Source: an uncultured delta proteobacterium
GTDB lineage: Bacteria; Myxococcota_A; UBA9160; SZUA-336
Direction: 5' to 3'
Length of the DNA stretch: 64,000 bases
NCBI GenBank assembly: GCA_963704165.1
Contig: CAVPHD010000001.1
Coordinates: forward strand, 64,001-128,000
Below, in pieces: positions 1 through 64,000 of this stretch; position 1 is the first letter of the stretch; every line of letters begins with the position of its first letter. The position numbers and the translations under genes are program-made. A model generated the notes under the pieces. That model was not told the origin of the DNA and did not search any database. It saw nothing but the letters and a program-made list of their open reading frames with translations.

Positions 1-37
1 TGCTGAACCTGCTCGCTTCCCGGCGGAAGCCGCGACC

Positions 38-970
38 TTGATTCGAGCGCGAGCGGGGCTTGCGGCGCGGGCCTTGGCTTGCGCCGCGCTCGCGAGCGCG
101 TGTGCGAGCACCGAGCCACCGCCCGCGCTCGTGCCGACCCAGGACCTGCTCGAAGTCGTCGCGCTCGTTCGGCTGCACGTCGATGACGACACCTATCGCT
201 TTCCTCCGGCTCGCGACTTCACCGGCAAGAACGTCTTCCGCGTGTCGTTCGAACGGCTCGAGAGCCTCGAGACCGCGAACCCCGAGAAGCTCTCCTCCGG
301 CTACGCGATCGATGTCGTCTGGTTCACCAAGGCGCGTGCGCTCGAACGCATCGGCGAGTACGACCTGGCGATGCGCCACTACGCGCGCGTGACGGAGCTC
401 GACTCGGAGCTTGCAGACGCCGCACGCGCCGGACGCGACGTGAATGCGCGGCTCTCGGGCGCGCGGGCGCTGGCGCCGCCAACGCGAGCGACGGCCGAAG
501 AGGCCGTGAACGCTCACGCGCGCCAGCGCGAAGAGCTCGAGGCTCTACGCGCCGAGGTCGCGACGACGCACTGGCGCTACGTCGTCGATGAAGAGCTGGA
601 GCGTGTCGATGCTTTCGAAGCCTCGACGCTCGCCGCGCACGCTGCCCTGGACCCGGGCTACGGCACCGCCGCGCTGCAGAGCGCGCAATCGCTCGTGCAA
701 GCGCATCGGCAGAGCAAGTACCACAACCGCCACCTGCTCGCGCTCGGGGATCTGTACGCCGCACTCTCACGCAGCTACGCGCAGCGATTTCCCCCGCCTT
801 CTCTCGGCTTCGACCCGGCCACGTTCGACGAGTACGCGCACGGCGCGACGCGCGTCTACGAGGTCGTCGCGCAGCAGGACGGCACCGTCGAGAAGCTCGA
901 AGGGGCGCACAAGCTCGAGGCATTTCTCGGCTTCACCATGCAGGTCTACGAGGAACGTGTCCCCCGCTAG
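38..970 (+). CDS. Hypothetical lipoprotein with TPR-like helical repeats
   Basis: 310-aa ORF; lipobox-like LASAC after a basic/hydrophobic N-terminus; TPR-like segment (KARALERIGEYDLAMRHYARV); overlaps the next gene. Confidence 0.7.
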   Translation: MIRARAGLAARALACAALASACASTEPPPALVPTQDLLEVVALVRLHVDDDTYRFPPARDFTGKNVFRVSFERLESLETANPEKLSSGYAIDVVWFTKARALERIGEYDLAMRHYARVTELDSELADAARAGRDVNARLSGARALAPPTRATAEEAVNAHARQREELEALRAEVATTHWRYVVDEELERVDAFEASTLAAHAALDPGYGTAALQSAQSLVQAHRQSKYHNRHLLALGDLYAALSRSYAQRFPPPSLGFDPATFDEYAHGATRVYEVVAQQDGTVEKLEGAHKLEAFLGFTMQVYEERVPR

Positions 971-3209
971 GTGCATCGTGGCGATCGCGATCGCTCTGTG
1001 CGCGTGCACGCGCGCGCCGACGCCCGCGGAGCTTCGACCGGTGCTGGACGGTCGGCCTGCGCGTGAGCCCCTGCCCGACGACGCCGAGCGCTTGGCCGCC
1101 CGTGTCGCGGCGGCCGCACTCGCGGGTCGGACCGATCAGGCGCTCTCTCTCGGCGAGTCACTCGCCGACGAGGACGAGCTGCGCGAGGCGAGAGGGGAGC
1201 GCCCATCGGGTCTCGCCGACAACGCGGCCGAGATCGCCGCAGCGTGCGACGGAAGCGAGGCGTTTCCGGCACATGCGCGCGTCCTGCTCGACCGCAGCGA
1301 TCTCGACGCCGCGTCGCGGCTTCGCCTCGAGCGGGCGATTGCGAGTGAACCGCTCGAGAGCGCCGATGCCGACGTATCGGCCGACCGACGCGGGAAGGCG
1401 GGTGCGATCTTCAATCGCATCATCGAGCCGGTTTCGAAGACCCTGCTCACCGGCATCCTGAATCCGATCGACGCGACACGCTCGACGATCGGAACGTTGC
1501 TCACCGCTCACCGCTTTCCCGGGGCGAGCGTGCGCGAGCGTCGAGCGCTGCGCACGTGGGACGACTGGCTGGCGCGACATCCGGACGATCCGCGGGCCCC
1601 CGAGGTCGCCGAACGCGCGCGACGTTTCCGGATGAAGCTCGCGGACGAGCGCTACGACCGCGCGATCTCGGGTGCGCGATCCGCGCTGGATTCTCGAGAA
1701 CTCGAACGCGCGCGGATTCTCGCCGGGCGGGCACTGCAAAGCCGGCCCGACAGCGAGACGGCCGCGAAGCTCTTCGAGCACGTGACCTCGGAGCTCGAAG
1801 TCCGCGATGCGCGCGTGCGCGACTCCCTCGAGATGCGCGATCTCGAGCCAGCTGGCCTCGACGAGAACTCCCGAGCCATCTATCTCGATCTCACGCGCGG
1901 AACGCTCGTCTCGCGGGCGGACGAGGTCGCCAGCCGCGCGAGCGCCTGGCGCACGCACGCCGCGCCACGGGAACTCGGAGGCGAACTCAGACTGCTGGAG
2001 AGCTTCGGACCGCGCTCACGCGGCGACGAGGACGGCTTCTTCGCTGGCTTGCGCAAGGTCGTCGAAGCGGCACCGCCGGGTGACACCGTGTCGCGTCAGG
2101 CCGTGTCGATCATGGCGGACCCGGACCAGAATCCGTACGCCTTCTACGTCGCCGCCCGGAGTGCAGACCGTCGCGCGCGGCTCGGCTGGCTGGCGCTCGG
2201 CCCGCACGCGAACGGACCGCGGAACCGCGACCTGCCGCGGCCGCTCGAGTACGTGCTCGATCTTCCTGCCGCGGCAATCTCACTCGTCACCTTCCCTTTG
2301 CGACTCCTGCAGTACCCGAACGCGAGCGTGAAATTCGGACAGGGCGTGCTGATCGCCGGCGAACGCTACACGGAACGGCATCCGAACGGACAACACGCGC
2401 CCGAGGTCGGCCGCGATCTCGCCGACCGCTTCGCTTCGCGGGGTCAGTTCAACGCGGCGCTCCGGCACGAGCAAGCGCTCGCCGATCCGGATCCTGCTCT
2501 GGTCGCGCGCTATCGCGAGAAGATCTCCGAGCAGATGCTCGGCGGCGTCGACCGCGAGCGACGCATCGACATGAAGCTCGCCCTGCTCGCCGCGATTGCG
2601 CGCGACTACCCGGAGACGAGCGCGGGCGAGCGGGCGCGGACGCGGTTCATCGCCGAGAAGAGCGCGATCACGGCGCAGAGAATCCGACTCACCCACGGAT
2701 TTCTCGTCGAGCATCCGGAACTCTGGGCGCCCGGAACGCTCGAGCTGAACCCCGAGCTTCTGGACGGCTCGCTGCGCAACGGAGAGATCGCGGAAAGCGG
2801 CGTCGTGCTGATCGGCCGGAACTCGATCGAGATCGCACTCGAAGGCCGCGACCCCGTCGTACGCCAGATCTCCGCCGAGGACTTCGCGCGATTCATCGCC
2901 CGCCTCGAGCAAGCCAGCTACGCGACGCTGACGCGCGACCCTCGGGAGTCCCCGATCGCCGACCCGGCGCGCGATTCCTTCTTCGCATCTGCCCGTCTCG
3001 GAGTCGTCGATGAGTCGGATCTGCGCCCGTCTGCGCGCTCCGAAGCCATCTACCGAAGCACGCACGAGAAGCACGGCTTCGTGAACGCGCGAGAGAGCAT
3101 CTTGCCGGTCGATCTGGTCCTGCGCGGCGACATCGAGTCCCTCGGCCTGGCCGCGTTCCCGCGCATCCGGATGCCCGACGCTCCCGCCGACTCCCTGCTC
3201 TACGACTGA
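957..3209 (+). CDS. Large hypothetical alpha-helical/TPR-like lipoprotein
   Basis: Within ORF 588..3209; likely GTG start at 957 after GAGGA; signal ending in LCAC; TPR-like segments. Confidence 0.65.
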   Translation: MSPARCIVAIAIALCACTRAPTPAELRPVLDGRPAREPLPDDAERLAARVAAAALAGRTDQALSLGESLADEDELREARGERPSGLADNAAEIAAACDGSEAFPAHARVLLDRSDLDAASRLRLERAIASEPLESADADVSADRRGKAGAIFNRIIEPVSKTLLTGILNPIDATRSTIGTLLTAHRFPGASVRERRALRTWDDWLARHPDDPRAPEVAERARRFRMKLADERYDRAISGARSALDSRELERARILAGRALQSRPDSETAAKLFEHVTSELEVRDARVRDSLEMRDLEPAGLDENSRAIYLDLTRGTLVSRADEVASRASAWRTHAAPRELGGELRLLESFGPRSRGDEDGFFAGLRKVVEAAPPGDTVSRQAVSIMADPDQNPYAFYVAARSADRRARLGWLALGPHANGPRNRDLPRPLEYVLDLPAAAISLVTFPLRLLQYPNASVKFGQGVLIAGERYTERHPNGQHAPEVGRDLADRFASRGQFNAALRHEQALADPDPALVARYREKISEQMLGGVDRERRIDMKLALLAAIARDYPETSAGERARTRFIAEKSAITAQRIRLTHGFLVEHPELWAPGTLELNPELLDGSLRNGEIAESGVVLIGRNSIEIALEGRDPVVRQISAEDFARFIARLEQASYATLTRDPRESPIADPARDSFFASARLGVVDESDLRPSARSEAIYRSTHEKHGFVNARESILPVDLVLRGDIESLGLAAFPRIRMPDAPADSLLYD

Positions 3210-4438
3210 CGCGGATCCGCGTAGGCGCGCGCGAGGAGCTCCACGGGATGAAGCACTTCGACCGAAAGACGCGAAGCGCGCACACCCGCACCGATCTGAA
3301 GCAGACAACCCGGGTTCCCCGTGGCGACGGCATCGGGTGCCGAATCGCGGATCGCCTGGATCTTGCGCTCGAGCAGGCGTGCCGACATCGCGGGCTGCGT
3401 CAGGTTGTAGATTCCGGCGGCACCACAACAGTCGCGACAACCCTCCAGGTCGAAGAGCTCGAGCTCCGGGATCGCGCGCAGTAGCGCGCGCGGCGCCGAG
3501 GCGACGCGTTGACCGTGCAGGAGATGACACGGATCGTCGTAAGCCACGCGCATTCGAAGCGGTCGGGGGATCTCTCGCAGTCCGGCATCGGCGAGGAATT
3601 CGGTCACGTCGCGGACCTTGTGCGCGAGGTCGTCCCCCATGTCGCGCAGCGCGGCGCCGCAGCCCGCCGAGTTCAGGATCACGGCGTCGATCCCGTCGAT
3701 CCGGAAGGCCGCTCGATTCGCAGAGTGCAGGCTCTCCGCGGCTTCGTGATCACCCGCGTGGCGATGCAGCGCACCGCAGCAGACCTGCCCCGCTGGTACG
3801 TCGACCTCGAAACCGTTGCGCGCGAGCACGTCGATCGTCGCGGCGTTCACCGGACCGAACATTTCCGGCATGATGCAACCCGAGAAGAAGGCGACGCGCC
3901 CACGTCGCACACCGCGTGCAGGGACCCGAAGCGGTGCGCGGTGGGCATCGGGAATCCGCGGCAGCATCTGCTCCATCCGGGCCAACGGCGGAACGATCGA
4001 GAGCAGGCGCGACGCGCGCAGCGCTCGCTGGAGACCACTGCGCTGGTACGCGCGCAGCGCTCCACCGAATGCGTGCAGCACGCGCCTCGATGCGACGACC
4101 CGGCGCAGGGCGATCCGAGAGACGAATCGACGCACGCGCCCGCGAGCCCCGCGCACGTCGATCTCGGCGCGCATGCTCTCGACCAGGTGGCCATAGCGCA
4201 CGCCGGCCGGACAAGCCGACTCGCATGCGCGGCACGCCAGACAGAGGGCCATCTCATCGACGACCAGGTCATCGAGCGGAATGCGCCCCTCGGCAACGCC
4301 GCGCATCAGGTAGATGCGTCCGCGCGGAGAGCTCGATTCGCGCCCGGTCTCCTGGTAGGTCGGGCAGTGCGGCAGGCACAGACCACAGTGGACACAATCG
4401 AGTGTCGCCTGGTAGTCGAGCAGGCCGTACTCCGCCAC
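3200..4438 (-). CDS. glcF: Glycolate oxidase iron-sulfur subunit
   Basis: Two CxxCxxCxxxCP ferredoxin motifs and two CCG domains; follows glcDE. Confidence 0.9.
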   Translation of the reverse strand: MAEYGLLDYQATLDCVHCGLCLPHCPTYQETGRESSSPRGRIYLMRGVAEGRIPLDDLVVDEMALCLACRACESACPAGVRYGHLVESMRAEIDVRGARGRVRRFVSRIALRRVVASRRVLHAFGGALRAYQRSGLQRALRASRLLSIVPPLARMEQMLPRIPDAHRAPLRVPARGVRRGRVAFFSGCIMPEMFGPVNAATIDVLARNGFEVDVPAGQVCCGALHRHAGDHEAAESLHSANRAAFRIDGIDAVILNSAGCGAALRDMGDDLAHKVRDVTEFLADAGLREIPRPLRMRVAYDDPCHLLHGQRVASAPRALLRAIPELELFDLEGCRDCCGAAGIYNLTQPAMSARLLERKIQAIRDSAPDAVATGNPGCLLQIGAGVRASRLSVEVLHPVELLARAYADPRQS

Positions 4439-4441
4439 CGT

Positions 4442-5638
4442 TCAGATCCCTCCGACGAAGCGGCCCGGTGAGAGCACGCGGCGGGGATCGAAGCGCGCCT
4501 TGACCGCGCGCATCAACGCGAGTGAATCCGGCGCAGGCCCGAAGACGTCACAGGGCGGCGACCCGGCGTCTCGCGCGCGCTCGGCGAAGAACAGCGCATC
4601 GAGCCGCTCGGCGGCCGCGAAAAGCCGCGGCAACGTTCCATCGTCGGCCTCGACGACGACCGAACCCGCGATCGGGAAGATCGCACGGAGCGAATCGGCG
4701 CCCGCTGCTTCGCCGGCCGCTCGGCACAACGCGGTGACGTCGCTCGGACGCGCGGAGAGACGCACTCGTGCGCCGCCCGCCGAGGGCGGAGTCGCAAACG
4801 ACATCCGAAGCTCCACCCAGCGCAGGGACGACACCGCATCACCCGGAATCCGCGCCGCTTCCCGTGCGACGGATCGCGTGTCCCCGGTCAGTCGGTAGAG
4901 AAGCTCGACGCCGTTCGCGTCCGTGAGCAGCGCCGCGCCGACGGGTGGCGAAGAAGCCGCCACGCCGGTGAACGCGAGAATCCCGCTCTCGAGCGACGGA
5001 AATCGGGCCGAGATGACGCGCTCGCACTCCGGTGCGGCGCGTAGACGGAACGTCGCACGCGTGATCACGCCGAGTGTTCCGAATGATCCGCAATAGAGCC
5101 TCGCGAGATCGAAGCCGCTCACGTTCTTCACGACCCGCCCGCCGGCGAACGCGATCTCGCCGTTCGCGAGCGCGATCTCGATGCCGAGTATCTCGTTCGC
5201 CAACCGCCCGTCGAGCGACCAGTCCGGCCCGAACGGATCTGCGGCGAGCGCGCCACCGATCGTCCCGTGGGAAGCGAGCTCGGAAAGCGCGCTCGTCTTG
5301 CCGAGAGCCTCGAGCCGGCGCGCGAATTCGGCGGTGCGCACGCCCGCATCGAGCGTCGCGATGCCCTCGTCGGCATCGATCTCGATCGCCTCCGAGATGC
5401 GGCCGAGATCGAGCCGGATGATCGAGCTCGCGGCGAGCGGGTTTCCGAGGTGCTGTCGTGTTCCCGCGCCATGTGCGACGACGGGGAGCGCCGCCTCACC
5501 GGCGATGCGCAGGCACGCGGCGAGTTCGCGCGCGTCCTTGGGCCGAACGATCGCGGCGACGCGCGCACCCGCGAGCGTGAGCGACCCCGGTCGCTCGACG
5601 TTTGGAACGCCGACGACCGCCTCGAATGCGTCTCCCAC
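4442..5638 (-). CDS. glcE: Glycolate oxidase FAD-binding subunit (GlcE-like)
   Basis: GGRVVKNVSGFDLARLYCGSFGTLGVI and KARFDP motifs; GTG start at 5638 next to the glcD stop. Confidence 0.85.
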   Translation of the reverse strand: MGDAFEAVVGVPNVERPGSLTLAGARVAAIVRPKDARELAACLRIAGEAALPVVAHGAGTRQHLGNPLAASSIIRLDLGRISEAIEIDADEGIATLDAGVRTAEFARRLEALGKTSALSELASHGTIGGALAADPFGPDWSLDGRLANEILGIEIALANGEIAFAGGRVVKNVSGFDLARLYCGSFGTLGVITRATFRLRAAPECERVISARFPSLESGILAFTGVAASSPPVGAALLTDANGVELLYRLTGDTRSVAREAARIPGDAVSSLRWVELRMSFATPPSAGGARVRLSARPSDVTALCRAAGEAAGADSLRAIFPIAGSVVVEADDGTLPRLFAAAERLDALFFAERARDAGSPPCDVFGPAPDSLALMRAVKARFDPRRVLSPGRFVGGI

Positions 5639-5640
5639 GG

Positions 5641-7089
5641 CTAGAAGCTCACGTGCTCGTAGCCGCGGTGACGCGGATTGCTCTCCGCACACGCCCGCGG
5701 TGCGGGGATCTGCTTGCCGGGATTGCAGCGATCATCCGGATCGAACGCATCGTGCACCCAGCGCATCGGCAGGAGATCCACCTCGGAGAACATCAGGCAC
5801 ATGTAGTCGCGCTTCTCCAGCCCGATGCCATGCTCACCCGAGAGCACACCGCCCGCGTCGATGCAGATGCGCAGGATCTTCTCGCCGAGCGCGCGGACCG
5901 TGCGCAGCTGCTCCGGATCGCGCCGGTCGAAGCTGATGTTCGGGTGCAGATTTCCGTCACCGGCGTGCAGGATGTTCGCGATCCGGATGCCGCAGACCTC
6001 GGCCGCGCGGCCGATGGCATCGACGACTTCCGGGAGCTTCGTCCGCGGCACGACGGCGTCGTGAACGTAGAGGTCGGGCGCGAGCCGCCCCATCGCACCG
6101 AACGCGCCCTTGCGACCACGCCAGAGCGCGAGCCGCTCCGCCTCGTCGCGCGCGACGCGGACCTCGACGGCGTTGCCCGCGGCGCAGATCTCGCTGATCC
6201 GCTCGCGTTCGCCAGCGACCGCGATCTCCGGACCGTCGAGCTCCACGAGCAGCACGGCTCGCGCATCCCGCGGGTAACCGGCCGCGTACACCGACGCCTC
6301 GACCGCGTCGATCGTCCGGTCGTCGAGCAGCTCGAGCGCCGACGGCACGATCCCACGCGCGATGATCGCGGAGACCACGGCGCAGGCGTCGCGCAGGCTC
6401 GTGAATCCAGCGAGAAGCGTGGCGACCGTCTCGGGCAGCGGGACGAGCCGGACGGTCGCCGCACAGACGATGCCAAGCGTTCCCTCCGAGCCGACGAAGA
6501 CACCACGCAGGTCATAGCCGTGCGCGTGCCCGTCTCGCCGGCCGAGCCGCACGATGCTGGCGTCCGGCAGCACGACCTCGAGTTCGAGCACGTGCGGGCT
6601 CGTGGTTCCGTACTTCAGCGTGTGCGGGCCGCCGCTGTTCTCGGCAATGTTCCCGCCGATCGTGCACGCGGATTGGCTCGACGGATCCGGGGCGTAGAAC
6701 AGGCCGAGCGGGCGCACCACTTGGGAGAGATGCTCGTTGATCACTCCCGGCTGCACGGTCGCGGTGCGATTGCTGGCGTCGATCGCGAGCAGTCGATCCA
6801 TGCGCGCACATTCGATCACGACGCTGCCGTACACGGGCGTCGCCCCGCCCGAGAGGCCCGTGCCCGCACCGCGGGGCACGTACGGCACGCCCGCCGCATT
6901 GCAGGCGCGGACGATCGCGGACACGGCTTCGCTCGTCGTCGGAAATGCCACGCACAGGGGTGCGCCTCGCTCGAGCGTCAGCCCGTCGGACTCGTACGCG
7001 AAGAGCTCTCCGGGGCGGGTCAGGACCTCGACGACGTCGGGGAGCGCGCGCAGACGCTGCGCGAGTTCACCCGCATCGGCTGGAGCCAC
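5641..7089 (-). CDS. glcD: Glycolate oxidase subunit GlcD (FAD-linked oxidase)
   Basis: PRGAGTGLSGG, PDPSSQSACTIGGN, HAGDGNLHP, GEHGIG motifs; GTG start at 7089. Confidence 0.9.
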   Translation of the reverse strand: MAPADAGELAQRLRALPDVVEVLTRPGELFAYESDGLTLERGAPLCVAFPTTSEAVSAIVRACNAAGVPYVPRGAGTGLSGGATPVYGSVVIECARMDRLLAIDASNRTATVQPGVINEHLSQVVRPLGLFYAPDPSSQSACTIGGNIAENSGGPHTLKYGTTSPHVLELEVVLPDASIVRLGRRDGHAHGYDLRGVFVGSEGTLGIVCAATVRLVPLPETVATLLAGFTSLRDACAVVSAIIARGIVPSALELLDDRTIDAVEASVYAAGYPRDARAVLLVELDGPEIAVAGERERISEICAAGNAVEVRVARDEAERLALWRGRKGAFGAMGRLAPDLYVHDAVVPRTKLPEVVDAIGRAAEVCGIRIANILHAGDGNLHPNISFDRRDPEQLRTVRALGEKILRICIDAGGVLSGEHGIGLEKRDYMCLMFSEVDLLPMRWVHDAFDPDDRCNPGKQIPAPRACAESNPRHRGYEHVSF

Positions 7090-7097
7090 GGTCCGGC

Positions 7098-8135
7098 TCA
7101 GGCAAGTCCGAGGCGCTCGACCTCTTCCTCGTCCATACCCAGGAAGTGACCGACCTCGTGCTTCACGGTGATCTGGATCTGCTCGATGAGATCCTCGTTG
7201 TCCTTCGCGATCCGCTCGAGATTGCGCTTGAAGAGCAGGATGCGATCGGTGTCGGTGCGTTGGAGGGTACCCAGGGTCGGGCTGGCACCGGCTTCGGTCG
7301 CGGGCACACCCAGGAAGACCCCGAGGACTTGGGGCGAAACGTATTCCCGCCGCACCAGCTCGTCGCCCGGCAGGTCCTCGATGATCACGGGGCAGTTCTC
7401 GATGTACTTGTGGATCGGCTCGGGCAGGCCTTTCAGCGCCTGCTCGGCCGCCGCCTCGAACTCGGCTTCGCCGATCCGGATCGGCAGCGGGTAGAGATCG
7501 GGAGCGAGGTGCGCCGCCCTGGCGAAGAGCTTCTCCGCCTCTTCGAGCCGGCCGCCGTGCTCGGTGACGAGCGCGAGGTGGTAGGTGCTGTGGGCGCACT
7601 CGTGCTCGAGGGCGAGCGCTCGCTCGAGCGAGCGTCGCGCCTCGTCGAACTGCCCGATCTCGAAGAGCACCTGGCCTTCGAAGCCCCGGTAGATGCCCAC
7701 CTCGCCCTGGATCTTGATCGCCCGGCGGAGCAGGAAGAGCGCGCCCTCCAGGTCGTCCAGGTAGAAGAGCGCCTTCGCCTTCAGGTAGTAGACCTCCGCC
7801 TCGACGGGCTTCTCGAGGGAGGTCTGGAGCAGGTCGTCGGCAAGGTCGAGGGCCTCTTCGAACTCCTGGAACTCCTCGATCATGATCTCGATCCGGTTCA
7901 GCTGGCCGGGCTGGTAGTCGGCTTCGGCCTCGAGCGCGCGCTCGAACTCCTGGAGCGCATCCTCATGCCGGCCGCAGTCCCAGAACAGCTCGCCGCGGCT
8001 GTTGTGGGCCTCCGCCCCTTCGGGGTTGGCCTTCAGGGCCTCGTCCAACCAGGCCATCGCCTCATCCGGCTGCCCGTTCGAGGAGGCTTCCATGGCCTGG
8101 TCCAAACAATCCCAATACCGATCTCGATCGAGCAT
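7098..8135 (-). CDS. TPR-repeat protein with C-terminal zincin-like (minimal) metallopeptidase domain
   Basis: Several TPRs followed by DRILLF...TVKHEVGHFLG (HExxH). Confidence 0.85.
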   Translation of the reverse strand: MLDRDRYWDCLDQAMEASSNGQPDEAMAWLDEALKANPEGAEAHNSRGELFWDCGRHEDALQEFERALEAEADYQPGQLNRIEIMIEEFQEFEEALDLADDLLQTSLEKPVEAEVYYLKAKALFYLDDLEGALFLLRRAIKIQGEVGIYRGFEGQVLFEIGQFDEARRSLERALALEHECAHSTYHLALVTEHGGRLEEAEKLFARAAHLAPDLYPLPIRIGEAEFEAAAEQALKGLPEPIHKYIENCPVIIEDLPGDELVRREYVSPQVLGVFLGVPATEAGASPTLGTLQRTDTDRILLFKRNLERIAKDNEDLIEQIQITVKHEVGHFLGMDEEEVERLGLA

Positions 8136-8160
8136 GTCGTTGCCCCCTGGACCGCGCGCG

Positions 8161-8169
8161 ATTCTAGCA
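8161..8169 (-). promoter_or_regulatory. Extended -10 promoter element for the TPR-zincin/glcDEF unit
   Basis: TGCTAGAAT (TGn-TAGAAT) on the minus strand about 25 nt upstream of the ATG at 8135. Confidence 0.4.
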
Positions 8170-8284
8170 AACCGCGCTCTCGCGCTGCTCGCGAGGCCAC
8201 CGTCGATGAAATCCGGTAACTAATGGATAATAAAAGAGAATTTGCATCCCTGGCGAAGCCGGCCGAGACGCCTCACGCAGATTC

Positions 8285-8992
8285 TCAGCGACTCGCCTCA
8301 CCGGGCACGAGGATGCAGTGGCAGCTTGCGCAGGCGTGGACTTCGCCCGCGACGACTCGATTCATCACTTCGGGTGGCAGCGTGCGGTGACATGCCGAGC
8401 ATCCGCCGTGTTCGATTCGCGCGATTCCGTTCGCACGCGTCTTCAGCACGCGTGAGTACAGCGCCTCGACCCTCGGTCCGAGCCCGACGAGGAGCGCGCC
8501 GCGCTCTTCGACGCGCTGGGTGAGCTGCTTCTCGACCTCGGCGAGCTGCACGCGCAGCTCCTCGATTTCCTTGCTCGACTCGCGATCCGTCTGACTCGCG
8601 ACCGCTTCCGCGTGCTTCAGCTCTTCGGTCGCACCCTCGACCGATTCCATCGCGAGCAGGATCGCGTCCTCGATCTCGGCGATGCGTTGGGTGTGCGTCT
8701 CGATCTCGTGGAGCAGGGTCGTGTACTCCTTGTTCGTCTTCACGACCGCGGACTGCGCTTGGAACTTGCTTCGCCTCGCGCCGAGGTCCTGTGCCTCGGC
8801 CTCGTGCGTGCGGCGATCCTTCTCCGCGGTCTCGAGGCGCGCTCGTACCTGCGCCGCCGAGTCGCGCGCCGCTGCCGCACGCGCCTCCGCGGCGGCGATG
8901 GCCTGCGGCAGACGGGCGCGCTCGCGCTCGAGAGCCAGAATCGCGGACTCGGCTTCGGCGAGCTGCGACAGGCTCGGATTCGAGGCATCCAT
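8285..8992 (-). CDS. Coiled-coil protein with C4 zinc ribbon (DUF164/CT398-like)
   Basis: Long heptad coiled coil with NKEY, then CSACH...CASCHCIL. Confidence 0.85.
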   Translation of the reverse strand: MDASNPSLSQLAEAESAILALERERARLPQAIAAAEARAAAARDSAAQVRARLETAEKDRRTHEAEAQDLGARRSKFQAQSAVVKTNKEYTTLLHEIETHTQRIAEIEDAILLAMESVEGATEELKHAEAVASQTDRESSKEIEELRVQLAEVEKQLTQRVEERGALLVGLGPRVEALYSRVLKTRANGIARIEHGGCSACHRTLPPEVMNRVVAGEVHACASCHCILVPGEASR

Positions 8993-9054
8993 CGCGGCGA
9001 ACCTCTCATGTCGCCCCGCGCCGGTCAACCGATTCGACTAGACTCGAGACTCGC

Positions 9055-9888
9055 ATGGTCGAGCCTCGCCCGTTCGCGAAGTTCCCGTTCGCCCCGGACC
9101 TGCTCGAGGGGCAGACGGCGCTCGTCACCGGAGGTGGAAGCGGACTCGGGCGCGTGATCGCCGAGGCCCTCGCGCGCGCCGGCGCCAACCTGCTTCTCGC
9201 CGCGCGGCGAGTCGAGCGCTGTGAGATCGCCGCCAAGGAGATCCGCGAAGCGACCGGCCGCCGCGTCGAGGCTGCATTCGTGAACATCCGCGAGCGTGAC
9301 TCGGTCGAGGCGCTCGATGTGCACGCACACGATCTGTTCGGGCGGATCGACATCCTGATCAACAATGCGGGCGGTCAGTTCCCGCAGCCGGCGCGGGAAT
9401 TCAAACCGAAGGGCTGGCAGGCGGTGATCGACACCAATCTGACCGGCACCTGGAACATGATGCAGGTCTTCGGAAACCGGATGCTCGATGGCTCGGGTGG
9501 CGTGATCACGAACGTGATCGCCGTCGTGGGAAGGGGTTTTCCGGGGATCGCACACACCGCAGCTGCACGCGCGGGCGTACTCGAGCTCACGCGGACGCTC
9601 GCCTACGAGTGGGGGCCGAAGCTGCGGCTGAACTGCGTCGCTCCCGGTCCGGTCTCGACCGATGCGTTCCAATCGACCTACGACCCCGACATCGCGCGGG
9701 TCTTCGAAGGCATTCCGCTCGCGCGCCTCGGCACACGGGAGGAGATCGCGAACTCGGTCGTGTTCATCTCCTCGCCGGCGGCGAGCTACGTGACCGGAGA
9801 GGTCTTGTTCGTCGCCGGCGGCCAACAGAGCTACGGCCGCAACCAGGCGCTCTTCGACCACCAGCTCGGCAAGAAGGAAGGGATCTGA
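9055..9888 (+). CDS. SDR oxidoreductase (trans-2-enoyl-CoA/2,4-dienoyl-CoA reductase-like)
   Basis: TGGGSGLG, NNAGGQF, HTAAARAG, NCVAPG motifs. Confidence 0.85.
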   Translation: MVEPRPFAKFPFAPDLLEGQTALVTGGGSGLGRVIAEALARAGANLLLAARRVERCEIAAKEIREATGRRVEAAFVNIRERDSVEALDVHAHDLFGRIDILINNAGGQFPQPAREFKPKGWQAVIDTNLTGTWNMMQVFGNRMLDGSGGVITNVIAVVGRGFPGIAHTAAARAGVLELTRTLAYEWGPKLRLNCVAPGPVSTDAFQSTYDPDIARVFEGIPLARLGTREEIANSVVFISSPAASYVTGEVLFVAGGQQSYGRNQALFDHQLGKKEGI

Positions 9889-9891
9889 ACG

Positions 9892-10605
9892 ATGCCGGAC
9901 GATCGCTACGCACCGCCGCAGGCCAACCTCCAGCAGGCGTCGGCGCGCGTCGCCGGGACCGGCAGCTTCGATCTCGGCCTCGCGCTGAACGAGGCATGGG
10001 CGACGACCTGGGCGAACTTCGGACTGCTGCTCGGCGTCGGAATCGTCGGCGGGCTTCTGATGCTCGCCTCGGCTTTCACCGTCGTCGGGATCTTCCTGCT
10101 CGTGCCGGTCCTCGCCTGGGGTGGGATTCGCTTCGTTCTGAACGTCGTCGACGGCGAGGCGGAGTTCGCCGACCTGTTCAGTGGCTTTCAGGACTACGGG
10201 CGCTCGCTGCTCTCGATGCTTCTGCTCTTCGTGCTGAGCTCGCTGATCAGCCTGCTCGGTCAGTCACTGAACCTGATCGGCAGCGCCGCGGACCTGCCGC
10301 TGCTCGAAGGGATGGGGACGATCGTGAACCTGGCCTGGACCTTCCTGGTGATGGCGCGGCTCAACTTCGCGTGGTTCTTCGCGGTCGATCAGGGACTCGG
10401 ACCCGTCGAGGCCCTGCAGGCCTCGTGGGACGCGACTTCCGAGCTCAAGGGAAACTGCGCGGCCTTGATCGTCATGTCCGTGGCCGTGATCGGAATCGGC
10501 GTTCTGTGCCTGATCGTCGGGGTGATTCCGGCAGCGATGATCGCGTACTTGCTGCCCGTCTCCGCGTACCGGCAGATGGTGGGCCGCCAAAGCGTCGCTT
10601 CATGA
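9892..10605 (+). CDS. Hypothetical integral membrane protein
   Basis: N-terminal YAPP motif, several hydrophobic helices, EALQASW motif typical of DUF975-like membrane proteins. Confidence 0.7.
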   Translation: MPDDRYAPPQANLQQASARVAGTGSFDLGLALNEAWATTWANFGLLLGVGIVGGLLMLASAFTVVGIFLLVPVLAWGGIRFVLNVVDGEAEFADLFSGFQDYGRSLLSMLLLFVLSSLISLLGQSLNLIGSAADLPLLEGMGTIVNLAWTFLVMARLNFAWFFAVDQGLGPVEALQASWDATSELKGNCAALIVMSVAVIGIGVLCLIVGVIPAAMIAYLLPVSAYRQMVGRQSVAS

Positions 10606-13600
10606 ACGCGTACTCTTCGGCAAACGCGCGATCGTCGGGGTAGGCGTTCGCGGCCGACTTCGCGACGAAGAGCGCGTGGTCGGTGGCGCCGGTGAGCGCG
10701 GCGCTCCAGGCGATCCAGAACCACATCGGCTTGTAGTCGACCTCTTCGCGCCAGATCGAGACCACGCGCTCGAACCGGTCATCGGACTGGAATCGAGACG
10801 CGGCGGCGATCCAGCTCGCGGCGTTCATCCGAACGCGGCGATCGTTCTCGAGCTTGATGTCGCGGAGCTCACGGCGAAGCGCGACGTCGTCGCCGGTCGC
10901 GAGCGCCTCGATCAGGCGGAGCTCGCGCGCCTCACGGTCGAAGCTCCGGTGGTCGAGCCCGAGCGAGCGCGCTTCCTCGCGCGCCTGCCCGCTCCGTCGC
11001 GTCAGTTGGACGACTCGCGCCATGTCGAGCGTTCGGTGCTGCTCCGAGAAGAGCGACGCGACCTCGCTCGCCCAGAACGTCGGCGAGACACGCGCGAAGG
11101 AAAGGTCTCTCTCGGTCTGCGCGTCGCCCGCGAGGCGGGACGCGTGGTCGATCGATCCGCTTCGCGGAAGAGGCGCGGCTTCGATGCGAGCCAGGATCGC
11201 ATCCGGGCCGAAGCGAGCCTCGTAGAAGCGCGCGATCACCGCATACCGCGTGAGCGGAGCGTCGGATGGATCGAGCTCGCGGAACGCGATCGTCGCGATC
11301 CACTCGGAGATGCCCGACTCGATCGCCGCGCGCTCCGAGCGCGCACTCGACTCCGGGCCCCGCGTTTCGAGAAGCAACGAGATCCCGCTCGCCACGAACC
11401 AGCGAAGCTGACCGCGCACGGGCTCGGTCTGCACGCGCCAGAGGTCGAGTGCGAGCCCCTCGCCCGCGAGCGATGCGTCGAGTCGGGAGATCTCCTTCTC
11501 GATCGCGGGCACGACCTCCTCCGCCATGATCTCCAGCGCGAGCGGCAGATCGGCACGCTCGACCTGCAGCGCATCGACGAGCGCGAGGCGCGGGTCGAGG
11601 AGTGGCTTCCCGACTTGATCCTCGAGCGCCGGGATCTGGTCGCTGCGGAGCTCGCGTGCGAGCGCGCGCCCTTCGTCGATCCGGCCCGCCTTGAAGAGCG
11701 CGATCACCCGATCGATCGACATCGACACGAGCGTTCCGCCCGGAGACACGTGCGCACTCGCATCCGCGAGGGCCTGGGCGGCGAGATCGTACTGGCCGGT
11801 GTAGTGGTACAGGCCGGCGAGCTCGGTGTAATTCGACTCGTTTCGGTCACCGCTCGCGATCAATCGCTTCATCTTCTCGATCGCGCGCTGATACGTCTGG
11901 AAGTGCCAATCGCGCTGCACGTCGATCATGGTCCGCGCGTACTGTGGATCCTCGAAGATCCGCGAGGAAAGGAACCAGCTCGAGCGCGTGTTCTCGCCGG
12001 AGAAGCGCAGCAGCACCTCGAGCTTGGTCAGATCGACGAGCTCCCCGCTGCCGAAGCTCTTGTAAGCGAGCTCGAGGCTGTTCTGCAGCGACGTACCCGG
12101 AAACACGAGAGGTTGGCCGGTCTGCAGCACGTAGGTGAGCCACGTGCCCTCCGCTCGCGGCTCGGACCAGGCGAGGGCCGCGTGCGCTGGCAGTCCGATC
12201 ATGTGCGCGACACGACCCTGGCGCGCGGCGATCTCCTGGTAGAGCTCCGAGAGATCGTCACAGTCGCCACGCAACATGCCGCCGGCCTGCGCCGACAGCG
12301 TCTGCGACGCGGTCTGGTGTATGTCGCCCGAGATCGTCCGAGTACCGATCAGCAGCGGGTTTCGCGGATCCGGGCTGTCGAAGGTGTAGACGAGCAGGTA
12401 TTGACCGATCAGGTCGAGGTGCGCGGCGTCGGGCAGGACTCGCGCGGCCTGGAGGTACCAGGCCTCGGCGTCGGCGCTTCTTCCGCTCTTCGCAGGGTCG
12501 AGCCGGCCGTGTGCGGTGACGAGCGCGAGTACGTCGGAGTTCGGCGCGGTCACGACGATGTGCGGCGGGAGTGCGTCGCGCAGCGCCGCCCATTCGACGC
12601 CGGGACCGGTGGTCGGGAACGCCTGGCGCCAGGTCTCCTCGTCGGACCGCAGGCCGCGCTCGGAATCCCAGGCGGCAATTCGATCCGGCCCGCTCCAGAG
12701 CTCGGCTTCGACCCAACTCGCCGCGTCGCGCAGCGGGTCCGATCCGTGCGGGAGGCGGACGACCAGCCGAGTCACGACTCCGTTGGTGTAATAGGCCGGA
12801 AGCGGCGCGAATACCGCGTAGCCGACACGTTCTCGTGTCGCCAGCGTCCAGACGCGCTTCCCGAACGCGTCCTCGACGAGCTCCATCTTCGCACCCGACC
12901 CCTCGAAGGTCGCGATCGGGAGCATGCGTTCGGATCGGAGGACGGCATCTCGAACCGCGTCGGTCGCGCCGCGCTTCGCCTTCAGAACCGAGAGCCAACC
13001 GGCCCGAACGAGCCGACGTGCGAAGCTCGGCGGTACCAGATCGAGGCTGTACTGCGTGTCGTCCAGCGTGATCTGCATCAGGATCTCTGCCACCGCCATC
13101 CGCGTCTCCGGCGTGGTCGCGGTCTCCGGCAGCGAAGCGATGAGCGCATCGACCGCCCGGGCGAGCTGCTCTCGGCTCGCGGAATGAATCGCGCGCGTCG
13201 CCTGCGTCAGCGGCTCGCGCGGGATCTCGCGCAACACGCCTTCGCGTACCACGTACAGGTCACGACCGACGAGATAGGCGCCGGTGAGCTCTTCTTCGTA
13301 GAGCACCAGAGCCTCGGCACGAAGCCCGGCCGTACGCGCCCGGGCGAGCATCGCCGGCAGATCGACGAGCGGCGCGGTGTTCCAGTTCGCGAGCAGACCC
13401 CAGCTCGCGCGCAGATCGCCGATCTCGGTCGCGAGCGCGAGCCAATCCCCTTCGCGCGCACGCACGATCTCGTACTCGTAACCCGGGGCGGCGCGCCAGA
13501 ACACGTGTGAGTCGCGCACCACGAGGTCCGGGCGGGCGGGAAGGATCGATCCGACCTCGACGCCCTCCACCTCTCGAGGCGCGAGCGCGGGCGGCGGAGC

Positions 13601-13693
13601 GCCAGCTTCCGCGCCGGGATCCGGCGGGAGGGTCTGCGCGGTCGCGCACGCGACCAGGAACACGGCGAGGACGGCGGAAGCGAAGCGACGCAT
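10472..13693 (-). CDS. Large lipoprotein with transglutaminase-like core and TPR region
   Basis: 1073 aa; lipobox LVAC; GDCDD followed by PAHAA; TPR-like YTELAGLYHYTGQYDLAAQAL. Confidence 0.65.
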   Translation of the reverse strand: MRRFASAVLAVFLVACATAQTLPPDPGAEAGAPPPALAPREVEGVEVGSILPARPDLVVRDSHVFWRAAPGYEYEIVRAREGDWLALATEIGDLRASWGLLANWNTAPLVDLPAMLARARTAGLRAEALVLYEEELTGAYLVGRDLYVVREGVLREIPREPLTQATRAIHSASREQLARAVDALIASLPETATTPETRMAVAEILMQITLDDTQYSLDLVPPSFARRLVRAGWLSVLKAKRGATDAVRDAVLRSERMLPIATFEGSGAKMELVEDAFGKRVWTLATRERVGYAVFAPLPAYYTNGVVTRLVVRLPHGSDPLRDAASWVEAELWSGPDRIAAWDSERGLRSDEETWRQAFPTTGPGVEWAALRDALPPHIVVTAPNSDVLALVTAHGRLDPAKSGRSADAEAWYLQAARVLPDAAHLDLIGQYLLVYTFDSPDPRNPLLIGTRTISGDIHQTASQTLSAQAGGMLRGDCDDLSELYQEIAARQGRVAHMIGLPAHAALAWSEPRAEGTWLTYVLQTGQPLVFPGTSLQNSLELAYKSFGSGELVDLTKLEVLLRFSGENTRSSWFLSSRIFEDPQYARTMIDVQRDWHFQTYQRAIEKMKRLIASGDRNESNYTELAGLYHYTGQYDLAAQALADASAHVSPGGTLVSMSIDRVIALFKAGRIDEGRALARELRSDQIPALEDQVGKPLLDPRLALVDALQVERADLPLALEIMAEEVVPAIEKEISRLDASLAGEGLALDLWRVQTEPVRGQLRWFVASGISLLLETRGPESSARSERAAIESGISEWIATIAFRELDPSDAPLTRYAVIARFYEARFGPDAILARIEAAPLPRSGSIDHASRLAGDAQTERDLSFARVSPTFWASEVASLFSEQHRTLDMARVVQLTRRSGQAREEARSLGLDHRSFDREARELRLIEALATGDDVALRRELRDIKLENDRRVRMNAASWIAAASRFQSDDRFERVVSIWREEVDYKPMWFWIAWSAALTGATDHALFVAKSAANAYPDDRAFAEEYAFMKRRFGGPPSAGTRRRAASTRSSLPESPRRSGTERRFRSRPRT

Positions 13694-13767
13694 CGGCTGC
13701 CGGTACCTTACCGAGTCCGGCTGAAGTAAGCTCCGCGTCTCCGAACCAAACTCTCACCGAGGGGGAA

Positions 13768-14034
13768 ATGAAAGTTCCGAAGCTCGCGCTCTACCACTTC
13801 GACAGCTGTCCGTACTGCGAGCGCGTTCGCGCGGCCCTGGGCCGCCTCGATCTCCAGATCGAGCTGCGCGACGTCCACAGCGAACCCGAGTGGAGACAGG
13901 AACTCGTGCGCGCGACCGGGAAACAGATGGTGCCCTGCCTGCGCATCGAGCAGGAGGACGGCCGCGCCCGCTGGATGCACGAATCGGCCGACATCATTCG
14001 CTATCTCGAAACGGAGGTGGCGCGTCGGGGCTGA
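13768..14034 (+). CDS. Glutaredoxin-family protein
   Basis: CPYC and VPCL motifs; ATG after GAGGGGG. Confidence 0.85.
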   Translation: MKVPKLALYHFDSCPYCERVRAALGRLDLQIELRDVHSEPEWRQELVRATGKQMVPCLRIEQEDGRARWMHESADIIRYLETEVARRG

Positions 14035-14053
14035 TCGCCCCGCGCGCACGCTC

Positions 14054-14884
14054 ATGTCGACCACCGATGCGCGCGAACGCTTCATCGACATCTTGCGCCT
14101 GCCCGACGAGAGCGTCGATCTGGCCGAGGCTGCGCTCTGGGTCGCGGCCGAGCAGTACGAAGGACTCGACGTCCCGGGTTACCTCGCGCGACTCGCCGAG
14201 CTCGCCGAGACGGCGCGGCCGCTCGTCGATGCCGCCGAGACGATCGAGCAGCGAATCACGGCGCTGAATCGATTCCTCTACGACGAGCACGGCTTTCGAG
14301 GCAATCGCAGCGACTACTACGACACGCGCAACAGCTTTCTGAACGACGTCATCGATCGCCGCACCGGCATTCCGATCACGCTCGCGATCGTCTATCTCTC
14401 GGTCGCCAGGCGCCTGGGTCTGCCGGTCTCCGGCGTCGGATTCCCCGGCCACTTCCTGCTCCGCTGTCATGCGCAGGACGAGATCGTGATCGACCCGTTC
14501 GAGGGCACCTTTCTCTCGCGGTCCGACTGCGAGGAGCGCTGGCGCGCGACGCTCGGCGCCGACACTCCGTTCGACGTTCGCGCACTCGAACCGGCGCCCG
14601 CGCACGCGACGCTCTCTCGCCTGATCGGAAACCTGAAGCAGATCTTCCTCGCGCAAGAGGACTGGCCGCGCGCACTCGCGTGCATCGAGCGGATTCTCCT
14701 GCTCGAACCCGACGAACCCCTCGAGCTCCGCGACCGCGGCCTTCTCTACGCTCGCCTCGAATGCTTCGAAGCCGCGAAGGCGGATCTTCACCGTTTCCTC
14801 GAGCTCGTGCCGGATGATCCGAGCTCGACCGGCGTTCGCCAACGACTGATCGAGCTCATGCGGAGCTCGCCGGCGCTTCACTGA
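14054..14884 (+). CDS. SirB1/YchA family (transglutaminase-like core 2 + TPR)
   Basis: GFRGN..DYYD..NSFLNDVI.RR.GIPITL, FPGHFL, IDPF, RDRGL motifs. Confidence 0.9.
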   Translation: MSTTDARERFIDILRLPDESVDLAEAALWVAAEQYEGLDVPGYLARLAELAETARPLVDAAETIEQRITALNRFLYDEHGFRGNRSDYYDTRNSFLNDVIDRRTGIPITLAIVYLSVARRLGLPVSGVGFPGHFLLRCHAQDEIVIDPFEGTFLSRSDCEERWRATLGADTPFDVRALEPAPAHATLSRLIGNLKQIFLAQEDWPRALACIERILLLEPDEPLELRDRGLLYARLECFEAAKADLHRFLELVPDDPSSTGVRQRLIELMRSSPALH

Positions 14885-14889
14885 CGGGA

Positions 14890-16176
14890 ATGGGAGAAGT
14901 CGACATGCCGGTGCCCGACGAGCGAGCAGGGCCCGCATCCGACGCCGGGTGCCGATCGGGAGGAGCGGACTCGATCGGGTACGAGCACTCGCCGATCCCG
15001 GTGCGCGAGGATCTCCGCGCTGCGCATCGCCGCGCATGGCGACGGCTCGCATCCGCGGGCACGTGGTGGACCGGTGCAGAGCGCGTCGCGATCGCGCGCG
15101 AGGTTCGACGCGAAGCGAGCTGCGCTCTCTGCGCGGATCGACGACATGCGCTCTCGCCGAACGCAGTCGCGGGCGAGCACGCGCCGGCCACGCCGCTCGA
15201 GGCCGCTGCGGTCGAGGCCGTCCATCGCATCGCGGGCGATCCCGGCCGGCTCTCGAAGCGCTTTCGCGACGGACTCGAAGCCGCCGGACTCGACGATGCC
15301 GCCTACGTGGAGCTCGTCGGTGTCGTCGTCACGGTCGTCAGCATCGATGCGTTCTGTCGGGGGATCGGCCTTCCGCTGCACGCGCTTCCGGCACCGCTCG
15401 CGGGCGAGCCCTCCCGGTACCGACCGAGTCAGGCTCGCGACGACGGCGCCTGGGTGCCGATGATCCCCGCGTTCGGCACGACCGGGAAGGAGGCGGATCT
15501 CTGGCGCCGCGGCGCGACGGGAAACGTGATCCGCGCGCTCAGCCTCGTGCCCGAAGAGGTCCGGACTCTGAAGGACCTGAGCAACGCCCATTACCTGCCA
15601 CCAGAGCAGGTCGCCGACCCGAGAGCGCAGCTTGGCGCGCTCTCTCGCGCGCAAGCGGAGTTCCTGGCCGCTCGTGTCTCCGCGCTGCGCGAGTGCTTCT
15701 ACTGAACCAGTTCGCACGCGCTGCTGCTCCGTGCGAGTGGCGAGATCGAGGGTGAGGCGTACGACATCGAGACCGTCACGACGGGGGATACGACCGGATC
15801 GAGCGGCGTTCCGAACGGGCCGGCGCTGAGCGCCTTCGCCGAGGCGCTGGTCAGCGGCGACGGGAATGCACTCGCGCACGCGCGAGATCGCGTGGCGCTG
15901 GAGCTCGGGCCGGACGGCTTGCTCGACGTGGCCGCCGTCGCGTCGAACTTCGAGCGCATGGTCCGGATCGCGGATTCGACGGGCATTCCGCTCGATGCGC
16001 CCGTCGCGGCGCTGACCTCCGACCTGCGCGACACCCTGCACCTCGATCGCTTCGAATCGGCCGCACGGACCCGACGACTCGGGCGCTTCGGCCGGGGGCT
16101 CGCGTCCGTGCTGCGTGCGGCGCTCCCCGTCGTCCTGCGCCGCCTGCCCCGGCGTCGGGATCGCGCGAAGGACTAG
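14890..16176 (+). CDS. AhpD-like alkylhydroperoxidase-related selenoprotein (Sec at UGA 15703-15705)
   Basis: ORFs 14890..15705 and 15892..16176 are in the same frame, separated by one TGA; read-through gives RECFY-U-TSSH, matching the AhpD CxxCxxxH motif; hairpin follows the UGA. Confidence 0.8.
15706..15740 (+). promoter_or_regulatory. Putative bacterial SECIS hairpin
   Basis: TCGCACG (15712-15718) pairs with CGTGCGA (15730-15736), extended by CCA/TGG; apical UGCU loop starts 16 nt after the UGA. Confidence 0.6.
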
Positions 16177-16541
16177 TCGCCGCCGCCGCGGAAGCGCTCG
16201 AGATCGCGGCGCTCGCGCTTGGTCGGGCGCCCGGCCCCCGGATCGCGCTGCGGCATGCGCACGCGCACCTTTCTCGGCTCGGGCGGCGGGGAGTGATCGT
16301 CGAAGAGCTCGCGCGCGAGCGCGGCGGAGAGGCGCTTCTCGGCGAGCGCCTTCACCTCGAGGATTCGCGGTCCCCCCTCGGTCTGCGCGCGCACGCGATC
16401 ACCGACGCGCAGTCCGTAATGCGGCTTCACGTTGTCGTCGTTGACCTTCACCCGGCCACCCACACACGCCTGTGTCGCTTGCGTTCGCGACTTGTAGACC
16501 CGCGCGGCGCAGAGCCAGCGATCGATCCGCACGCTCTCCAT
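16173..16541 (-). CDS. hslR: Ribosome-associated heat shock protein Hsp15 (S4 domain)
   Basis: RIDRWL..AR.YKSR..A...C..G.VKVN and GRPTKRERR motifs. Confidence 0.9.
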   Translation of the reverse strand: MESVRIDRWLCAARVYKSRTQATQACVGGRVKVNDDNVKPHYGLRVGDRVRAQTEGGPRILEVKALAEKRLSAALARELFDDHSPPPEPRKVRVRMPQRDPGAGRPTKRERRDLERFRGGGD

Positions 16542-16564
16542 CACCGGCAGTCTAGGCGGCTCGG

Positions 16565-18337
16565 TCAGATCTCGTACTGCCAATCGTCGTCCGACTCGAA
16601 GCGGAAGATTTCCGAATCCGGTCGCGGACGCAGACGTGCACGCGCGAGATCGAGCGCACGCTCGAGGCCCTCGAAGATCCGGCCGCCCGTGAGCACGAGC
16701 GCATCGGGACCGACGACCGCCCCGAGCTCGGTACTCGCCAGCAAGCCGTGAAGCCGCTCGGAGAGACCACAGAGCACGAGCGAAGCGCCGCGAGATCGCA
16801 GATCCGCCGCGAGATGCCGCAGGACCTCGAGCACGGTCGCGTCGAGATGCCGCGCGCGTTTCAGCCGCAGGACGACGACCTCGGTTCCGCGCGAGGCGAC
16901 TTCTCGGAGACGATCGGCGAGCTCGGGCGCGACCGCGAAGTTCAGGTCGCCCTCGAGGTGCAGGATCACGGCGGGCATCGCGCCGGTCTGCGCGTCGATC
17001 GGAAGCTCTCGCAGGCGGCGTTGTCCGCTCTGCGCGAGCTCGACCATCTGCAGCCGACCTGCGCGCCGCACGAGCAGCGCGAGCGAGAGCAGGAGTCCCG
17101 CGTACACGGCCGGCACCAGATCGAGCCAGAGCGTGACGGCGAGCGTGACGGCCAGCACCGCCGCATCGCCCGGCGTCGAAGCGGCGCGGCGGATCTGCGT
17201 CGGCGAGATCGAGGCGAAGCCCGTCAGCACGATCAGCCCCGCGAGCGCCGCCATCGGCACGCGTTCGAGTCCGGGGGCGAGCACCGGCAGGAAGAGCGCG
17301 ACGAGCGCCCCCGCCGTCACGCTCGCGAGCCGCGTGCGGGCTCCGGCGAGACGCGAGGTCAGCGACCGCGTGAGCGAGCCGCTCGTGCACTGCGCCCCCA
17401 CCAGCGCCGCAGTCACGTTCGCAACGCCTTGGGAGAACAGCTCGCGGTCGGGGTCGAGCGCGGGACCGCGCGCGGGCTCGAGCGCTCGAGCGGACGCCAT
17501 CGCCTGCACGGTGATCAGCAGCGCGAGCGCGAGCGCGGGCGGCAGGATCTCGGCCGGGTCGAACGCGCGCGGCGCGTGAAGGGCGGGCAGATCGAGGGCA
17601 AGTGCCGAAAGGCGCGGGAGCGCTCCCTCCCCTTCCGTCCAGCCGAGAAGCGCCGAAGCGAACGCGGCCAGCGCGAGCGCCGCGAGCGCGGCCGGAAAGC
17701 GCGGACCGGCCCGTCGGGTCGCGAGGATCAGCACCGGAACCGCGAGTCCCACCGCGAGCGAGTGCGGATCGGCGGCAACGAGCGCACCCAGAGCGTCGCT
17801 GAGCGCCCACCACGCGTTCGGTATCAGCATCGACGTCTCGTGCGGCGCGGGCTCGGTGCCCGCGAGCATCGGCAGGTAGCGGAGCGCGATCAGCAGGCCC
17901 ACACCGATGTTGAAGCCGCAGATCACGGAATCGGATAGGAAACGCGACGCCCGTCCGTAGCCCAGCGCGCCGAGGCCGATCAGCATCACGCCAGCGCAGA
18001 GGCCGGTGGCGAGCGCGGCCGCGATCGGATCGTGACCTCGGGCGATCGCGGGCGCGACCACCGAGACGCCGAGCAGGAGCGCGGTGGGATTCGTCGGCCC
18101 GGTCACCATGAAACGGCTCGAGCCGAAGAGCGCCCCTACCAGGGCGGGCAGCGCGGCCGCCGCCAGGCCCATCTCGGCAGGAAGCCCGGCCACCAGTGCG
18201 TACGCGACCGCCTGTGGAATCGCGAGCGCCGCGATCGCCACGCCTGCGAACAGGTCTGGAGAGATGTCCGCGCGACCCGTGCCGCGCAGATGCGGCGCGA
18301 ATCGGGCGAGCGCGCCGCGCAGCAGACTCCGCCCCAA
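16565..18337 (-). CDS. SulP-family anion transporter with STAS domain
   Basis: DLFAG...IPQAVAYALVAGLP, GSSR...GPT, DPDREL, GSLTRS and STAS (GDLNFA...LDAT). Confidence 0.9.
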   Translation of the reverse strand: MGRSLLRGALARFAPHLRGTGRADISPDLFAGVAIAALAIPQAVAYALVAGLPAEMGLAAAALPALVGALFGSSRFMVTGPTNPTALLLGVSVVAPAIARGHDPIAAALATGLCAGVMLIGLGALGYGRASRFLSDSVICGFNIGVGLLIALRYLPMLAGTEPAPHETSMLIPNAWWALSDALGALVAADPHSLAVGLAVPVLILATRRAGPRFPAALAALALAAFASALLGWTEGEGALPRLSALALDLPALHAPRAFDPAEILPPALALALLITVQAMASARALEPARGPALDPDRELFSQGVANVTAALVGAQCTSGSLTRSLTSRLAGARTRLASVTAGALVALFLPVLAPGLERVPMAALAGLIVLTGFASISPTQIRRAASTPGDAAVLAVTLAVTLWLDLVPAVYAGLLLSLALLVRRAGRLQMVELAQSGQRRLRELPIDAQTGAMPAVILHLEGDLNFAVAPELADRLREVASRGTEVVVLRLKRARHLDATVLEVLRHLAADLRSRGASLVLCGLSERLHGLLASTELGAVVGPDALVLTGGRIFEGLERALDLARARLRPRPDSEIFRFESDDDWQYEI

Positions 18338-18340
18338 CGA

Positions 18341-18814
18341 CTAGCCCTGCTCCGCGGCGGGCGGGAACTCGACCTCGAAGCGCTCGAGCAGTCCGAGCGC
18401 ACAGACCGCATGGCTGGGCTCGAGCAGATAGATCTCGACCCCGGGACGCGCGACGAACACCTTGGCGCTCGGGAGCTTCGCGACGTAGGTGTCGAGCGCC
18501 TGGGCGCGCTCCGGCTCGGCATCGAGCTTGCGCAGGTGACCCTGGATCGTCACGCGCGCGAACTTGCTCATGTTCTCGAGCCCCACGGCGCGCGTGTCGA
18601 TCTGCGCGCAGACGCCGTTCCCGCTGCCGAGGTAACGCCCCTTCATGGAGCCCGGCGAGGTGCCGAAGATCAACCGCGCGGCGCCGGCCTCGGCGAAGAA
18701 CATGACGGAGCTGTACGGTGGATCCCCCGCTCCGGGGCCGGCGAACGAGAAGACCGCGAAGCTCTCGTCGCGAAGCACCGAAGCAATCGTCTCGAGCTGC
18801 TGGTCACGGGTCAT
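18341..18814 (-). CDS. Pyridoxamine 5'-phosphate oxidase-like FMN-binding split-barrel protein
   Basis: PYSSVMFF, T..GS.K, RVTIQG pattern; ATG at 18814. Confidence 0.6.
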   Translation of the reverse strand: MTRDQQLETIASVLRDESFAVFSFAGPGAGDPPYSSVMFFAEAGAARLIFGTSPGSMKGRYLGSGNGVCAQIDTRAVGLENMSKFARVTIQGHLRKLDAEPERAQALDTYVAKLPSAKVFVARPGVEIYLLEPSHAVCALGLLERFEVEFPPAAEQG

Positions 18815-19025
18815 GAACGCCCGTCTAGCACGCGCGCCTCGGCATTGTAAATCCGCTTCCGGGACGTGCAGTTGTGCGCATGTCGACCGGGCAGGTCCGC
18901 GCTCCGTATCGGGACCCGGGAACGCCGGCTCAGGCTCGCGCGGCGGATCCCCGAAGAAGGACGGGCGCTTGCCTCGGGCGGAGGCGAGGGCTACTACGGT
19001 CGATTCCCAGAGGTCGGGAGGAGCA

Positions 19026-21780
19026 TTGGCAAAGTCACTCGTGATCACGGAGAAGCCCAGCGTCGCGCGCGACATCGTCGCGGTGCTCGGCGGCTTCACC
19101 GAACACGATGGGTACTGGGAATCGAACGAACACGTCGTCACGTTCTCGGTGGGGCACATCGTCGAGCTGCTCGCGCCCGAGGACGTCGATCCGCTGTACA
19201 AGCGCTGGACTCTCGACACGCTCCCCATCCTGCCGAGCGAGTTCAAGCTGAAGCCGAAGTCCGGGCAGTCCGAGCGCATCCGCACGATCAAGAAGCTGCT
19301 CGCCCGCGATGACGTCGAGATCGTCGTCAACGCCTGCGACGCCGGCCGCGAAGGTGAGCTGATCTTCCGCGAGATCCTCGAGTACCTCGAGTGCACCAAG
19401 CCGACGAAGCGCCTGTGGCTGCAGTCGATGACCGCGAATTCGATCCGCGCCGGATTCGAAACGCTCGTGGACGGCTCGAAGTACGACGGACTCGGCGCTG
19501 CGGCGTCGTGCCGATCGAAGTCCGACTGGCTGATCGGCATGAACGCGACGCGCGCGCTGACGCGGCGGCTGAAGGCACGCAAGGAGAAGACCGCCTGGTC
19601 GGCCGGGCGCGTGCAGACACCGACGCTGGCGATCGTCGTCGATCGCGAGCTCGAAATCCTCGCGCACGTTCCCAAGCCGTACTGGCAGCTGCAGGGGCGC
19701 TTTCGCGCGGCGGATCACGAATACGTCGGGATCTGGTTCGATGCGGACTTCCGCGCGCCCGAGGGCGAGGAGCGGGAGAACCGCGACGATCGGATCTTCG
19801 ACAACGCGCGCGCGAATTCACTCGTGGACCAGATCGGCGGCCAAGCGGCCGTAGCGAGCGAGACACGCAAGCCGAGCCGAGAGACCGCGCCGCCGCTCTT
19901 CGACCTGACGAGCCTGCAGCGCGAGGGCAACCGCCGCTTCGGCTGGTCGGCGCGCCGCACGCTGAACGCCGCGCAGCGCTGCTACGAGGCGCACAAACTC
20001 CTCACCTACCCGCGCACCGACTCGCGCTGCCTTCCGAACGACTACCGCTCGACCGTGGACGAGGTCTTGCGCTCGTTCGCCGAGGCCGGCCCGTTCCAGG
20101 CCGAGGCGACCCACCTGCGCGAGAAGGGTCTCGAGAACACCGAGCGCACCTTCGACGACGCGAAAGTCTCGGATCACTTCGCGATCATCCCGACCGGGCA
20201 GAATTCCCGAAACGAGCCTGTCCGGCGACGACGAACGTCTCTTCGATCTGGTCTCCCGACGATTTCTCGCGAACTTCTACGAGCCCGCGGTCTGGAACCG
20301 TGTCGAGCGCGTGACCGAGGTGGCGGGCCAGAAGTTCCGCTCCCGCTCGCGCACCCTCGACGAACCCGGCTGGCGCGCGGTGCTCGGGCAGGTCGAACAG
20401 GAAGAGCAGGTGCTGCCCGCGCTCGTCCCCGGTGCGACCGAGGCCGAGGCGGTCGACGTCTCGATCCTCGGCGTCGACCTCGAGACGGATCGCACGAAAC
20501 CGCCCCCGCGAATCACCGAAGCGCGACTGCTGTCGCTGATGGAATCGGCCGGAAAGGACATCGAGGACGAGGAGCTCGCAGCCGCGATCTCCGAGAAGGG
20601 GATCGGGACCCCGGCGACGCGCGCAGACGTGATCGAGAACCTGATCGCGAAGAGCTACCTGATGCGCGCGAGCAAGTCGCTGCGCCCGACGGTGAAGGGC
20701 ATCCGGCTCGTCGACGTCCTGCGACGGATCCACATCGACCGACTCGCGTCCCCTTCGCTCACCGGCCAGCTCGAGTTCGACCTGCGCCAGGTCGAACGCG
20801 GGGCGATGCCCGCCGAGCAGTTCATGGACGAGATCGTCGAGTACACGCGCCAGATCACCGACATCGCCAAGACCTTCGAGTACGAGGATCTCTACCCGGA
20901 CGAGGAGCCGCTCGGGACCTGTCCGCTCTGCTCACGCCCGGTCTTCGAGCGCTCCTGGTTCTATCGCTGCCTCGAGGTTCCTGGCGTGAGCGGCGACGAC
21001 GATTGCCGCATGCGGATCTGGAAGGACAAGTCGGGACGGTACATGGACCGCCAGACCGTCCGAACCCTGCTCGAGAAGTTCGAGACCGACGAGCTCGAGG
21101 GTTTTGCCGCCCGCGATGGCCGCACGTACAGCGCGCGTCTCACGCTCGAAGACGGTGAAGTCGTGCTGCACCCGATCGCGGGAAGCTCGAGCGATCGCGT
21201 CAGTGAGTCCCCGGAGTACGAGGTCAACGAAGAGCCACTCGGGGCGTGTCCGATGGGCTGCGGAAGTCAGGTCGTCGAGACGCAGACTCACTTTCAGTGT
21301 CAGGCCGGGATCGCGAAGCAGGCGGAGAACGACATCAAGGCGCGTGAGTTCGAGGCCGAGCACAACGAGGCCGGGAAGCGCCGCAAGCGCTACAAGGTGC
21401 CCGACGAGGACAAGCCCTGCGGCTTCCTGATTCCGCGCACGGTGTGCAAACGCGAGATCACCCGCGACGAGGCGATGAAGCTCCTCGGTCCCGAGCGGAA
21501 GACCGACCTCCTCACCGACTTCACCTCGCGCTTCGGCCGGCCGTTCTCCGCCATGTTGTTCCTGAAGGAGAACGGGCGGCACGGATTCGAATTCGCGCCG
21601 CGCCAGCCGCGCGGCAAGGCCGCAGCGGAGGCGGCGGACGCCGAGCCCGGCGAGGGAGCCGAGGCCGGCACCGAAGCGGCGGCTCCGAAGAAGAAGCGGT
21701 CCACGCCCAAGACGGCCCGGCGCAAGAAGGCGGCCGCGAAGAAGACACCCGCCAAGAAGGCATCGCGGAAGAAGGCGTGA
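19026..21780 (+). CDS. topB: DNA topoisomerase III (type IA), one apparent frameshift near 20200
   Basis: EKPSVA, DAGREGELIF, SAGRVQTPT, LTYPRTD, DHFAIIPT, GIGTPATRA; C-terminal Cys repeats and Lys-rich tail; frame changes +1 near 20200. Confidence 0.85.
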
Positions 21781-22643
21781 GCAGGGTCCGGCGCATCGGC
21801 CTCGTGCAGCAGGCGGTCGGCGACGACCTCGATCGGAATCTCGCTCGCGCCGAGGAGGCGATCCGCGAGGCGGCGTCGGGCGGCGCGCAGATCGTCTGTC
21901 TTCAGGAGTTGTTCCGCAGCACCTACTTCTGTCAGCGCGAAGACGCATCGCTCTTCGATCTGGCGGAGCCGATTCCCGGGCCGACGACCGAACGCATGTC
22001 GAAGATCGCTGCCGACTGCGGCGTGGTGCTGATCGTGCCCGTCTTCGAGCGACGCGCCGCCGGCCTGTATCACAACTCGGCGGTCGTGATCGAGCGCGAC
22101 GGGACGATGATCGGTCACTACCGGAAGATGCACATTCCCGACGATCCCCTCTTCTACGAGAAGTTCTACTTCACGCCCGGCGATCTCGGCTTTCACGGCG
22201 TGGACACCTCCGCGGGCCGGATCGGCGTTCTGATCTGTTGGGATCAGTGGTTCCCGGAGGCCGCGCGGCTCCTGGCGCTCGACGGCGCGGAGCTTCTCTT
22301 CTACCCGACCGCGATCGCATACCTCGACGGCGAGACCGACGAAGAGAACGCGTCGATGCGCGAATCGTGGCTGACGGTGCAGCGCGGGCACGCGATCGCG
22401 AACGGCGTCTTCGTCTGCGCCGCGAACCGCGTGGGTCGCGAGGGAAGCTTGCGCTTCTGGGGCAGCTCGTTCGTCGCGGATCCACGGGGGCGACTGATCG
22501 GCCAGGCCGGCGATTCGTCCGAGCAGGTGCTGATCGTCGACTGCGACCTCGAGACCATCGAGAGGCAGCGACGAGGTTGGCCGTTCCTGCGCGACCGCCG
22601 CATCGATGCGTACGGCGACCTGCTCTCGCGTTTCCGTCGCTAG
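21777..22643 (+). CDS. aguB: N-carbamoylputrescine amidase (carbon-nitrogen hydrolase)
   Basis: CLQELF, YRKMHIPDDP..YEKFYF, ICWDQWFPE, RDRR motifs; adjacent to agmatine deiminase. Confidence 0.9.
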   Translation: MSRVRRIGLVQQAVGDDLDRNLARAEEAIREAASGGAQIVCLQELFRSTYFCQREDASLFDLAEPIPGPTTERMSKIAADCGVVLIVPVFERRAAGLYHNSAVVIERDGTMIGHYRKMHIPDDPLFYEKFYFTPGDLGFHGVDTSAGRIGVLICWDQWFPEAARLLALDGAELLFYPTAIAYLDGETDEENASMRESWLTVQRGHAIANGVFVCAANRVGREGSLRFWGSSFVADPRGRLIGQAGDSSEQVLIVDCDLETIERQRRGWPFLRDRRIDAYGDLLSRFRR

Positions 22644-22644
22644 C

Positions 22645-23664
22645 ATGAACTCACGCCTTCGCATGCCCGCCGAATGGGAACCACACGCTTCGACGTGGCT
22701 GGCCTGGCCACACGCGATCACGACCTGGCCGGGTTGCCTCGACGACGCCGAACGCGAGTTCGAGTTCCTCGTGCGCACGCTCACGCGGTTCGAGCGCGTG
22801 GAGCTCCTGGTCCAGAGCGAGTCCCATCGCGGGCGGATCGAGGAGCGGCTCGGCGCGATCGTTCGCGGTGGCGCGCTTCGCCTGCACGTGATCCCGACCG
22901 ACGACGTGTGGATGCGCGACATCGGGCCGACCTTCGTTCGCGCCGACCGACGAGCTCATCGCGCTCGACTGGACCTTCGACGCGTGGGGCGGGAAGTACG
23001 CGCCGTGGGACCGCGACGACGCGGTCGCCGCGCAGGTCGCGAAGCTCGCGGGTGTTCGCCGTGAGCGTCCGGGAATCGTTCTCGAAGGCGGCGCGATCGA
23101 GGTGGACGGTGAAGGGCACGCTTCTCGCGACCGAGCCGACGCTTCTCGATCCGAAGCGGAATCCCGGCATCGACCGGCGGGCGATCGAGACGCTCGTCCT
23201 CGAGTTGCTCGGCGCGCGCACGACGATCTGGCTCGGTGACGGCATCGAGGGCGACGACACCGACGGACACATCGACGACATCGCGCGCTTCGTCGCACCC
23301 GGACGCGTGGTCTGCGCTCGCGAGCGGGATCCGCTCGATCCAAACCACGAGCCGCTCGAGGACTGCATCGCACGCCTGCGCGCGGCACGCGATGCCGCCG
23401 GGCGCGCGCTCGAGGTGATCGAGCTGCCGATGCCGCCGCCCGTGCACGCGGGCGAGGATCGTCTGCCCGCAAGCTACGCGAACTTCTACGTCGCCAACGG
23501 AGCCGTGCTCGTGCCCGATCTTCGACGCGCCCACCGACCGGCAGGCGCTGGATCTGCTCCGTCCGCTCTTTCCGGCCCGGGAGATCGTCGGCATTCCCTC
23601 GCGCGCGCTCGTCCGCGGACTCGGTGCCGTGCACTGCCTGACGCAACAGCAACCGCTGACATAG
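22645..23664 (+). CDS. aguA: Agmatine deiminase, three apparent +1 frameshifts (~22948, ~23112, ~23516)
   Basis: RMPAEWEPH, W.RD.GP, LEGGAIEVDG, DDTDGHIDD, SYANF, GLGAVHCLTQQQP recovered across three frame changes. Confidence 0.85.
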
Positions 23665-23673
23665 AATCGTGTC

Positions 23674-24529
23674 ATGCCACGGGCGGCGGCTCTGAAGCGA
23701 TATGAGTTCGCGAAGTACCATGCCCTCGGGAACGATTACCTGGTGGTCGACGGAGACCTCTTCCGTCCCCAGCTGAACGGCGAGCGAGTGCGCGCGCTCT
23801 GCGACCGCAATACCGGGATCGGGAGCGACGGCGTTCTCTCGTTGCATCGGCCGGACCGCGGCGCACTCGTTCTGCGGATCTGGAACCCCGACGGCTCCGA
23901 GGCCGAGAAGAGCGGAAACGGCATTCGGATCTTCGCCCGCTTCCTCTGGGACTTCGGCTACGTGAGGAAACGCGAGCTCGAGATCGCGACGGGTGGAGGT
24001 CGGGTCGTGGCCCGGCTCTTCCTCGTCGGAAGAGAGGTGCGGAGCATCCGCGTCGACATGGGACGTGCGACCTTCGCGAGCTCCGAGATCCCCATGCTCG
24101 GCCCCGAGCGCGAGGTGATCGACGAGCCGCTGCGGGTCGGCTCCCTCGATCTTCGTGTGACCTGCGTTTCGGTCGGTAACCCGCACTGCGTCCGCTTCGT
24201 CTCCGAGCTCCATCCCGAGGCCCTGCGCAGCTCTGGGACCACAGCTCGAGAACCACGCGATGTTTCCGAACCGGATCAACGTCCAGCTCGCGCGGGTGCG
24301 CTCTCGATCGGCGATCGACATGCTCGTCTGGGAGCGGGGCGCCGGTGAGACGCGGGCCTCCGGCTCGTCGAGCTGCGCGGTCGCCGCCGCCGCGCACCGG
24401 CTCGGTCTGGTCGATCGCAAGGTGGACGTGCGGATGCCGGGCGGAAAGCTCCGGATCGAGGTCTCCCCCGACTACGCGCTCCGGATGACCGGCTCGGCGA
24501 CTCCGGTCTATCGCGGGAGACTTCTCTAG
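23674..24529 (+). CDS. dapF: Diaminopimelate epimerase, apparent frameshift near 24230
   Basis: KYHALGNDY, GIGSDG, NPDGSEAEKSGNG, VGNPH, FPNRINVQ, WERGAGET..SGS. Confidence 0.85.
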
Positions 24530-25874
24530 ACCGAGAGACTCCGGCCCGACGGCCGCAGCGCGTTCGCCAGCGCGTCCGCGACCCGGCCGGCGTTCTCGGC
24601 ACGCAGCGTCGCGGTCGTGATCCGCAGCGCCGGACCGCTCTGGATTCGAAAGCGCGCGCCGGCGGAGACCGCGAAGCCCGCCTCGAGCAGCGCCGAAGCG
24701 GCGGAGGCTTCGTCGGGCACCGGCACCCACACGTTCATGCCGGAGCGGCCAAACGCCACGATCCCTCGCTCGGCGAACGCGGAGATCAGCGCGCGTCTCC
24801 GCTCGGTGTAGACCCGATCCGCAGCGCTGCAGTCCACGTATGATTTGCTTGTCCGCCGAGCAACGCCGCCACCGTGCGCTGCAAGAGGTGACTCACCCAA
24901 CGAACACCGAGCGCGAAGCGGCCCTCGATGCGCGCGACCGTCACCGCGTCGCCGCACAGAAACGCGAGACGCAGGTCGGGGCCGAGCGATTTCGAGACCG
25001 ACCGCACGACGGCCCACCGCTCCACTCCGCCCGCGCAGAGCGTCCGCGCGGGCGCACCCGCCACGCTGCCGCCGTGGTCGTCCTCGAGCACGAGCACGTC
25101 GGGATGGGACCGCAGCGTCGCTCGAAGCTCGCGCACGCGCCGATCGTCGAGCGCGGATCCGAACGGATTCTGCGCTCGCGTCGTGACGACGAGCGCCTCG
25201 ATGCCGGAACGCAGCGCGCGCTCGGTCGCGTCCGGCAGCGGTCCCGCGTCGTCGACCTCGATCGGCACGGGCACGAGGCCGAGCGCGGAAACGAGATGGA
25301 AGACGGCCGGAAAGCCGGGATCCTCGACCCCGACGCGATCGCCGGGCCGAAGCCAGGCACCGAGCGCGCGCTCGATCCCGTCGAGCGCGCCGCTCACCAC
25401 GGTGAGGGAGTCGGCCGGAATCCCGTCCGCGCGAGATCCGCGGCGCGCGAGCTTCATCAGCTTCTCGTCGCAGAGGTCCTGCCCGTACACCACCGGGCTG
25501 GTGTCGATCCGGCGCAGGGCGGGTCCGATGTCGGGGAGAAGAGCGGGGTCGGGGTTGCCGCTCGCGAGATCGATCGCATTCGCGGGTACGCGCGAGACGG
25601 CGATCGTCTGCGCGATCGGCGGGTGATGGCTGATCGCCGAGCCGCGGCGCCCTTGGGCGACGACCAGACCGCGGAGACGGAGAGTCCGATAGGCCGCCGC
25701 GACGGTCGTCGGGCTGACACGCAGCCGCATCGCCAGCTCGCGCACGGTGGGCAGCCTGGCGCCCGAATCGAGGACGCCGTCGCGCAGCGCGGCCTCGACG
25801 CTCGCGGCGATCTCGACGGCTGTCTTCCCCGTGATATGCTGTGCCAGTACAGACTTCTTTTTGTTCTGTAACAA
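24526..25874 (-). CDS. MocR/GabR-family GntR regulator with PLP aminotransferase domain, apparent frameshifts near 24810-24860
   Basis: wHTH LPTVRELA..L.VS..TV..AY; EDPG, AQNP.G, EDDH, SVSKSLGPDLR; C-terminus in another frame. Confidence 0.8.
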
Positions 25875-25876
25875 AA
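25859..25876. promoter_or_regulatory. Palindromic operator between the divergent MocR and FMN-binding genes
   Basis: TTTTGTT-CTGT-AACAAAA perfect inverted repeat in an AT-rich patch. Confidence 0.5.
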
Positions 25877-25904
25877 TAACCGAGCCGGACCGGAGGCGTC
25901 AACC

Positions 25905-26567
25905 ATGGCCGATCTCACCCCCACCCCGCGGACGCGACTGAAACGCCGGCCGCAGCGCGCGAGCTACGACCGCGCAGTCGTGAACGCGATTCTCGACGAG
26001 GGCTTCCTCTGTCACGTCGCGTTCACCCACGACGGCCAACCCGGCGTGATCCCGACCGTGTACGCGCGAGGGGGCGACGCGCTGTACCTGCACGGCGCGC
26101 GCGCGAATCGTGCACTGAACGCGATGATCGAACCCGGGCGCGATTCCTGCCTCTCGGTCACGCACGTCGATGCGCTCGTGCTCGCGCGCTCCGCGTTTCA
26201 TCACTCGGTGAACTACCGTTGCGTGATCGTCTACGGGCAGGCCGAGGAAGTCACGGATCCGGGCGAGAAGCACGAGGCGCTGCGACTCCTCGTCGAGCAC
26301 GTGATTCCCGGCCGCTCGAAGGACATCCGCTCGCCCAGCAAGGACGAGTTCGAACAGACACTCGTCGTGAAGCTCGCGATCACGGAGGCTTCGGCGAAGG
26401 TCCGCGCGGTCGGCGTGATCGATGACGAGTCCGACCTCGAGCAAGGCTGCTGGGCGGGACTGCTGCCGATCGCCACGAGCTTCGGACCGGCTCTGCGCGA
26501 CCCTGCACTTCCCGAAGGCATTCCCCTGCCCGCCTATCTCGAGAGCTACTCGCGAGTGGCCGGCTAG
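25905..26567 (+). CDS. Pyridoxamine 5'-phosphate oxidase family flavin-binding protein (NimA-like)
   Basis: RASYD...ILDE, P.VIPT, LYLHG, VDALVLARSAFHHSVNYR; divergent from a MocR gene, the usual arrangement. Confidence 0.85.
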   Translation: MADLTPTPRTRLKRRPQRASYDRAVVNAILDEGFLCHVAFTHDGQPGVIPTVYARGGDALYLHGARANRALNAMIEPGRDSCLSVTHVDALVLARSAFHHSVNYRCVIVYGQAEEVTDPGEKHEALRLLVEHVIPGRSKDIRSPSKDEFEQTLVVKLAITEASAKVRAVGVIDDESDLEQGCWAGLLPIATSFGPALRDPALPEGIPLPAYLESYSRVAG

Positions 26568-26576
26568 GATTTCGCT

Positions 26577-28115
26577 TCAGTAGTGCGGATTCGTGCCGGA
26601 GGCGAGCGGATCGGGCGCGATGGAGGCCCCGCTCTCGCCCGGTGCCCCGGCCATCATCGCCTTCCGACGCTGCTCGAGGGCACGGCGGATGTCTGCGTGC
26701 ACCGCTCGCGTGATCTTGTACCGCGTGATCAGGCTGATCGGAATCAGGTACAAGAGCGGAACACCGATCCCGACGACGAGTCCCAGACGCATGAGCGTGT
26801 CCGGGGGTACATCCGCCGGCGCGATGCCGCGCGGAAGATCGATCATCGCGAGAATGAGGCCACCGAGAACGATCCCGACGCTCGACACGGCCTTGCCCGA
26901 GAACGAAAGAGCCGCGCTGAACATCGCTTCCTGGCGGTAGTGGGTGCGGAGTTCGTGATCGTCCAGAACGTCGGCGACGAGTGAAGCGCCGATGATGCCC
27001 TGGATCACCGCAATGCCCGCACCGAAGACCCCCATGCCGATCAGGATCACGAGCAGCTTTGGATCTCCGTTCGCGGGCAACACGTCGAGAAAGCGAAGTG
27101 ACACCAGGAGGATGCCGTCGATCAGATTGACCGACGCGCAGACCAGCAGGACGTGCTTCTTGTCCCAGCGCTTCTGCGTCGCGGCGACGAGCGGAAACGC
27201 CACGAGCGCACCGACCGAGACCAGCGCGAACCAACGCAAGTCCTCGGCGGTGAGTCCCCAGAAGAACGTCGTCATGTAGATGCCGATGTTGGCCGTGGTT
27301 CCGCCGATCGCGGAGGTGAGCAGGACGATCACGAAGATCAGCGCGAACTGGCGATTCGACAGCGCCCGGATCAGCTCCCGGATCGTGCCCATGAAGCTGA
27401 ATCCCCGGGGCGAAACGGCGTGCTGACGCAGATAGGGGATCTCGCGGCGGGTCAAGAGGGTCGTCGCGACGGCACCGACGGTGAGCAGGAATCCGGCGCA
27501 CAGCGCCATCGTCGGGTAGTGAGCGGGATTGAGCTGGCCGATCGCTTGCTCGGGGGTTGCCCGCATGACGAGGCCGTAGGTGAAGAGCGGGAACGAGACG
27601 CCGACGATCCAGCCCGCCGCGAAGCGATGGGCCATCACGCTGGTGCGCTCGTCGTAGTCGTCGGAGAGCTCCGCGGCGATCGCCGCCCACGGCACGAAGA
27701 AGAGCGTCATCAGGCCGCGCGTGAGCATGACGAAACTCATCAACCAGAGAAACAACCCCGTCTCGCCGAACCCCGCCGGTGGCACGAACACGAAGTACAG
27801 CGCGCTGCCGAGCGGTAGCGCTCCGATCAGCATCAGCGGATGTCGCCGCCCCCATCGCGTCGAGAGATTGTCGGAGAGCGAGGCGACCATCGGATCGGTA
27901 ATCGCGTCGAAGACGATCGCGACGGCGAGCGCGATCGATACGAGCGTCGGATCGACCCCGAGGATCTGGTTGTAGTACAGGAGGATGAAGGTGTTGAACG
28001 TCCAGTTCTTCACCGTATCCGGAATCGCGCCGATGCCCTGGTAGAGCTTCGTCGAGAAACGCAGCCGACCTACCCGCTCTCGACGGACATAGGTCGGAGC
28101 GGCTTCATCCTGCAT
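26577..28115 (-). CDS. MFS transporter, glycoside-pentoside-hexuronide (MelB-like) family
   Basis: DAITDP...LSD..STRWGRRHP, ELSDDYDERT, ADVLD..EL motifs; about 12 TM helices. Confidence 0.9.
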   Translation of the reverse strand: MQDEAAPTYVRRERVGRLRFSTKLYQGIGAIPDTVKNWTFNTFILLYYNQILGVDPTLVSIALAVAIVFDAITDPMVASLSDNLSTRWGRRHPLMLIGALPLGSALYFVFVPPAGFGETGLFLWLMSFVMLTRGLMTLFFVPWAAIAAELSDDYDERTSVMAHRFAAGWIVGVSFPLFTYGLVMRATPEQAIGQLNPAHYPTMALCAGFLLTVGAVATTLLTRREIPYLRQHAVSPRGFSFMGTIRELIRALSNRQFALIFVIVLLTSAIGGTTANIGIYMTTFFWGLTAEDLRWFALVSVGALVAFPLVAATQKRWDKKHVLLVCASVNLIDGILLVSLRFLDVLPANGDPKLLVILIGMGVFGAGIAVIQGIIGASLVADVLDDHELRTHYRQEAMFSAALSFSGKAVSSVGIVLGGLILAMIDLPRGIAPADVPPDTLMRLGLVVGIGVPLLYLIPISLITRYKITRAVHADIRRALEQRRKAMMAGAPGESGASIAPDPLASGTNPHY

Positions 28116-28980
28116 GTGCGCTCGAAGGCTCGATGACGAGCGTAGCCACGCCGTGTGTGCCGCTCTCGATCGCGAACACTCTCGTGCCCGGCTTGTGTCC
28201 CGCCCGAACTCCGCTCACCTCGACACCCGCGGCTGCGAGTCGGGCGTGGCAAGCGTCCGCATCGGGAACCTGCCAGGCGAGTCCAAAGAGGCGATCTCGC
28301 GCCGATGGATCCGGCTTCGTCTCCAGCCGGCTCGCGATCTCGACGGTGACGCCGCCGATGCGAAAGAACATCAGTCGCACGCCGCGGTTCTCGAACGTAC
28401 GGTCGAGCGCCAAACGCAAGCCGAGCTTCTCCCCGTAGAACTCGCGGGTCACCTCGGCGTCGAGTGTCTGCACGACGACGTGGTCGAGCGCCGCCACGGC
28501 CGAATTCGATTCCACGTGCGGGGCGACGAGCGGGAGGGCATCGGGCGACGAGAGATGCTCGACCGCGATCACCAGCGGACCCCGTGAATCGCCGCGCGGA
28601 AGGATCACGGTCTTCCACTCCCGCTCGGCGGAGGTCGCACGGTCGCGCCCGCTGCCGGAAGTCGGACCGGTCGGCGACAGGCCGCGCGCGCGCAGCTCGC
28701 GCGCGCACGCTTCGGCGTCGTCGGTGCCGAAGGCAATTCCGACCACGCCCTCGCCGTTCTCGTCGAGCACCGCGCGAAGCATCGTGGCGGTCGGGCCGTC
28801 TTCGACCGGCGCGAGCAGCTCGAGGTAGGTGTTCGACACGCGGAAGAGCGTGTTTGCACTGCCCATGCCCGGGTGTGCGCCGCGCCACGAAGGCTCGCGG
28901 CCGAGCAGCGTGGTGTACGTCGAGGTCGCTTCTTCGAGATCGCGTACAGCGACGATGACGTGATCGAGCGAGTGCAGCAT
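28105..28980 (-). CDS. Two-domain VOC/glyoxalase family protein
   Basis: LDHVIVAVRDL..A, YLELL and a second LDHVVV repeat. Confidence 0.85.
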   Translation of the reverse strand: MLHSLDHVIVAVRDLEEATSTYTTLLGREPSWRGAHPGMGSANTLFRVSNTYLELLAPVEDGPTATMLRAVLDENGEGVVGIAFGTDDAEACARELRARGLSPTGPTSGSGRDRATSAEREWKTVILPRGDSRGPLVIAVEHLSSPDALPLVAPHVESNSAVAALDHVVVQTLDAEVTREFYGEKLGLRLALDRTFENRGVRLMFFRIGGVTVEIASRLETKPDPSARDRLFGLAWQVPDADACHARLAAAGVEVSGVRAGHKPGTRVFAIESGTHGVATLVIEPSSAHAG

Positions 28981-29003
28981 CGCGCGAGCTTACCAGAGGC
29001 GAT

Positions 29004-30812
29004 TCAGCCCGGTCGCTTCCTCAGATTGGCCGGCAGCATGCGCTTGCGCAGGCGAAGGCTCTGCGGAGTCACTTCGAGCAGCTCGTCGCCCTCGATCCAC
29101 TCGAGTGCGGACTCGATCGTGAAACGGCGCGGCGGGGTGAGGACCTCTGCCTCGTCCCGTCCGGCGGCACGCACGTTGGTGAGTTTCTTCGGGCGACACA
29201 CATTCACGTTCATGTCGTTCGCGCGACGGTTCTCGCCGACCACCTGTCCCTCGTAGATCGGCTCACCGTTGCCGATGAACATGGTCGCGCGGTCCTGGAT
29301 GTTGAAGAGCGCGTGCGCGGTGGAACGACCGGGGTCGCTCGCGACGATCGCACCTACACCACGACCGGTCAGTGCGCCCGCGAGCGGCTCGTAGCCCCGC
29401 ACGCTGCGATAGAGGGTGCCCTCGCCGCGCGTGTCCGTCAGGAACTCCGTCCGGTAGCCGAACAAACCGCGGGACGGAACGACGAAGTTCAAGAGCGTTC
29501 GCGCGCCACGGCTCTCCATCTGTACGAGCCGGCCGCGCCGCGAGCCGAGCTTCTCGAGCACCGCGCCGGTGGCCTCCTGGGGCACTTCGGCGACGACGTC
29601 CTCGACGGGTTCGCAGCGCTTCCCATCGATGGTGCGCTCGATGATCTGCGGTTGCGAGACGGCGAACTCGAAACCCTCGCGCCGCATGGTCTCGATCAGC
29701 ACCGCGATCTGCAGCTCGCCGCGACCGGCGACCTCGAACGTGTCGGTCGCCTCGCCGGTGCCGATCCGGATCGACACGTTCGTCAGTGCCTCACGGCGCA
29801 GGCGGTCGCCGATCTGGCGGCTGGTGACGTACTTGCCTTCCTGTCCGGCGAACGGGGAGTTGTTGACGGAGAAGCGCACGCTGACCGTGGGCGGATCGAT
29901 GGCGATTCGCGGAAGAGGCTCCTGCGCGTCGGGGGCGCAGATCGTGTCGCCGATCTCGATCGTGTCGACACCGGCGATGATCGCGATCTCGCCGGCCGAG
30001 GCGCTGTCTCGCTCGACGCGGTCGAGCCCCTGGGGCGCGAACAGCTTGGTGATTCGGAAGCTCTGAGCCGTGCCCGTTTCGGGGATACGCACGACGGTGA
30101 CACCGCGGCGCAAGGTGCCGCGCTCGACGCGGCCGATCACGAGCCGGCCGACGAACTCGTCCCAGCCGAGCGTCACGGCCTGGAACTGCAGCGAGCCATC
30201 GACGTCGACCTCGGGTGCGGGCGCCTGCTCGAGGATCAGATCGAGAAGCGGTCGCAGATCCTTGCGCTCGCCATCGGGAGAAAGGGAAGCGGTGCCCTGC
30301 TTCGCCGAGGTGTAGACGATCGGGAAGTCGAGCTGGCGATCGTCGGCACCGAGCTCGACGAGCAGATCGAAAACCTCGTCCACGACCTCGTGCGCGCGCT
30401 GCTCCGGCCGGTCGATCTTGTTGACGACGACGATCGGCTTCAGGCCGCGCGCGAGCGCCTTGCCGAGCACGAAGCGCGTCTGCGGCATCACACCCTCGAC
30501 CGCGTCGACGAGCAAGAGCACCGCATCGACCATGCCCATCACGCGCTCGACCTCGCCACCGAAGTCCGCGTGGCCCGGCGTGTCGACGAGCTGAACCTTC
30601 ACGCCCTGATACTCCACGGCCGTGCTCTTGGCGTGGATCGTGATGCCGCGCTCGCGCTCGAGGTCCTCGCTGTCCATCGCGCGCTCCTGCACCTCTTGGT
30701 TGGCGCGGAACGTGCCTGTCTGGCGCAGGAGACCATCGAGCAGCGTCGTCTTGCCGTGATCGACGTGCGCAATGATGGCCAGGTTGCGGATGTCTTTACG
30801 GGGGCCACGCAT
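29004..30812 (-). CDS. typA: Translational GTPase TypA/BipA
   Basis: [47 protein letters not shown]. Confidence 0.95.
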
Positions 30813-30844
30813 CGGGGCGGCGAGGCTAAGATGCCTTCCGCCGG

Positions 30845-31813
30845 ATGTCCACAGCTCGCATCGCTCGAATCCACATCTATCACGGAATCTCGCGAGAGCT
30901 TTCCGAGGCACTTGCGCGTCCGCTGCGTGAACGCCTGCCCGATCGCGAGGTGATCGTCTGGACGCGCGAGGACGAGCTTCGCGCCGGAATCGGCGAGGTC
31001 GAGGTGCTGCTCGCCTACCGCCCGCCCCGGGGACTCTGGGCGGGAGCGAGGCGGCTTCGGCTCTTTCAGATGATGGGCGCGGGTGTAGACGCGCTCTTGC
31101 CGGCGCCCGATCTGCCGGCGAGCGTGCGGATCGCGAACGCGCGCGGCATCCACGGGCCGCAGATGAGCGAGTTCGCGGTCGCCATGATGCTCGCGCTCGC
31201 AAAGCGCGTTCCGCGGGCGATCGAGCAGAGTCGCGAACGACTCTGGAAGCAGTATTCGGTCGACACCATCGCGGGTCGGACGGCCGGAATCCTCGGGCTC
31301 GGCGCGATCGGCACTGCCGTGGCCGAGAAGGCGAGCGCGCTCGGCATGCGCGTGATCGGCACCCGGCGCGAGCCGAAGCCGACTCCCCACGTCGTCGAAG
31401 TCGTCGGCCCCGCTCACACCGATCGCGTCCTGCGCGAGTCGGATTTCCTGGTCGTGCTGCTCCCGCTCACGCCCGAGACCCGCGGATCGCTCGGCGCGCG
31501 CGAGCTGACGCTGCTCCGGCCGAGCTCCTACCTGGTGAACCTGGCGCGGGGCGGGATCGTGGACGAGGACGCACTCGCCAACGCCCTGCGCGCGGAGCGA
31601 CTCGCCGGCGCGGCGATCGACGTCTTCGCAGAGGAGCCACTCCAGGCGTCGAGCCCGCTCTGGAGCGCTCCGAACACGATCCTGACGCCGCACGTATCGG
31701 GCCTGGGACCCGGCTACATGGACCGACTCACCGACATCGTCGTCGAGAACCTGGAGCGGATCGAGACGGAACGGCCGCTGCGAAACGAGGTCGATCGCAC
31801 GCGTGGCTACTAG
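30845..31813 (+). CDS. D-2-hydroxyacid dehydrogenase
   Basis: GAGVD, GLGAIG, PLTPET, NLARG, DVF.EEPL, TPHVSG. Confidence 0.9.
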
Positions 31814-31911
31814 AGATCCGGGAGTGGAACTGCCCGGGCCGGAAGCACATGATCGCAGCACCTGAGACGGGCTCGCTGCAAGAGCATCGCCTGCGATCGG
31901 AGGAGGGAGCC

Positions 31912-32721
31912 ATGAAGGATCATCGGGCAGGTACGAGGCTCGCGGGCAAACGCGCGATCGTCACGGGAGCGGGGAGCGGAATCGGGCGCGCGTCGGCGGT
32001 GCTCTTCGCGTCGGAAGGCGCGAGCGTGTTCGCCGTCGACCTCGCCGAGGAAGGTCTCGAGGGAACTCGCGCCGAGATCGAGAAACTGGGCGCGAAGTGT
32101 CTGATCCGGCGTGCCGATGCCGCGGACGAGGACGCGGTCCGCGACCTCGTCGCGACCGCGCGACACGACCTCGGCGGGCTCGAGGTCGTCTACGCGAACG
32201 CAGGCGTCAGCGGCGGATTCGTGCCCCTGCTCGAGCTTTCCGCTCGAGAATGGGAGCAGGTGCTGCGTGTGAATCTGATCGGCCCGTTCCTCGCCATCAA
32301 GTTCGCCGCCCCGGTCATGCGCGATGCCGGCGGCGGCTCGATTCTGTGCACGGCGTCGGTCGCGGGGCTGCGGTCGGGAGCGGGCGGCAGCGCGTACAGC
32401 GCGAGCAAGGCAGGCGTGATCAGCCTGGTCCAGACTTCCGCCAACCAGTTGACCGGCACGAACGTGCGCGTCAACGCGATCTGTCCCGGTCTGATCGAGA
32501 CCGGCATGACCCGGCCGATGTTCGACCTCGCACGGGCACGCGGCAGCGAGAAGAAGATCGGCCAGCTCAATCCCCTGAAGCGCGCGGGGCAGCCGATCGA
32601 GATCGCACGCATGGCGCTCTTTCTCGCCAGCGACGAAGCGAGCTACGTGAACGGTCAGGCCTTCGCCGTGGACGGCGGCCTCTCGTCGAGTCACCCGTTC
32701 GTGCCGGGACGGCTGGCGTGA
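31912..32721 (+). CDS. SDR-family oxidoreductase
   Basis: [30 protein letters not shown] upstream. Confidence 0.9.
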
Positions 32722-32733
32722 GCCTTGGCGCGA

Positions 32734-33552
32734 TCAGGCCTTGAACCGCTCCGCGGTAGCGTACCTCTGCTCGAGCCCGACGAGATCGCCGAACTCCTCG
32801 AAGCCGAACTTCGCCTTCGTGTCTTCCGCACTCATGCCCGTCGCCACGAGTTCGGCGAAGACCCGCTCCATCGCGCGCGACGCGGCGAGCAGCCCGGTGA
32901 GCGGGTAGACGACGTACTCGAATCCGAGATCGCGAAGCTCCTGCCGGCCGAGAATCGGCGTCTTCCCACCCTCGACCATGTTCGCCATCAGCGGACCGGG
33001 CACCTCGCGACCGATCCGCGCGAGTTCCTCTCGCGACTGCGGCGCTTCGACGAAGATCAGATCCGCGCCCGCTTCGCGGTACATGCGTCCGCGCCGGATC
33101 GCCTCGTCGAGCCCGAGTGGCGCGCGGGCATCGGTTCGTCCGAGGATCGTGAAGCTCGCACCCGCACGCGCTTCGACGGCGGCGCGGATCTTCTGCACGT
33201 GTTCCTCGGCACGAATGACTTCCTTCCCCTGCATGTGCCCGCAACGCTTCGGCCAGACCTGATCCTCGAGCAGCATTCCCGAAGCACCCAGCGCGAGCAG
33301 CTCGCGTACCAGTCGCTGCACGTTCAACGGTCCGCCATGACCCGTGTCGCCATCGACGATCACGGGTATGCGCACGGCGCGCACGATACGACGTGCGGTC
33401 TCGAGCATCTCCGTCTGCGTCAGCAGCCCGAAGTCGGGCTCGCCGAGCTGCGTGCCGGCGACGGCGAAACCCGAGACGAACAAGAGCTCGAAGCCAGCGC
33501 GTTCCGCGAGCTTCGCCGAGAGAGCGTCCCAGACACCGACGGAGAGCGTCAC
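32734..33552 (-). CDS. Isocitrate lyase/PEP mutase family enzyme (PrpB/oxaloacetate decarboxylase-like)
   Basis: DGDTG.G, EDQ.WPKRCGH, RTDA, GAD.IFVEA, NMVEGGKTP. Confidence 0.85.
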   Translation of the reverse strand: MTLSVGVWDALSAKLAERAGFELLFVSGFAVAGTQLGEPDFGLLTQTEMLETARRIVRAVRIPVIVDGDTGHGGPLNVQRLVRELLALGASGMLLEDQVWPKRCGHMQGKEVIRAEEHVQKIRAAVEARAGASFTILGRTDARAPLGLDEAIRRGRMYREAGADLIFVEAPQSREELARIGREVPGPLMANMVEGGKTPILGRQELRDLGFEYVVYPLTGLLAASRAMERVFAELVATGMSAEDTKAKFGFEEFGDLVGLEQRYATAERFKA

Positions 33553-34865
33553 GCGAGACTCGCGGCGAGCTCGCGAACGTCGCGCACGTCCTCGAGCGAC
33601 GCGAACGCGGACACGAGAGACCTCGCGCGATCCGTGCCGAGGGCGGGCTCGAGACAGAGCCCAAGCTTCGCGCCTCGCTGCTCTTCGTCGAGCGGATTCC
33701 GCGGGTGTCCGCGCGCGATCCTGACCGCCGCTCGCTCTCGCGTACCGTCGCTGAACACCAACTCGACCTCCTCGTCCGGGGATCGCGACTCGCGCACGAC
33801 GACCTGCCGCAGCAGCGCCTGAACGTCGGAGGCGCGGGCACGCGCGTCCGAGAACGCAGCGAGTCCGGGCCAGCCGTCGAGCCACGCGATCGCGGCGCAG
33901 TACGGGAGCGAGAACTTCGCCTCGAGCCCGGTGCGCGGTTCGGGGTAGATCAGGATCTTCAAACCGAGCGGGTCGCTCGCGCACTCGATCGCGCGCAGCT
34001 CACGGTGCGCGTGTTTCTCGCGCAGCTCGAGCACGGCGTCGATCGTGCGGTGCGTGAACCGACACGACGGGTACGGCTTGAGCTCCACGCCGGGCGACTC
34101 GAGCGCGAAGCCGGAGTCCAGCGGTGGCAGCTCGAACGGTCGATTTCCGCCGTACAGGTCCGCGAGTCCCATCTCCATTTCGAGCGCGTCCTCGCGCGCG
34201 GTCACCGAGCGAAGCGCGAGCTCCGCGGTCTCGAGTCCGGAGCGCGCGGCCAGGCCCGCGTGGAGCGGCTTTGCATCCGTTCCGAAGTTTCCGCGTGTTC
34301 CCGACGCGCGAGACACCGCGATCCCGAACGCGCGACGGAGTGCAGCTTCGTCGAGCCCGAGCAAGACGCCCGATGCGGCCGTCGCCCCGAACACGCCGAG
34401 CGTGGATGTCGCGTGCCAGCCGCGCTCGTAGTGCGGCTTTCCGAGCGCCTGTCCGAGCCGCGCCTCGACCTCGAAGCCGACGATGTACGCGTGCAACAGG
34501 TCCGCGCCCGAGCGTCCGAGCGCCTCGGCCAGCGCAAATGCCGCGGGCAGGAGCGGCACCGTCGGATGGCCGTTCATCGCCCAGGAGACGTCGTCGAAAT
34601 CGAGCGCATGTGCGGCCGCTCCGTTGACGAGCGCGGCGAGCGCCGGAGATACGCGCTCTCCTGTTCCCCACAGGCTCGCGCGCGGGTGCGATCCCTGCTC
34701 GAGCGCGAATCCGCGCAGCTCGCGTGTCACCCGCTCGTCGCGGCCGGCGATCGCACACGCGATGGCGTCGAGCATTGCGGCCCGAGCATGGGCTCGCACC
34801 GATTCGGGCACGGTCTCGAGTGCGAGCCCGTGCGCAAACGCAGCCAGACGTCCGGTGGCACTCAT
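33549..34865 (-). CDS. MmgE/PrpD family protein
   Basis: NG.AAHALDFDD, GHP, RGWH.T, KPLHAG, KPYPSC..TH, AKFS.PY. Confidence 0.9.
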   Translation of the reverse strand: MSATGRLAAFAHGLALETVPESVRAHARAAMLDAIACAIAGRDERVTRELRGFALEQGSHPRASLWGTGERVSPALAALVNGAAAHALDFDDVSWAMNGHPTVPLLPAAFALAEALGRSGADLLHAYIVGFEVEARLGQALGKPHYERGWHATSTLGVFGATAASGVLLGLDEAALRRAFGIAVSRASGTRGNFGTDAKPLHAGLAARSGLETAELALRSVTAREDALEMEMGLADLYGGNRPFELPPLDSGFALESPGVELKPYPSCRFTHRTIDAVLELREKHAHRELRAIECASDPLGLKILIYPEPRTGLEAKFSLPYCAAIAWLDGWPGLAAFSDARARASDVQALLRQVVVRESRSPDEEVELVFSDGTRERAAVRIARGHPRNPLDEEQRGAKLGLCLEPALGTDRARSLVSAFASLEDVRDVRELAASLA

Positions 34866-35566
34866 CACGTCTCCGGATTCGGCGGCGTCGCCCGATTCGA
34901 CCCGAGCACCGTCGGTGCGATCTCGCGCGGATGCTCGAGCACGAACTCCGCTCCCGCCGCGCGCAACTCGGCATCGCCGCGGAGTCCCCAGCCGCAGCCG
35001 ATCGTCCGCGCGCCGGCCGCGAGACCGGTCTCCACGTCGACGGCGCTGTCGCCGACCATCCAGACTTCGGCGGATCGGTTGCCGAGACGCTCGAGAACGT
35101 GCACGAGGACCGCCGGGTCCGGCTTGCGGATCGAGAGCGTGTCTCCTCCCAATACCGCGCCGAAGACGAACTTGAGACCGAGCCCGTCGATGATGCGGTG
35201 CAGGAAGCGCACCGGCTTGTTCGAGAGCACGGCCAGGGTTTCCCCCGCCAGCGAGTCCAGGCATCCGGCCATGCCCGGATAGAGCTCGGTCGTATCGAGA
35301 CAGCAGCGGTCGTAGTGCGCACGGAATCGCTCGTAGTGAGACTCGAGTCGCTCCGGCGCGCGCTCCGGTTCGGGCAGTGACATCGAGAGGAGCTTCAATG
35401 CGCCGTCGCCGATCCAGGCCTTCACCTGCGGACCCGTCACGGGTGGAAGATCCGCATCCGCAAGCGTCCGATTCAGCGCCACCGCCAGGTCGCGCCAGGT
35501 GTCCGCGAGAGTGCCGTCGAAGTCGAAGATCACCACGCGGCCTGACGGAGCTCTTTCCACGCGCAC
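34865..35566 (-). CDS. gph: Phosphoglycolate phosphatase-like HAD hydrolase
   Basis: DFDGTL.DT, SNKP, KPDP, MVGDS..D motifs. Confidence 0.75.
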   Translation of the reverse strand: MRVERAPSGRVVIFDFDGTLADTWRDLAVALNRTLADADLPPVTGPQVKAWIGDGALKLLSMSLPEPERAPERLESHYERFRAHYDRCCLDTTELYPGMAGCLDSLAGETLAVLSNKPVRFLHRIIDGLGLKFVFGAVLGGDTLSIRKPDPAVLVHVLERLGNRSAEVWMVGDSAVDVETGLAAGARTIGCGWGLRGDAELRAAGAEFVLEHPREIAPTVLGSNRATPPNPET

Positions 35567-35667
35567 AGACTAGGACGGCCGCGCTTTGCGCGCGAGATCC
35601 TCGATGATACGCTTGCAACGTCTCGGACCGCGGCCAACGGTAGGAACGGAAAGGGAATTTCCCACCA

Positions 35668-37005
35668 GTGATCTTCCCGCTGCGCTTCAAGCTCGCACTC
35701 CTGTCGAGCGTCCTCTTGGTGGGCGCGATCGGCACGATCTCGCTGGTCGTTCTCGAGCGAAGCGCGCAGGCGCTGGCGGACGAGGCGGGCAAGCGCGCGA
35801 TCGTCCTGGTCCAGCAGCTCTCGCGAAACGCGCGTGAGCCACTTCTGCTCGAGGACGACCTGCGCCTCTCGCAACTGCTCGAAACCATCTCGAACGAGTC
35901 GGAGGTGACGGTCACTCGCGTACTGGACAAGAGCGGGCGGGTGATCGCTTCCTCGCGTGAAGACGAACCGGAGATTCGCGACCGGATGACCGAGAGCAAA
36001 GAGCTCGCGACCCGGCCTCTCGGTGGAATGCTGATCGTGGCCTCGCGCATGACCTACCGGGATCTCGACATCGGCGAGGCGCAGGTCGTGCTCGACGTGA
36101 CTGCGGTCACGGGACGCGCGATTCGCGCTGCGCGACGCCAGGTCCTGGTCGCGGCGGGTATCCTGCTCGGCATCGGCCTGGTGGTCGCGTTCGTCGTCTC
36201 GGGAATCCTCAGCCGACCCCTACGCCAGCTGCGACTCGCCGTGAATGCACTCGCCGCCGGTGACCTCTCCGCGCGAGTGGAACCGACCTCGCGCGACGAG
36301 ATCGGCGTGCTCGCGCGCGCGTTCAACGAAATGAGCGAGAGCCTCGGCGAGAAGCGCCGGATCGAAACGGCGTTCCGGCGCTACGTCTCGGATCACGTGC
36401 TTCGAGAGGTGATCGATTCGCCCGAATCCATTCACTTGAAGGGTGAGCTTCGCGAGGTCTCGGTCGTGTACCTCGACATTCGCAAGTTCACGCGGCTCAC
36501 CGGCGCGATCGGACCGGAGCGCACCGTCGCCTTCCTGAACGAGTGCTTCGACCTGATCACCGGCCGCCTGCTCGAGCACGGCGCGACGATCGACAAGTAC
36601 ATCGGCGACGCGATCCTCTCGTACCTCGGCGCGCCGATCGAAACCGACGACCACGCCCAGCGAGCGGTCGCCGCCGCCATCGCGGTCCAGCGCGCGATCC
36701 ACGAGCGCAATCGACGCTGTGAGCTGACCGGTCAGCCATTCGTGCGGCTCGAAGTCGGCATCGGAATCCACACCGGTCCGGTCGTCGTGGGAAACATCGG
36801 CTCCGAGCTGAAGATGGACTACACCGCGATCGGCGAGCCCGTGAACGTCGCGAACCGACTGCAATCCCTGGCCGGTCCAGGCCAGATCAAGATCACCGGT
36901 GAGGTCCGTGAGCGTCTCGGCGAGCTGATCGACGTGAAGCCGGAGGGGATGCGCACGCTCGAGGGGGTCGATCACCCCATCGAGGTCTTCGAAGTCCTGT
37001 ATTGA
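35668..37005 (+). CDS. Membrane-bound class III adenylate/guanylate cyclase with HAMP domain
   Basis: Two TM helices, HAMP (RDEIG.LA..FN.M), DIRKFT, DKYIGDA, GIGIHTG, YTAIG..VN.ANRL. Confidence 0.9.
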   Translation: MIFPLRFKLALLSSVLLVGAIGTISLVVLERSAQALADEAGKRAIVLVQQLSRNAREPLLLEDDLRLSQLLETISNESEVTVTRVLDKSGRVIASSREDEPEIRDRMTESKELATRPLGGMLIVASRMTYRDLDIGEAQVVLDVTAVTGRAIRAARRQVLVAAGILLGIGLVVAFVVSGILSRPLRQLRLAVNALAAGDLSARVEPTSRDEIGVLARAFNEMSESLGEKRRIETAFRRYVSDHVLREVIDSPESIHLKGELREVSVVYLDIRKFTRLTGAIGPERTVAFLNECFDLITGRLLEHGATIDKYIGDAILSYLGAPIETDDHAQRAVAAAIAVQRAIHERNRRCELTGQPFVRLEVGIGIHTGPVVVGNIGSELKMDYTAIGEPVNVANRLQSLAGPGQIKITGEVRERLGELIDVKPEGMRTLEGVDHPIEVFEVLY

Positions 37006-37070
37006 GCGTTGGCGGCCGCGCGCCGCACGCGGGACTAGAGGGGCGGGGTCCATCGGGTAGAATCCCGCGC

Positions 37071-38154
37071 GTGCCGCGTTCTCGATTCGCGCTTTGCTGC
37101 ACTCTGCTCATCTCGCTCAGCGGATGCGCGGGACCGTACCAACGTGGCGAGGCCCTCTACAGTCAGGGAGACATTGCGGGGGCTCTCGGCGTCTGGCGCG
37201 ACGTCCCGCCGACGAGCTCCGAGTACGCGCGCGCGCATGCGCGTCTCGAGATGATCGAGCGCGAGCTCTCGAGCTCGCTCGCGCGCTACGAGAAACGAGC
37301 CGCGTTCTTCGAGGACGAGGGTCGACTTTCGGAAGCCGTGCTGTACTACCGGCTCGCGCTGAAGCTCGACCCCGATCGGCCGCAGACACTCGCGCGCACG
37401 CAGTCGCTCTACCGCGAGCTGCGCGCGCGGGAAACGGAAGAGCGCGAGAAGCTCACGGCTGCGCTCGCCACCGGAAGACCTCCGCGAGGCGAACGAGTCG
37501 GTGAAGCAGCTCCAGAAGCTCGACCCGTTCGATCCCGCGATCCAGATCGAGCTTCGCCAGGTGCGTGCGGAGACCGGCGCACAGGTGCTGCGCTTCCTCG
37601 AGGACGGCAAGCGCGCCTACGCGGTCGGCGATCGCGAGGGCGCTCGGCTCGCGTTCGAGCGGGTGCTCGAGCTCGATTCCGAGAATGAAGCCGCGCTCGG
37701 CTACCTGTCTTACATCAAGCGATTCGATCAGGAGCTCGCCGAGCAGGCGAAGCCTGTGGAGCGCCGTCAGCCGGTCGCCCGCTCTCTGCCGCCACCGCCC
37801 GTCTCATCCGAAGAGATCATCGCCGAAGGCCGCTTCCGCTCCGGACAGAACGCCGAAGAACTCGGCGATCCGTATCGGGCGATCCGGGAGTACCAGATGG
37901 CGCTTCGAATCGACCCACACCACGGCGCCGCCCAACGCCGGATCGCGACGCTGCGCAACGAGTTGGCTCCGCGCGTACCGACGCTGTACGAACAGGGAAA
38001 GCGCTACTTCCAGGACGAAGATCTCGAGAAGGCGCTCGTCGTGTGGCGAAATGCGCTGCTGATCGCGCCCGACGACGCGCGCACGAAGGAGAACGTCGAT
38101 CGAGCCGAGCGGATGCTCGCGCGACTCGAGGAGATCCAGACTCGTGGCCCGTGA
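37071..38154 (+). CDS. TPR-repeat lipoprotein, apparent frameshift near 37478
   Basis: LSGC lipobox; TPRs in ORF 37002..37688 continue in ORF 37501..38154 after a +1 shift. Confidence 0.7.
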
Positions 38155-39424
38155 ATTCCGCGCAGTCGCACTTGCCGCGTTCGCCGCGAGCGCGATCGGA
38201 TGTGCGAGCACGCCGACGTCCATCGCCGAGCGCCTCTTCGCGCGCGATCAGCCACTGGTCTTCGATCGCGGCTCGGCGCTGCTTCCGCCCGAGGGTCTGC
38301 GCGTGACCTCGACTCAGGATCGGCAGATCGGCCTCGCGTGGGATCCGGTGCTGGTCGGCAACGTCGCGGGCTACGCGGTTCTGCGCGCGAAGGGGAAGTC
38401 CGAAGGCACGTACGAGCGGGTCGGCATCACCCGATCGCGCTTCGGCACGGTGTTCATCGACGCCGGTCCGACCGTCGGTGCGCTCGGTGACGGGCAGACC
38501 TACGCATACCGCGTGCATCCGTACGACTCGAAGGGCCGTATCTCGCGCAGTCACGCGGCGCTCACGGCGACGACCGAAGCCCGGCCCGCGGCGCCCGAAG
38601 GTCTTCAGGTCTACTCGAGCCTGCCGCGCAGTGCGGTCCTGAGCTGGAAGCCGGGCGATACGCGCACGGTGACGGGGTATGCGATCTACCGATGCCCCTC
38701 GACGGCGGGACCGTGGGAGCGCGTCGCATTCGTCGAGGGCCGACTCAATACGGTGTACGAAGACGAAGTCCCCGGCGACCTACGCGTGATGTACTACAGA
38801 ATTGCGGCCGTGAACCGGTTCGGCGGAGAGAGCGATCCGACGGAGAAGCCGATCCGCACCGTGACGAAGGCCGAACCACTTCCGCCGATCGGGCTCGAGG
38901 CGACCGCGTCGAGCCTGGGGCGCGTGGACTTGCGCTGGGCGCCGAACGTCGAGCCGGATCTCGCGAGCTACGAGATCTGGCGCGCGCTGGCAGGCCGATC
39001 CGGATCCGGCAACGAAGTTCCGATCGCCCGCGTGCCTGCAGGCACGACGACCCTCGTCGACCTGGCCGTGGGTTGCGGCGAGAGCGCGCGCTACCGCGTT
39101 CGCGCGACCGACGCCGACGCGCTCGAAAGCCTGCTGTCGGACCCGCTCGAGGTGAAGGGGCACGACGCCGGCCTTCGACTTTCTCGTCAGGATGGCGCGT
39201 GGATCCTCTCCTGGGACCCCGCCGGCGTCGCCGGCTTCTCGAGGGTGCGCGTCATCGAGGTTCGCGCCGTGCTCCCCGATCGCGAGCTGGCGAGCGCCGG
39301 ACTGGACGGCGAAGTCGTGCTGCCGGACCTCGAAGGCGGAACCGAGATCGAGGTGGTCTTCGAGCCCGCAGACGCGACGCGCGGAACGGCGGCGGCTCCG
39401 CCCTGTCGACTCGTCGTCCCCTGA
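38144..39424 (+). CDS. Fibronectin type III repeat lipoprotein
   Basis: AIGC lipobox; three FN3 repeats (L.W...GY.IYR, Y.Y.V.A...G.ES). Confidence 0.8.
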   Translation: MAREFRAVALAAFAASAIGCASTPTSIAERLFARDQPLVFDRGSALLPPEGLRVTSTQDRQIGLAWDPVLVGNVAGYAVLRAKGKSEGTYERVGITRSRFGTVFIDAGPTVGALGDGQTYAYRVHPYDSKGRISRSHAALTATTEARPAAPEGLQVYSSLPRSAVLSWKPGDTRTVTGYAIYRCPSTAGPWERVAFVEGRLNTVYEDEVPGDLRVMYYRIAAVNRFGGESDPTEKPIRTVTKAEPLPPIGLEATASSLGRVDLRWAPNVEPDLASYEIWRALAGRSGSGNEVPIARVPAGTTTLVDLAVGCGESARYRVRATDADALESLLSDPLEVKGHDAGLRLSRQDGAWILSWDPAGVAGFSRVRVIEVRAVLPDRELASAGLDGEVVLPDLEGGTEIEVVFEPADATRGTAAAPPCRLVVP

Positions 39425-39454
39425 CACGGGTGGATCCGCACTCCGCCGGGGCAC

Positions 39455-39482
39455 TTGAATCCCGATCGCGCATCCGTAGACT
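39455..39482 (+). promoter_or_regulatory. Sigma70-type promoter of tRNA-Asn
   Basis: TTGAAT-N16-TAGACT followed by a GC-rich discriminator just upstream of the tRNA. Confidence 0.55.
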
Positions 39483-39493
39483 GAGCGACCCAT

Positions 39494-39569
39494 TCCCCGA
39501 TAGCTCAGTTGGTAGAGCGGGTGGCTGTTAACCACTAGGTCGGCGGTTCAAGTCCGTCTCGGGGAGCCA
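39494..39569 (+). tRNA. tRNA-Asn (GTT)
   Basis: 76-nt cloverleaf: acceptor TCCCCGA/TCGGGGA, D arm AGCTCAGTTGGTAGAGC, anticodon GTT at 39527-39529, TTCAAGT T loop, encoded CCA. Confidence 0.97.
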
Positions 39570-39644
39570 CTACCGAGCCCGCCTCCGATCGAGCTTGCTG
39601 GTGCTCTCGGTCGCGGCTCGGGCCCGCGATACCCCGGGAACAGG

Positions 39645-40925
39645 ATGAGCCTCGCCGACATCGGCCTCGAAGTCCCCGACATCCTGTTGCCTGCAGCGGG
39701 AATCGACCTCTCTCGTTGGGCCGTCGTCGCTTGCGACCAGTACACGTCCCAGCCCGAGTACTGGACGGCCGTCGCCGAGATCGTCGGAGAGGCGCCCTCC
39801 ACGCTCAATCTCGTCCTTCCGGAGGCCTTCCTGGGCGAATCTGGCGAGGAGACCCGAATCGCGGCGATCGGGGCCCGGATGCGCGAGTACCTCGCGCGCG
39901 GTGTCTTCGCGAAGCCGCTGCGCGGCTTCGTCGCGGTCGAGCGCAGCACCCCGCACGTCTCGGCTCGCCGCGGACTCATGGTCGCGCTGGACCTCGAGCG
40001 CTACGACTGGCGGCCGGGCGCGCGGGCACTCGTTCGGGCGACCGAAGCGACCGTTGCGGAGCGGCTGCCATCGCGCCTGCGCGTGCGCCAGGGTGCGGAG
40101 CTCGAGCTGCCGCACGTCCTGGTTCTGATCGACGATCCTCGGAGGACCGTGATCGAGCCGGTCTGTACCGCCGCCGCCAGGGCCACAGCGCTCTACGACT
40201 TCGAGCTCATGAATGGCGCTGGACGCGTCCGCGGCTGGGCCGTGCAAGAGCCGGCCGAGATCGAGCGCGTCGCGCAAGCGCTCCGGGCGCTCGCCTCGCC
40301 CGAGCTGCAGGCCGAGAAGTACGGGGCGAGCGACGGCGACCCGTTCCTGTACGCCTCAGGCGACGGCAATCACTCGCTTGCAGCTGCGAAGCTCCTCTGG
40401 GATCAGCGCAAGGCTACCCTCACGGCAGATCAGCGCGAGCGGGATCCCGCGCGGTTCGCACTCGTCGAGCTCGTGAACGTTCACGACCCCGGACTGCGCT
40501 TCGAGCCGATCCACCGGATCGTCTTCGGCGTCGATCCCGACGCGCTTCTCTCCGAGCTCGCGCGCTCGCGGACCACCGGACCGAGCCACGCGCTGCGCTG
40601 GCTTGCGGGAACACGCACTGGTGTCGCATCGCTCGCAGCCGGCGACGAACCGCTCGCGGTCGCCGCGCTTCAGGGCTTCCTCGACGACTGGCTCACCAGA
40701 CACCCCGACACCCGGATCGACTACATCCACGGTGACGATACGCTCGCTCGGCTCGCCGCCGAACCCGGTCGCGTCGGCTTCCAGCTGCCCGCGTTCGAGA
40801 AGTCGGCCCTCTTCCCGACGGTGGCGAGACGCGGAGTTCTGCCGCGCAAGGCTTTCTCACTCGGTGAAGCCGAGGAGAAACGGTTCTACCTCGAAGCCCG
40901 ACGCATCCAGCCCGCGCCCGCGTGA
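39645..40925 (+). CDS. DUF1015 family protein
   Basis: WAVVACDQYTS, DLE.YD, RATE.TV.ERLP.R, GDGNHSLA.AK, IDYIHG, LPRK.FS. Confidence 0.85.
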   Translation: MSLADIGLEVPDILLPAAGIDLSRWAVVACDQYTSQPEYWTAVAEIVGEAPSTLNLVLPEAFLGESGEETRIAAIGARMREYLARGVFAKPLRGFVAVERSTPHVSARRGLMVALDLERYDWRPGARALVRATEATVAERLPSRLRVRQGAELELPHVLVLIDDPRRTVIEPVCTAAARATALYDFELMNGAGRVRGWAVQEPAEIERVAQALRALASPELQAEKYGASDGDPFLYASGDGNHSLAAAKLLWDQRKATLTADQRERDPARFALVELVNVHDPGLRFEPIHRIVFGVDPDALLSELARSRTTGPSHALRWLAGTRTGVASLAAGDEPLAVAALQGFLDDWLTRHPDTRIDYIHGDDTLARLAAEPGRVGFQLPAFEKSALFPTVARRGVLPRKAFSLGEAEEKRFYLEARRIQPAPA

Positions 40926-40948
40926 TTCGCTAGCGGAGCTCGCGAAGC

Positions 40949-41617
40949 TCAGGCTCGGATGCGCTTGCGAACCTCGAGGGCGACGATCCCGCCACCGATC
41001 GCCATCAGCAGCACCGAACTCGGCTCCGGGATCGGGTTGCTCGGGCCGGGTGCCGGAACGCGATCGGCCGTCCGGATTCGAGCCAGCGTGAAGTCGCTCC
41101 ACTCACGGCCGTCGGTAACGAAGCTCACCGACGTGACCACGCGGTTGATGTCGATCGTGAGCTGACCGTTGCGGGCCGTTCGGGAGCTGAACCCGAGCAT
41201 GAAATCCGAGCCGACGACCGAGCCGCGGTCCACGACCCGGAGAAAGCCGTAGCCGGTGGTCTGGAGCATGCCGATGTCGATCGAAGTCAGGAGCGTGGGG
41301 GCCGCAAACGAGATCGTGAGGACCTCGGGCGTGTCGATCTGGTACGCGGTGTCGATCGAGCAGCCCGCGATCCTCCGCGAACAGTCGATGCCGAAGCCGT
41401 TGCCGGCGCTCCAGGTGAGATCACTGCCGGCCGGAGTTGCCGAGAACGTCACGGGACCCATGGCGGCGTTTCCGCTGTAGGTGACGTTTCCCGAGGTCCC
41501 AGCGGCGATGCTCGCTCCGACCAGACCGGTCAGATCGAGCGTGGCGGCGCCAGCGGTCGGCGCGACGAGAAGGGCGAAGACAGCAGCAACCAGAGCAACA
41601 GGCACCCGCAGACGCAT
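40949..41617 (-). CDS. PEP-CTERM sorting domain protein
   Basis: Signal peptide (AGA|AT); C-terminal IPEPSSVLL + TM helix + RKR. Confidence 0.9.
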   Translation of the reverse strand: MRLRVPVALVAAVFALLVAPTAGAATLDLTGLVGASIAAGTSGNVTYSGNAAMGPVTFSATPAGSDLTWSAGNGFGIDCSRRIAGCSIDTAYQIDTPEVLTISFAAPTLLTSIDIGMLQTTGYGFLRVVDRGSVVGSDFMLGFSSRTARNGQLTIDINRVVTSVSFVTDGREWSDFTLARIRTADRVPAPGPSNPIPEPSSVLLMAIGGGIVALEVRKRIRA

Positions 41618-41765
41618 ATCGACGTTGTCCTTGATTCCCGATCGCGATGTCGGGATGTGTGTCGAATTAGTAACAGGTCGCTTAGTGCCCGGTCAAGCAG
41701 AGCTTTTTTGCACTTGCCTGCACTTTCTCTTGCATCCCCGGCGATCGAGAGCGCCGGCCCGGGGC

Positions 41766-42290
41766 TCAGCTGACGGCCGTCAGTGCGGCGAGCACAGCCT
41801 CCACGATCGAATCCGCCTTCGCCTGCATCTCGGCGTCGGTCGCGTCCTGGATCGGGTGAGGCACGAAGACTCGCTCGACCTCGGGAAGACCGAGCGCGAC
41901 CGCCTGGCTTTCGGCGGCGTCCTCGAAGACGCTCGAGGCGATGAAGACCGATGGCTTGCCCTGGATTTCGAACCAGACCGTGTCGTGCACACTGCACGTC
42001 GTACAGGACCCTCAATCGGCGAGAGCTTCGATCACGAAGCCGCACTCCTCGGCGATCTGGCGGCGCAGGTCGAGCGGCGCGGGCTTGGTGAAGGTCGGCT
42101 TCCGATAGCGCCGGAAGCTGACCCCCGGAAGCCGCTCGCGAAGACGCTGCTCGAGACGCTCGAGCAGCACGTCTCCGCGGGGCTTGATGATGTCGAGAAG
42201 GCCAATGGTGCCGGAGAGCTTCGCGGGGCGACGGGCGAGCGCGCGCCGGACGGGCCTGCGCTCATCGGTGGGATCGAGGATCGTCGTCAT
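41766..42290 (-). CDS. UGSC-family selenoprotein (Sec at UGA 42012-42014)
   Basis: ORFs 42012..42290 and 41766..41990 are in frame across one TGA; read-through gives ALAD-U-GSCTTCSVHD; DI.KPRG and HPIQ motifs; hairpin after the UGA. Confidence 0.85.
41976..42011 (-). promoter_or_regulatory. Putative bacterial SECIS hairpin
   Basis: Minus strand: CGTGCA-GTG-TGCACG stem, loop starting with G 19 nt after the UGA, extended by TGT/ACA. Confidence 0.6.
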
Positions 42291-43869
42291 GGTTTCCCTC
42301 CGTCGTCGATCTTGCGGGTCGTCATGACCGAGCCGAGCGGCCCGGAGACCCAGCCCTGAAAGTAGGCGCCGAACTTGCCCGCCTCGCCACCGGCGACCAC
42401 GAGGGTGATCTCCGTCGCCGTGCGGAATTTCGGAATCCGCGTGTCAGCGCCGAGCTTCTCGACGATCTCGACGGGAAGACCCTCGGCGCACTCCGGCTCG
42501 CGGGCGAGTTCGCGCAGCGGACGCGCGCTGACCTCCTGAATGCGTGCGCGCAGCTGATCCTTCGTGAAGCCGTCGCGCGCGAAGGTGTCGACGTGCTCCG
42601 GCGGCACCACGACGACGATCTCGCCGTGCATGTAGTGCTTGGGATGGTTCGCTCGCCGCGAGCGACGAGGCCGTAGCTCGTCGGCGAGCGTACGCGCGTC
42701 GCGCGCGAGCTGGTCGATGAAGCCGGTCGGCCCGCCGCCGGCGAAGACCGTGACGGTGCTCTCGTGACGCGCGAAGCCGCGCTCGACGTGCAGCGGCTCC
42801 CAGGCGCTCCGCTCCTCGTTCTCCGCGAAGCAGAGCGTGAACTTGCCGGGCTGCCCGAGCGTCGCGCGATCGACCTCGCCGGGCCGCCCGCCGCCGACGT
42901 TGCGCACGACCAGCTGAAGGGCGCGGCCGATCGTGGCGTTCGCGCGGTTGCCCTGGCCCGAGGCAGTTGATCCCGGAGTTCATCCCGATCCGGTCGCGGA
43001 TCGGTCCGTTCACGATCAGCACCGGCGTCGGAAAGTACGTGGTCGCGAGCACCCCGTGCATGTTGAACTCGTCGGTGCAGATCGCCTCGACGGCGGCGAT
43101 CACGACCGGCAGGTACTCGGGCTTGCAGCCGGCCATCACCGCGTTGATCGCGATCTTCTCGACCGTCGCGGGTGCGTAGTTCGGCGGGACGTCGGCGACG
43201 ACGTCCTGCGCCGAACGGCGCGTGCCGCCGAGCATTCGCATGACACGCTCCGGTGTCGGCGGAACGACCGGCAGACCGTCGGCAGAGACCCTGGTCGAAG
43301 AGGAACTCGAACGGGTCGTCCGAGCTCCCGATCTCGATCCGGCGCGCGCGAAGCGGCGAGCCCGATCCCCGCGCCTCGAGCTGCGCGGCCAGATCGGGAT
43401 CGTTGGAGCGCGAGCCGCAGCCCGGTCGGAGCTCGGGAAGTCCGGACCAGTCGATCTCCGGAGCGGCGCGACCCGAGAGCCTCGAGAGCTCGGCGAAGAG
43501 CTCGACCCAGTCCGCCCGCGCAAATCCCTCGAATCGCGCGATCTCGCGGCCACGGGAATCGAGCAGAATCGTGGTCGGCACGGCGTCGATCGCGGCCTCG
43601 AACGAGACCGCGAGCGCCGAGTCATCGAGGACGGCGGCGCGAAGTCCGTGTTTCTCGCGGAACGCGCGGCCGCCGTCGTCGTCCTGCGAGACGATCGCGA
43701 CATCGACCTGCGCGCCGAACGTCGCGTGCGCGGAGTCGACGAGCGGGAGCGTCAGCTCACAGGTCGGACAGCCCGAGTGCGCGAACACCAGCAGCCTCGC
43801 ACGCGACGACGGCCACAGGTGCTCGCGGCCCTCGGTATCGAGCAAGCGGAACGCAGGGATCACCGCCAC
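42287..43869 (-). CDS. Redoxin (CxxC) domain fused to a UGSC-associated domain, several apparent frameshifts
   Basis: N-terminal thioredoxin-like CPTC...VPT; then DGLPVVPPT, KIAINAVMAGC.PEY, NRANATIGRA, AENEE...W.PLH, PEH recovered across shifts at ~43285, ~42958, ~42650-42685; stop overlaps the UGSC start. Confidence 0.75.
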
Positions 43870-43885
43870 GTCGGCAGTATACCGG

Positions 43886-44902
43886 TCAGCGGGCTCGCGC
43901 CTGCTTCGACGGCTTTGGCCCGCGCAGCTTCTCGAGCTGGTCGCGGAAGCGCTCGCACGGATCCTCGTCGTCGACGCGCGGCGTGAACCAGATCAGATCG
44001 AAGGACGCCGGCACCAGCTGCGAAGCCTGGCCTTCGAGGTCCGCCGTCTCGCCGCCCCCGCTCGGAGCCTCGACGAACCCGAGGACCAGGTGACTCCGCT
44101 TCGGAGCGCGCCGCCCGAGATAGATCGGTACGCCGCGGTCACCGCGCACGTGCCCGGCGCCCGCGACCAGCACGGCGCCGTCGGAGCCCGACGCGCCGAG
44201 AAGCGCGTCCGCGAGCACCGCATCCCTCGCGCGCTGCGTCGCGATCATCGCCTCGACCATCGCGTCGGGCGCCATTCCGCAGTGTGCCGAGCGCACCTCG
44301 TCGACGAGCGTCTGCCGCGCGGCCTCGGAAAGATCCGGCTCGAGCGCGAGCCGCTCGCGCTCTTCGACCGGAAGCGCGTCGAGCCCCCCGTGACGAAGGC
44401 GCGCGAGATCCGCGCGAGTGAGATCGCCCGGCAGGATCGCGAGACGCGCCGCGAGCGCAGATGCAAAAACCGGCCGGTAGAGCGCGAAGTCCGGCCACCC
44501 GCTCTGCGCCCAATCGAGCGCGGCGCCGAGCGCGTCGGGATCGTCGGGACGACCCGTGAGCGTAGCTTCGAGCGCACCTGCCCGATCGCGCGGAATCATC
44601 TCGAACACGACCGCGGGTCTTCGACCCGAGCGCACGAGTCCGTCGATCAGCCATGCCTCCAGCCGGTGGTGATCGGGGTTGTCGTGCTTCTCGCCGAGCA
44701 GGACGAAGTCGGCGCTCGCCGCTCGCTCGACGACGAGCGCGGGAGCGACGAAGCGACGTGCGGCGGTGTCGAAGACGCGCCCCGTCAGCGGATGCTCGCG
44801 ACCGAGGGGAGCGCTCCACTCGAGCCACGGCTCGGTTCGTACGGCGAGCGCGGGCGTGAGCCGCGCGCAGCCGATGGCCGTGCTCGCGGCGAGCATCACC
44901 AC
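43886..44902 (-). CDS. ChaN/PhuW-family lipoprotein (heme/cofactor-binding)
   Basis: AIGC lipobox; VLLGEKHDNPDHH, FEM, HCG, Q.ARD, AG.GHV. Confidence 0.85.
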   Translation of the reverse strand: MVMLAASTAIGCARLTPALAVRTEPWLEWSAPLGREHPLTGRVFDTAARRFVAPALVVERAASADFVLLGEKHDNPDHHRLEAWLIDGLVRSGRRPAVVFEMIPRDRAGALEATLTGRPDDPDALGAALDWAQSGWPDFALYRPVFASALAARLAILPGDLTRADLARLRHGGLDALPVEERERLALEPDLSEAARQTLVDEVRSAHCGMAPDAMVEAMIATQRARDAVLADALLGASGSDGAVLVAGAGHVRGDRGVPIYLGRRAPKRSHLVLGFVEAPSGGGETADLEGQASQLVPASFDLIWFTPRVDDEDPCERFRDQLEKLRGPKPSKQARAR

Positions 44903-45052
44903 GGCGGCGACGACGCGCGCGTTCAGGCGAGCCGCTTCTTCGAGTGAAGTCCGATGCGCGGCGGCAGCGCGCGGAGCATCGAGATCACGGTCTGGAGTTC
45001 GGCGCTGGCGATGTCGGCTCCTTCGCGATCGGCGAATCGGAAGTCTACTCCG

Positions 45053-45694
45053 TCAACCCGATTGCAGGTCCACACCCGCGAGCGCGAGCCCGATCCAGAC
45101 GAATCCGAGCCCGAGCGAGCACAGCGACGCTGCGAGGAAGACCGCGCGGTAGGCGCGTCCGCCCTCTTCGCGGGGCGCGAGCACACCGAGCAGCCAGGCG
45201 ACGCCCATCATGGAGACGACCGTTCCGACGCCGAAGCCCGCCAGATAGACCGCGGAATCGCCGAACGAGTGCATTCCCGCCGCCGGCAAGACCGCGAGGG
45301 TGCTTCCGGTTCCGACCAGGCCGTGCAGCGTGCCGATCGAGAGCGCAGCGGTTGCGTGAACGTGCACGCGCTCGGAGCCCGCCGAGCGCGAGAAGTGATC
45401 GACGGAGTGCTGCAGGTGCCAGAGCGCCCAGACGCCGACCGCCACAAGCACGCCGCCCACGAGGTAATCGCCGACACCCTCGAGCAGCGCGAGATCGAGC
45501 CAGTCGGTGGCCGAGACGACGAGCAGCGCGACCGCGATGATGCCGAGCGCGTGGCCCAGTCCCCAGCGCAGGCCGACCACCCACGCGCGCCGGTGCGCCT
45601 CGACCGAGAACGGAGCGAGCGCGGCGACGTGATCGGGCCCGAGCAGGACGTGCCCGAATCCCGCCGCGATGCCGGTGAAGAGGATGAGGATCAC
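45053..45694 (-). CDS. UreH/NiCoT-like membrane protein (putative Ni/Co transporter)
   Basis: GH...GPDH.AA, WGLGH, His patch HVH, GTLHGL.G, FG.GT..SM motifs; about 6 TM helices. Confidence 0.8.
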   Translation of the reverse strand: MILILFTGIAAGFGHVLLGPDHVAALAPFSVEAHRRAWVVGLRWGLGHALGIIAVALLVVSATDWLDLALLEGVGDYLVGGVLVAVGVWALWHLQHSVDHFSRSAGSERVHVHATAALSIGTLHGLVGTGSTLAVLPAAGMHSFGDSAVYLAGFGVGTVVSMMGVAWLLGVLAPREEGGRAYRAVFLAASLCSLGLGFVWIGLALAGVDLQSG

Positions 45695-46227
45695 GAGGCG
45701 GGTCGTGCGAGCGCGACCCGATACTCGGCCGCGAGCTCGACGTAGTGTCGATTCTGCTCGTCGAGCTCCGCTCGCTCCTCGTCGGAAACCAGCCGCACCA
45801 GGCGAGCGGGCCGGCCGAGCCAGAGCTCGCGCGACCCGACGCGCTTTCCCGGGGAGAGCAACGCTCCCGCGCCGAGCATCCCCTCGCTCGACACGACGGC
45901 CCCGTCGAGGATGACCGAGCCCATCCCGACGAACGCGCGATCCTCCAGCGTGCATGCGTGCACGATGCAGCCGTGGCCGATCGTGACCTCTACACCGATC
46001 AGGGTCGCGAACCCGGCGCGAGAGACGTGGATGATCGAACCGTCCTGGAGGTTCGTGCGCGCGCCGATGCGGACGCGCTGGACGTCCCCGCGGACCACGC
46101 AGCCGAACCAGACGCTCGCCTGCGCTCCGAGCTCGACGTCGCCGATCAGCGTCGCTCCCGGCGCGACGAACGCATCGGGAGCGAGCCGCGGCCAGGTGCC
46201 TCGATGAGGTAGGACCCGAGCTTCCAA
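45691..46227 (-). CDS. Gamma carbonic anhydrase family protein (YrdA/PaaY-like)
   Basis: Hexapeptide repeats with RGD, N.QD...H, GH...H, W.G.PA. Confidence 0.9.
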   Translation of the reverse strand: MEARVLPHRGTWPRLAPDAFVAPGATLIGDVELGAQASVWFGCVVRGDVQRVRIGARTNLQDGSIIHVSRAGFATLIGVEVTIGHGCIVHACTLEDRAFVGMGSVILDGAVVSSEGMLGAGALLSPGKRVGSRELWLGRPARLVRLVSDEERAELDEQNRHYVELAAEYRVALARPAS

Positions 46228-46301
46228 GGTGGGCGGATTCTAACGCTCGCGCGCGGCCTTAGAGGGTTGGCGAGGCGCCCGGATCCCGGCCCGGATCAAT
46301 C

Positions 46302-46329
46302 TTGACTTGGTTGTACAGTTTATTAGGCT
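46302..46329 (+). promoter_or_regulatory. Sigma70-type promoter of the Rrf2-suf operon, overlapping a possible Rrf2 operator
   Basis: TTGACT-N16-TAGGCT in an AT-rich patch just upstream of the Rrf2 ATG. Confidence 0.5.
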
Positions 46330-46338
46330 GCGGTCACG

Positions 46339-46812
46339 ATGCAGCTTCTCGCCCAGGAAGAGTACGGGCTGCGCTGCCTGGTCCAGGTGGCGCGCCAGCG
46401 TGGCTCGGATCCGCTGACGATCCCCGAGATCGCCTCGCGTGAGGGCATCTCCCCCGAGTACGCGGCCAAGCTGATGCGCGCGCTGCGCCAGACCGGGCTC
46501 GTGGTCAGCACGCGCGGTGCCGGCGGGGGCTATCACCTCGCGCGTCCGGCGCGCGAGATCACCGCCTGGCAGGTGATCGATGCGCTCGGCGGCTCGCTCT
46601 TCCCCGAGGAGTTCTGCGACTCCCACCCCGGACAGCTGCACGACTGCGTGCATTCGACCGGCTGCTCGCTTCGCGGACTCTGGAGCTCGGTCGAGAGCGC
46701 GATCCGCGAAATCCTGGAAGGCACGACCGTCGCCGATCTGGCTGGCGGCGATCGGGCACTGCACGCGATCGGCGCTCCCCCGCTTGCACCGAAGACGGAC
46801 CTGACGCGATGA
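46339..46812 (+). CDS. Rrf2-family transcriptional regulator (IscR/SufR-like)
   Basis: EEYGLR, wHTH with RG.GGGY.L; three C-terminal Cys; heads the suf operon. Confidence 0.9.
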
Positions 46813-48257
46813 GCGGCAATGCGGAGCTCGAAGCGCTCGCGAATCGCGAGTACCAGGCCGGCTTCACCACCGACGTCGAGTCCGAAACCGTCGCGCCGGG
46901 GCTAGATCCCGACGTGATCCGACGCATCTCGGAGAAGAAGGGCGAGCCACCCTGGCTGCTCGACTGGCGGCTGCGCGCCTTCGCCCGCTGGCTCGAGATG
47001 CGCGAGGAGGACGCGCGCTGGGCGAACGTCACGTTCCCGAAGATCGACTACCAGGCGATCAGCTACTACTCCGCGCCCAAACCACGCAAGAAGCTCGGCA
47101 GCATGGACGAGGTCGATCCGGAGATCCGCGCGACTTTCGAGAAACTCGGAATTCCACTCAGTGAGCAGAAGATGCTCTCCGGCGTCGCGGTCGATGCGGT
47201 CTTCGACTCCGTCTCCGTTGCCACGACGTTCCGCTCGAAGCTCGCCGAACTCGGAATCATCTTCTGCTCGTTCTCGGACGCGGTGAAGAGTCACCCGGAT
47301 CTCGTTCGTAAGTATCTCGGGTCGGTCGTTCCGTACGCCGACAACTACTTCGCGACGCTGAACTCGGCGGTATTCACGGATGGATCGTTCGTCTACATCC
47401 CGCCCGGCGTCCGCTGCCCGATGGAGCTCTCGACCTACTTCCGGATCAACGAGGCGAAGACCGGCCAGTTCGAGCGGACGCTGATCGTCGCCGACGAGGG
47501 CGCCTACGTCTCGTACCTCGAGGGCTGTACCGCGCCGATGCGCGACGAGAACCAGCTGCACGCCGCCGTCGTCGAGCTCGTCGCGCTCGAGCGCGCGACG
47601 ATCAAGTACTCGACGGTGCAGAACTGGTATCCGGGTGACCGTGAGGGCCGCGGCGGCATCTACAACTTCGTCACCAAGCGCGGCGCATGCCGTGGAAGGC
47701 GCTCGAAGATCAGCTGGACGCAGGTCGAGACGGGATCCGCGATCACCTGGAAGTACCCGAGCTGCATCCTTCAGGGCGAGGAATCGGTCGGCGAGTTCTA
47801 TTCGGTTGCCGTGACGAATCACCGTCAGCAAGCCGACACCGGCACGAAGATGATCCACATCGGAAAGAACACGACGAGTACGATCGTCTCGAAGGGCATC
47901 TCGTGCGGCCGCGGCCAGCAGACCTACCGCGGCCTGGTCGAGGTCCACCAGAAGGCGAAGGGCGCGCGCAATCACTCGCAGTGCGACTCCCTGTTGATCG
48001 GCGACCGTTGCGGCGCGCACACCTTTCCCTATCTGGACGTCCGCAACGCGAGCGCGCGCGTCGAGCACGAGGCCACGACGAGCAAGATCAGCGAGGACCA
48101 GCTCTTCTACTGCCGGCAGCGGGGACTCGGAACCGAGGACGCCGTCTCGATGATCGTGAACGGCTTCTGCAAAGAGGTCTTCCGCGAGCTTCCGATGGAG
48201 TTCGCGGTCGAGGCCTCGAAGCTGCTCTCGGTCACGCTCGAAGGCGCGGTCGGCTAG
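46809..48257 (+). CDS. sufB: Fe-S cluster assembly protein SufB
   Basis: [49 protein letters not shown]. Confidence 0.97.
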
Positions 48258-48270
48258 GCACGGAGGCTTC

Positions 48271-49035
48271 ATGCTCGAGATCCGGAATCTGCACGCCCGA
48301 GTCGCCGGAAAGGAGATCTTGAACGGTCTCGATCTGGTCGTACGCGCCGGCGAAGTCCACGCGATGATGGGCCCGAACGGATCGGGAAAGAGCACGCTCG
48401 CGAACGTGCTCGCGGGCCGTGAGGGCTACGAGGTCACGTCGGGAAGCGTGCTGTACCGAGGACGCGATCTGCTCGCGCTCTCGCCCGAAGAGCGCGCGCG
48501 CGAGGGCGTCTTTCTCGCGTTCCAGTACCCGGTCGAGATCCCCGGGGTGACCAACTCGTACTTCATGAAGGCCGCGACGAATGCGGTCCGCGTACATCGT
48601 GGTCTTCCCGAGCTCGATGCGATCGACTTCCTGACGCTCGTGAAGCAGACGATGAAGGCGCTCGAGATGGACGAGAAGTTCCTCTCGCGTTCGGTGAACG
48701 AGGGATTCTCCGGCGGCGAGAAGAAGCGAAACGAGATCCTCCAGATGCTTCTGCTCGAGCCGACGCTCGCCGTGCTCGACGAGACCGACTCCGGGCTCGA
48801 CATCGACGCGCTTCGGATCGTCGCCGACGGCGTGAACCGACTGCGCTCGAGAGAGCGCGCGGTGCTCGTGATCACGCACTACCAGCGGCTGCTCGACTAC
48901 CTCGTCCCCGACAAGACGCACGTGCTGATGGGCGGACGGATCGTGAAGTCGGGCGATCGCTCGCTGGCACTCGAGCTCGAGAAGCGCGGCTACGGCTGGA
49001 TCGAGGGCGAGCTCGCAAGGACCACGCCGACATGA
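48271..49035 (+). CDS. sufC: Fe-S cluster assembly ATPase SufC
   Basis: GPNGSGKST, FQYP.EIPG, GFSGGEKKR, LDETDSGLDID. Confidence 0.97.
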   Translation: MLEIRNLHARVAGKEILNGLDLVVRAGEVHAMMGPNGSGKSTLANVLAGREGYEVTSGSVLYRGRDLLALSPEERAREGVFLAFQYPVEIPGVTNSYFMKAATNAVRVHRGLPELDAIDFLTLVKQTMKALEMDEKFLSRSVNEGFSGGEKKRNEILQMLLLEPTLAVLDETDSGLDIDALRIVADGVNRLRSRERAVLVITHYQRLLDYLVPDKTHVLMGGRIVKSGDRSLALELEKRGYGWIEGELARTTPT

Positions 49036-50354
49036 GAGGCACGGCCGCCGAGCTCGCCTTCGCGCGCCACTTCGAGGCGCCGCGCGCAGAGCGCGAGGCG
49101 CGCGAGCCGGCCTGGCTCGGGCGATTCCGGGCCGAGGCATTCGGAGCATTCGAGGCGCAAGGGCTGCCGACGACCCGGCTCGAGGCCTGGCGCTTCACGT
49201 CGCTCGCCGATCTCGAGCCGCTCACGATCGGCGTCTCCGCGGATCGCGTCGCTTCGGAAACCGTGCTCGGACCCTCCTCGATCGAAGTCGGCCCTGCACA
49301 CCGGCTGGTGTTCGTGAACGGGCGGTATTCGTCGGCGCTCTCGGCGGTGTTCCCGGTCCCGGCGGGCTGCCGCGTCAGTCCGCTCTCGACGGTGCTGGCG
49401 ACCGATCCGGGCGCGGTCGAGCGCACGCTCGCGGACGCCGCGGACGCGAAGACGCGCCCGTTCGTGGCCCTGAACTCCGCGCTCTTCGACGACGGCGTCT
49501 TCGTCGAGCTGGCCGAAGGAGTGACGCTCGACCGGCCGGTGCATGCGATCTTCGTGCAGACCGGTGCGGGCGAGCCGATCGCCGCGCACGTGCGAACGCT
49601 GATCTCGGCAGCTGCGGGCAGCCGCGCGCTCGTCGTCGAGCACCACCACGGCGAAGCGCCCCGATCCGACGTGACGAACGCGGTGACGGAGATCCGCGTC
49701 GGCGAGGCGGCCACCGTCGATCACGTCGTCGTGCAGGAGCTACCCGACCGGAGCACGCTGTTCGCGGCCGTCATCTCGCGGCAAGACGCGGGGAGCCACC
49801 TCGGGCTGCACTCGCTCGCGCTAGGCGCTTCGCTCGCCCGCGTGGAGTTCGAGAGCCGGCTCGAAGGAGAAGGGGCGGAGCTCGACATGAACGGGCTCTA
49901 CCTCGGACGCGCGGCGCAACACATCGACCATCACACGACGATCGACCACGCCGTGGGGCGCACGACCAGCCGTGAGCTCTTCAAGGGCGTGCTCGACGAG
50001 CGCGCGCACGGAGTGTTCCACGGCCGGGTCCGCGTGCGGCCGGATGCCCAGAAGATCAGCGCCGATCAGACCAATCGCACGCTGCTCCTCTCCGATGCTG
50101 CGAAGATCAACAGCAAGCCGCAGCTCGAGATCCATGCCGACGACGTGAAATGCAGTCACGGCGCGACGATCGGCCAGCTCGACGATGCGCAGCTCTTCTA
50201 CCTGCGCGCGCGCGGCCTCGATCTGGAGGCAGCCCGCGCGCTGCTCACGGCCGCCTTCGCCAGCGAGGTGCTCGCGCGGCTGCCGTCGGAGACGCTGCGT
50301 ACGTCGGCCGAGAACGCGTTGCTCGCCTGGCTGCCGCGAGGCGGCACGTCGTGA
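49032..50354 (+). CDS. sufD: Fe-S cluster assembly protein SufD
   Basis: E.WRFT, KPQLEI.ADDVKCSHGATIG, LFYLRARG. Confidence 0.93.
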   Translation: MRGTAAELAFARHFEAPRAEREAREPAWLGRFRAEAFGAFEAQGLPTTRLEAWRFTSLADLEPLTIGVSADRVASETVLGPSSIEVGPAHRLVFVNGRYSSALSAVFPVPAGCRVSPLSTVLATDPGAVERTLADAADAKTRPFVALNSALFDDGVFVELAEGVTLDRPVHAIFVQTGAGEPIAAHVRTLISAAAGSRALVVEHHHGEAPRSDVTNAVTEIRVGEAATVDHVVVQELPDRSTLFAAVISRQDAGSHLGLHSLALGASLARVEFESRLEGEGAELDMNGLYLGRAAQHIDHHTTIDHAVGRTTSRELFKGVLDERAHGVFHGRVRVRPDAQKISADQTNRTLLLSDAAKINSKPQLEIHADDVKCSHGATIGQLDDAQLFYLRARGLDLEAARALLTAAFASEVLARLPSETLRTSAENALLAWLPRGGTS

Positions 50355-51604
50355 CGACCGCGGCGGAAACGTCCCCGACCCGTCGCACGCTCGACGTCGA
50401 AGCGCTGCGCAAGCAGTTTCCGATCCTCGCGCGGCAGGTGCACGGAAAGCCGCTCGTCTACCTGGACAGCGCGGCCTCGAGTCAGAAACCCGCGTGCGTG
50501 ATCGAGTCGATCGCCGACTACTACGGACGCTATCACTCGAACGTGCATCGGGGCGTGCACACGCTCTCCGAAGAGGCGACGAGCGCCTACGAGCGCGCGC
50601 GCGCAAAGGTGCAGCTCTTCCTTCGCGCGACCTCGCCACGCGAGATCGTCTTCGTGCGCGGAACGACCGAGGCGATCAACCTCGTCGCGCAGGCATGGGC
50701 GCGTCCGAGGCTCGTCCCGGGTGACGAGGTGCTCGTGACCGCACTCGAGCACCACTCGAATCTGGTGCCCTGGCAGATCGTCTGCGAACAAACGGGCGCG
50801 AAGCTCGTCGTCGCGCCAATCGACGAGCGCGGGGACGTGCCCCGCGAGGAGTACGTGCGGAAGTTGTCCAAGCGCACGCGCGTGGTCGCGCTCGCGCAGG
50901 TTTCGAACGCGCTCGGCACCGTCCTGCCGATCTCGGAGTTCTCGCGCCTCGCGAAACAGGTCGGAGCGACCGTGGTCGTCGACGGCGCCCAGGGTGTTCC
51001 GCACCTGCCCGTGGACGTCGGCGATCTCGGTTGCGACTTCTACGCGTTCTCGGGTCACAAGATGTACGCACCGACCGGGATCGGCGCCCTCTTCGGACGG
51101 CTCGATCTCCTCGACGAGATGGAGCCATGGCAGAGCGGCGGCTCGATGATCCGCAACGTGACGTTCGAGAAGACGACCTTCGCGCCTCCGCCCGAGCGTT
51201 TCGAGGCCGGCACTCCGAACATCGAGGGAGCGATCGGCCTCGGCGCCGCGATCGATTTCCTCGAACAGCTCGATCTCGAGGCCGTTCACGCGCACGAGGC
51301 GGATCTGGTCGAATACGCGAGCGCGAAGCTCGAGGCGATTCCGGGCGTTCGACTGATCGGCACCGCGCGCGACCGCGTGGGCCTCGTGTCGTTCGTCGTC
51401 GGAGACGTGCACGCTCACGACGTCGGCACGATCCTCGACGGCGAAGGCATCGCCGTGCGCGCGGGACACCACTGCGCACAGCCCGTGATGGATTACTTCG
51501 AGGTGCCCGCGACCGCGCGCGCCTCGTTCGCTGTCCACAACGGACGCGACGACGTCGACCGACTCGTTGCCGGCGTGCAGCGGGTGCTGGAGATCTTCGC
51601 CTGA
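50351..51604 (+). CDS. sufS: Cysteine desulfurase/selenocysteine lyase SufS
   Basis: YLDSAA, NVHRG, EHHSN, DGAQ, SGHK, RAGHHCA. Confidence 0.95.
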   Translation: MTTAAETSPTRRTLDVEALRKQFPILARQVHGKPLVYLDSAASSQKPACVIESIADYYGRYHSNVHRGVHTLSEEATSAYERARAKVQLFLRATSPREIVFVRGTTEAINLVAQAWARPRLVPGDEVLVTALEHHSNLVPWQIVCEQTGAKLVVAPIDERGDVPREEYVRKLSKRTRVVALAQVSNALGTVLPISEFSRLAKQVGATVVVDGAQGVPHLPVDVGDLGCDFYAFSGHKMYAPTGIGALFGRLDLLDEMEPWQSGGSMIRNVTFEKTTFAPPPERFEAGTPNIEGAIGLGAAIDFLEQLDLEAVHAHEADLVEYASAKLEAIPGVRLIGTARDRVGLVSFVVGDVHAHDVGTILDGEGIAVRAGHHCAQPVMDYFEVPATARASFAVHNGRDDVDRLVAGVQRVLEIFA

Positions 51605-52056
51605 TGTCGGACCTGCGCGACCTGTACCAGGAGGTCATCCTGGATCACACGAAGCACCCGCGGAACTTCGGGACGCTCGAGCGCGCGACGCATCGCGCCC
51701 AAGGGCACAACCCGCTGTGCGGCGATCAGCTCGCGCTCTTCGTCGAGGTCGAAGACGGGCGGCTGCGCGACGTTCGCTTCGCCGGCAAGGGCTGTGCGAT
51801 CTCGACGGCCTCGGCCTCCTTGTTGACCGAGGCCGTGAAGGGCAAGAGCACCGACGAAGCACACGAGCTTTTCGCGCGCTTCCACCGGGTGGTGACGACG
51901 CCCTCCGACGAGCCCGTGGACGTGTCCCTGCTCGGCAAGCTCGCGGTACTCGCGGGCGTGCGCGAGTTCCCGATGCGCGTGAAGTGCGCGAGTCTGGCGT
52001 GGCACACGCTCGAGGCGGCACTCGCCGGTCGAGCCGACCCGGTGACAACGGAGTAG
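51604..52056 (+). CDS. sufU: SUF system NifU-family scaffold/sulfur-transfer protein
   Basis: LYQEVILDH, NPLCGD, GCAIS.AS, RVKCA.L.W. Confidence 0.93.
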   Translation: MSDLRDLYQEVILDHTKHPRNFGTLERATHRAQGHNPLCGDQLALFVEVEDGRLRDVRFAGKGCAISTASASLLTEAVKGKSTDEAHELFARFHRVVTTPSDEPVDVSLLGKLAVLAGVREFPMRVKCASLAWHTLEAALAGRADPVTTE

Positions 52057-52059
52057 CAG

Positions 52060-52398
52060 ATGAGTACCGATGCGAGTTGCAATGTGAAGCCGGGACCCGA
52101 GAGCCTGCGCGAGAGCGTGATCGAGGTGCTGCGCAGCATCTTCGACCCGGAAATTCCGGTGAACATCTACGAGCTCGGCTTGGTCTACGGCGTCGACGTC
52201 GACGAAGAGAACCACGTTCGCGTGCGCATGACGCTCACGTCGCCGATGTGTCCGGTCGCCGAGAGCATGCCGCCCGAGGTCGAGCAGAAGATCCGTCAGA
52301 TTCCCGGCGTCGCGCACGCCGAGGTCGACCTCACCTGGGAGCCGACCTGGAACCCGTCGATGATGTCGGAGGCGGCGAAGCTTCAGCTCGGGTTCTGA
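52060..52398 (+). CDS. sufT: SufT/PaaD-like (DUF59) Fe-S maturation protein
   Basis: DPEIPVNIYELGL, MTLTSP.CP, MSEAAKL.LG. Confidence 0.85.
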   Translation: MSTDASCNVKPGPESLRESVIEVLRSIFDPEIPVNIYELGLVYGVDVDEENHVRVRMTLTSPMCPVAESMPPEVEQKIRQIPGVAHAEVDLTWEPTWNPSMMSEAAKLQLGF

Positions 52399-52405
52399 GC
52401 CGAGT

Positions 52406-52861
52406 ATGAGTCCGACGGTCGCTTGGCGTGCGCTCCGTGTCGCCGGCTTCGTGTGCCTCACCGGGTGTCTCGACTTCCACTCTCGTGCCGTCGAGGAGAC
52501 TCGCACAGGACTTCTCGGGCTCGAGGGTCGGGAGCTGCGCGACTGTCTCGGCATCGTCTCGGATTTCGAGATCGACGGCGACATCGAGCGCCAAACCTAT
52601 CGCTTCGAGCGCGATGATCCATCCGACGACGGCGCCGGCGCGGGCGCCCTCGGCGGCGTCGCGATCGGCGGCCGTCCGGAGGTCGATCGACGTCACGACC
52701 CGCACGGCTTCCCGATCGACCGGCCAGATCAGTCGTACTGTCAGCTCGACTTCGAGCTCACGCGGGGCCGCGTCACGCGAGTTCTCGCGCACGGTCGGAC
52801 ACGCGAGGGCATGAACGCGGACGCGACCTGCATGCTTCGCGCGCAGCGTTGCCTTCCGTAG
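52406..52861 (+). CDS. Hypothetical lipoprotein
   Basis: LTGC lipobox; CLG...C...C..C pattern; 7 nt after sufT. Confidence 0.55.
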   Translation: MSPTVAWRALRVAGFVCLTGCLDFHSRAVEETRTGLLGLEGRELRDCLGIVSDFEIDGDIERQTYRFERDDPSDDGAGAGALGGVAIGGRPEVDRRHDPHGFPIDRPDQSYCQLDFELTRGRVTRVLAHGRTREGMNADATCMLRAQRCLP

Positions 52862-53066
52862 GCGACGAGCAGCGGACTCACGGACACTGACGGGGGTCGT
52901 CTCTCGAGGCCCCGGACGTCGTCTACGGACACTTCGCGCCAATCGCGCCAGATCGGCCCGCTCAGCAACCGGCAAGTCCCACGATTGCAGACCGGGCCGC
53001 ATCTAGGCCGACTTCAGTCCCCTAAACAGTCTTGGCGTCAATCCCGCGGAGCCATCGACCGAAGCA

Positions 53067-54092
53067 GTGATATCGGGGGGTTCCCCCCCGGGGAGAGCTG
53101 TCTTGGGGATCCGCGTCTCTGCGCGGAACTGGATCGCGTGCTGCGCGTGGGCCGCCGTCTGCCTGCTCGCTGCTGGAGAGGCTCGCGCGCTCGGCACGCC
53201 GGCCGGCACTCCGATCGCGAACACGGCGACCGTCAGCTACGAGATCGCCGCGAGCGCGTACACGCAGAGCGCGACGGCGGTGTTCGCGGTCGACGAGCGG
53301 ATCGACGTCGTCGTCACCTGGCAGGATGCGGCGGCGGTGCTGGTCGCACCCGCGGACCTCGACCGCGTGATCACGTTCCTGATCACGAACACGGGCAACG
53401 GCGCCGAGACCTTCTCGCTCGCCGTCGATCCGCTGCTCGCGGGCGACCAGTTCGATCCGGTGAACGCGCGCGTGTACATCGACGCGAACGACTCGACGAC
53501 CTACGAGGCGGGCGTCGATCCCCTGTACCAGCCGGGCGTGAATGATCCGCTGCTCGCCGCCGACGCCGCGCGACTCGTCTTCGTGCTCGCCGACATTCCC
53601 GCTGCCGCCCTGAACGGAGAGCGAGGCGACGCGGAGCTCCGGGCGACTTCGCTCACGGGCAGCGTCACCGGCGCGGTGGTTCCGGGTGCGGGCGATCTCG
53701 GGACCGACGCGGTGATCGGCGGCGGCACGAGCGCGATGAGCGGAAGCTACCTGGTCGCCGACCTGATCGCCGCGATCGCCAAGTCGGCCGTGGTCTCCGA
53801 CACCGGCGGCGGTAGCACGCCCGCGCCGGGAGCGACGATCACCTACACGCTGCTCGTCACGACGAGCGGAACGGGCACGGTCGACAACCTGGTCATCACC
53901 GATCCGCTGCCCCCGTTCACCAGCTACGTCCCCGGCTCGCTCACGCTGAACGGCTCCGCGCAGAGCGATGCCGCGGACCTCGATGCCGGCGACGTGGGCG
54001 GCACGACACCCAATCAAGTCACCGTCGCGCTCGGGAACGTGGCCGGCGGCTCTCTCCCCCAAACCATCACGTTCGCAGTCACGATCGATTAG
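53067..54092 (+). CDS. Secreted DUF11-type protein A (putative pilin/minor subunit)
   Basis: Signal ending ARA; mature N-terminus GTPAGTPIANTATVSY; C-terminal IAKS...PGATITYTL...VITDPLP...ITFAVTID; start codon uncertain. Confidence 0.8.
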   Translation: MISGGSPPGRAVLGIRVSARNWIACCAWAAVCLLAAGEARALGTPAGTPIANTATVSYEIAASAYTQSATAVFAVDERIDVVVTWQDAAAVLVAPADLDRVITFLITNTGNGAETFSLAVDPLLAGDQFDPVNARVYIDANDSTTYEAGVDPLYQPGVNDPLLAADAARLVFVLADIPAAALNGERGDAELRATSLTGSVTGAVVPGAGDLGTDAVIGGGTSAMSGSYLVADLIAAIAKSAVVSDTGGGSTPAPGATITYTLLVTTSGTGTVDNLVITDPLPPFTSYVPGSLTLNGSAQSDAADLDAGDVGGTTPNQVTVALGNVAGGSLPQTITFAVTID

Positions 54093-54103
54093 GAGGGAAC
54101 GAA

Positions 54104-54598
54104 ATGAAGAACGCAATCGCACTGGCACTGACCGTATTGCTCCCAGCGTGGAGCGCGCATGCGATCGAGAGCGCGGGGAATCCCGCGGTCGAGATCGCGA
54201 TCACCGCAGAGGTCGAAGTCACGATCAAGACCGAGGACGGACGCGAAGAAGTGAAGCGCGTACCCGCAGCGAAGGTACCACCGGGTGAGGCGGTGATCTT
54301 CACGTTGCACGCGAAGAACAACGGCGAGAAGCCGGCGAACGACGTGATCGTGACCGACCCGATCCCCGAGCACATGGACTACGTGGACGGATCGGTGAGC
54401 GAGGGCGGAGCGCGAGTGACGTTCTCCGTCGATGGCGGAAAGAGCTTCGCGGCCAAGGAGAAGCTGAAGGTTCGCGGTGAGGACGGCGCGCTTCGTGCGG
54501 CCCTCGCTACCGACTTCACGCACATCCGCTGGCAGCTCGAGACGCCGCTTGCGCCCGGTGAAGCTCGAGAGGTGAGCTTCCGCGCACGCGTGGAGTGA
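54104..54598 (+). CDS. Secreted small DUF11-type protein B
   Basis: AGGAGG RBS; signal ending AHA; PGE.VIFTL..KN.G...VTDPIP...LAPGE...VSFRARVE. Confidence 0.85.
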   Translation: MKNAIALALTVLLPAWSAHAIESAGNPAVEIAITAEVEVTIKTEDGREEVKRVPAAKVPPGEAVIFTLHAKNNGEKPANDVIVTDPIPEHMDYVDGSVSEGGARVTFSVDGGKSFAAKEKLKVRGEDGALRAALATDFTHIRWQLETPLAPGEAREVSFRARVE

Positions 54599-54698
54599 GA
54601 GAAGAGATTCCCCCCCCTTGAAAGGGTGGAAGCGTGAGACACACGCTCAAGTGTCTATTCGAGTTGAGTTGAGTTGGACATACAGCAAGGAGAAGGCA

Positions 54699-55763
54699 AT
54701 GTTGAGGCATGACTTGAAACGACTGGCAAGTGCGCTTGCCACCGCTGCGCTCTTGTGGAGCACGGCGGGGACGGCATCGGCGGTCGGCGCCGACGCTGGC
54801 ACCGTCATCTCGAACACCGCCACCGTGGACTACAGCGTGAACGCCGTAGTCCAGCCCACGGTGGCCAGCGTAGCCGTCGACTTCGTCGTCGATCGGCTGA
54901 TCGACCTGACGGTGACGGCCGTCCCGGTGACCTACGTCGCCGTGACGCCGAGCTCCGACGGGGCGTTCCTGTTCACACTGACCAACACCAGCAACGCCGA
55001 GCTCGGATTCGACCTCAGCGCGGCGAACAACGCAACGGACCCCTTCGGCGGCACGGACAACTTCGATCCGAGCGCGCTGACCACGGTCGTGGACGCGGGC
55101 GTGCTCGGGACCTACGAGCCGCTCGTCGACGTCGCCACGACCGTCGATTCGCTCGCAGAGGACGGCTCGGTGGGCGTGTGGGTGGTCGCGACGATCCCCG
55201 GTGGCCAGGCCAACGCGGACATCGCGGCGGTCACGCTGACTGCGACGGCGCGCGAGACGACGGCCAACGGCGGCGGCGCCGTGGTCGAGCAGGCCAATCC
55301 GGAGGATCCGGCAACCATGGAGACCGTGTTCGGCGACGGCGCGGGTGACACCGACGCCGCGAATGCGGCCGACTTCTCGGACAGCGGCGCGTTCCAGGTG
55401 GAGTCCGCCGACGTGACGATCACGAAGACCGAGACGCTGATCAGCGACCCGGTGAATGGCGCCGCGCCCAACGCTCGCCACATCCCGGGTGCGATCGTCG
55501 AGTACGTGGTGACGGTGACCAATGACGCCGCTTCCGCGCTCTCGGCGACGACGCTGACCATCAGCGACGTGCTTCCCGGTGACGTGACGTTCGAGCCGGA
55601 TACCTATGGCGTCGGATTCGGCATCGACCTCGACTCGGTCGCGCAGTCGAATGCCGCGGATCTCGACCAGGGGTCCGAGGCGGCGGGCACCGTGACGGTG
55701 ACCGTGCCGTCGCTCGCGCCGGGGGCTTCCGCGGTGATCACCTTCCGGGTGTCCGTGGACTAG
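54699..55763 (+). CDS. Secreted DUF11-type protein C (putative major pilin)
   Basis: AAGGAG RBS and ATG at 54699; signal ending ASA; GADAGTVISNTATVDY; C-terminal ITKT...PGAIVEY...ISDVLP...LAPGASAVITFRVSVD; paralogous to A. Confidence 0.85.
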   Translation: MLRHDLKRLASALATAALLWSTAGTASAVGADAGTVISNTATVDYSVNAVVQPTVASVAVDFVVDRLIDLTVTAVPVTYVAVTPSSDGAFLFTLTNTSNAELGFDLSAANNATDPFGGTDNFDPSALTTVVDAGVLGTYEPLVDVATTVDSLAEDGSVGVWVVATIPGGQANADIAAVTLTATARETTANGGGAVVEQANPEDPATMETVFGDGAGDTDAANAADFSDSGAFQVESADVTITKTETLISDPVNGAAPNARHIPGAIVEYVVTVTNDAASALSATTLTISDVLPGDVTFEPDTYGVGFGIDLDSVAQSNAADLDQGSEAAGTVTVTVPSLAPGASAVITFRVSVD

Positions 55764-55778
55764 CGCTCGAATCGCCAA

Positions 55779-58700
55779 GTGGTGGGTCCCCTCCCCCGAA
55801 GGTCGCGGCACGTCGAGTGCCCGCGCGCCGGCTCACGCGCCGGTGTGACGGGAGACTTGCGTCCGCGAGCCGCGACGGAGAACCCACCGGACCGCACCCG
55901 TGCGGTTCGCAAGTCGTGCCTCAACGAGCCGGCTGGGTCGGGAATTCCCCGATTCAGCCGGCTCTGCGAGGTGCTGGCGCTTCTGCTGCTCGCGTTCGCC
56001 CTGCTTCCGTCGAACGCACGCGCGCAGACACCGGTGGGGACTGCGATTCCCAATACCGGTTACGCGACCTACGACATCGGGAGCACGGTCGGAATCGTCC
56101 GTCCGTCGAACACGCTCGTGATCACGACCGCGGTCGTGAGCTCCGGTTCGAGCCTGGAGTTCATGCGCTACGCACCCGGAGCACCGGGTTCGACCAGTTA
56201 CGGTGTCACCGCCACCGCTTGCTTCAGTGGCGGCAGTTTCAATCCGCTGCCGGCGCCCAACGCGTACGGTGGCGGCGCGATCAATCTGGCGAGCGTCGAG
56301 CTGATCCCGACGCCTGCCTATCATCCCGGCGAGCCGATCTTCGTGCGGCTCGTCGACGCGGACCAGAATCGGAACTCGACCCTGGTCGAATCCGTTCTCG
56401 TCGCGCTCTCCGCGCCCGGCGTCGCCGATCTCGAGCAGCTTCGGCTCTTCGAAACCGGCGTCGCGACGGGCGTCTTCGTCGGCTACGTGCCGTCCGCGGC
56501 ACCCCCGGCACCCGCCAACGACTGCGTGCTCGCCGCCCCTTCGGGTCAGACGGTTCTCGGCAATTACGTCGACGCATTCGATGCGAGTGACTCGGACTCC
56601 GACACCGCATGGATCGACCCCGAGAGCCGGGTCTTCGACAGCGCGACCGGTGCTCCGATCGACTTCGCGGTCGTCACCCTGATCGACGAGATCACCGGGC
56701 TCCCCGCGACGGGGATCCTGGGAGACGATGGCGTGAGCACGTTCCCCGCCACCCTGACGACCGGTGGCTCGGTCACCGATGGCGGCGGGCAGATCTACAA
56801 CTTCGGTCCGGGCGGCTATCGCTTCCCGGTGGTTCCCGTCGGCAGCTACCGATTGCAGGTCGCGCCGCCCTCGACGTACGGCTTTCCGAGCGCGGTCCCC
56901 GATGTCGTGCTGCAGGCGCTTCCGGGCGCGCCGTTCGCGCTCGTCGTCGGTTCGCGCGGAGAGGTCTTCGACGTCATCGCGGGCCCGACCTTCGAGATCG
57001 ATCTGCCGCTCGACGCGGCATCGTCCGCGGGCTTCATCTCGATCCGCGCCAGCCGCGACGTCGTTTCGATCGGCGAGCACTTCCAGTTCGACGTCCGCGT
57101 CGAGAATCCCGGCGTGGCGGACGCTCCGCTCGGGGTCGAAGTGACCGTGGTGCTTCCGCCCGGGGTCAGGTTCACGCCGCAGTCGGTCCGGATCGACGAC
57201 CAGATCCAGCCCGACCCGCTGATCTCGCCCGACGGGCGCACGCTCACGTGGACGCTCCCTGCGACCCTTGCCCCGGTCGTGACGCACATCCGTTTCACCG
57301 TGAAGGTCGAGCCGAGCGTTCGAGCGGGACTCGTCCGCACGACCGCACGCGCGGAGGCGCTCGGCGGATCGATCACCGAGGATGCGGTCGCGACGGTACG
57401 CGTCGAGGAGGATCTCGGCGCGAACAGCGCCTACGTGGTGGGTCGCGTGTCGGCCGGCCACTGCGACACGGACGACTTCGCGGGTGAAGCCGTCCCGGGG
57501 GTACGCGTCTACCTCGAAGACGGAACCTACTCCGTCACCGACGCGAACGGCTACTACCACTTCGCAGGACTCCGAAGTGGCGCCCACGTCGTACAGATGG
57601 ACGTGCAGAGCCTGCCCGGGTTCTACGAGCCGCTCCCGTGCGCCAACGCCGAGGGGCATGCCTTCGCGGGCCGGCCGTTCTCGCAGTTCGTGGACGTCCA
57701 AGGTGGAACGCTGTGGCGCAGCGACTTCCGCGTGCAGCTGCGACCGCGTCGCGAGGGCGGAATCAGTCAGCGACTCGAGAGCCAGCTCGAGGGCGACACG
57801 ATCCGCTATCAGCTCGCGCTGCGCGGCAACGGCGTCGCGGTGCGAAACGCGCGCGCGGTGGTGATGCTGCCCGAAGGCGTGGAGTTCGTGCCGGGCAGCG
57901 CGCGCAACGCGGGTGCTCCGATCGCAGATCCCGAGACCAAGAACGGGGTGGTCACCTTCCGACTCGGAGAGCTGAGCTCGGAGGAGTGGTCGATGGACCT
58001 CGCGCTCGACGCGATCGTCGACGGGCGGGCCGAGCGCGAGCTCGAGACATCGTCCGTGGTCATGTTCGAGACACCGGTCGAGAAGCTCGCCAAGACACCC
58101 GCCGCGAAGACGCGCCTCCACGGCGAGTCGAGCTCGGGCAGCGGACTCAAGCTCGTCGAGACGCTGGGGCTTCGACCGGGAGAGGAGTGGCAGACGAAGA
58201 CCGCGCCGGAAATCGATGCCGCGCCGCCCAAACCCGGCGTCTACAACAAGATCTGGCTCGAGAAGGCGACGCCCGGACTCGAATGGCTCTCACCCGAACC
58301 CGGATTCGCGGCGGCGATCGCGAGCGTGAACATCGCGATCAAGCACGCGCCCGGAACGACCATCGAGCTGGTACAGAACGGGGTGGCCGTACCGAAGTTC
58401 AACTTCGAAGGTGCGTTCTCGAACACCGGCAAGACCGTATCGCTCTCGCGTTGGCGCGGTGTGGACCTGGTCGATGGCGAGAACAGCTTCGTCGCACGCG
58501 AGCTCGACGCTTCGGGGAACGAGATCGCGCGACTGGATCGCTCGCTCCACTACGCCGGACCGCCGTTCCGCGCCGTGCTCGTGCCCGAGCTGTCGCGGCT
58601 CGTCGCCGACGGGCGAACGATCCCCGTGATCGCGGTGCGCTTCACCGACGAGGACGAGAAGCCCGCACGCGAGGGACAGGTCGGCACGTACGAGATCGAC

Positions 58701-61481
58701 GCGCCGCATCGACCGAATCGCGACGCGTCGGCCGGGGAGCTGCGACGCCAGGCGGGGCTCGCGCCCGAGTCGCCGAGCTACGTGATCGGCCGCGACGGTG
58801 TGGCTCGGATCGAGCTCGCGCCCACGACCCGTTCGGGGCGCGTCGGCCTTCGCTTCGCGTTGGCGGGACGCCAGCGCAAAGAGCTGCACCCCTGGCTCGA
58901 GGCGGAGGCTCGCGATTGGGTGCTCGTCGGGCTGACGGGCGGCACGCTTCTGCACAGCTCCGTCTCCGAACACACCGAGAGCCTCGTGCCGTCCGACGTC
59001 GAGGACGGCTACGACCTCGATCGCGGCACCACCGTCTTCGCGAAGGGCCGGATCAAGGGCTCGTGGCTGCTCACCGCCGCCTACGATTCGCAGCGGGAAT
59101 CGCGCGAGTCCTCGAGCGACCTCGATCGGGCCGCGCTCGAGGGGGGCCTCGATCCGAATCGCTATTACACGCTCTACGGTGACGCGACGACGCAGGGCTA
59201 CGAGGCCCCGAGCCAGCGCAAGCTCTACCTGAAGCTCGAACGCAAACAGTTCTACGCGCTCTTCGGTGACTTCCAGACCGGCCTCACCGTCACCGAGCTC
59301 TCGCGCTACAGCCGCGCGCTGAACGGATTCCACACCGAGTACGACGGCGACCACGTGTCCGTGAATGCCTTCGGCACCGACACGAGCCAGGCCTTCGTTC
59401 GCGACCAGATACGGGGTGACGGCACGTCGGGCCTGTACCGACTCTCGCGCTCCGGGATCGTGCTGAACAGCGAACGCGTCACGATCGAGATCCGGGATCG
59501 TTTCCACGGTGAGCAGGTGATCTCTACGGAGGGCCAGACGCGCTGGACCGACTACAACATCGACTACACCTCGGGAACGATCTTCTTCAAGCGTCCGATC
59601 CCGAGCACCGGCGAGGGCTTCAATCCCGTGTACATCGTCGTCGAGTACGAGTCCGACGACGACTCCGACCAGGAGCTGAACGGTGGCGGTCGCGCAGCCG
59701 TGAAGCTCCTGGACGACAACGTGGAGCTCGGGGCGTCGCTGATCCACGAAGGCACGGTGGGACAGACGTCGAGCCTGTACGGCAGCGACTTGCGGATCGA
59801 TCTCGACGGCGCGACGAGCCTGCGCGCCGAGTTCGCGCAGACGCGCTCCTCGCTGCTCGGCTCGAATGCCGACTCGAGCGGCGCGGCCTGGCTCGCCGAG
59901 CTGTGGCGACGCGACAAGGATCTCGACTCGCGAATGTACTGGCGTGAGCAGCGCCCGGGCTTCGGCCTCGGTCAGCAGAGCTCGAGCGAAACGAACATGC
60001 AGCAGCTCGGAATCGACGCACGCTACCGTTGGAGCGACACGCTCGCGCTCTCCGGCGAAGTGTTTCGCCAGGTCGATGTCGCCTCCGACGCGAGGCGCGA
60101 TCTCTTCGAGCTGCGCGCAGATCACCACGAAGGACCGTTCGGCGGTTACGGCGGCGTTCGCTTCGCGCACGACGTCTTCTCCGATGGAAGCAAGAGCTCG
60201 TCCCCACAGCTTCTCGGCGGCGGCAGCTACACGACCTACCAGAACCGGCTCAAGCTGCGCGCGGACTCGGAGATCACCGTCTCGGGCGACGAGAGCCTCG
60301 ACTTCCCGACGCGTTTCCTCGTCGGCGCCGATTTCCTGCTCCTGCCCGAGCTCACCGTCTTCGGCGAGGAGGAGCTCACGCTCGCGAGCGAACGGAGCAC
60401 GGCCTCGACGCGTGTCGGCCTTCGCACCAGCCCGTGGCGCGGCGGGCAGGCGACGGCCGCGATCGGCCAACGCAGTCAGCAGGACAGCGAGCGTCTCTTC
60501 GGAACGCTCGGACTGCTCCAGACCTATCAGCTGACCGACGCGCTCAGCTTCGACTTCGGGATCGACAACTCCGTGACGCTGAAGGGCGACGACCTGGCGC
60601 CGACGCAGGTCTCCCCGTTCGCGCCGGGACAGCCGGTCGCGAACGGCCTCTCGGGAAATCCGCAGGGAGACGACTTCACGTCGCTCTCCATCGGCACGAC
60701 GTACGCGCAGGACGTCTGGGCCGCGAACCTCCGCCTCGAGACGCGGTTCGGCCAGGTTCAAGACAAGTGGAGCATCACCGCCGGCGCCTATCGCGAGCTC
60801 GAGGCGGGAATCGGTGTCGCCGTCCGGGCGGAGTTCTTCGACTCCAGCGGCTCGAGCCCGTCGCTGACGACCGGACCCAGCTCGAGCACCGGACCGGTCT
60901 ACACCGCCGACGGCACGCTCCGTCCGAACACCGCATTCGACGGGATCGAATCGCTCGGCCGTCTGCAGCTGAGCGGCGTCTACCGACCGATCGGGAGCCG
61001 CTACACGCTGCTCGAGTCCCTCGAAATCCGCAGTGAGCGACTCGACTACGACGTCTTCCAGAGCCGCGCGACGCGGATCGTCAACAACATGAACCTGAAC
61101 GTGAAGCTCGACCGGAAGACCCAGGCCTCGCTGCAGTACGGCGCGAAGTACCTGTTCGAGCGTATCGACGGGTTGAACCTCGACGGCTACACCGACGTCA
61201 CCGGACTCGAGATCCGGCGCGATCTCTTCGGCAGCTGGGACATCGGCGGCCGCGTGGGAATGCGCCACTCCTGGACCGACGGCAACATCGAGGAGCTGTA
61301 CAGCGTCTCGCTCGGGTACGTGCTGATGAGGAACCTTTGGGTGAGCGCCGGCTACAACTGGGGTGGCTACAGCGATCGCGACTTCTCGGCGGGCAACTGG
61401 ACCACGCGCGGCCCGTTCGTCTCGTTCCGCTACAAGTTCGACCAGGAGACGGTCAAGGAGCTGCTCGACTGGGCGGAGTAG
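55779..61481 (+). CDS. Giant outer-membrane protein: Ig/DUF11/SdrD-like domains plus C-terminal beta-barrel (putative usher-like platform)
   Basis: Signal ending ARA, then QTPVGTAIPNTGYATY; internal DUF11-like and SdrD-B-like (PGVRVYLEDG...TDANG.YHF) domains; long amphipathic beta region ending FVSFRYKF; true start may be downstream (e.g. GTG 55971). Confidence 0.85.
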   Translation: MVGPLPRRSRHVECPRAGSRAGVTGDLRPRAATENPPDRTRAVRKSCLNEPAGSGIPRFSRLCEVLALLLLAFALLPSNARAQTPVGTAIPNTGYATYDIGSTVGIVRPSNTLVITTAVVSSGSSLEFMRYAPGAPGSTSYGVTATACFSGGSFNPLPAPNAYGGGAINLASVELIPTPAYHPGEPIFVRLVDADQNRNSTLVESVLVALSAPGVADLEQLRLFETGVATGVFVGYVPSAAPPAPANDCVLAAPSGQTVLGNYVDAFDASDSDSDTAWIDPESRVFDSATGAPIDFAVVTLIDEITGLPATGILGDDGVSTFPATLTTGGSVTDGGGQIYNFGPGGYRFPVVPVGSYRLQVAPPSTYGFPSAVPDVVLQALPGAPFALVVGSRGEVFDVIAGPTFEIDLPLDAASSAGFISIRASRDVVSIGEHFQFDVRVENPGVADAPLGVEVTVVLPPGVRFTPQSVRIDDQIQPDPLISPDGRTLTWTLPATLAPVVTHIRFTVKVEPSVRAGLVRTTARAEALGGSITEDAVATVRVEEDLGANSAYVVGRVSAGHCDTDDFAGEAVPGVRVYLEDGTYSVTDANGYYHFAGLRSGAHVVQMDVQSLPGFYEPLPCANAEGHAFAGRPFSQFVDVQGGTLWRSDFRVQLRPRREGGISQRLESQLEGDTIRYQLALRGNGVAVRNARAVVMLPEGVEFVPGSARNAGAPIADPETKNGVVTFRLGELSSEEWSMDLALDAIVDGRAERELETSSVVMFETPVEKLAKTPAAKTRLHGESSSGSGLKLVETLGLRPGEEWQTKTAPEIDAAPPKPGVYNKIWLEKATPGLEWLSPEPGFAAAIASVNIAIKHAPGTTIELVQNGVAVPKFNFEGAFSNTGKTVSLSRWRGVDLVDGENSFVARELDASGNEIARLDRSLHYAGPPFRAVLVPELSRLVADGRTIPVIAVRFTDEDEKPAREGQVGTYEIDAPHRPNRDASAGELRRQAGLAPESPSYVIGRDGVARIELAPTTRSGRVGLRFALAGRQRKELHPWLEAEARDWVLVGLTGGTLLHSSVSEHTESLVPSDVEDGYDLDRGTTVFAKGRIKGSWLLTAAYDSQRESRESSSDLDRAALEGGLDPNRYYTLYGDATTQGYEAPSQRKLYLKLERKQFYALFGDFQTGLTVTELSRYSRALNGFHTEYDGDHVSVNAFGTDTSQAFVRDQIRGDGTSGLYRLSRSGIVLNSERVTIEIRDRFHGEQVISTEGQTRWTDYNIDYTSGTIFFKRPIPSTGEGFNPVYIVVEYESDDDSDQELNGGGRAAVKLLDDNVELGASLIHEGTVGQTSSLYGSDLRIDLDGATSLRAEFAQTRSSLLGSNADSSGAAWLAELWRRDKDLDSRMYWREQRPGFGLGQQSSSETNMQQLGIDARYRWSDTLALSGEVFRQVDVASDARRDLFELRADHHEGPFGGYGGVRFAHDVFSDGSKSSSPQLLGGGSYTTYQNRLKLRADSEITVSGDESLDFPTRFLVGADFLLLPELTVFGEEELTLASERSTASTRVGLRTSPWRGGQATAAIGQRSQQDSERLFGTLGLLQTYQLTDALSFDFGIDNSVTLKGDDLAPTQVSPFAPGQPVANGLSGNPQGDDFTSLSIGTTYAQDVWAANLRLETRFGQVQDKWSITAGAYRELEAGIGVAVRAEFFDSSGSSPSLTTGPSSSTGPVYTADGTLRPNTAFDGIESLGRLQLSGVYRPIGSRYTLLESLEIRSERLDYDVFQSRATRIVNNMNLNVKLDRKTQASLQYGAKYLFERIDGLNLDGYTDVTGLEIRRDLFGSWDIGGRVGMRHSWTDGNIEELYSVSLGYVLMRNLWVSAGYNWGGYSDRDFSAGNWTTRGPFVSFRYKFDQETVKELLDWAE

Positions 61482-61499
61482 CAGGGTGCGCCATCTCTC

Positions 61500-62207
61500 T
61501 CACGGGATCTTGAGGTTCGGGGCGTCACTCCGGATGTCGCGGACGGCTTCCATCAACATCTCTTTCAGCAGATCGGGGTACATGAAGTCGGACTTCATTA
61601 CGTAGATCCAACTGAGATTTCCGTCGGCTCGCCTGTAGTTCCTCTCCCAGAGCGTCGCATTGGTCGCCGAGTCGCGAAGGCTGAAGGTCACGTCGAGCTC
61701 GTTGTCCGCAGAGGTCGCGGGAAGACCGATGAACCACAGCAGGGGTCCATAGACCGAGAGTCCGTACGAGAAGATCTTCCCGCTGAAGTCGGTCGATCGG
61801 ATCGTCCCTTGAAGAACCAGTTCTCCGTCGGTCGCACGATGCGAGAAGAACACCTCCTTGAAGACGTTGGCGGAGTTCAGCTCCTCGGCCGCGGCCTTTG
61901 CGATGTCCTCGTTCGGGCGCCACATCCACAGGCCGCTGGTCATGTGCATCTGCGCGCCTTCGGGCGTCTTGTAGTCAGCCCATCCGAACGGCATCAACGG
62001 GATCGCGTACATCAACACCCGGTTCCGATTCTCGTTGACCCTCGTATCCATGAACGGAGGAACGGAGACCGACTTGTTCACGAGAACCGGACTGGTGGAG
62101 ATCGACTCGGCTCGATAGCTCCATGACTTCTGAGTGGCACAACCCAATGAGGTCACCAGCAGAATTCCGATCGTGACACGCGCACATGACTTGGCTGAAA
62201 ACAGCAT
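61500..62207 (-). CDS. Hypothetical lipoprotein
   Basis: ATG at 62207 after GAGG; SLGC lipobox; visibly less GC-biased than its neighbours. Confidence 0.65.
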   Translation of the reverse strand: MLFSAKSCARVTIGILLVTSLGCATQKSWSYRAESISTSPVLVNKSVSVPPFMDTRVNENRNRVLMYAIPLMPFGWADYKTPEGAQMHMTSGLWMWRPNEDIAKAAAEELNSANVFKEVFFSHRATDGELVLQGTIRSTDFSGKIFSYGLSVYGPLLWFIGLPATSADNELDVTFSLRDSATNATLWERNYRRADGNLSWIYVMKSDFMYPDLLKEMLMEAVRDIRSDAPNLKIP

Positions 62208-62248
62208 CCTCGGAACCTCCGACCAGAAGGTACTACAGACGCGAGACG

Positions 62249-64000
62249 CTATGCGAAAGAACTCGCGAACCCCGCACGGGCGAGCTCCGCGCGCAGCGCA
62301 CCGCCGGGCGTGAGCAGCCGGATCAGCGCGCGCACGGCCGGTCGTTGCAGGCGGCTCTTCGGCACGACGAAGTCGTAGTGCTCGCTGCGAAGCGGCCGAA
62401 ACCGGAGTCCGGACTCCCGCGCGATCGTCTCGATCGTCACGCCCCAGTCCGCGCGACCTTGCGCGATGGCCGCCGCAACCGCGTGATGCGAGCGAGGCTC
62501 GTACGCGTAACCGTCGGGGCGGCGAGAGCCGAGCAGGCCGTCGATCAGCACGCGTGTGCCACTGCCGCGGTTGCGGTTCACCATGCGCAGACTCGCATCG
62601 GCGACGAGCGCCTCGGTCGGACGCCGCTCGTCGTCGCGCGTGACCACGCCTTGCATGCGCAGGTAGCCCGGAACGAGCGCGAGCGTATCGTCGAGAAAGG
62701 GCGTGTTGTAGCAGTCGGACTTCGGATCGAGCAGGTGGGCGGGCGCGACGTCGCACTCGCCGCGCCGCGCCGCTTCGACCCCGCCGAGGGATCCGACCGC
62801 GAGCAGCTTCACCGTGAAGCCCTCCGCGAGCAGTGCGCGCGCGATCAGATCGAGCCCGGTGCAGTGGCTGCCGATCACGACCAGATCCGCCGGCGCGAGC
62901 GTGGGGCCGAGCAGCGTGACCTCGACCTCGGCGCCCGCTTCGACGATCTCGAGATTCCGCTCCAATCGCACGAAGCCATCGGCACGGCTCCAGGTCGTCA
63001 CGCTGCCGCTGCCCTTCCCCATCGGATACGCGCCGAGCCCGCCATCGGCTCCACGGACGAGACCGACGAGCAGATACTCGAGTCGTCCCCGTTCGGTGAG
63101 GGTGCGCAGCGCGAGATTCGCCTTCACGGTTTCGCGTTCGAGCTCCGGCGTGCCCGCGAGCCTGCGCAGAACCGGCGCGACGAACTCGTGAAACGTGAAG
63201 ACCGCCGAGGTGGGAAATCCGGGCAGGATCACGACGGGCTTTCCGCGCTGCGCCGCGAGGCAGATCGGTTTGCCGGGCTTCAGCGCGACGCCGTGGACGA
63301 GAATGCCGGGCTCGAGTCCCGCGACGACCCGGTAGGAGAGATCGCCTTCCCCCTTCGAGGTTCCTCCCGAAAGCACGACGGCGTCGCACTCCGCGAGTCC
63401 GCGGTCGAGCGCGCGCCGCAACGCCGCCTCCTCGTCGCGAAACGCGCCGAAGAAGACCGGCTCGCCGCCGAGCTCGCGGACGGCATCTGCGATCATGCGG
63501 CCGTTCGAATCGAAGACCAGTCCGGGCCGCATCGGCTCGCCCGGCGCGATGATCTCGTCGCCGGTGGAGATCACCGCGACGCGCGGCTTGCGCACCACGT
63601 CGATGCGGCAGATGCCGATCGCCGCGAGCACACCCGTCTCGCGCGAAGAGAGTCGCGTGCCTGCGAAGAGCACCGTTTCGCCGAGGCCGATGTCCGTTCC
63701 CGCGAACGCCACCGCAGCGCCGGGCACGCGTGCCGCGCGTACGACGACCATCCTCCCGCCATCCTCGATGTCGGTCAGCTCGACGGGCACGACGGCATCG
63801 GCGCCGCGCGGAAGCATGCCGCCGGTCGCGATCGAAGTCGCCGTTCCCGGATCGACGCTGAGTACGGGAGTCACGCCGGTCGGGATCGTCTCGTCGTTCA
63901 ATCGCAAGCGCACCGGTTCGAGCTCGCTCGCACCGAACGTGTCCTCGGCGCGGATCGCGAAGCCGTCCATGTTCGAACGGTCGAAGCTCGGCACGTCGAC
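62249..64000 (-). CDS. moeA: Molybdopterin molybdotransferase MoeA fused to a C-terminal periplasmic-binding-protein-like domain (5' end outside window)
   Basis: P.FDRS.MDGFA, IATGG.LP.GADAVV, STGDE, SGGTS.G.GD, KPGKP, LPGFP; C-terminal GSH...GS.GG...NR..GSGTR. Confidence 0.9.
   Translation of the reverse strand, partial: VDVPSFDRSNMDGFAIRAEDTFGASELEPVRLRLNDETIPTGVTPVLSVDPGTATSIATGGMLPRGADAVVPVELTDIEDGGRMVVVRAARVPGAAVAFAGTDIGLGETVLFAGTRLSSRETGVLAAIGICRIDVVRKPRVAVISTGDEIIAPGEPMRPGLVFDSNGRMIADAVRELGGEPVFFGAFRDEEAALRRALDRGLAECDAVVLSGGTSKGEGDLSYRVVAGLEPGILVHGVALKPGKPICLAAQRGKPVVILPGFPTSAVFTFHEFVAPVLRRLAGTPELERETVKANLALRTLTERGRLEYLLVGLVRGADGGLGAYPMGKGSGSVTTWSRADGFVRLERNLEIVEAGAEVEVTLLGPTLAPADLVVIGSHCTGLDLIARALLAEGFTVKLLAVGSLGGVEAARRGECDVAPAHLLDPKSDCYNTPFLDDTLALVPGYLRMQGVVTRDDERRPTEALVADASLRMVNRNRGSGTRVLIDGLLGSRRPDGYAYEPRSHHAVAAAIAQGRADWGVTIETIARESGLRFRPLRSEHYDFVVPKSRLQRPAVRALIRLLTPGGALRAELARAGFASSFA

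Follow-up and report, generated by a model that had tools for sequence, protein, structure and literature searches.

Four genes, here called A, B, C and D, lie on the same strand of the window (the whole 64,000-nucleotide stretch of DNA analysed) and together span positions 53067-61481 according to the open reading frame list. By eye, the starts of all four products resemble signal peptides. Gene A (53067..54092, + strand) encodes 341 amino acids, its start codon being uncertain, and its product is laid out as a signal peptide, a donor hairpin, a middle Ig-like domain and a shortened acceptor domain of the CLIPPER (DUF11) family. Gene B (54104..54598, + strand) encodes a secreted DUF11-like protein of 164 amino acids that is acceptor-only and lacks the reactive Lys. 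After a gap of 100 bases, gene C (54699..55763, + strand; 354 amino acids) begins at the ATG at 54699 with its own strong ribosome-binding site, AAGGAG, upstream, and encodes a signal peptide, a donor hairpin, a middle Ig domain and an acceptor. Gene D (55779..61481, + strand) is the largest, with 1900 amino acids comprising a signal peptide, an N-terminal donor hairpin, a middle region of Ig and CarboxypepD_reg domains with one complete internal DUF11 domain, and a predicted C-terminal outer-membrane barrel. On its two sides the cluster has a SUF cluster and a small gene whose product resembles a lipoprotein. Scans for promoters and terminators gave results at or below chance.

All four products score above the PF01345 cut-off of 24.6 bits (A 27.5, B 42.3, C 24.8, D 26.2), the match in A covering positions 5-93 of the 114-position profile; with TIGR01451 (cut-off 24), A, B and D are above and C is below, at 20. 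In the accessible text of the paper that renamed DUF11 as CLIPPER, the crystal structure 9IFR is described as containing an intramolecular Lys715-Asn806 bond beside Asp748, some DUF11 domains are described as lacking the isopeptide bond, CnaA folds are said to tolerate inserted domains, and the introduction places the CnaA-type bond between the first strand and the penultimate one (PMC12617251). The original prediction had invoked Lys-Asn bonds between the first and last strands of Ig-like domains; this chemistry is established for DUF11/CLIPPER in cis, but the partner strand is the penultimate one, as in the CnaA type, and not the last. We built a canonical CLIPPER profile from 200 sampled of 518 complete domains in long proteins, and in this profile the triad stands at K6, D40 and N96. 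The triad residues of both A and C occupy these columns, and B lacks the Lys and the Asn. If the numbering of 9IFR begins in a pOPINF tag (the vector named in that paper) of 19 residues, the start of its alignment with the P0121 model described below would put the conserved Lys on Lys715.

In both A and C this domain is divided. The donor hairpin of A (53193..53294, + strand) carries Asn52 (codon 53220) and corresponds to canonical positions 91-102, and its acceptor (53769..54089, + strand) carries Lys239 (53781) and Asp279 (53901) and stops at canonical position 87 of 124. Likewise, the donor hairpin of C (54783..54896, + strand) carries Asn39 (codon 54813) and corresponds to positions 86-102, and the C acceptor (55404..55760, + strand), with Lys243 (55425) and Asp290 (55566), lacks the final two strands. 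Taken alone, the hairpins match the canonical HMM weakly (E 0.05 for A, 0.14 for C), and the window that best fitted the canonical strand was the hairpin for 21 of the 28 rows of A and for 69 of the 135 rows of C; hairpin and acceptor HMM matches were found in all 27 homologs of A. By HMM, A, C and the last domain of a relative termed P0121 all end at position 87 of 124, in A and C at the stop codon itself, and 242 of 253 relatives terminate exactly 5 residues past the same Phe; in alignment A3, coverage falls from 114 rows to 3 after the final acceptor strand. Neither A nor C contains a contiguous K...D...N domain, the Asn lying about 200 residues upstream. A and C end in a CLIPPER domain without its last two strands, and those strands are found at the N-terminus. 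The N-terminally displaced Asn segment that had been proposed is present, but it consists of two strands, forming a hairpin some 35 residues long, and not of a single one.

The seven codons named in the original prediction are all in frame, in the sequence contexts it described, and encode the residues it assigned: AAC (Asn) at 53220, AAG (Lys) at 53781 and GAT (Asp) at 53901 in A; AAC (Asn) at 54813, AAG (Lys) at 55425 and GAC (Asp) at 55566 in C; and AAT (Asn) at 56052 in D. The triad, whose non-conservation had been named as grounds for abandoning the idea, is complete in 242 of the 259 relatives pooled (proteins of 280-460 amino acids); no positions in these families are better conserved, and the triad residues stand far above neighbouring K, N and D positions. 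An alignment of C-type proteins (121 rows including the query) has K in 121 rows, D in 120 and N in 117, the other four being gaps. Counting intact open reading frames of the genome loci, with fragments and frameshifted copies excluded, A homologs have N in 26 of 27 and K and D in 27 of 27, and C homologs have each triad residue in 34 of 34. The Asn that D was said to keep is present in all 31 D homologs of these loci. In the MAFFT alignment the Lys of A is five columns off owing to an insert; the same Lys is invariant in alignment A2.

Three components of the system have only one half of the divided domain. Among 36 homologs of B, the Lys column holds Ala (24), Val (11) or Ser (1) and never Lys, the Asp column holds D in 12, and the hairpin HMM matches none. 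Lys32 of B occurs in 17 of 36 but was discounted as the reactive Lys because the canonical column is 35. B likely acts as a chaperone that binds donor hairpins non-covalently. D has an Asn hairpin at its mature N-terminus (56025..56129, + strand; Asn92, codon 56052) and no terminal acceptor, and is donor-only. This hairpin is divergent: a C-derived HMM gives at least 8 bits in 12 of 31 homologs and -1.6 for the D of the window, and the hairpin position is absent from the top three windows of D against the canonical CLIPPER HMM. The complete CLIPPER domain inside D (57021..57413, + strand) has lost its triad (I422, V457, T521); 24 of 31 homologs have a cis triad in this domain, and the other seven, like the D of the window, lack both Lys and Asn. 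Residues 1040-1900 of D are similar (score 0.97) to Atlas clusters that bear the name 'outer membrane protein', and the C-terminus is predicted to be an outer-membrane barrel, the basis of this prediction being the cluster names. A count of hydrophobic alternation did not separate barrel from Ig regions in D (3.3-4.3 versus 3.5-3.6 strands per 100 residues). D is likely the base anchor.

Many loci carry an added gene, E, whose product combines a variable N-terminal part (P-domain, SdrD_B, DUF3344, GEVED or extra complete DUF11 repeats) with a C-terminal shortened acceptor. In the E-type set, made up of 12 proteins and that of the genome studied here, with a long open reading frame at locus L044 excluded as D-like, the acceptor is found in 13 of 13 and the hairpin in none. 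The gene E of this genome (G000:C4:141515-143506, - strand; 663 amino acids, K515, D561) lies on another contig, unlinked to the cluster. It is absent from the PF01345 search of the genome and from the Pfam and canonical-HMM matches, and was found only with a relative as the query. E is likely an acceptor-only capping adhesin. A donor-only D and an acceptor-only E would serve no purpose unless completion took place in trans. The original prediction did not mention the tip-like gene E, the inactivity of B, the published DUF11/CLIPPER structure or the BsaA precedent described below.

We examined structural models of C and of P0121, which is a natural 696-residue tandem fusion of two C-type units. 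The AF2 model of C (mean pLDDT 97, pTM 0.84) has two Ig domains, at residues 40-207 and 208-326 of the mature chain, and a hairpin with pLDDT 94-97. Its acceptor is matched by solved structures over just 74-102 residues (best Z 9.8), and the matches break off short of the Asn strand: in GBS104 the match runs over 182-680, and the Asn of its triad, as given in Table 1 of PMC12617251, is Asn692. The matched ranges of Sgo0707 and Cnm are 312-421 and 172-282 with the C monomer, versus 312-456 and 172-322 with the junction of P0121. Whole-chain matches of the C monomer are tandem Ig arrays at rmsd 6.6-11 A, a weak hint that the modelled chain may be extended in shape; Foldseek returned only generic tandem-Ig matches such as integrins, and 9IFR was not among the best 50 structural matches. 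By sequence, neither C nor P0121 nor alignment A1 retrieved a relative from the PDB.

In P0121, hairpin 2 follows acceptor 1 without a break, and K, D and N fall in the canonical columns. The first unit was modelled together with hairpin 2, which made both hairpins rivals for a single acceptor, and the model used hairpin 2 even with an alignment depth of only 1-3 sequences there against about 113 at hairpin 1. Acceptor 1 and hairpin 2 of this model (residues 214-369) align with 9IFR at 121 of 123 residues, with Z 12.4 and rmsd 2.4, and the junction also matches the pilin CnaA domains of BcpA, EbpB and RrgB (Z 13-14); DSSP gives both hairpins as continuous strands and does not distinguish an inserted hairpin from a free one. 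The completed CnaA-like fold is a modelled one, and it appears in the model of the relative P0121, not in that of C itself. In this model it is the downstream hairpin, not its own, that completes acceptor 1, as judged from a single sequence in which hairpin 2 is favoured by covalent adjacency. The displaced hairpin 1 has a pLDDT of 73-96.

The arrangement recurs in genomes of several diderm phyla. A, B, C and D occur in this order at 27 of 41 loci, two of them with apparent frameshifts, and B-C-D without A at seven, the remainder being contig ends or weak matches. By record title, the loci belong to Myxococcota, alpha-, beta- and gammaproteobacteria, Spirochaetales, Desulfobacterales and Nitrospirota, and cultured hosts include Sphingomonas spermidinifaciens (L031) and Qipengyuania sp. 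(L038). Relatives form 909 clusters at 50% identity (E up to 1e-10), and one Atlas cluster of related proteins has 4792 members. Within the phylum the system is patchy, with full-length or long matches to C in 6 of 151 sampled genomes, that of the window counted. The Gram-negative envelope assumed in the original prediction is borne out by Omp85 and LpxC, both found in the genome, which mark the host as diderm. Sortase (PF04203) was not found in this genome, which is 84% complete, and the C-termini of A, B and C are beta-strands that lack a sorting signal.

The system can be placed beside several known ones. CLIPPER/DUF11 domains (PF01345, TIGR01451; 9IFR) are of the same family, share the Lys-Asp-Asn columns and the completed fold and also occur in diderms; in the accessible text they form an intramolecular bond in the stalks of monomeric fibrillar adhesins, whereas here the domain is split across termini and genes, and the terms 'donor strand' and 'multimer' are absent from that main text (PMC12617251). 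The DUF11 'grappling hook' of Litorilinea is likewise a monomeric protein, of 49 repeats. The predicted chemistry resembles that of BsaA of Clostridium perfringens, a member of the TasA family for which the available portion of a preprint describes 'donor-strand exchange and lock': an N-terminal Asn is joined to a Lys of the neighbour with the help of an acid of the acceptor, giving an enzyme-free covalent fibre, in a Gram-positive host, with a Glu catalyst, a single donor strand and a SipW operon (bioRxiv 10.1101/2024.11.04.621531). Here, by comparison, we see a DUF11 fold, an Asp as the catalyst, a two-strand hairpin, a diderm host and a predicted outer-membrane barrel. None of A-D has a TasA-type Pfam match, and in place of an N-E-K triad the catalyst is Asp. 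In chaperone-usher pili (type 1, P), as covered by the accessible part of a 2026 review, an N-terminal donor completes the incomplete Ig fold of the neighbour, and the clusters have a like set of parts, namely a tip adhesin, an adaptor, a shaft, a small periplasmic partner and a large outer-membrane protein; those pili are non-covalent, whereas D bears a donor and would be covalently joined to the fibre (PMC13721041). No Pfam or NCBIfam match of the PapD or PapC family was found among A-D at E 0.1.

Type V pili are built from lipoprotein precursors with a C-terminal donor strand. In the present system the donor is N-terminal, and by eye the predicted cleavage sites in A-D all lack a Cys; the sortase and C-terminal LPXTG of sortase-assembled pili were not found either. 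The RrgA Jo-In pair (PDB 5MKC) is an engineered split CnaA domain that religates, and the C acceptor matches 5MKC at background level (Z 7.1). Jo-In and Tag/Catcher are engineered, whereas the pair here would be natural and self-repeating. Intermolecular isopeptide bonds with no sortase known are described, in the portions available, for the archaeal thread Saci_0406, which has donor strands and joins the N-terminal amine to an Asn of subunit n+2 (PMC9715654), and for the helical hairpins of the Bacillus A-ENA sporesilk (PMC13111695); as there described, BsaA, the Saci_0406 thread and A-ENA are neither diderm nor built of DUF11. The accessible part of an account of tafi makes no mention of isopeptides (PMC11821415). 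The operon is undescribed in the literature searched, largely the main texts of papers open without subscription. The system is chaperone-usher-like in logic and BsaA-like in chemistry and is a member of neither family; the donor-strand, isopeptide-locked type of fibre is known, and a DUF11-based diderm version would be new.

We read these genes as encoding a head-to-tail pilus in the order D > C(n) > A > E that is locked by Lys-Asn bonds, with B holding the hairpins, and give this reading a probability of about 0.7. That the bond would form between subunits, as had been proposed, is supported by the canonical columns, by an acceptor that ends where the Asn hairpin should begin, by the P0121 model and by the existence of donor-only and acceptor-only genes. 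All parts would be exported by Sec, and B, without a reactive Lys, would keep the donor hairpins non-covalently until assembly. The hairpin of D would then enter the first C, that of each C would fill the C or A that follows, and E would receive the final hairpin in its C-terminal acceptor, C likely being the major shaft subunit and A a minor or adaptor subunit. As in CLIPPER, burial of Lys, Asn and Asp would set off the reaction that forms the amide and releases NH3. The fibre would be anchored on the predicted outer-membrane barrel of D, possibly also the export pore, and capped by E, whose variable N-terminal part may be the binding tip; its function would be adhesion. Bond formation, the side-chain geometry of a dimer and a long polymer in preference to a short stalk are inferences. 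Points counted against this reading include the unlinked E of this genome, the absence of A from seven loci, the weak match of each single hairpin to the canonical strand, and a fusion known from one sequence, in which covalent adjacency favours hairpin 2.

If the hairpin and acceptor of one chain closed on each other, the proteins would be circularly permuted domains with the middle domain inserted, bonded intramolecularly as monomers or closed dimers. CnaA folds tolerate such inserts (PMC12617251, accessible text), AlphaFold gives a self-complemented 'closed' TafA in the available part of that account (PMC11821415), and the C monomer model is confident, hairpin included (pTM 0.84). The high hairpin pLDDT would by itself fit closure in cis, but it is weakened as evidence by the displaced hairpin 1 of P0121, which also scores 73-96. 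Moreover, the cis hairpin of P0121 went unused in the model despite its deep alignment, the linkers are just 2-5 residues long, the whole-chain matches of C hint weakly at an extended shape, and the donor-only D (Asn in 31 of 31) and acceptor-only E (13 of 13) would be left unexplained; we regard closure in cis as quite improbable.

Exchange in trans could also proceed as a purely non-covalent donor-hairpin polymer, or one crosslinked slowly or in part. The bond is missing from some DUF11 domains (PMC12617251, accessible text), and BsaA N35A oligomers are reported, in the available portion of the preprint, to resist SDS without the bond unless heated (bioRxiv 10.1101/2024.11.04.621531). Against this stand the joint retention of the triad in 242 of 259 relatives, a B that never has the Lys, and the loss of Lys and Asn together in the internal domain of D, which argue for selection on a reactive triad and make a non-covalent polymer very unlikely. 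A covalent but short stalk D-C-A-E, with one or few copies of each part, would amount to a modular fibrillar adhesin whose modules are encoded by separate genes; it would fit with each gene being single-copy and with E-type proteins that often have complete DUF11 stalk repeats of their own. However, C has both halves, a C-type hairpin fits a C-type acceptor in P0121 with no visible bar to C-C repeats, and C has its own strong ribosome-binding site after the 100-base gap, so that a short stalk appears unlikely.

More tentatively, and at somewhat below even odds, the polymer reading may extend to a new and widespread class of diderm pilus, in which an exporting barrel is covalently joined to the fibre, B serves as a dead-acceptor chaperone, tip adhesins are swappable and the shaft is a single molecule made without an enzyme, the hairpins and acceptors being natural Tag/Catcher pairs with distinct specificities. 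In the accessible part of the 2026 review of bacterial surfaces, isopeptide crosslinking of pili is given only for monoderm sortase systems (PMC13721041). A sortase-free covalent pilus in diderms, if real, would be an added assembly class. To its study the present locus contributes a natural fusion test and an unlinked tip gene, and the hairpin of about 35 residues and the 120-residue acceptor are a candidate protein-ligation pair and covalent-fibre material. With such a pilus, the large family of 'DUF11 hypothetical proteins' would gain a function, and the question would arise of how a self-reacting subunit stays inactive in the periplasm and then polymerises at the outer membrane.

The cluster (genes A to D) is flanked on either side by a small lipoprotein-like ORF with no Pfam match (window 52406-52861, plus strand, and 61500-61955, minus strand). 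On one side lie a ChaN-type haem-uptake protein (window 43886-44902, minus strand) and a run of genes in which an Rrf2 regulator precedes a SUF Fe-S cluster (SufB, SufC-type ABC, SufD, class-V aminotransferase and FeS_assembly_P; window 46339-52398, plus strand), the latter stretch being ordinary; on the other is a MoeA-PBP-like domain fusion (window 62249-64000, minus strand). Copies of the gene cluster at loci L040, L041 and L042 are split into pieces, and these breaks are probably sequencing frameshifts.

The middle domain of C, the likely major shaft subunit, spans window 54894-55403. In it N96 and N99 are invariant, and the Asp-rich loops FGGxDNFD and FxDGxGDxD look like candidate calcium-binding loops. 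Among relatives of C, P0121 consists of two C-type units naturally fused in tandem, and its internal junction forms one complete CLIPPER domain. A second relative, P0139 (174 aa, 71% identity), has the donor hairpin and the acceptor, is without the middle domain and apparently also lacks the Lys strand; this may reflect either a deletion within the gene or an error of assembly.

The acceptor-only, E-type gene is unlinked to the cluster genes in the source genome, lying on another contig (G000:C4:141515-143506, equal to L046:5516-7507; minus strand) near a family-2 glycosyltransferase and RmuC on the opposite strand. Gene A is absent, with B, C and D present, at L008, L012, L013, L017, L018, L023 and L024. 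At two of these loci, L023 and L024, E has an acceptor with a strong resemblance to that of C (113-127 bits), as would be expected if A were an optional adaptor; the pattern is not clean, because L032 carries A together with a C-like E. A Pfam search with the 663-aa E-type protein, which bears a signal peptide, returned no match; this protein is likely a tip adhesin.
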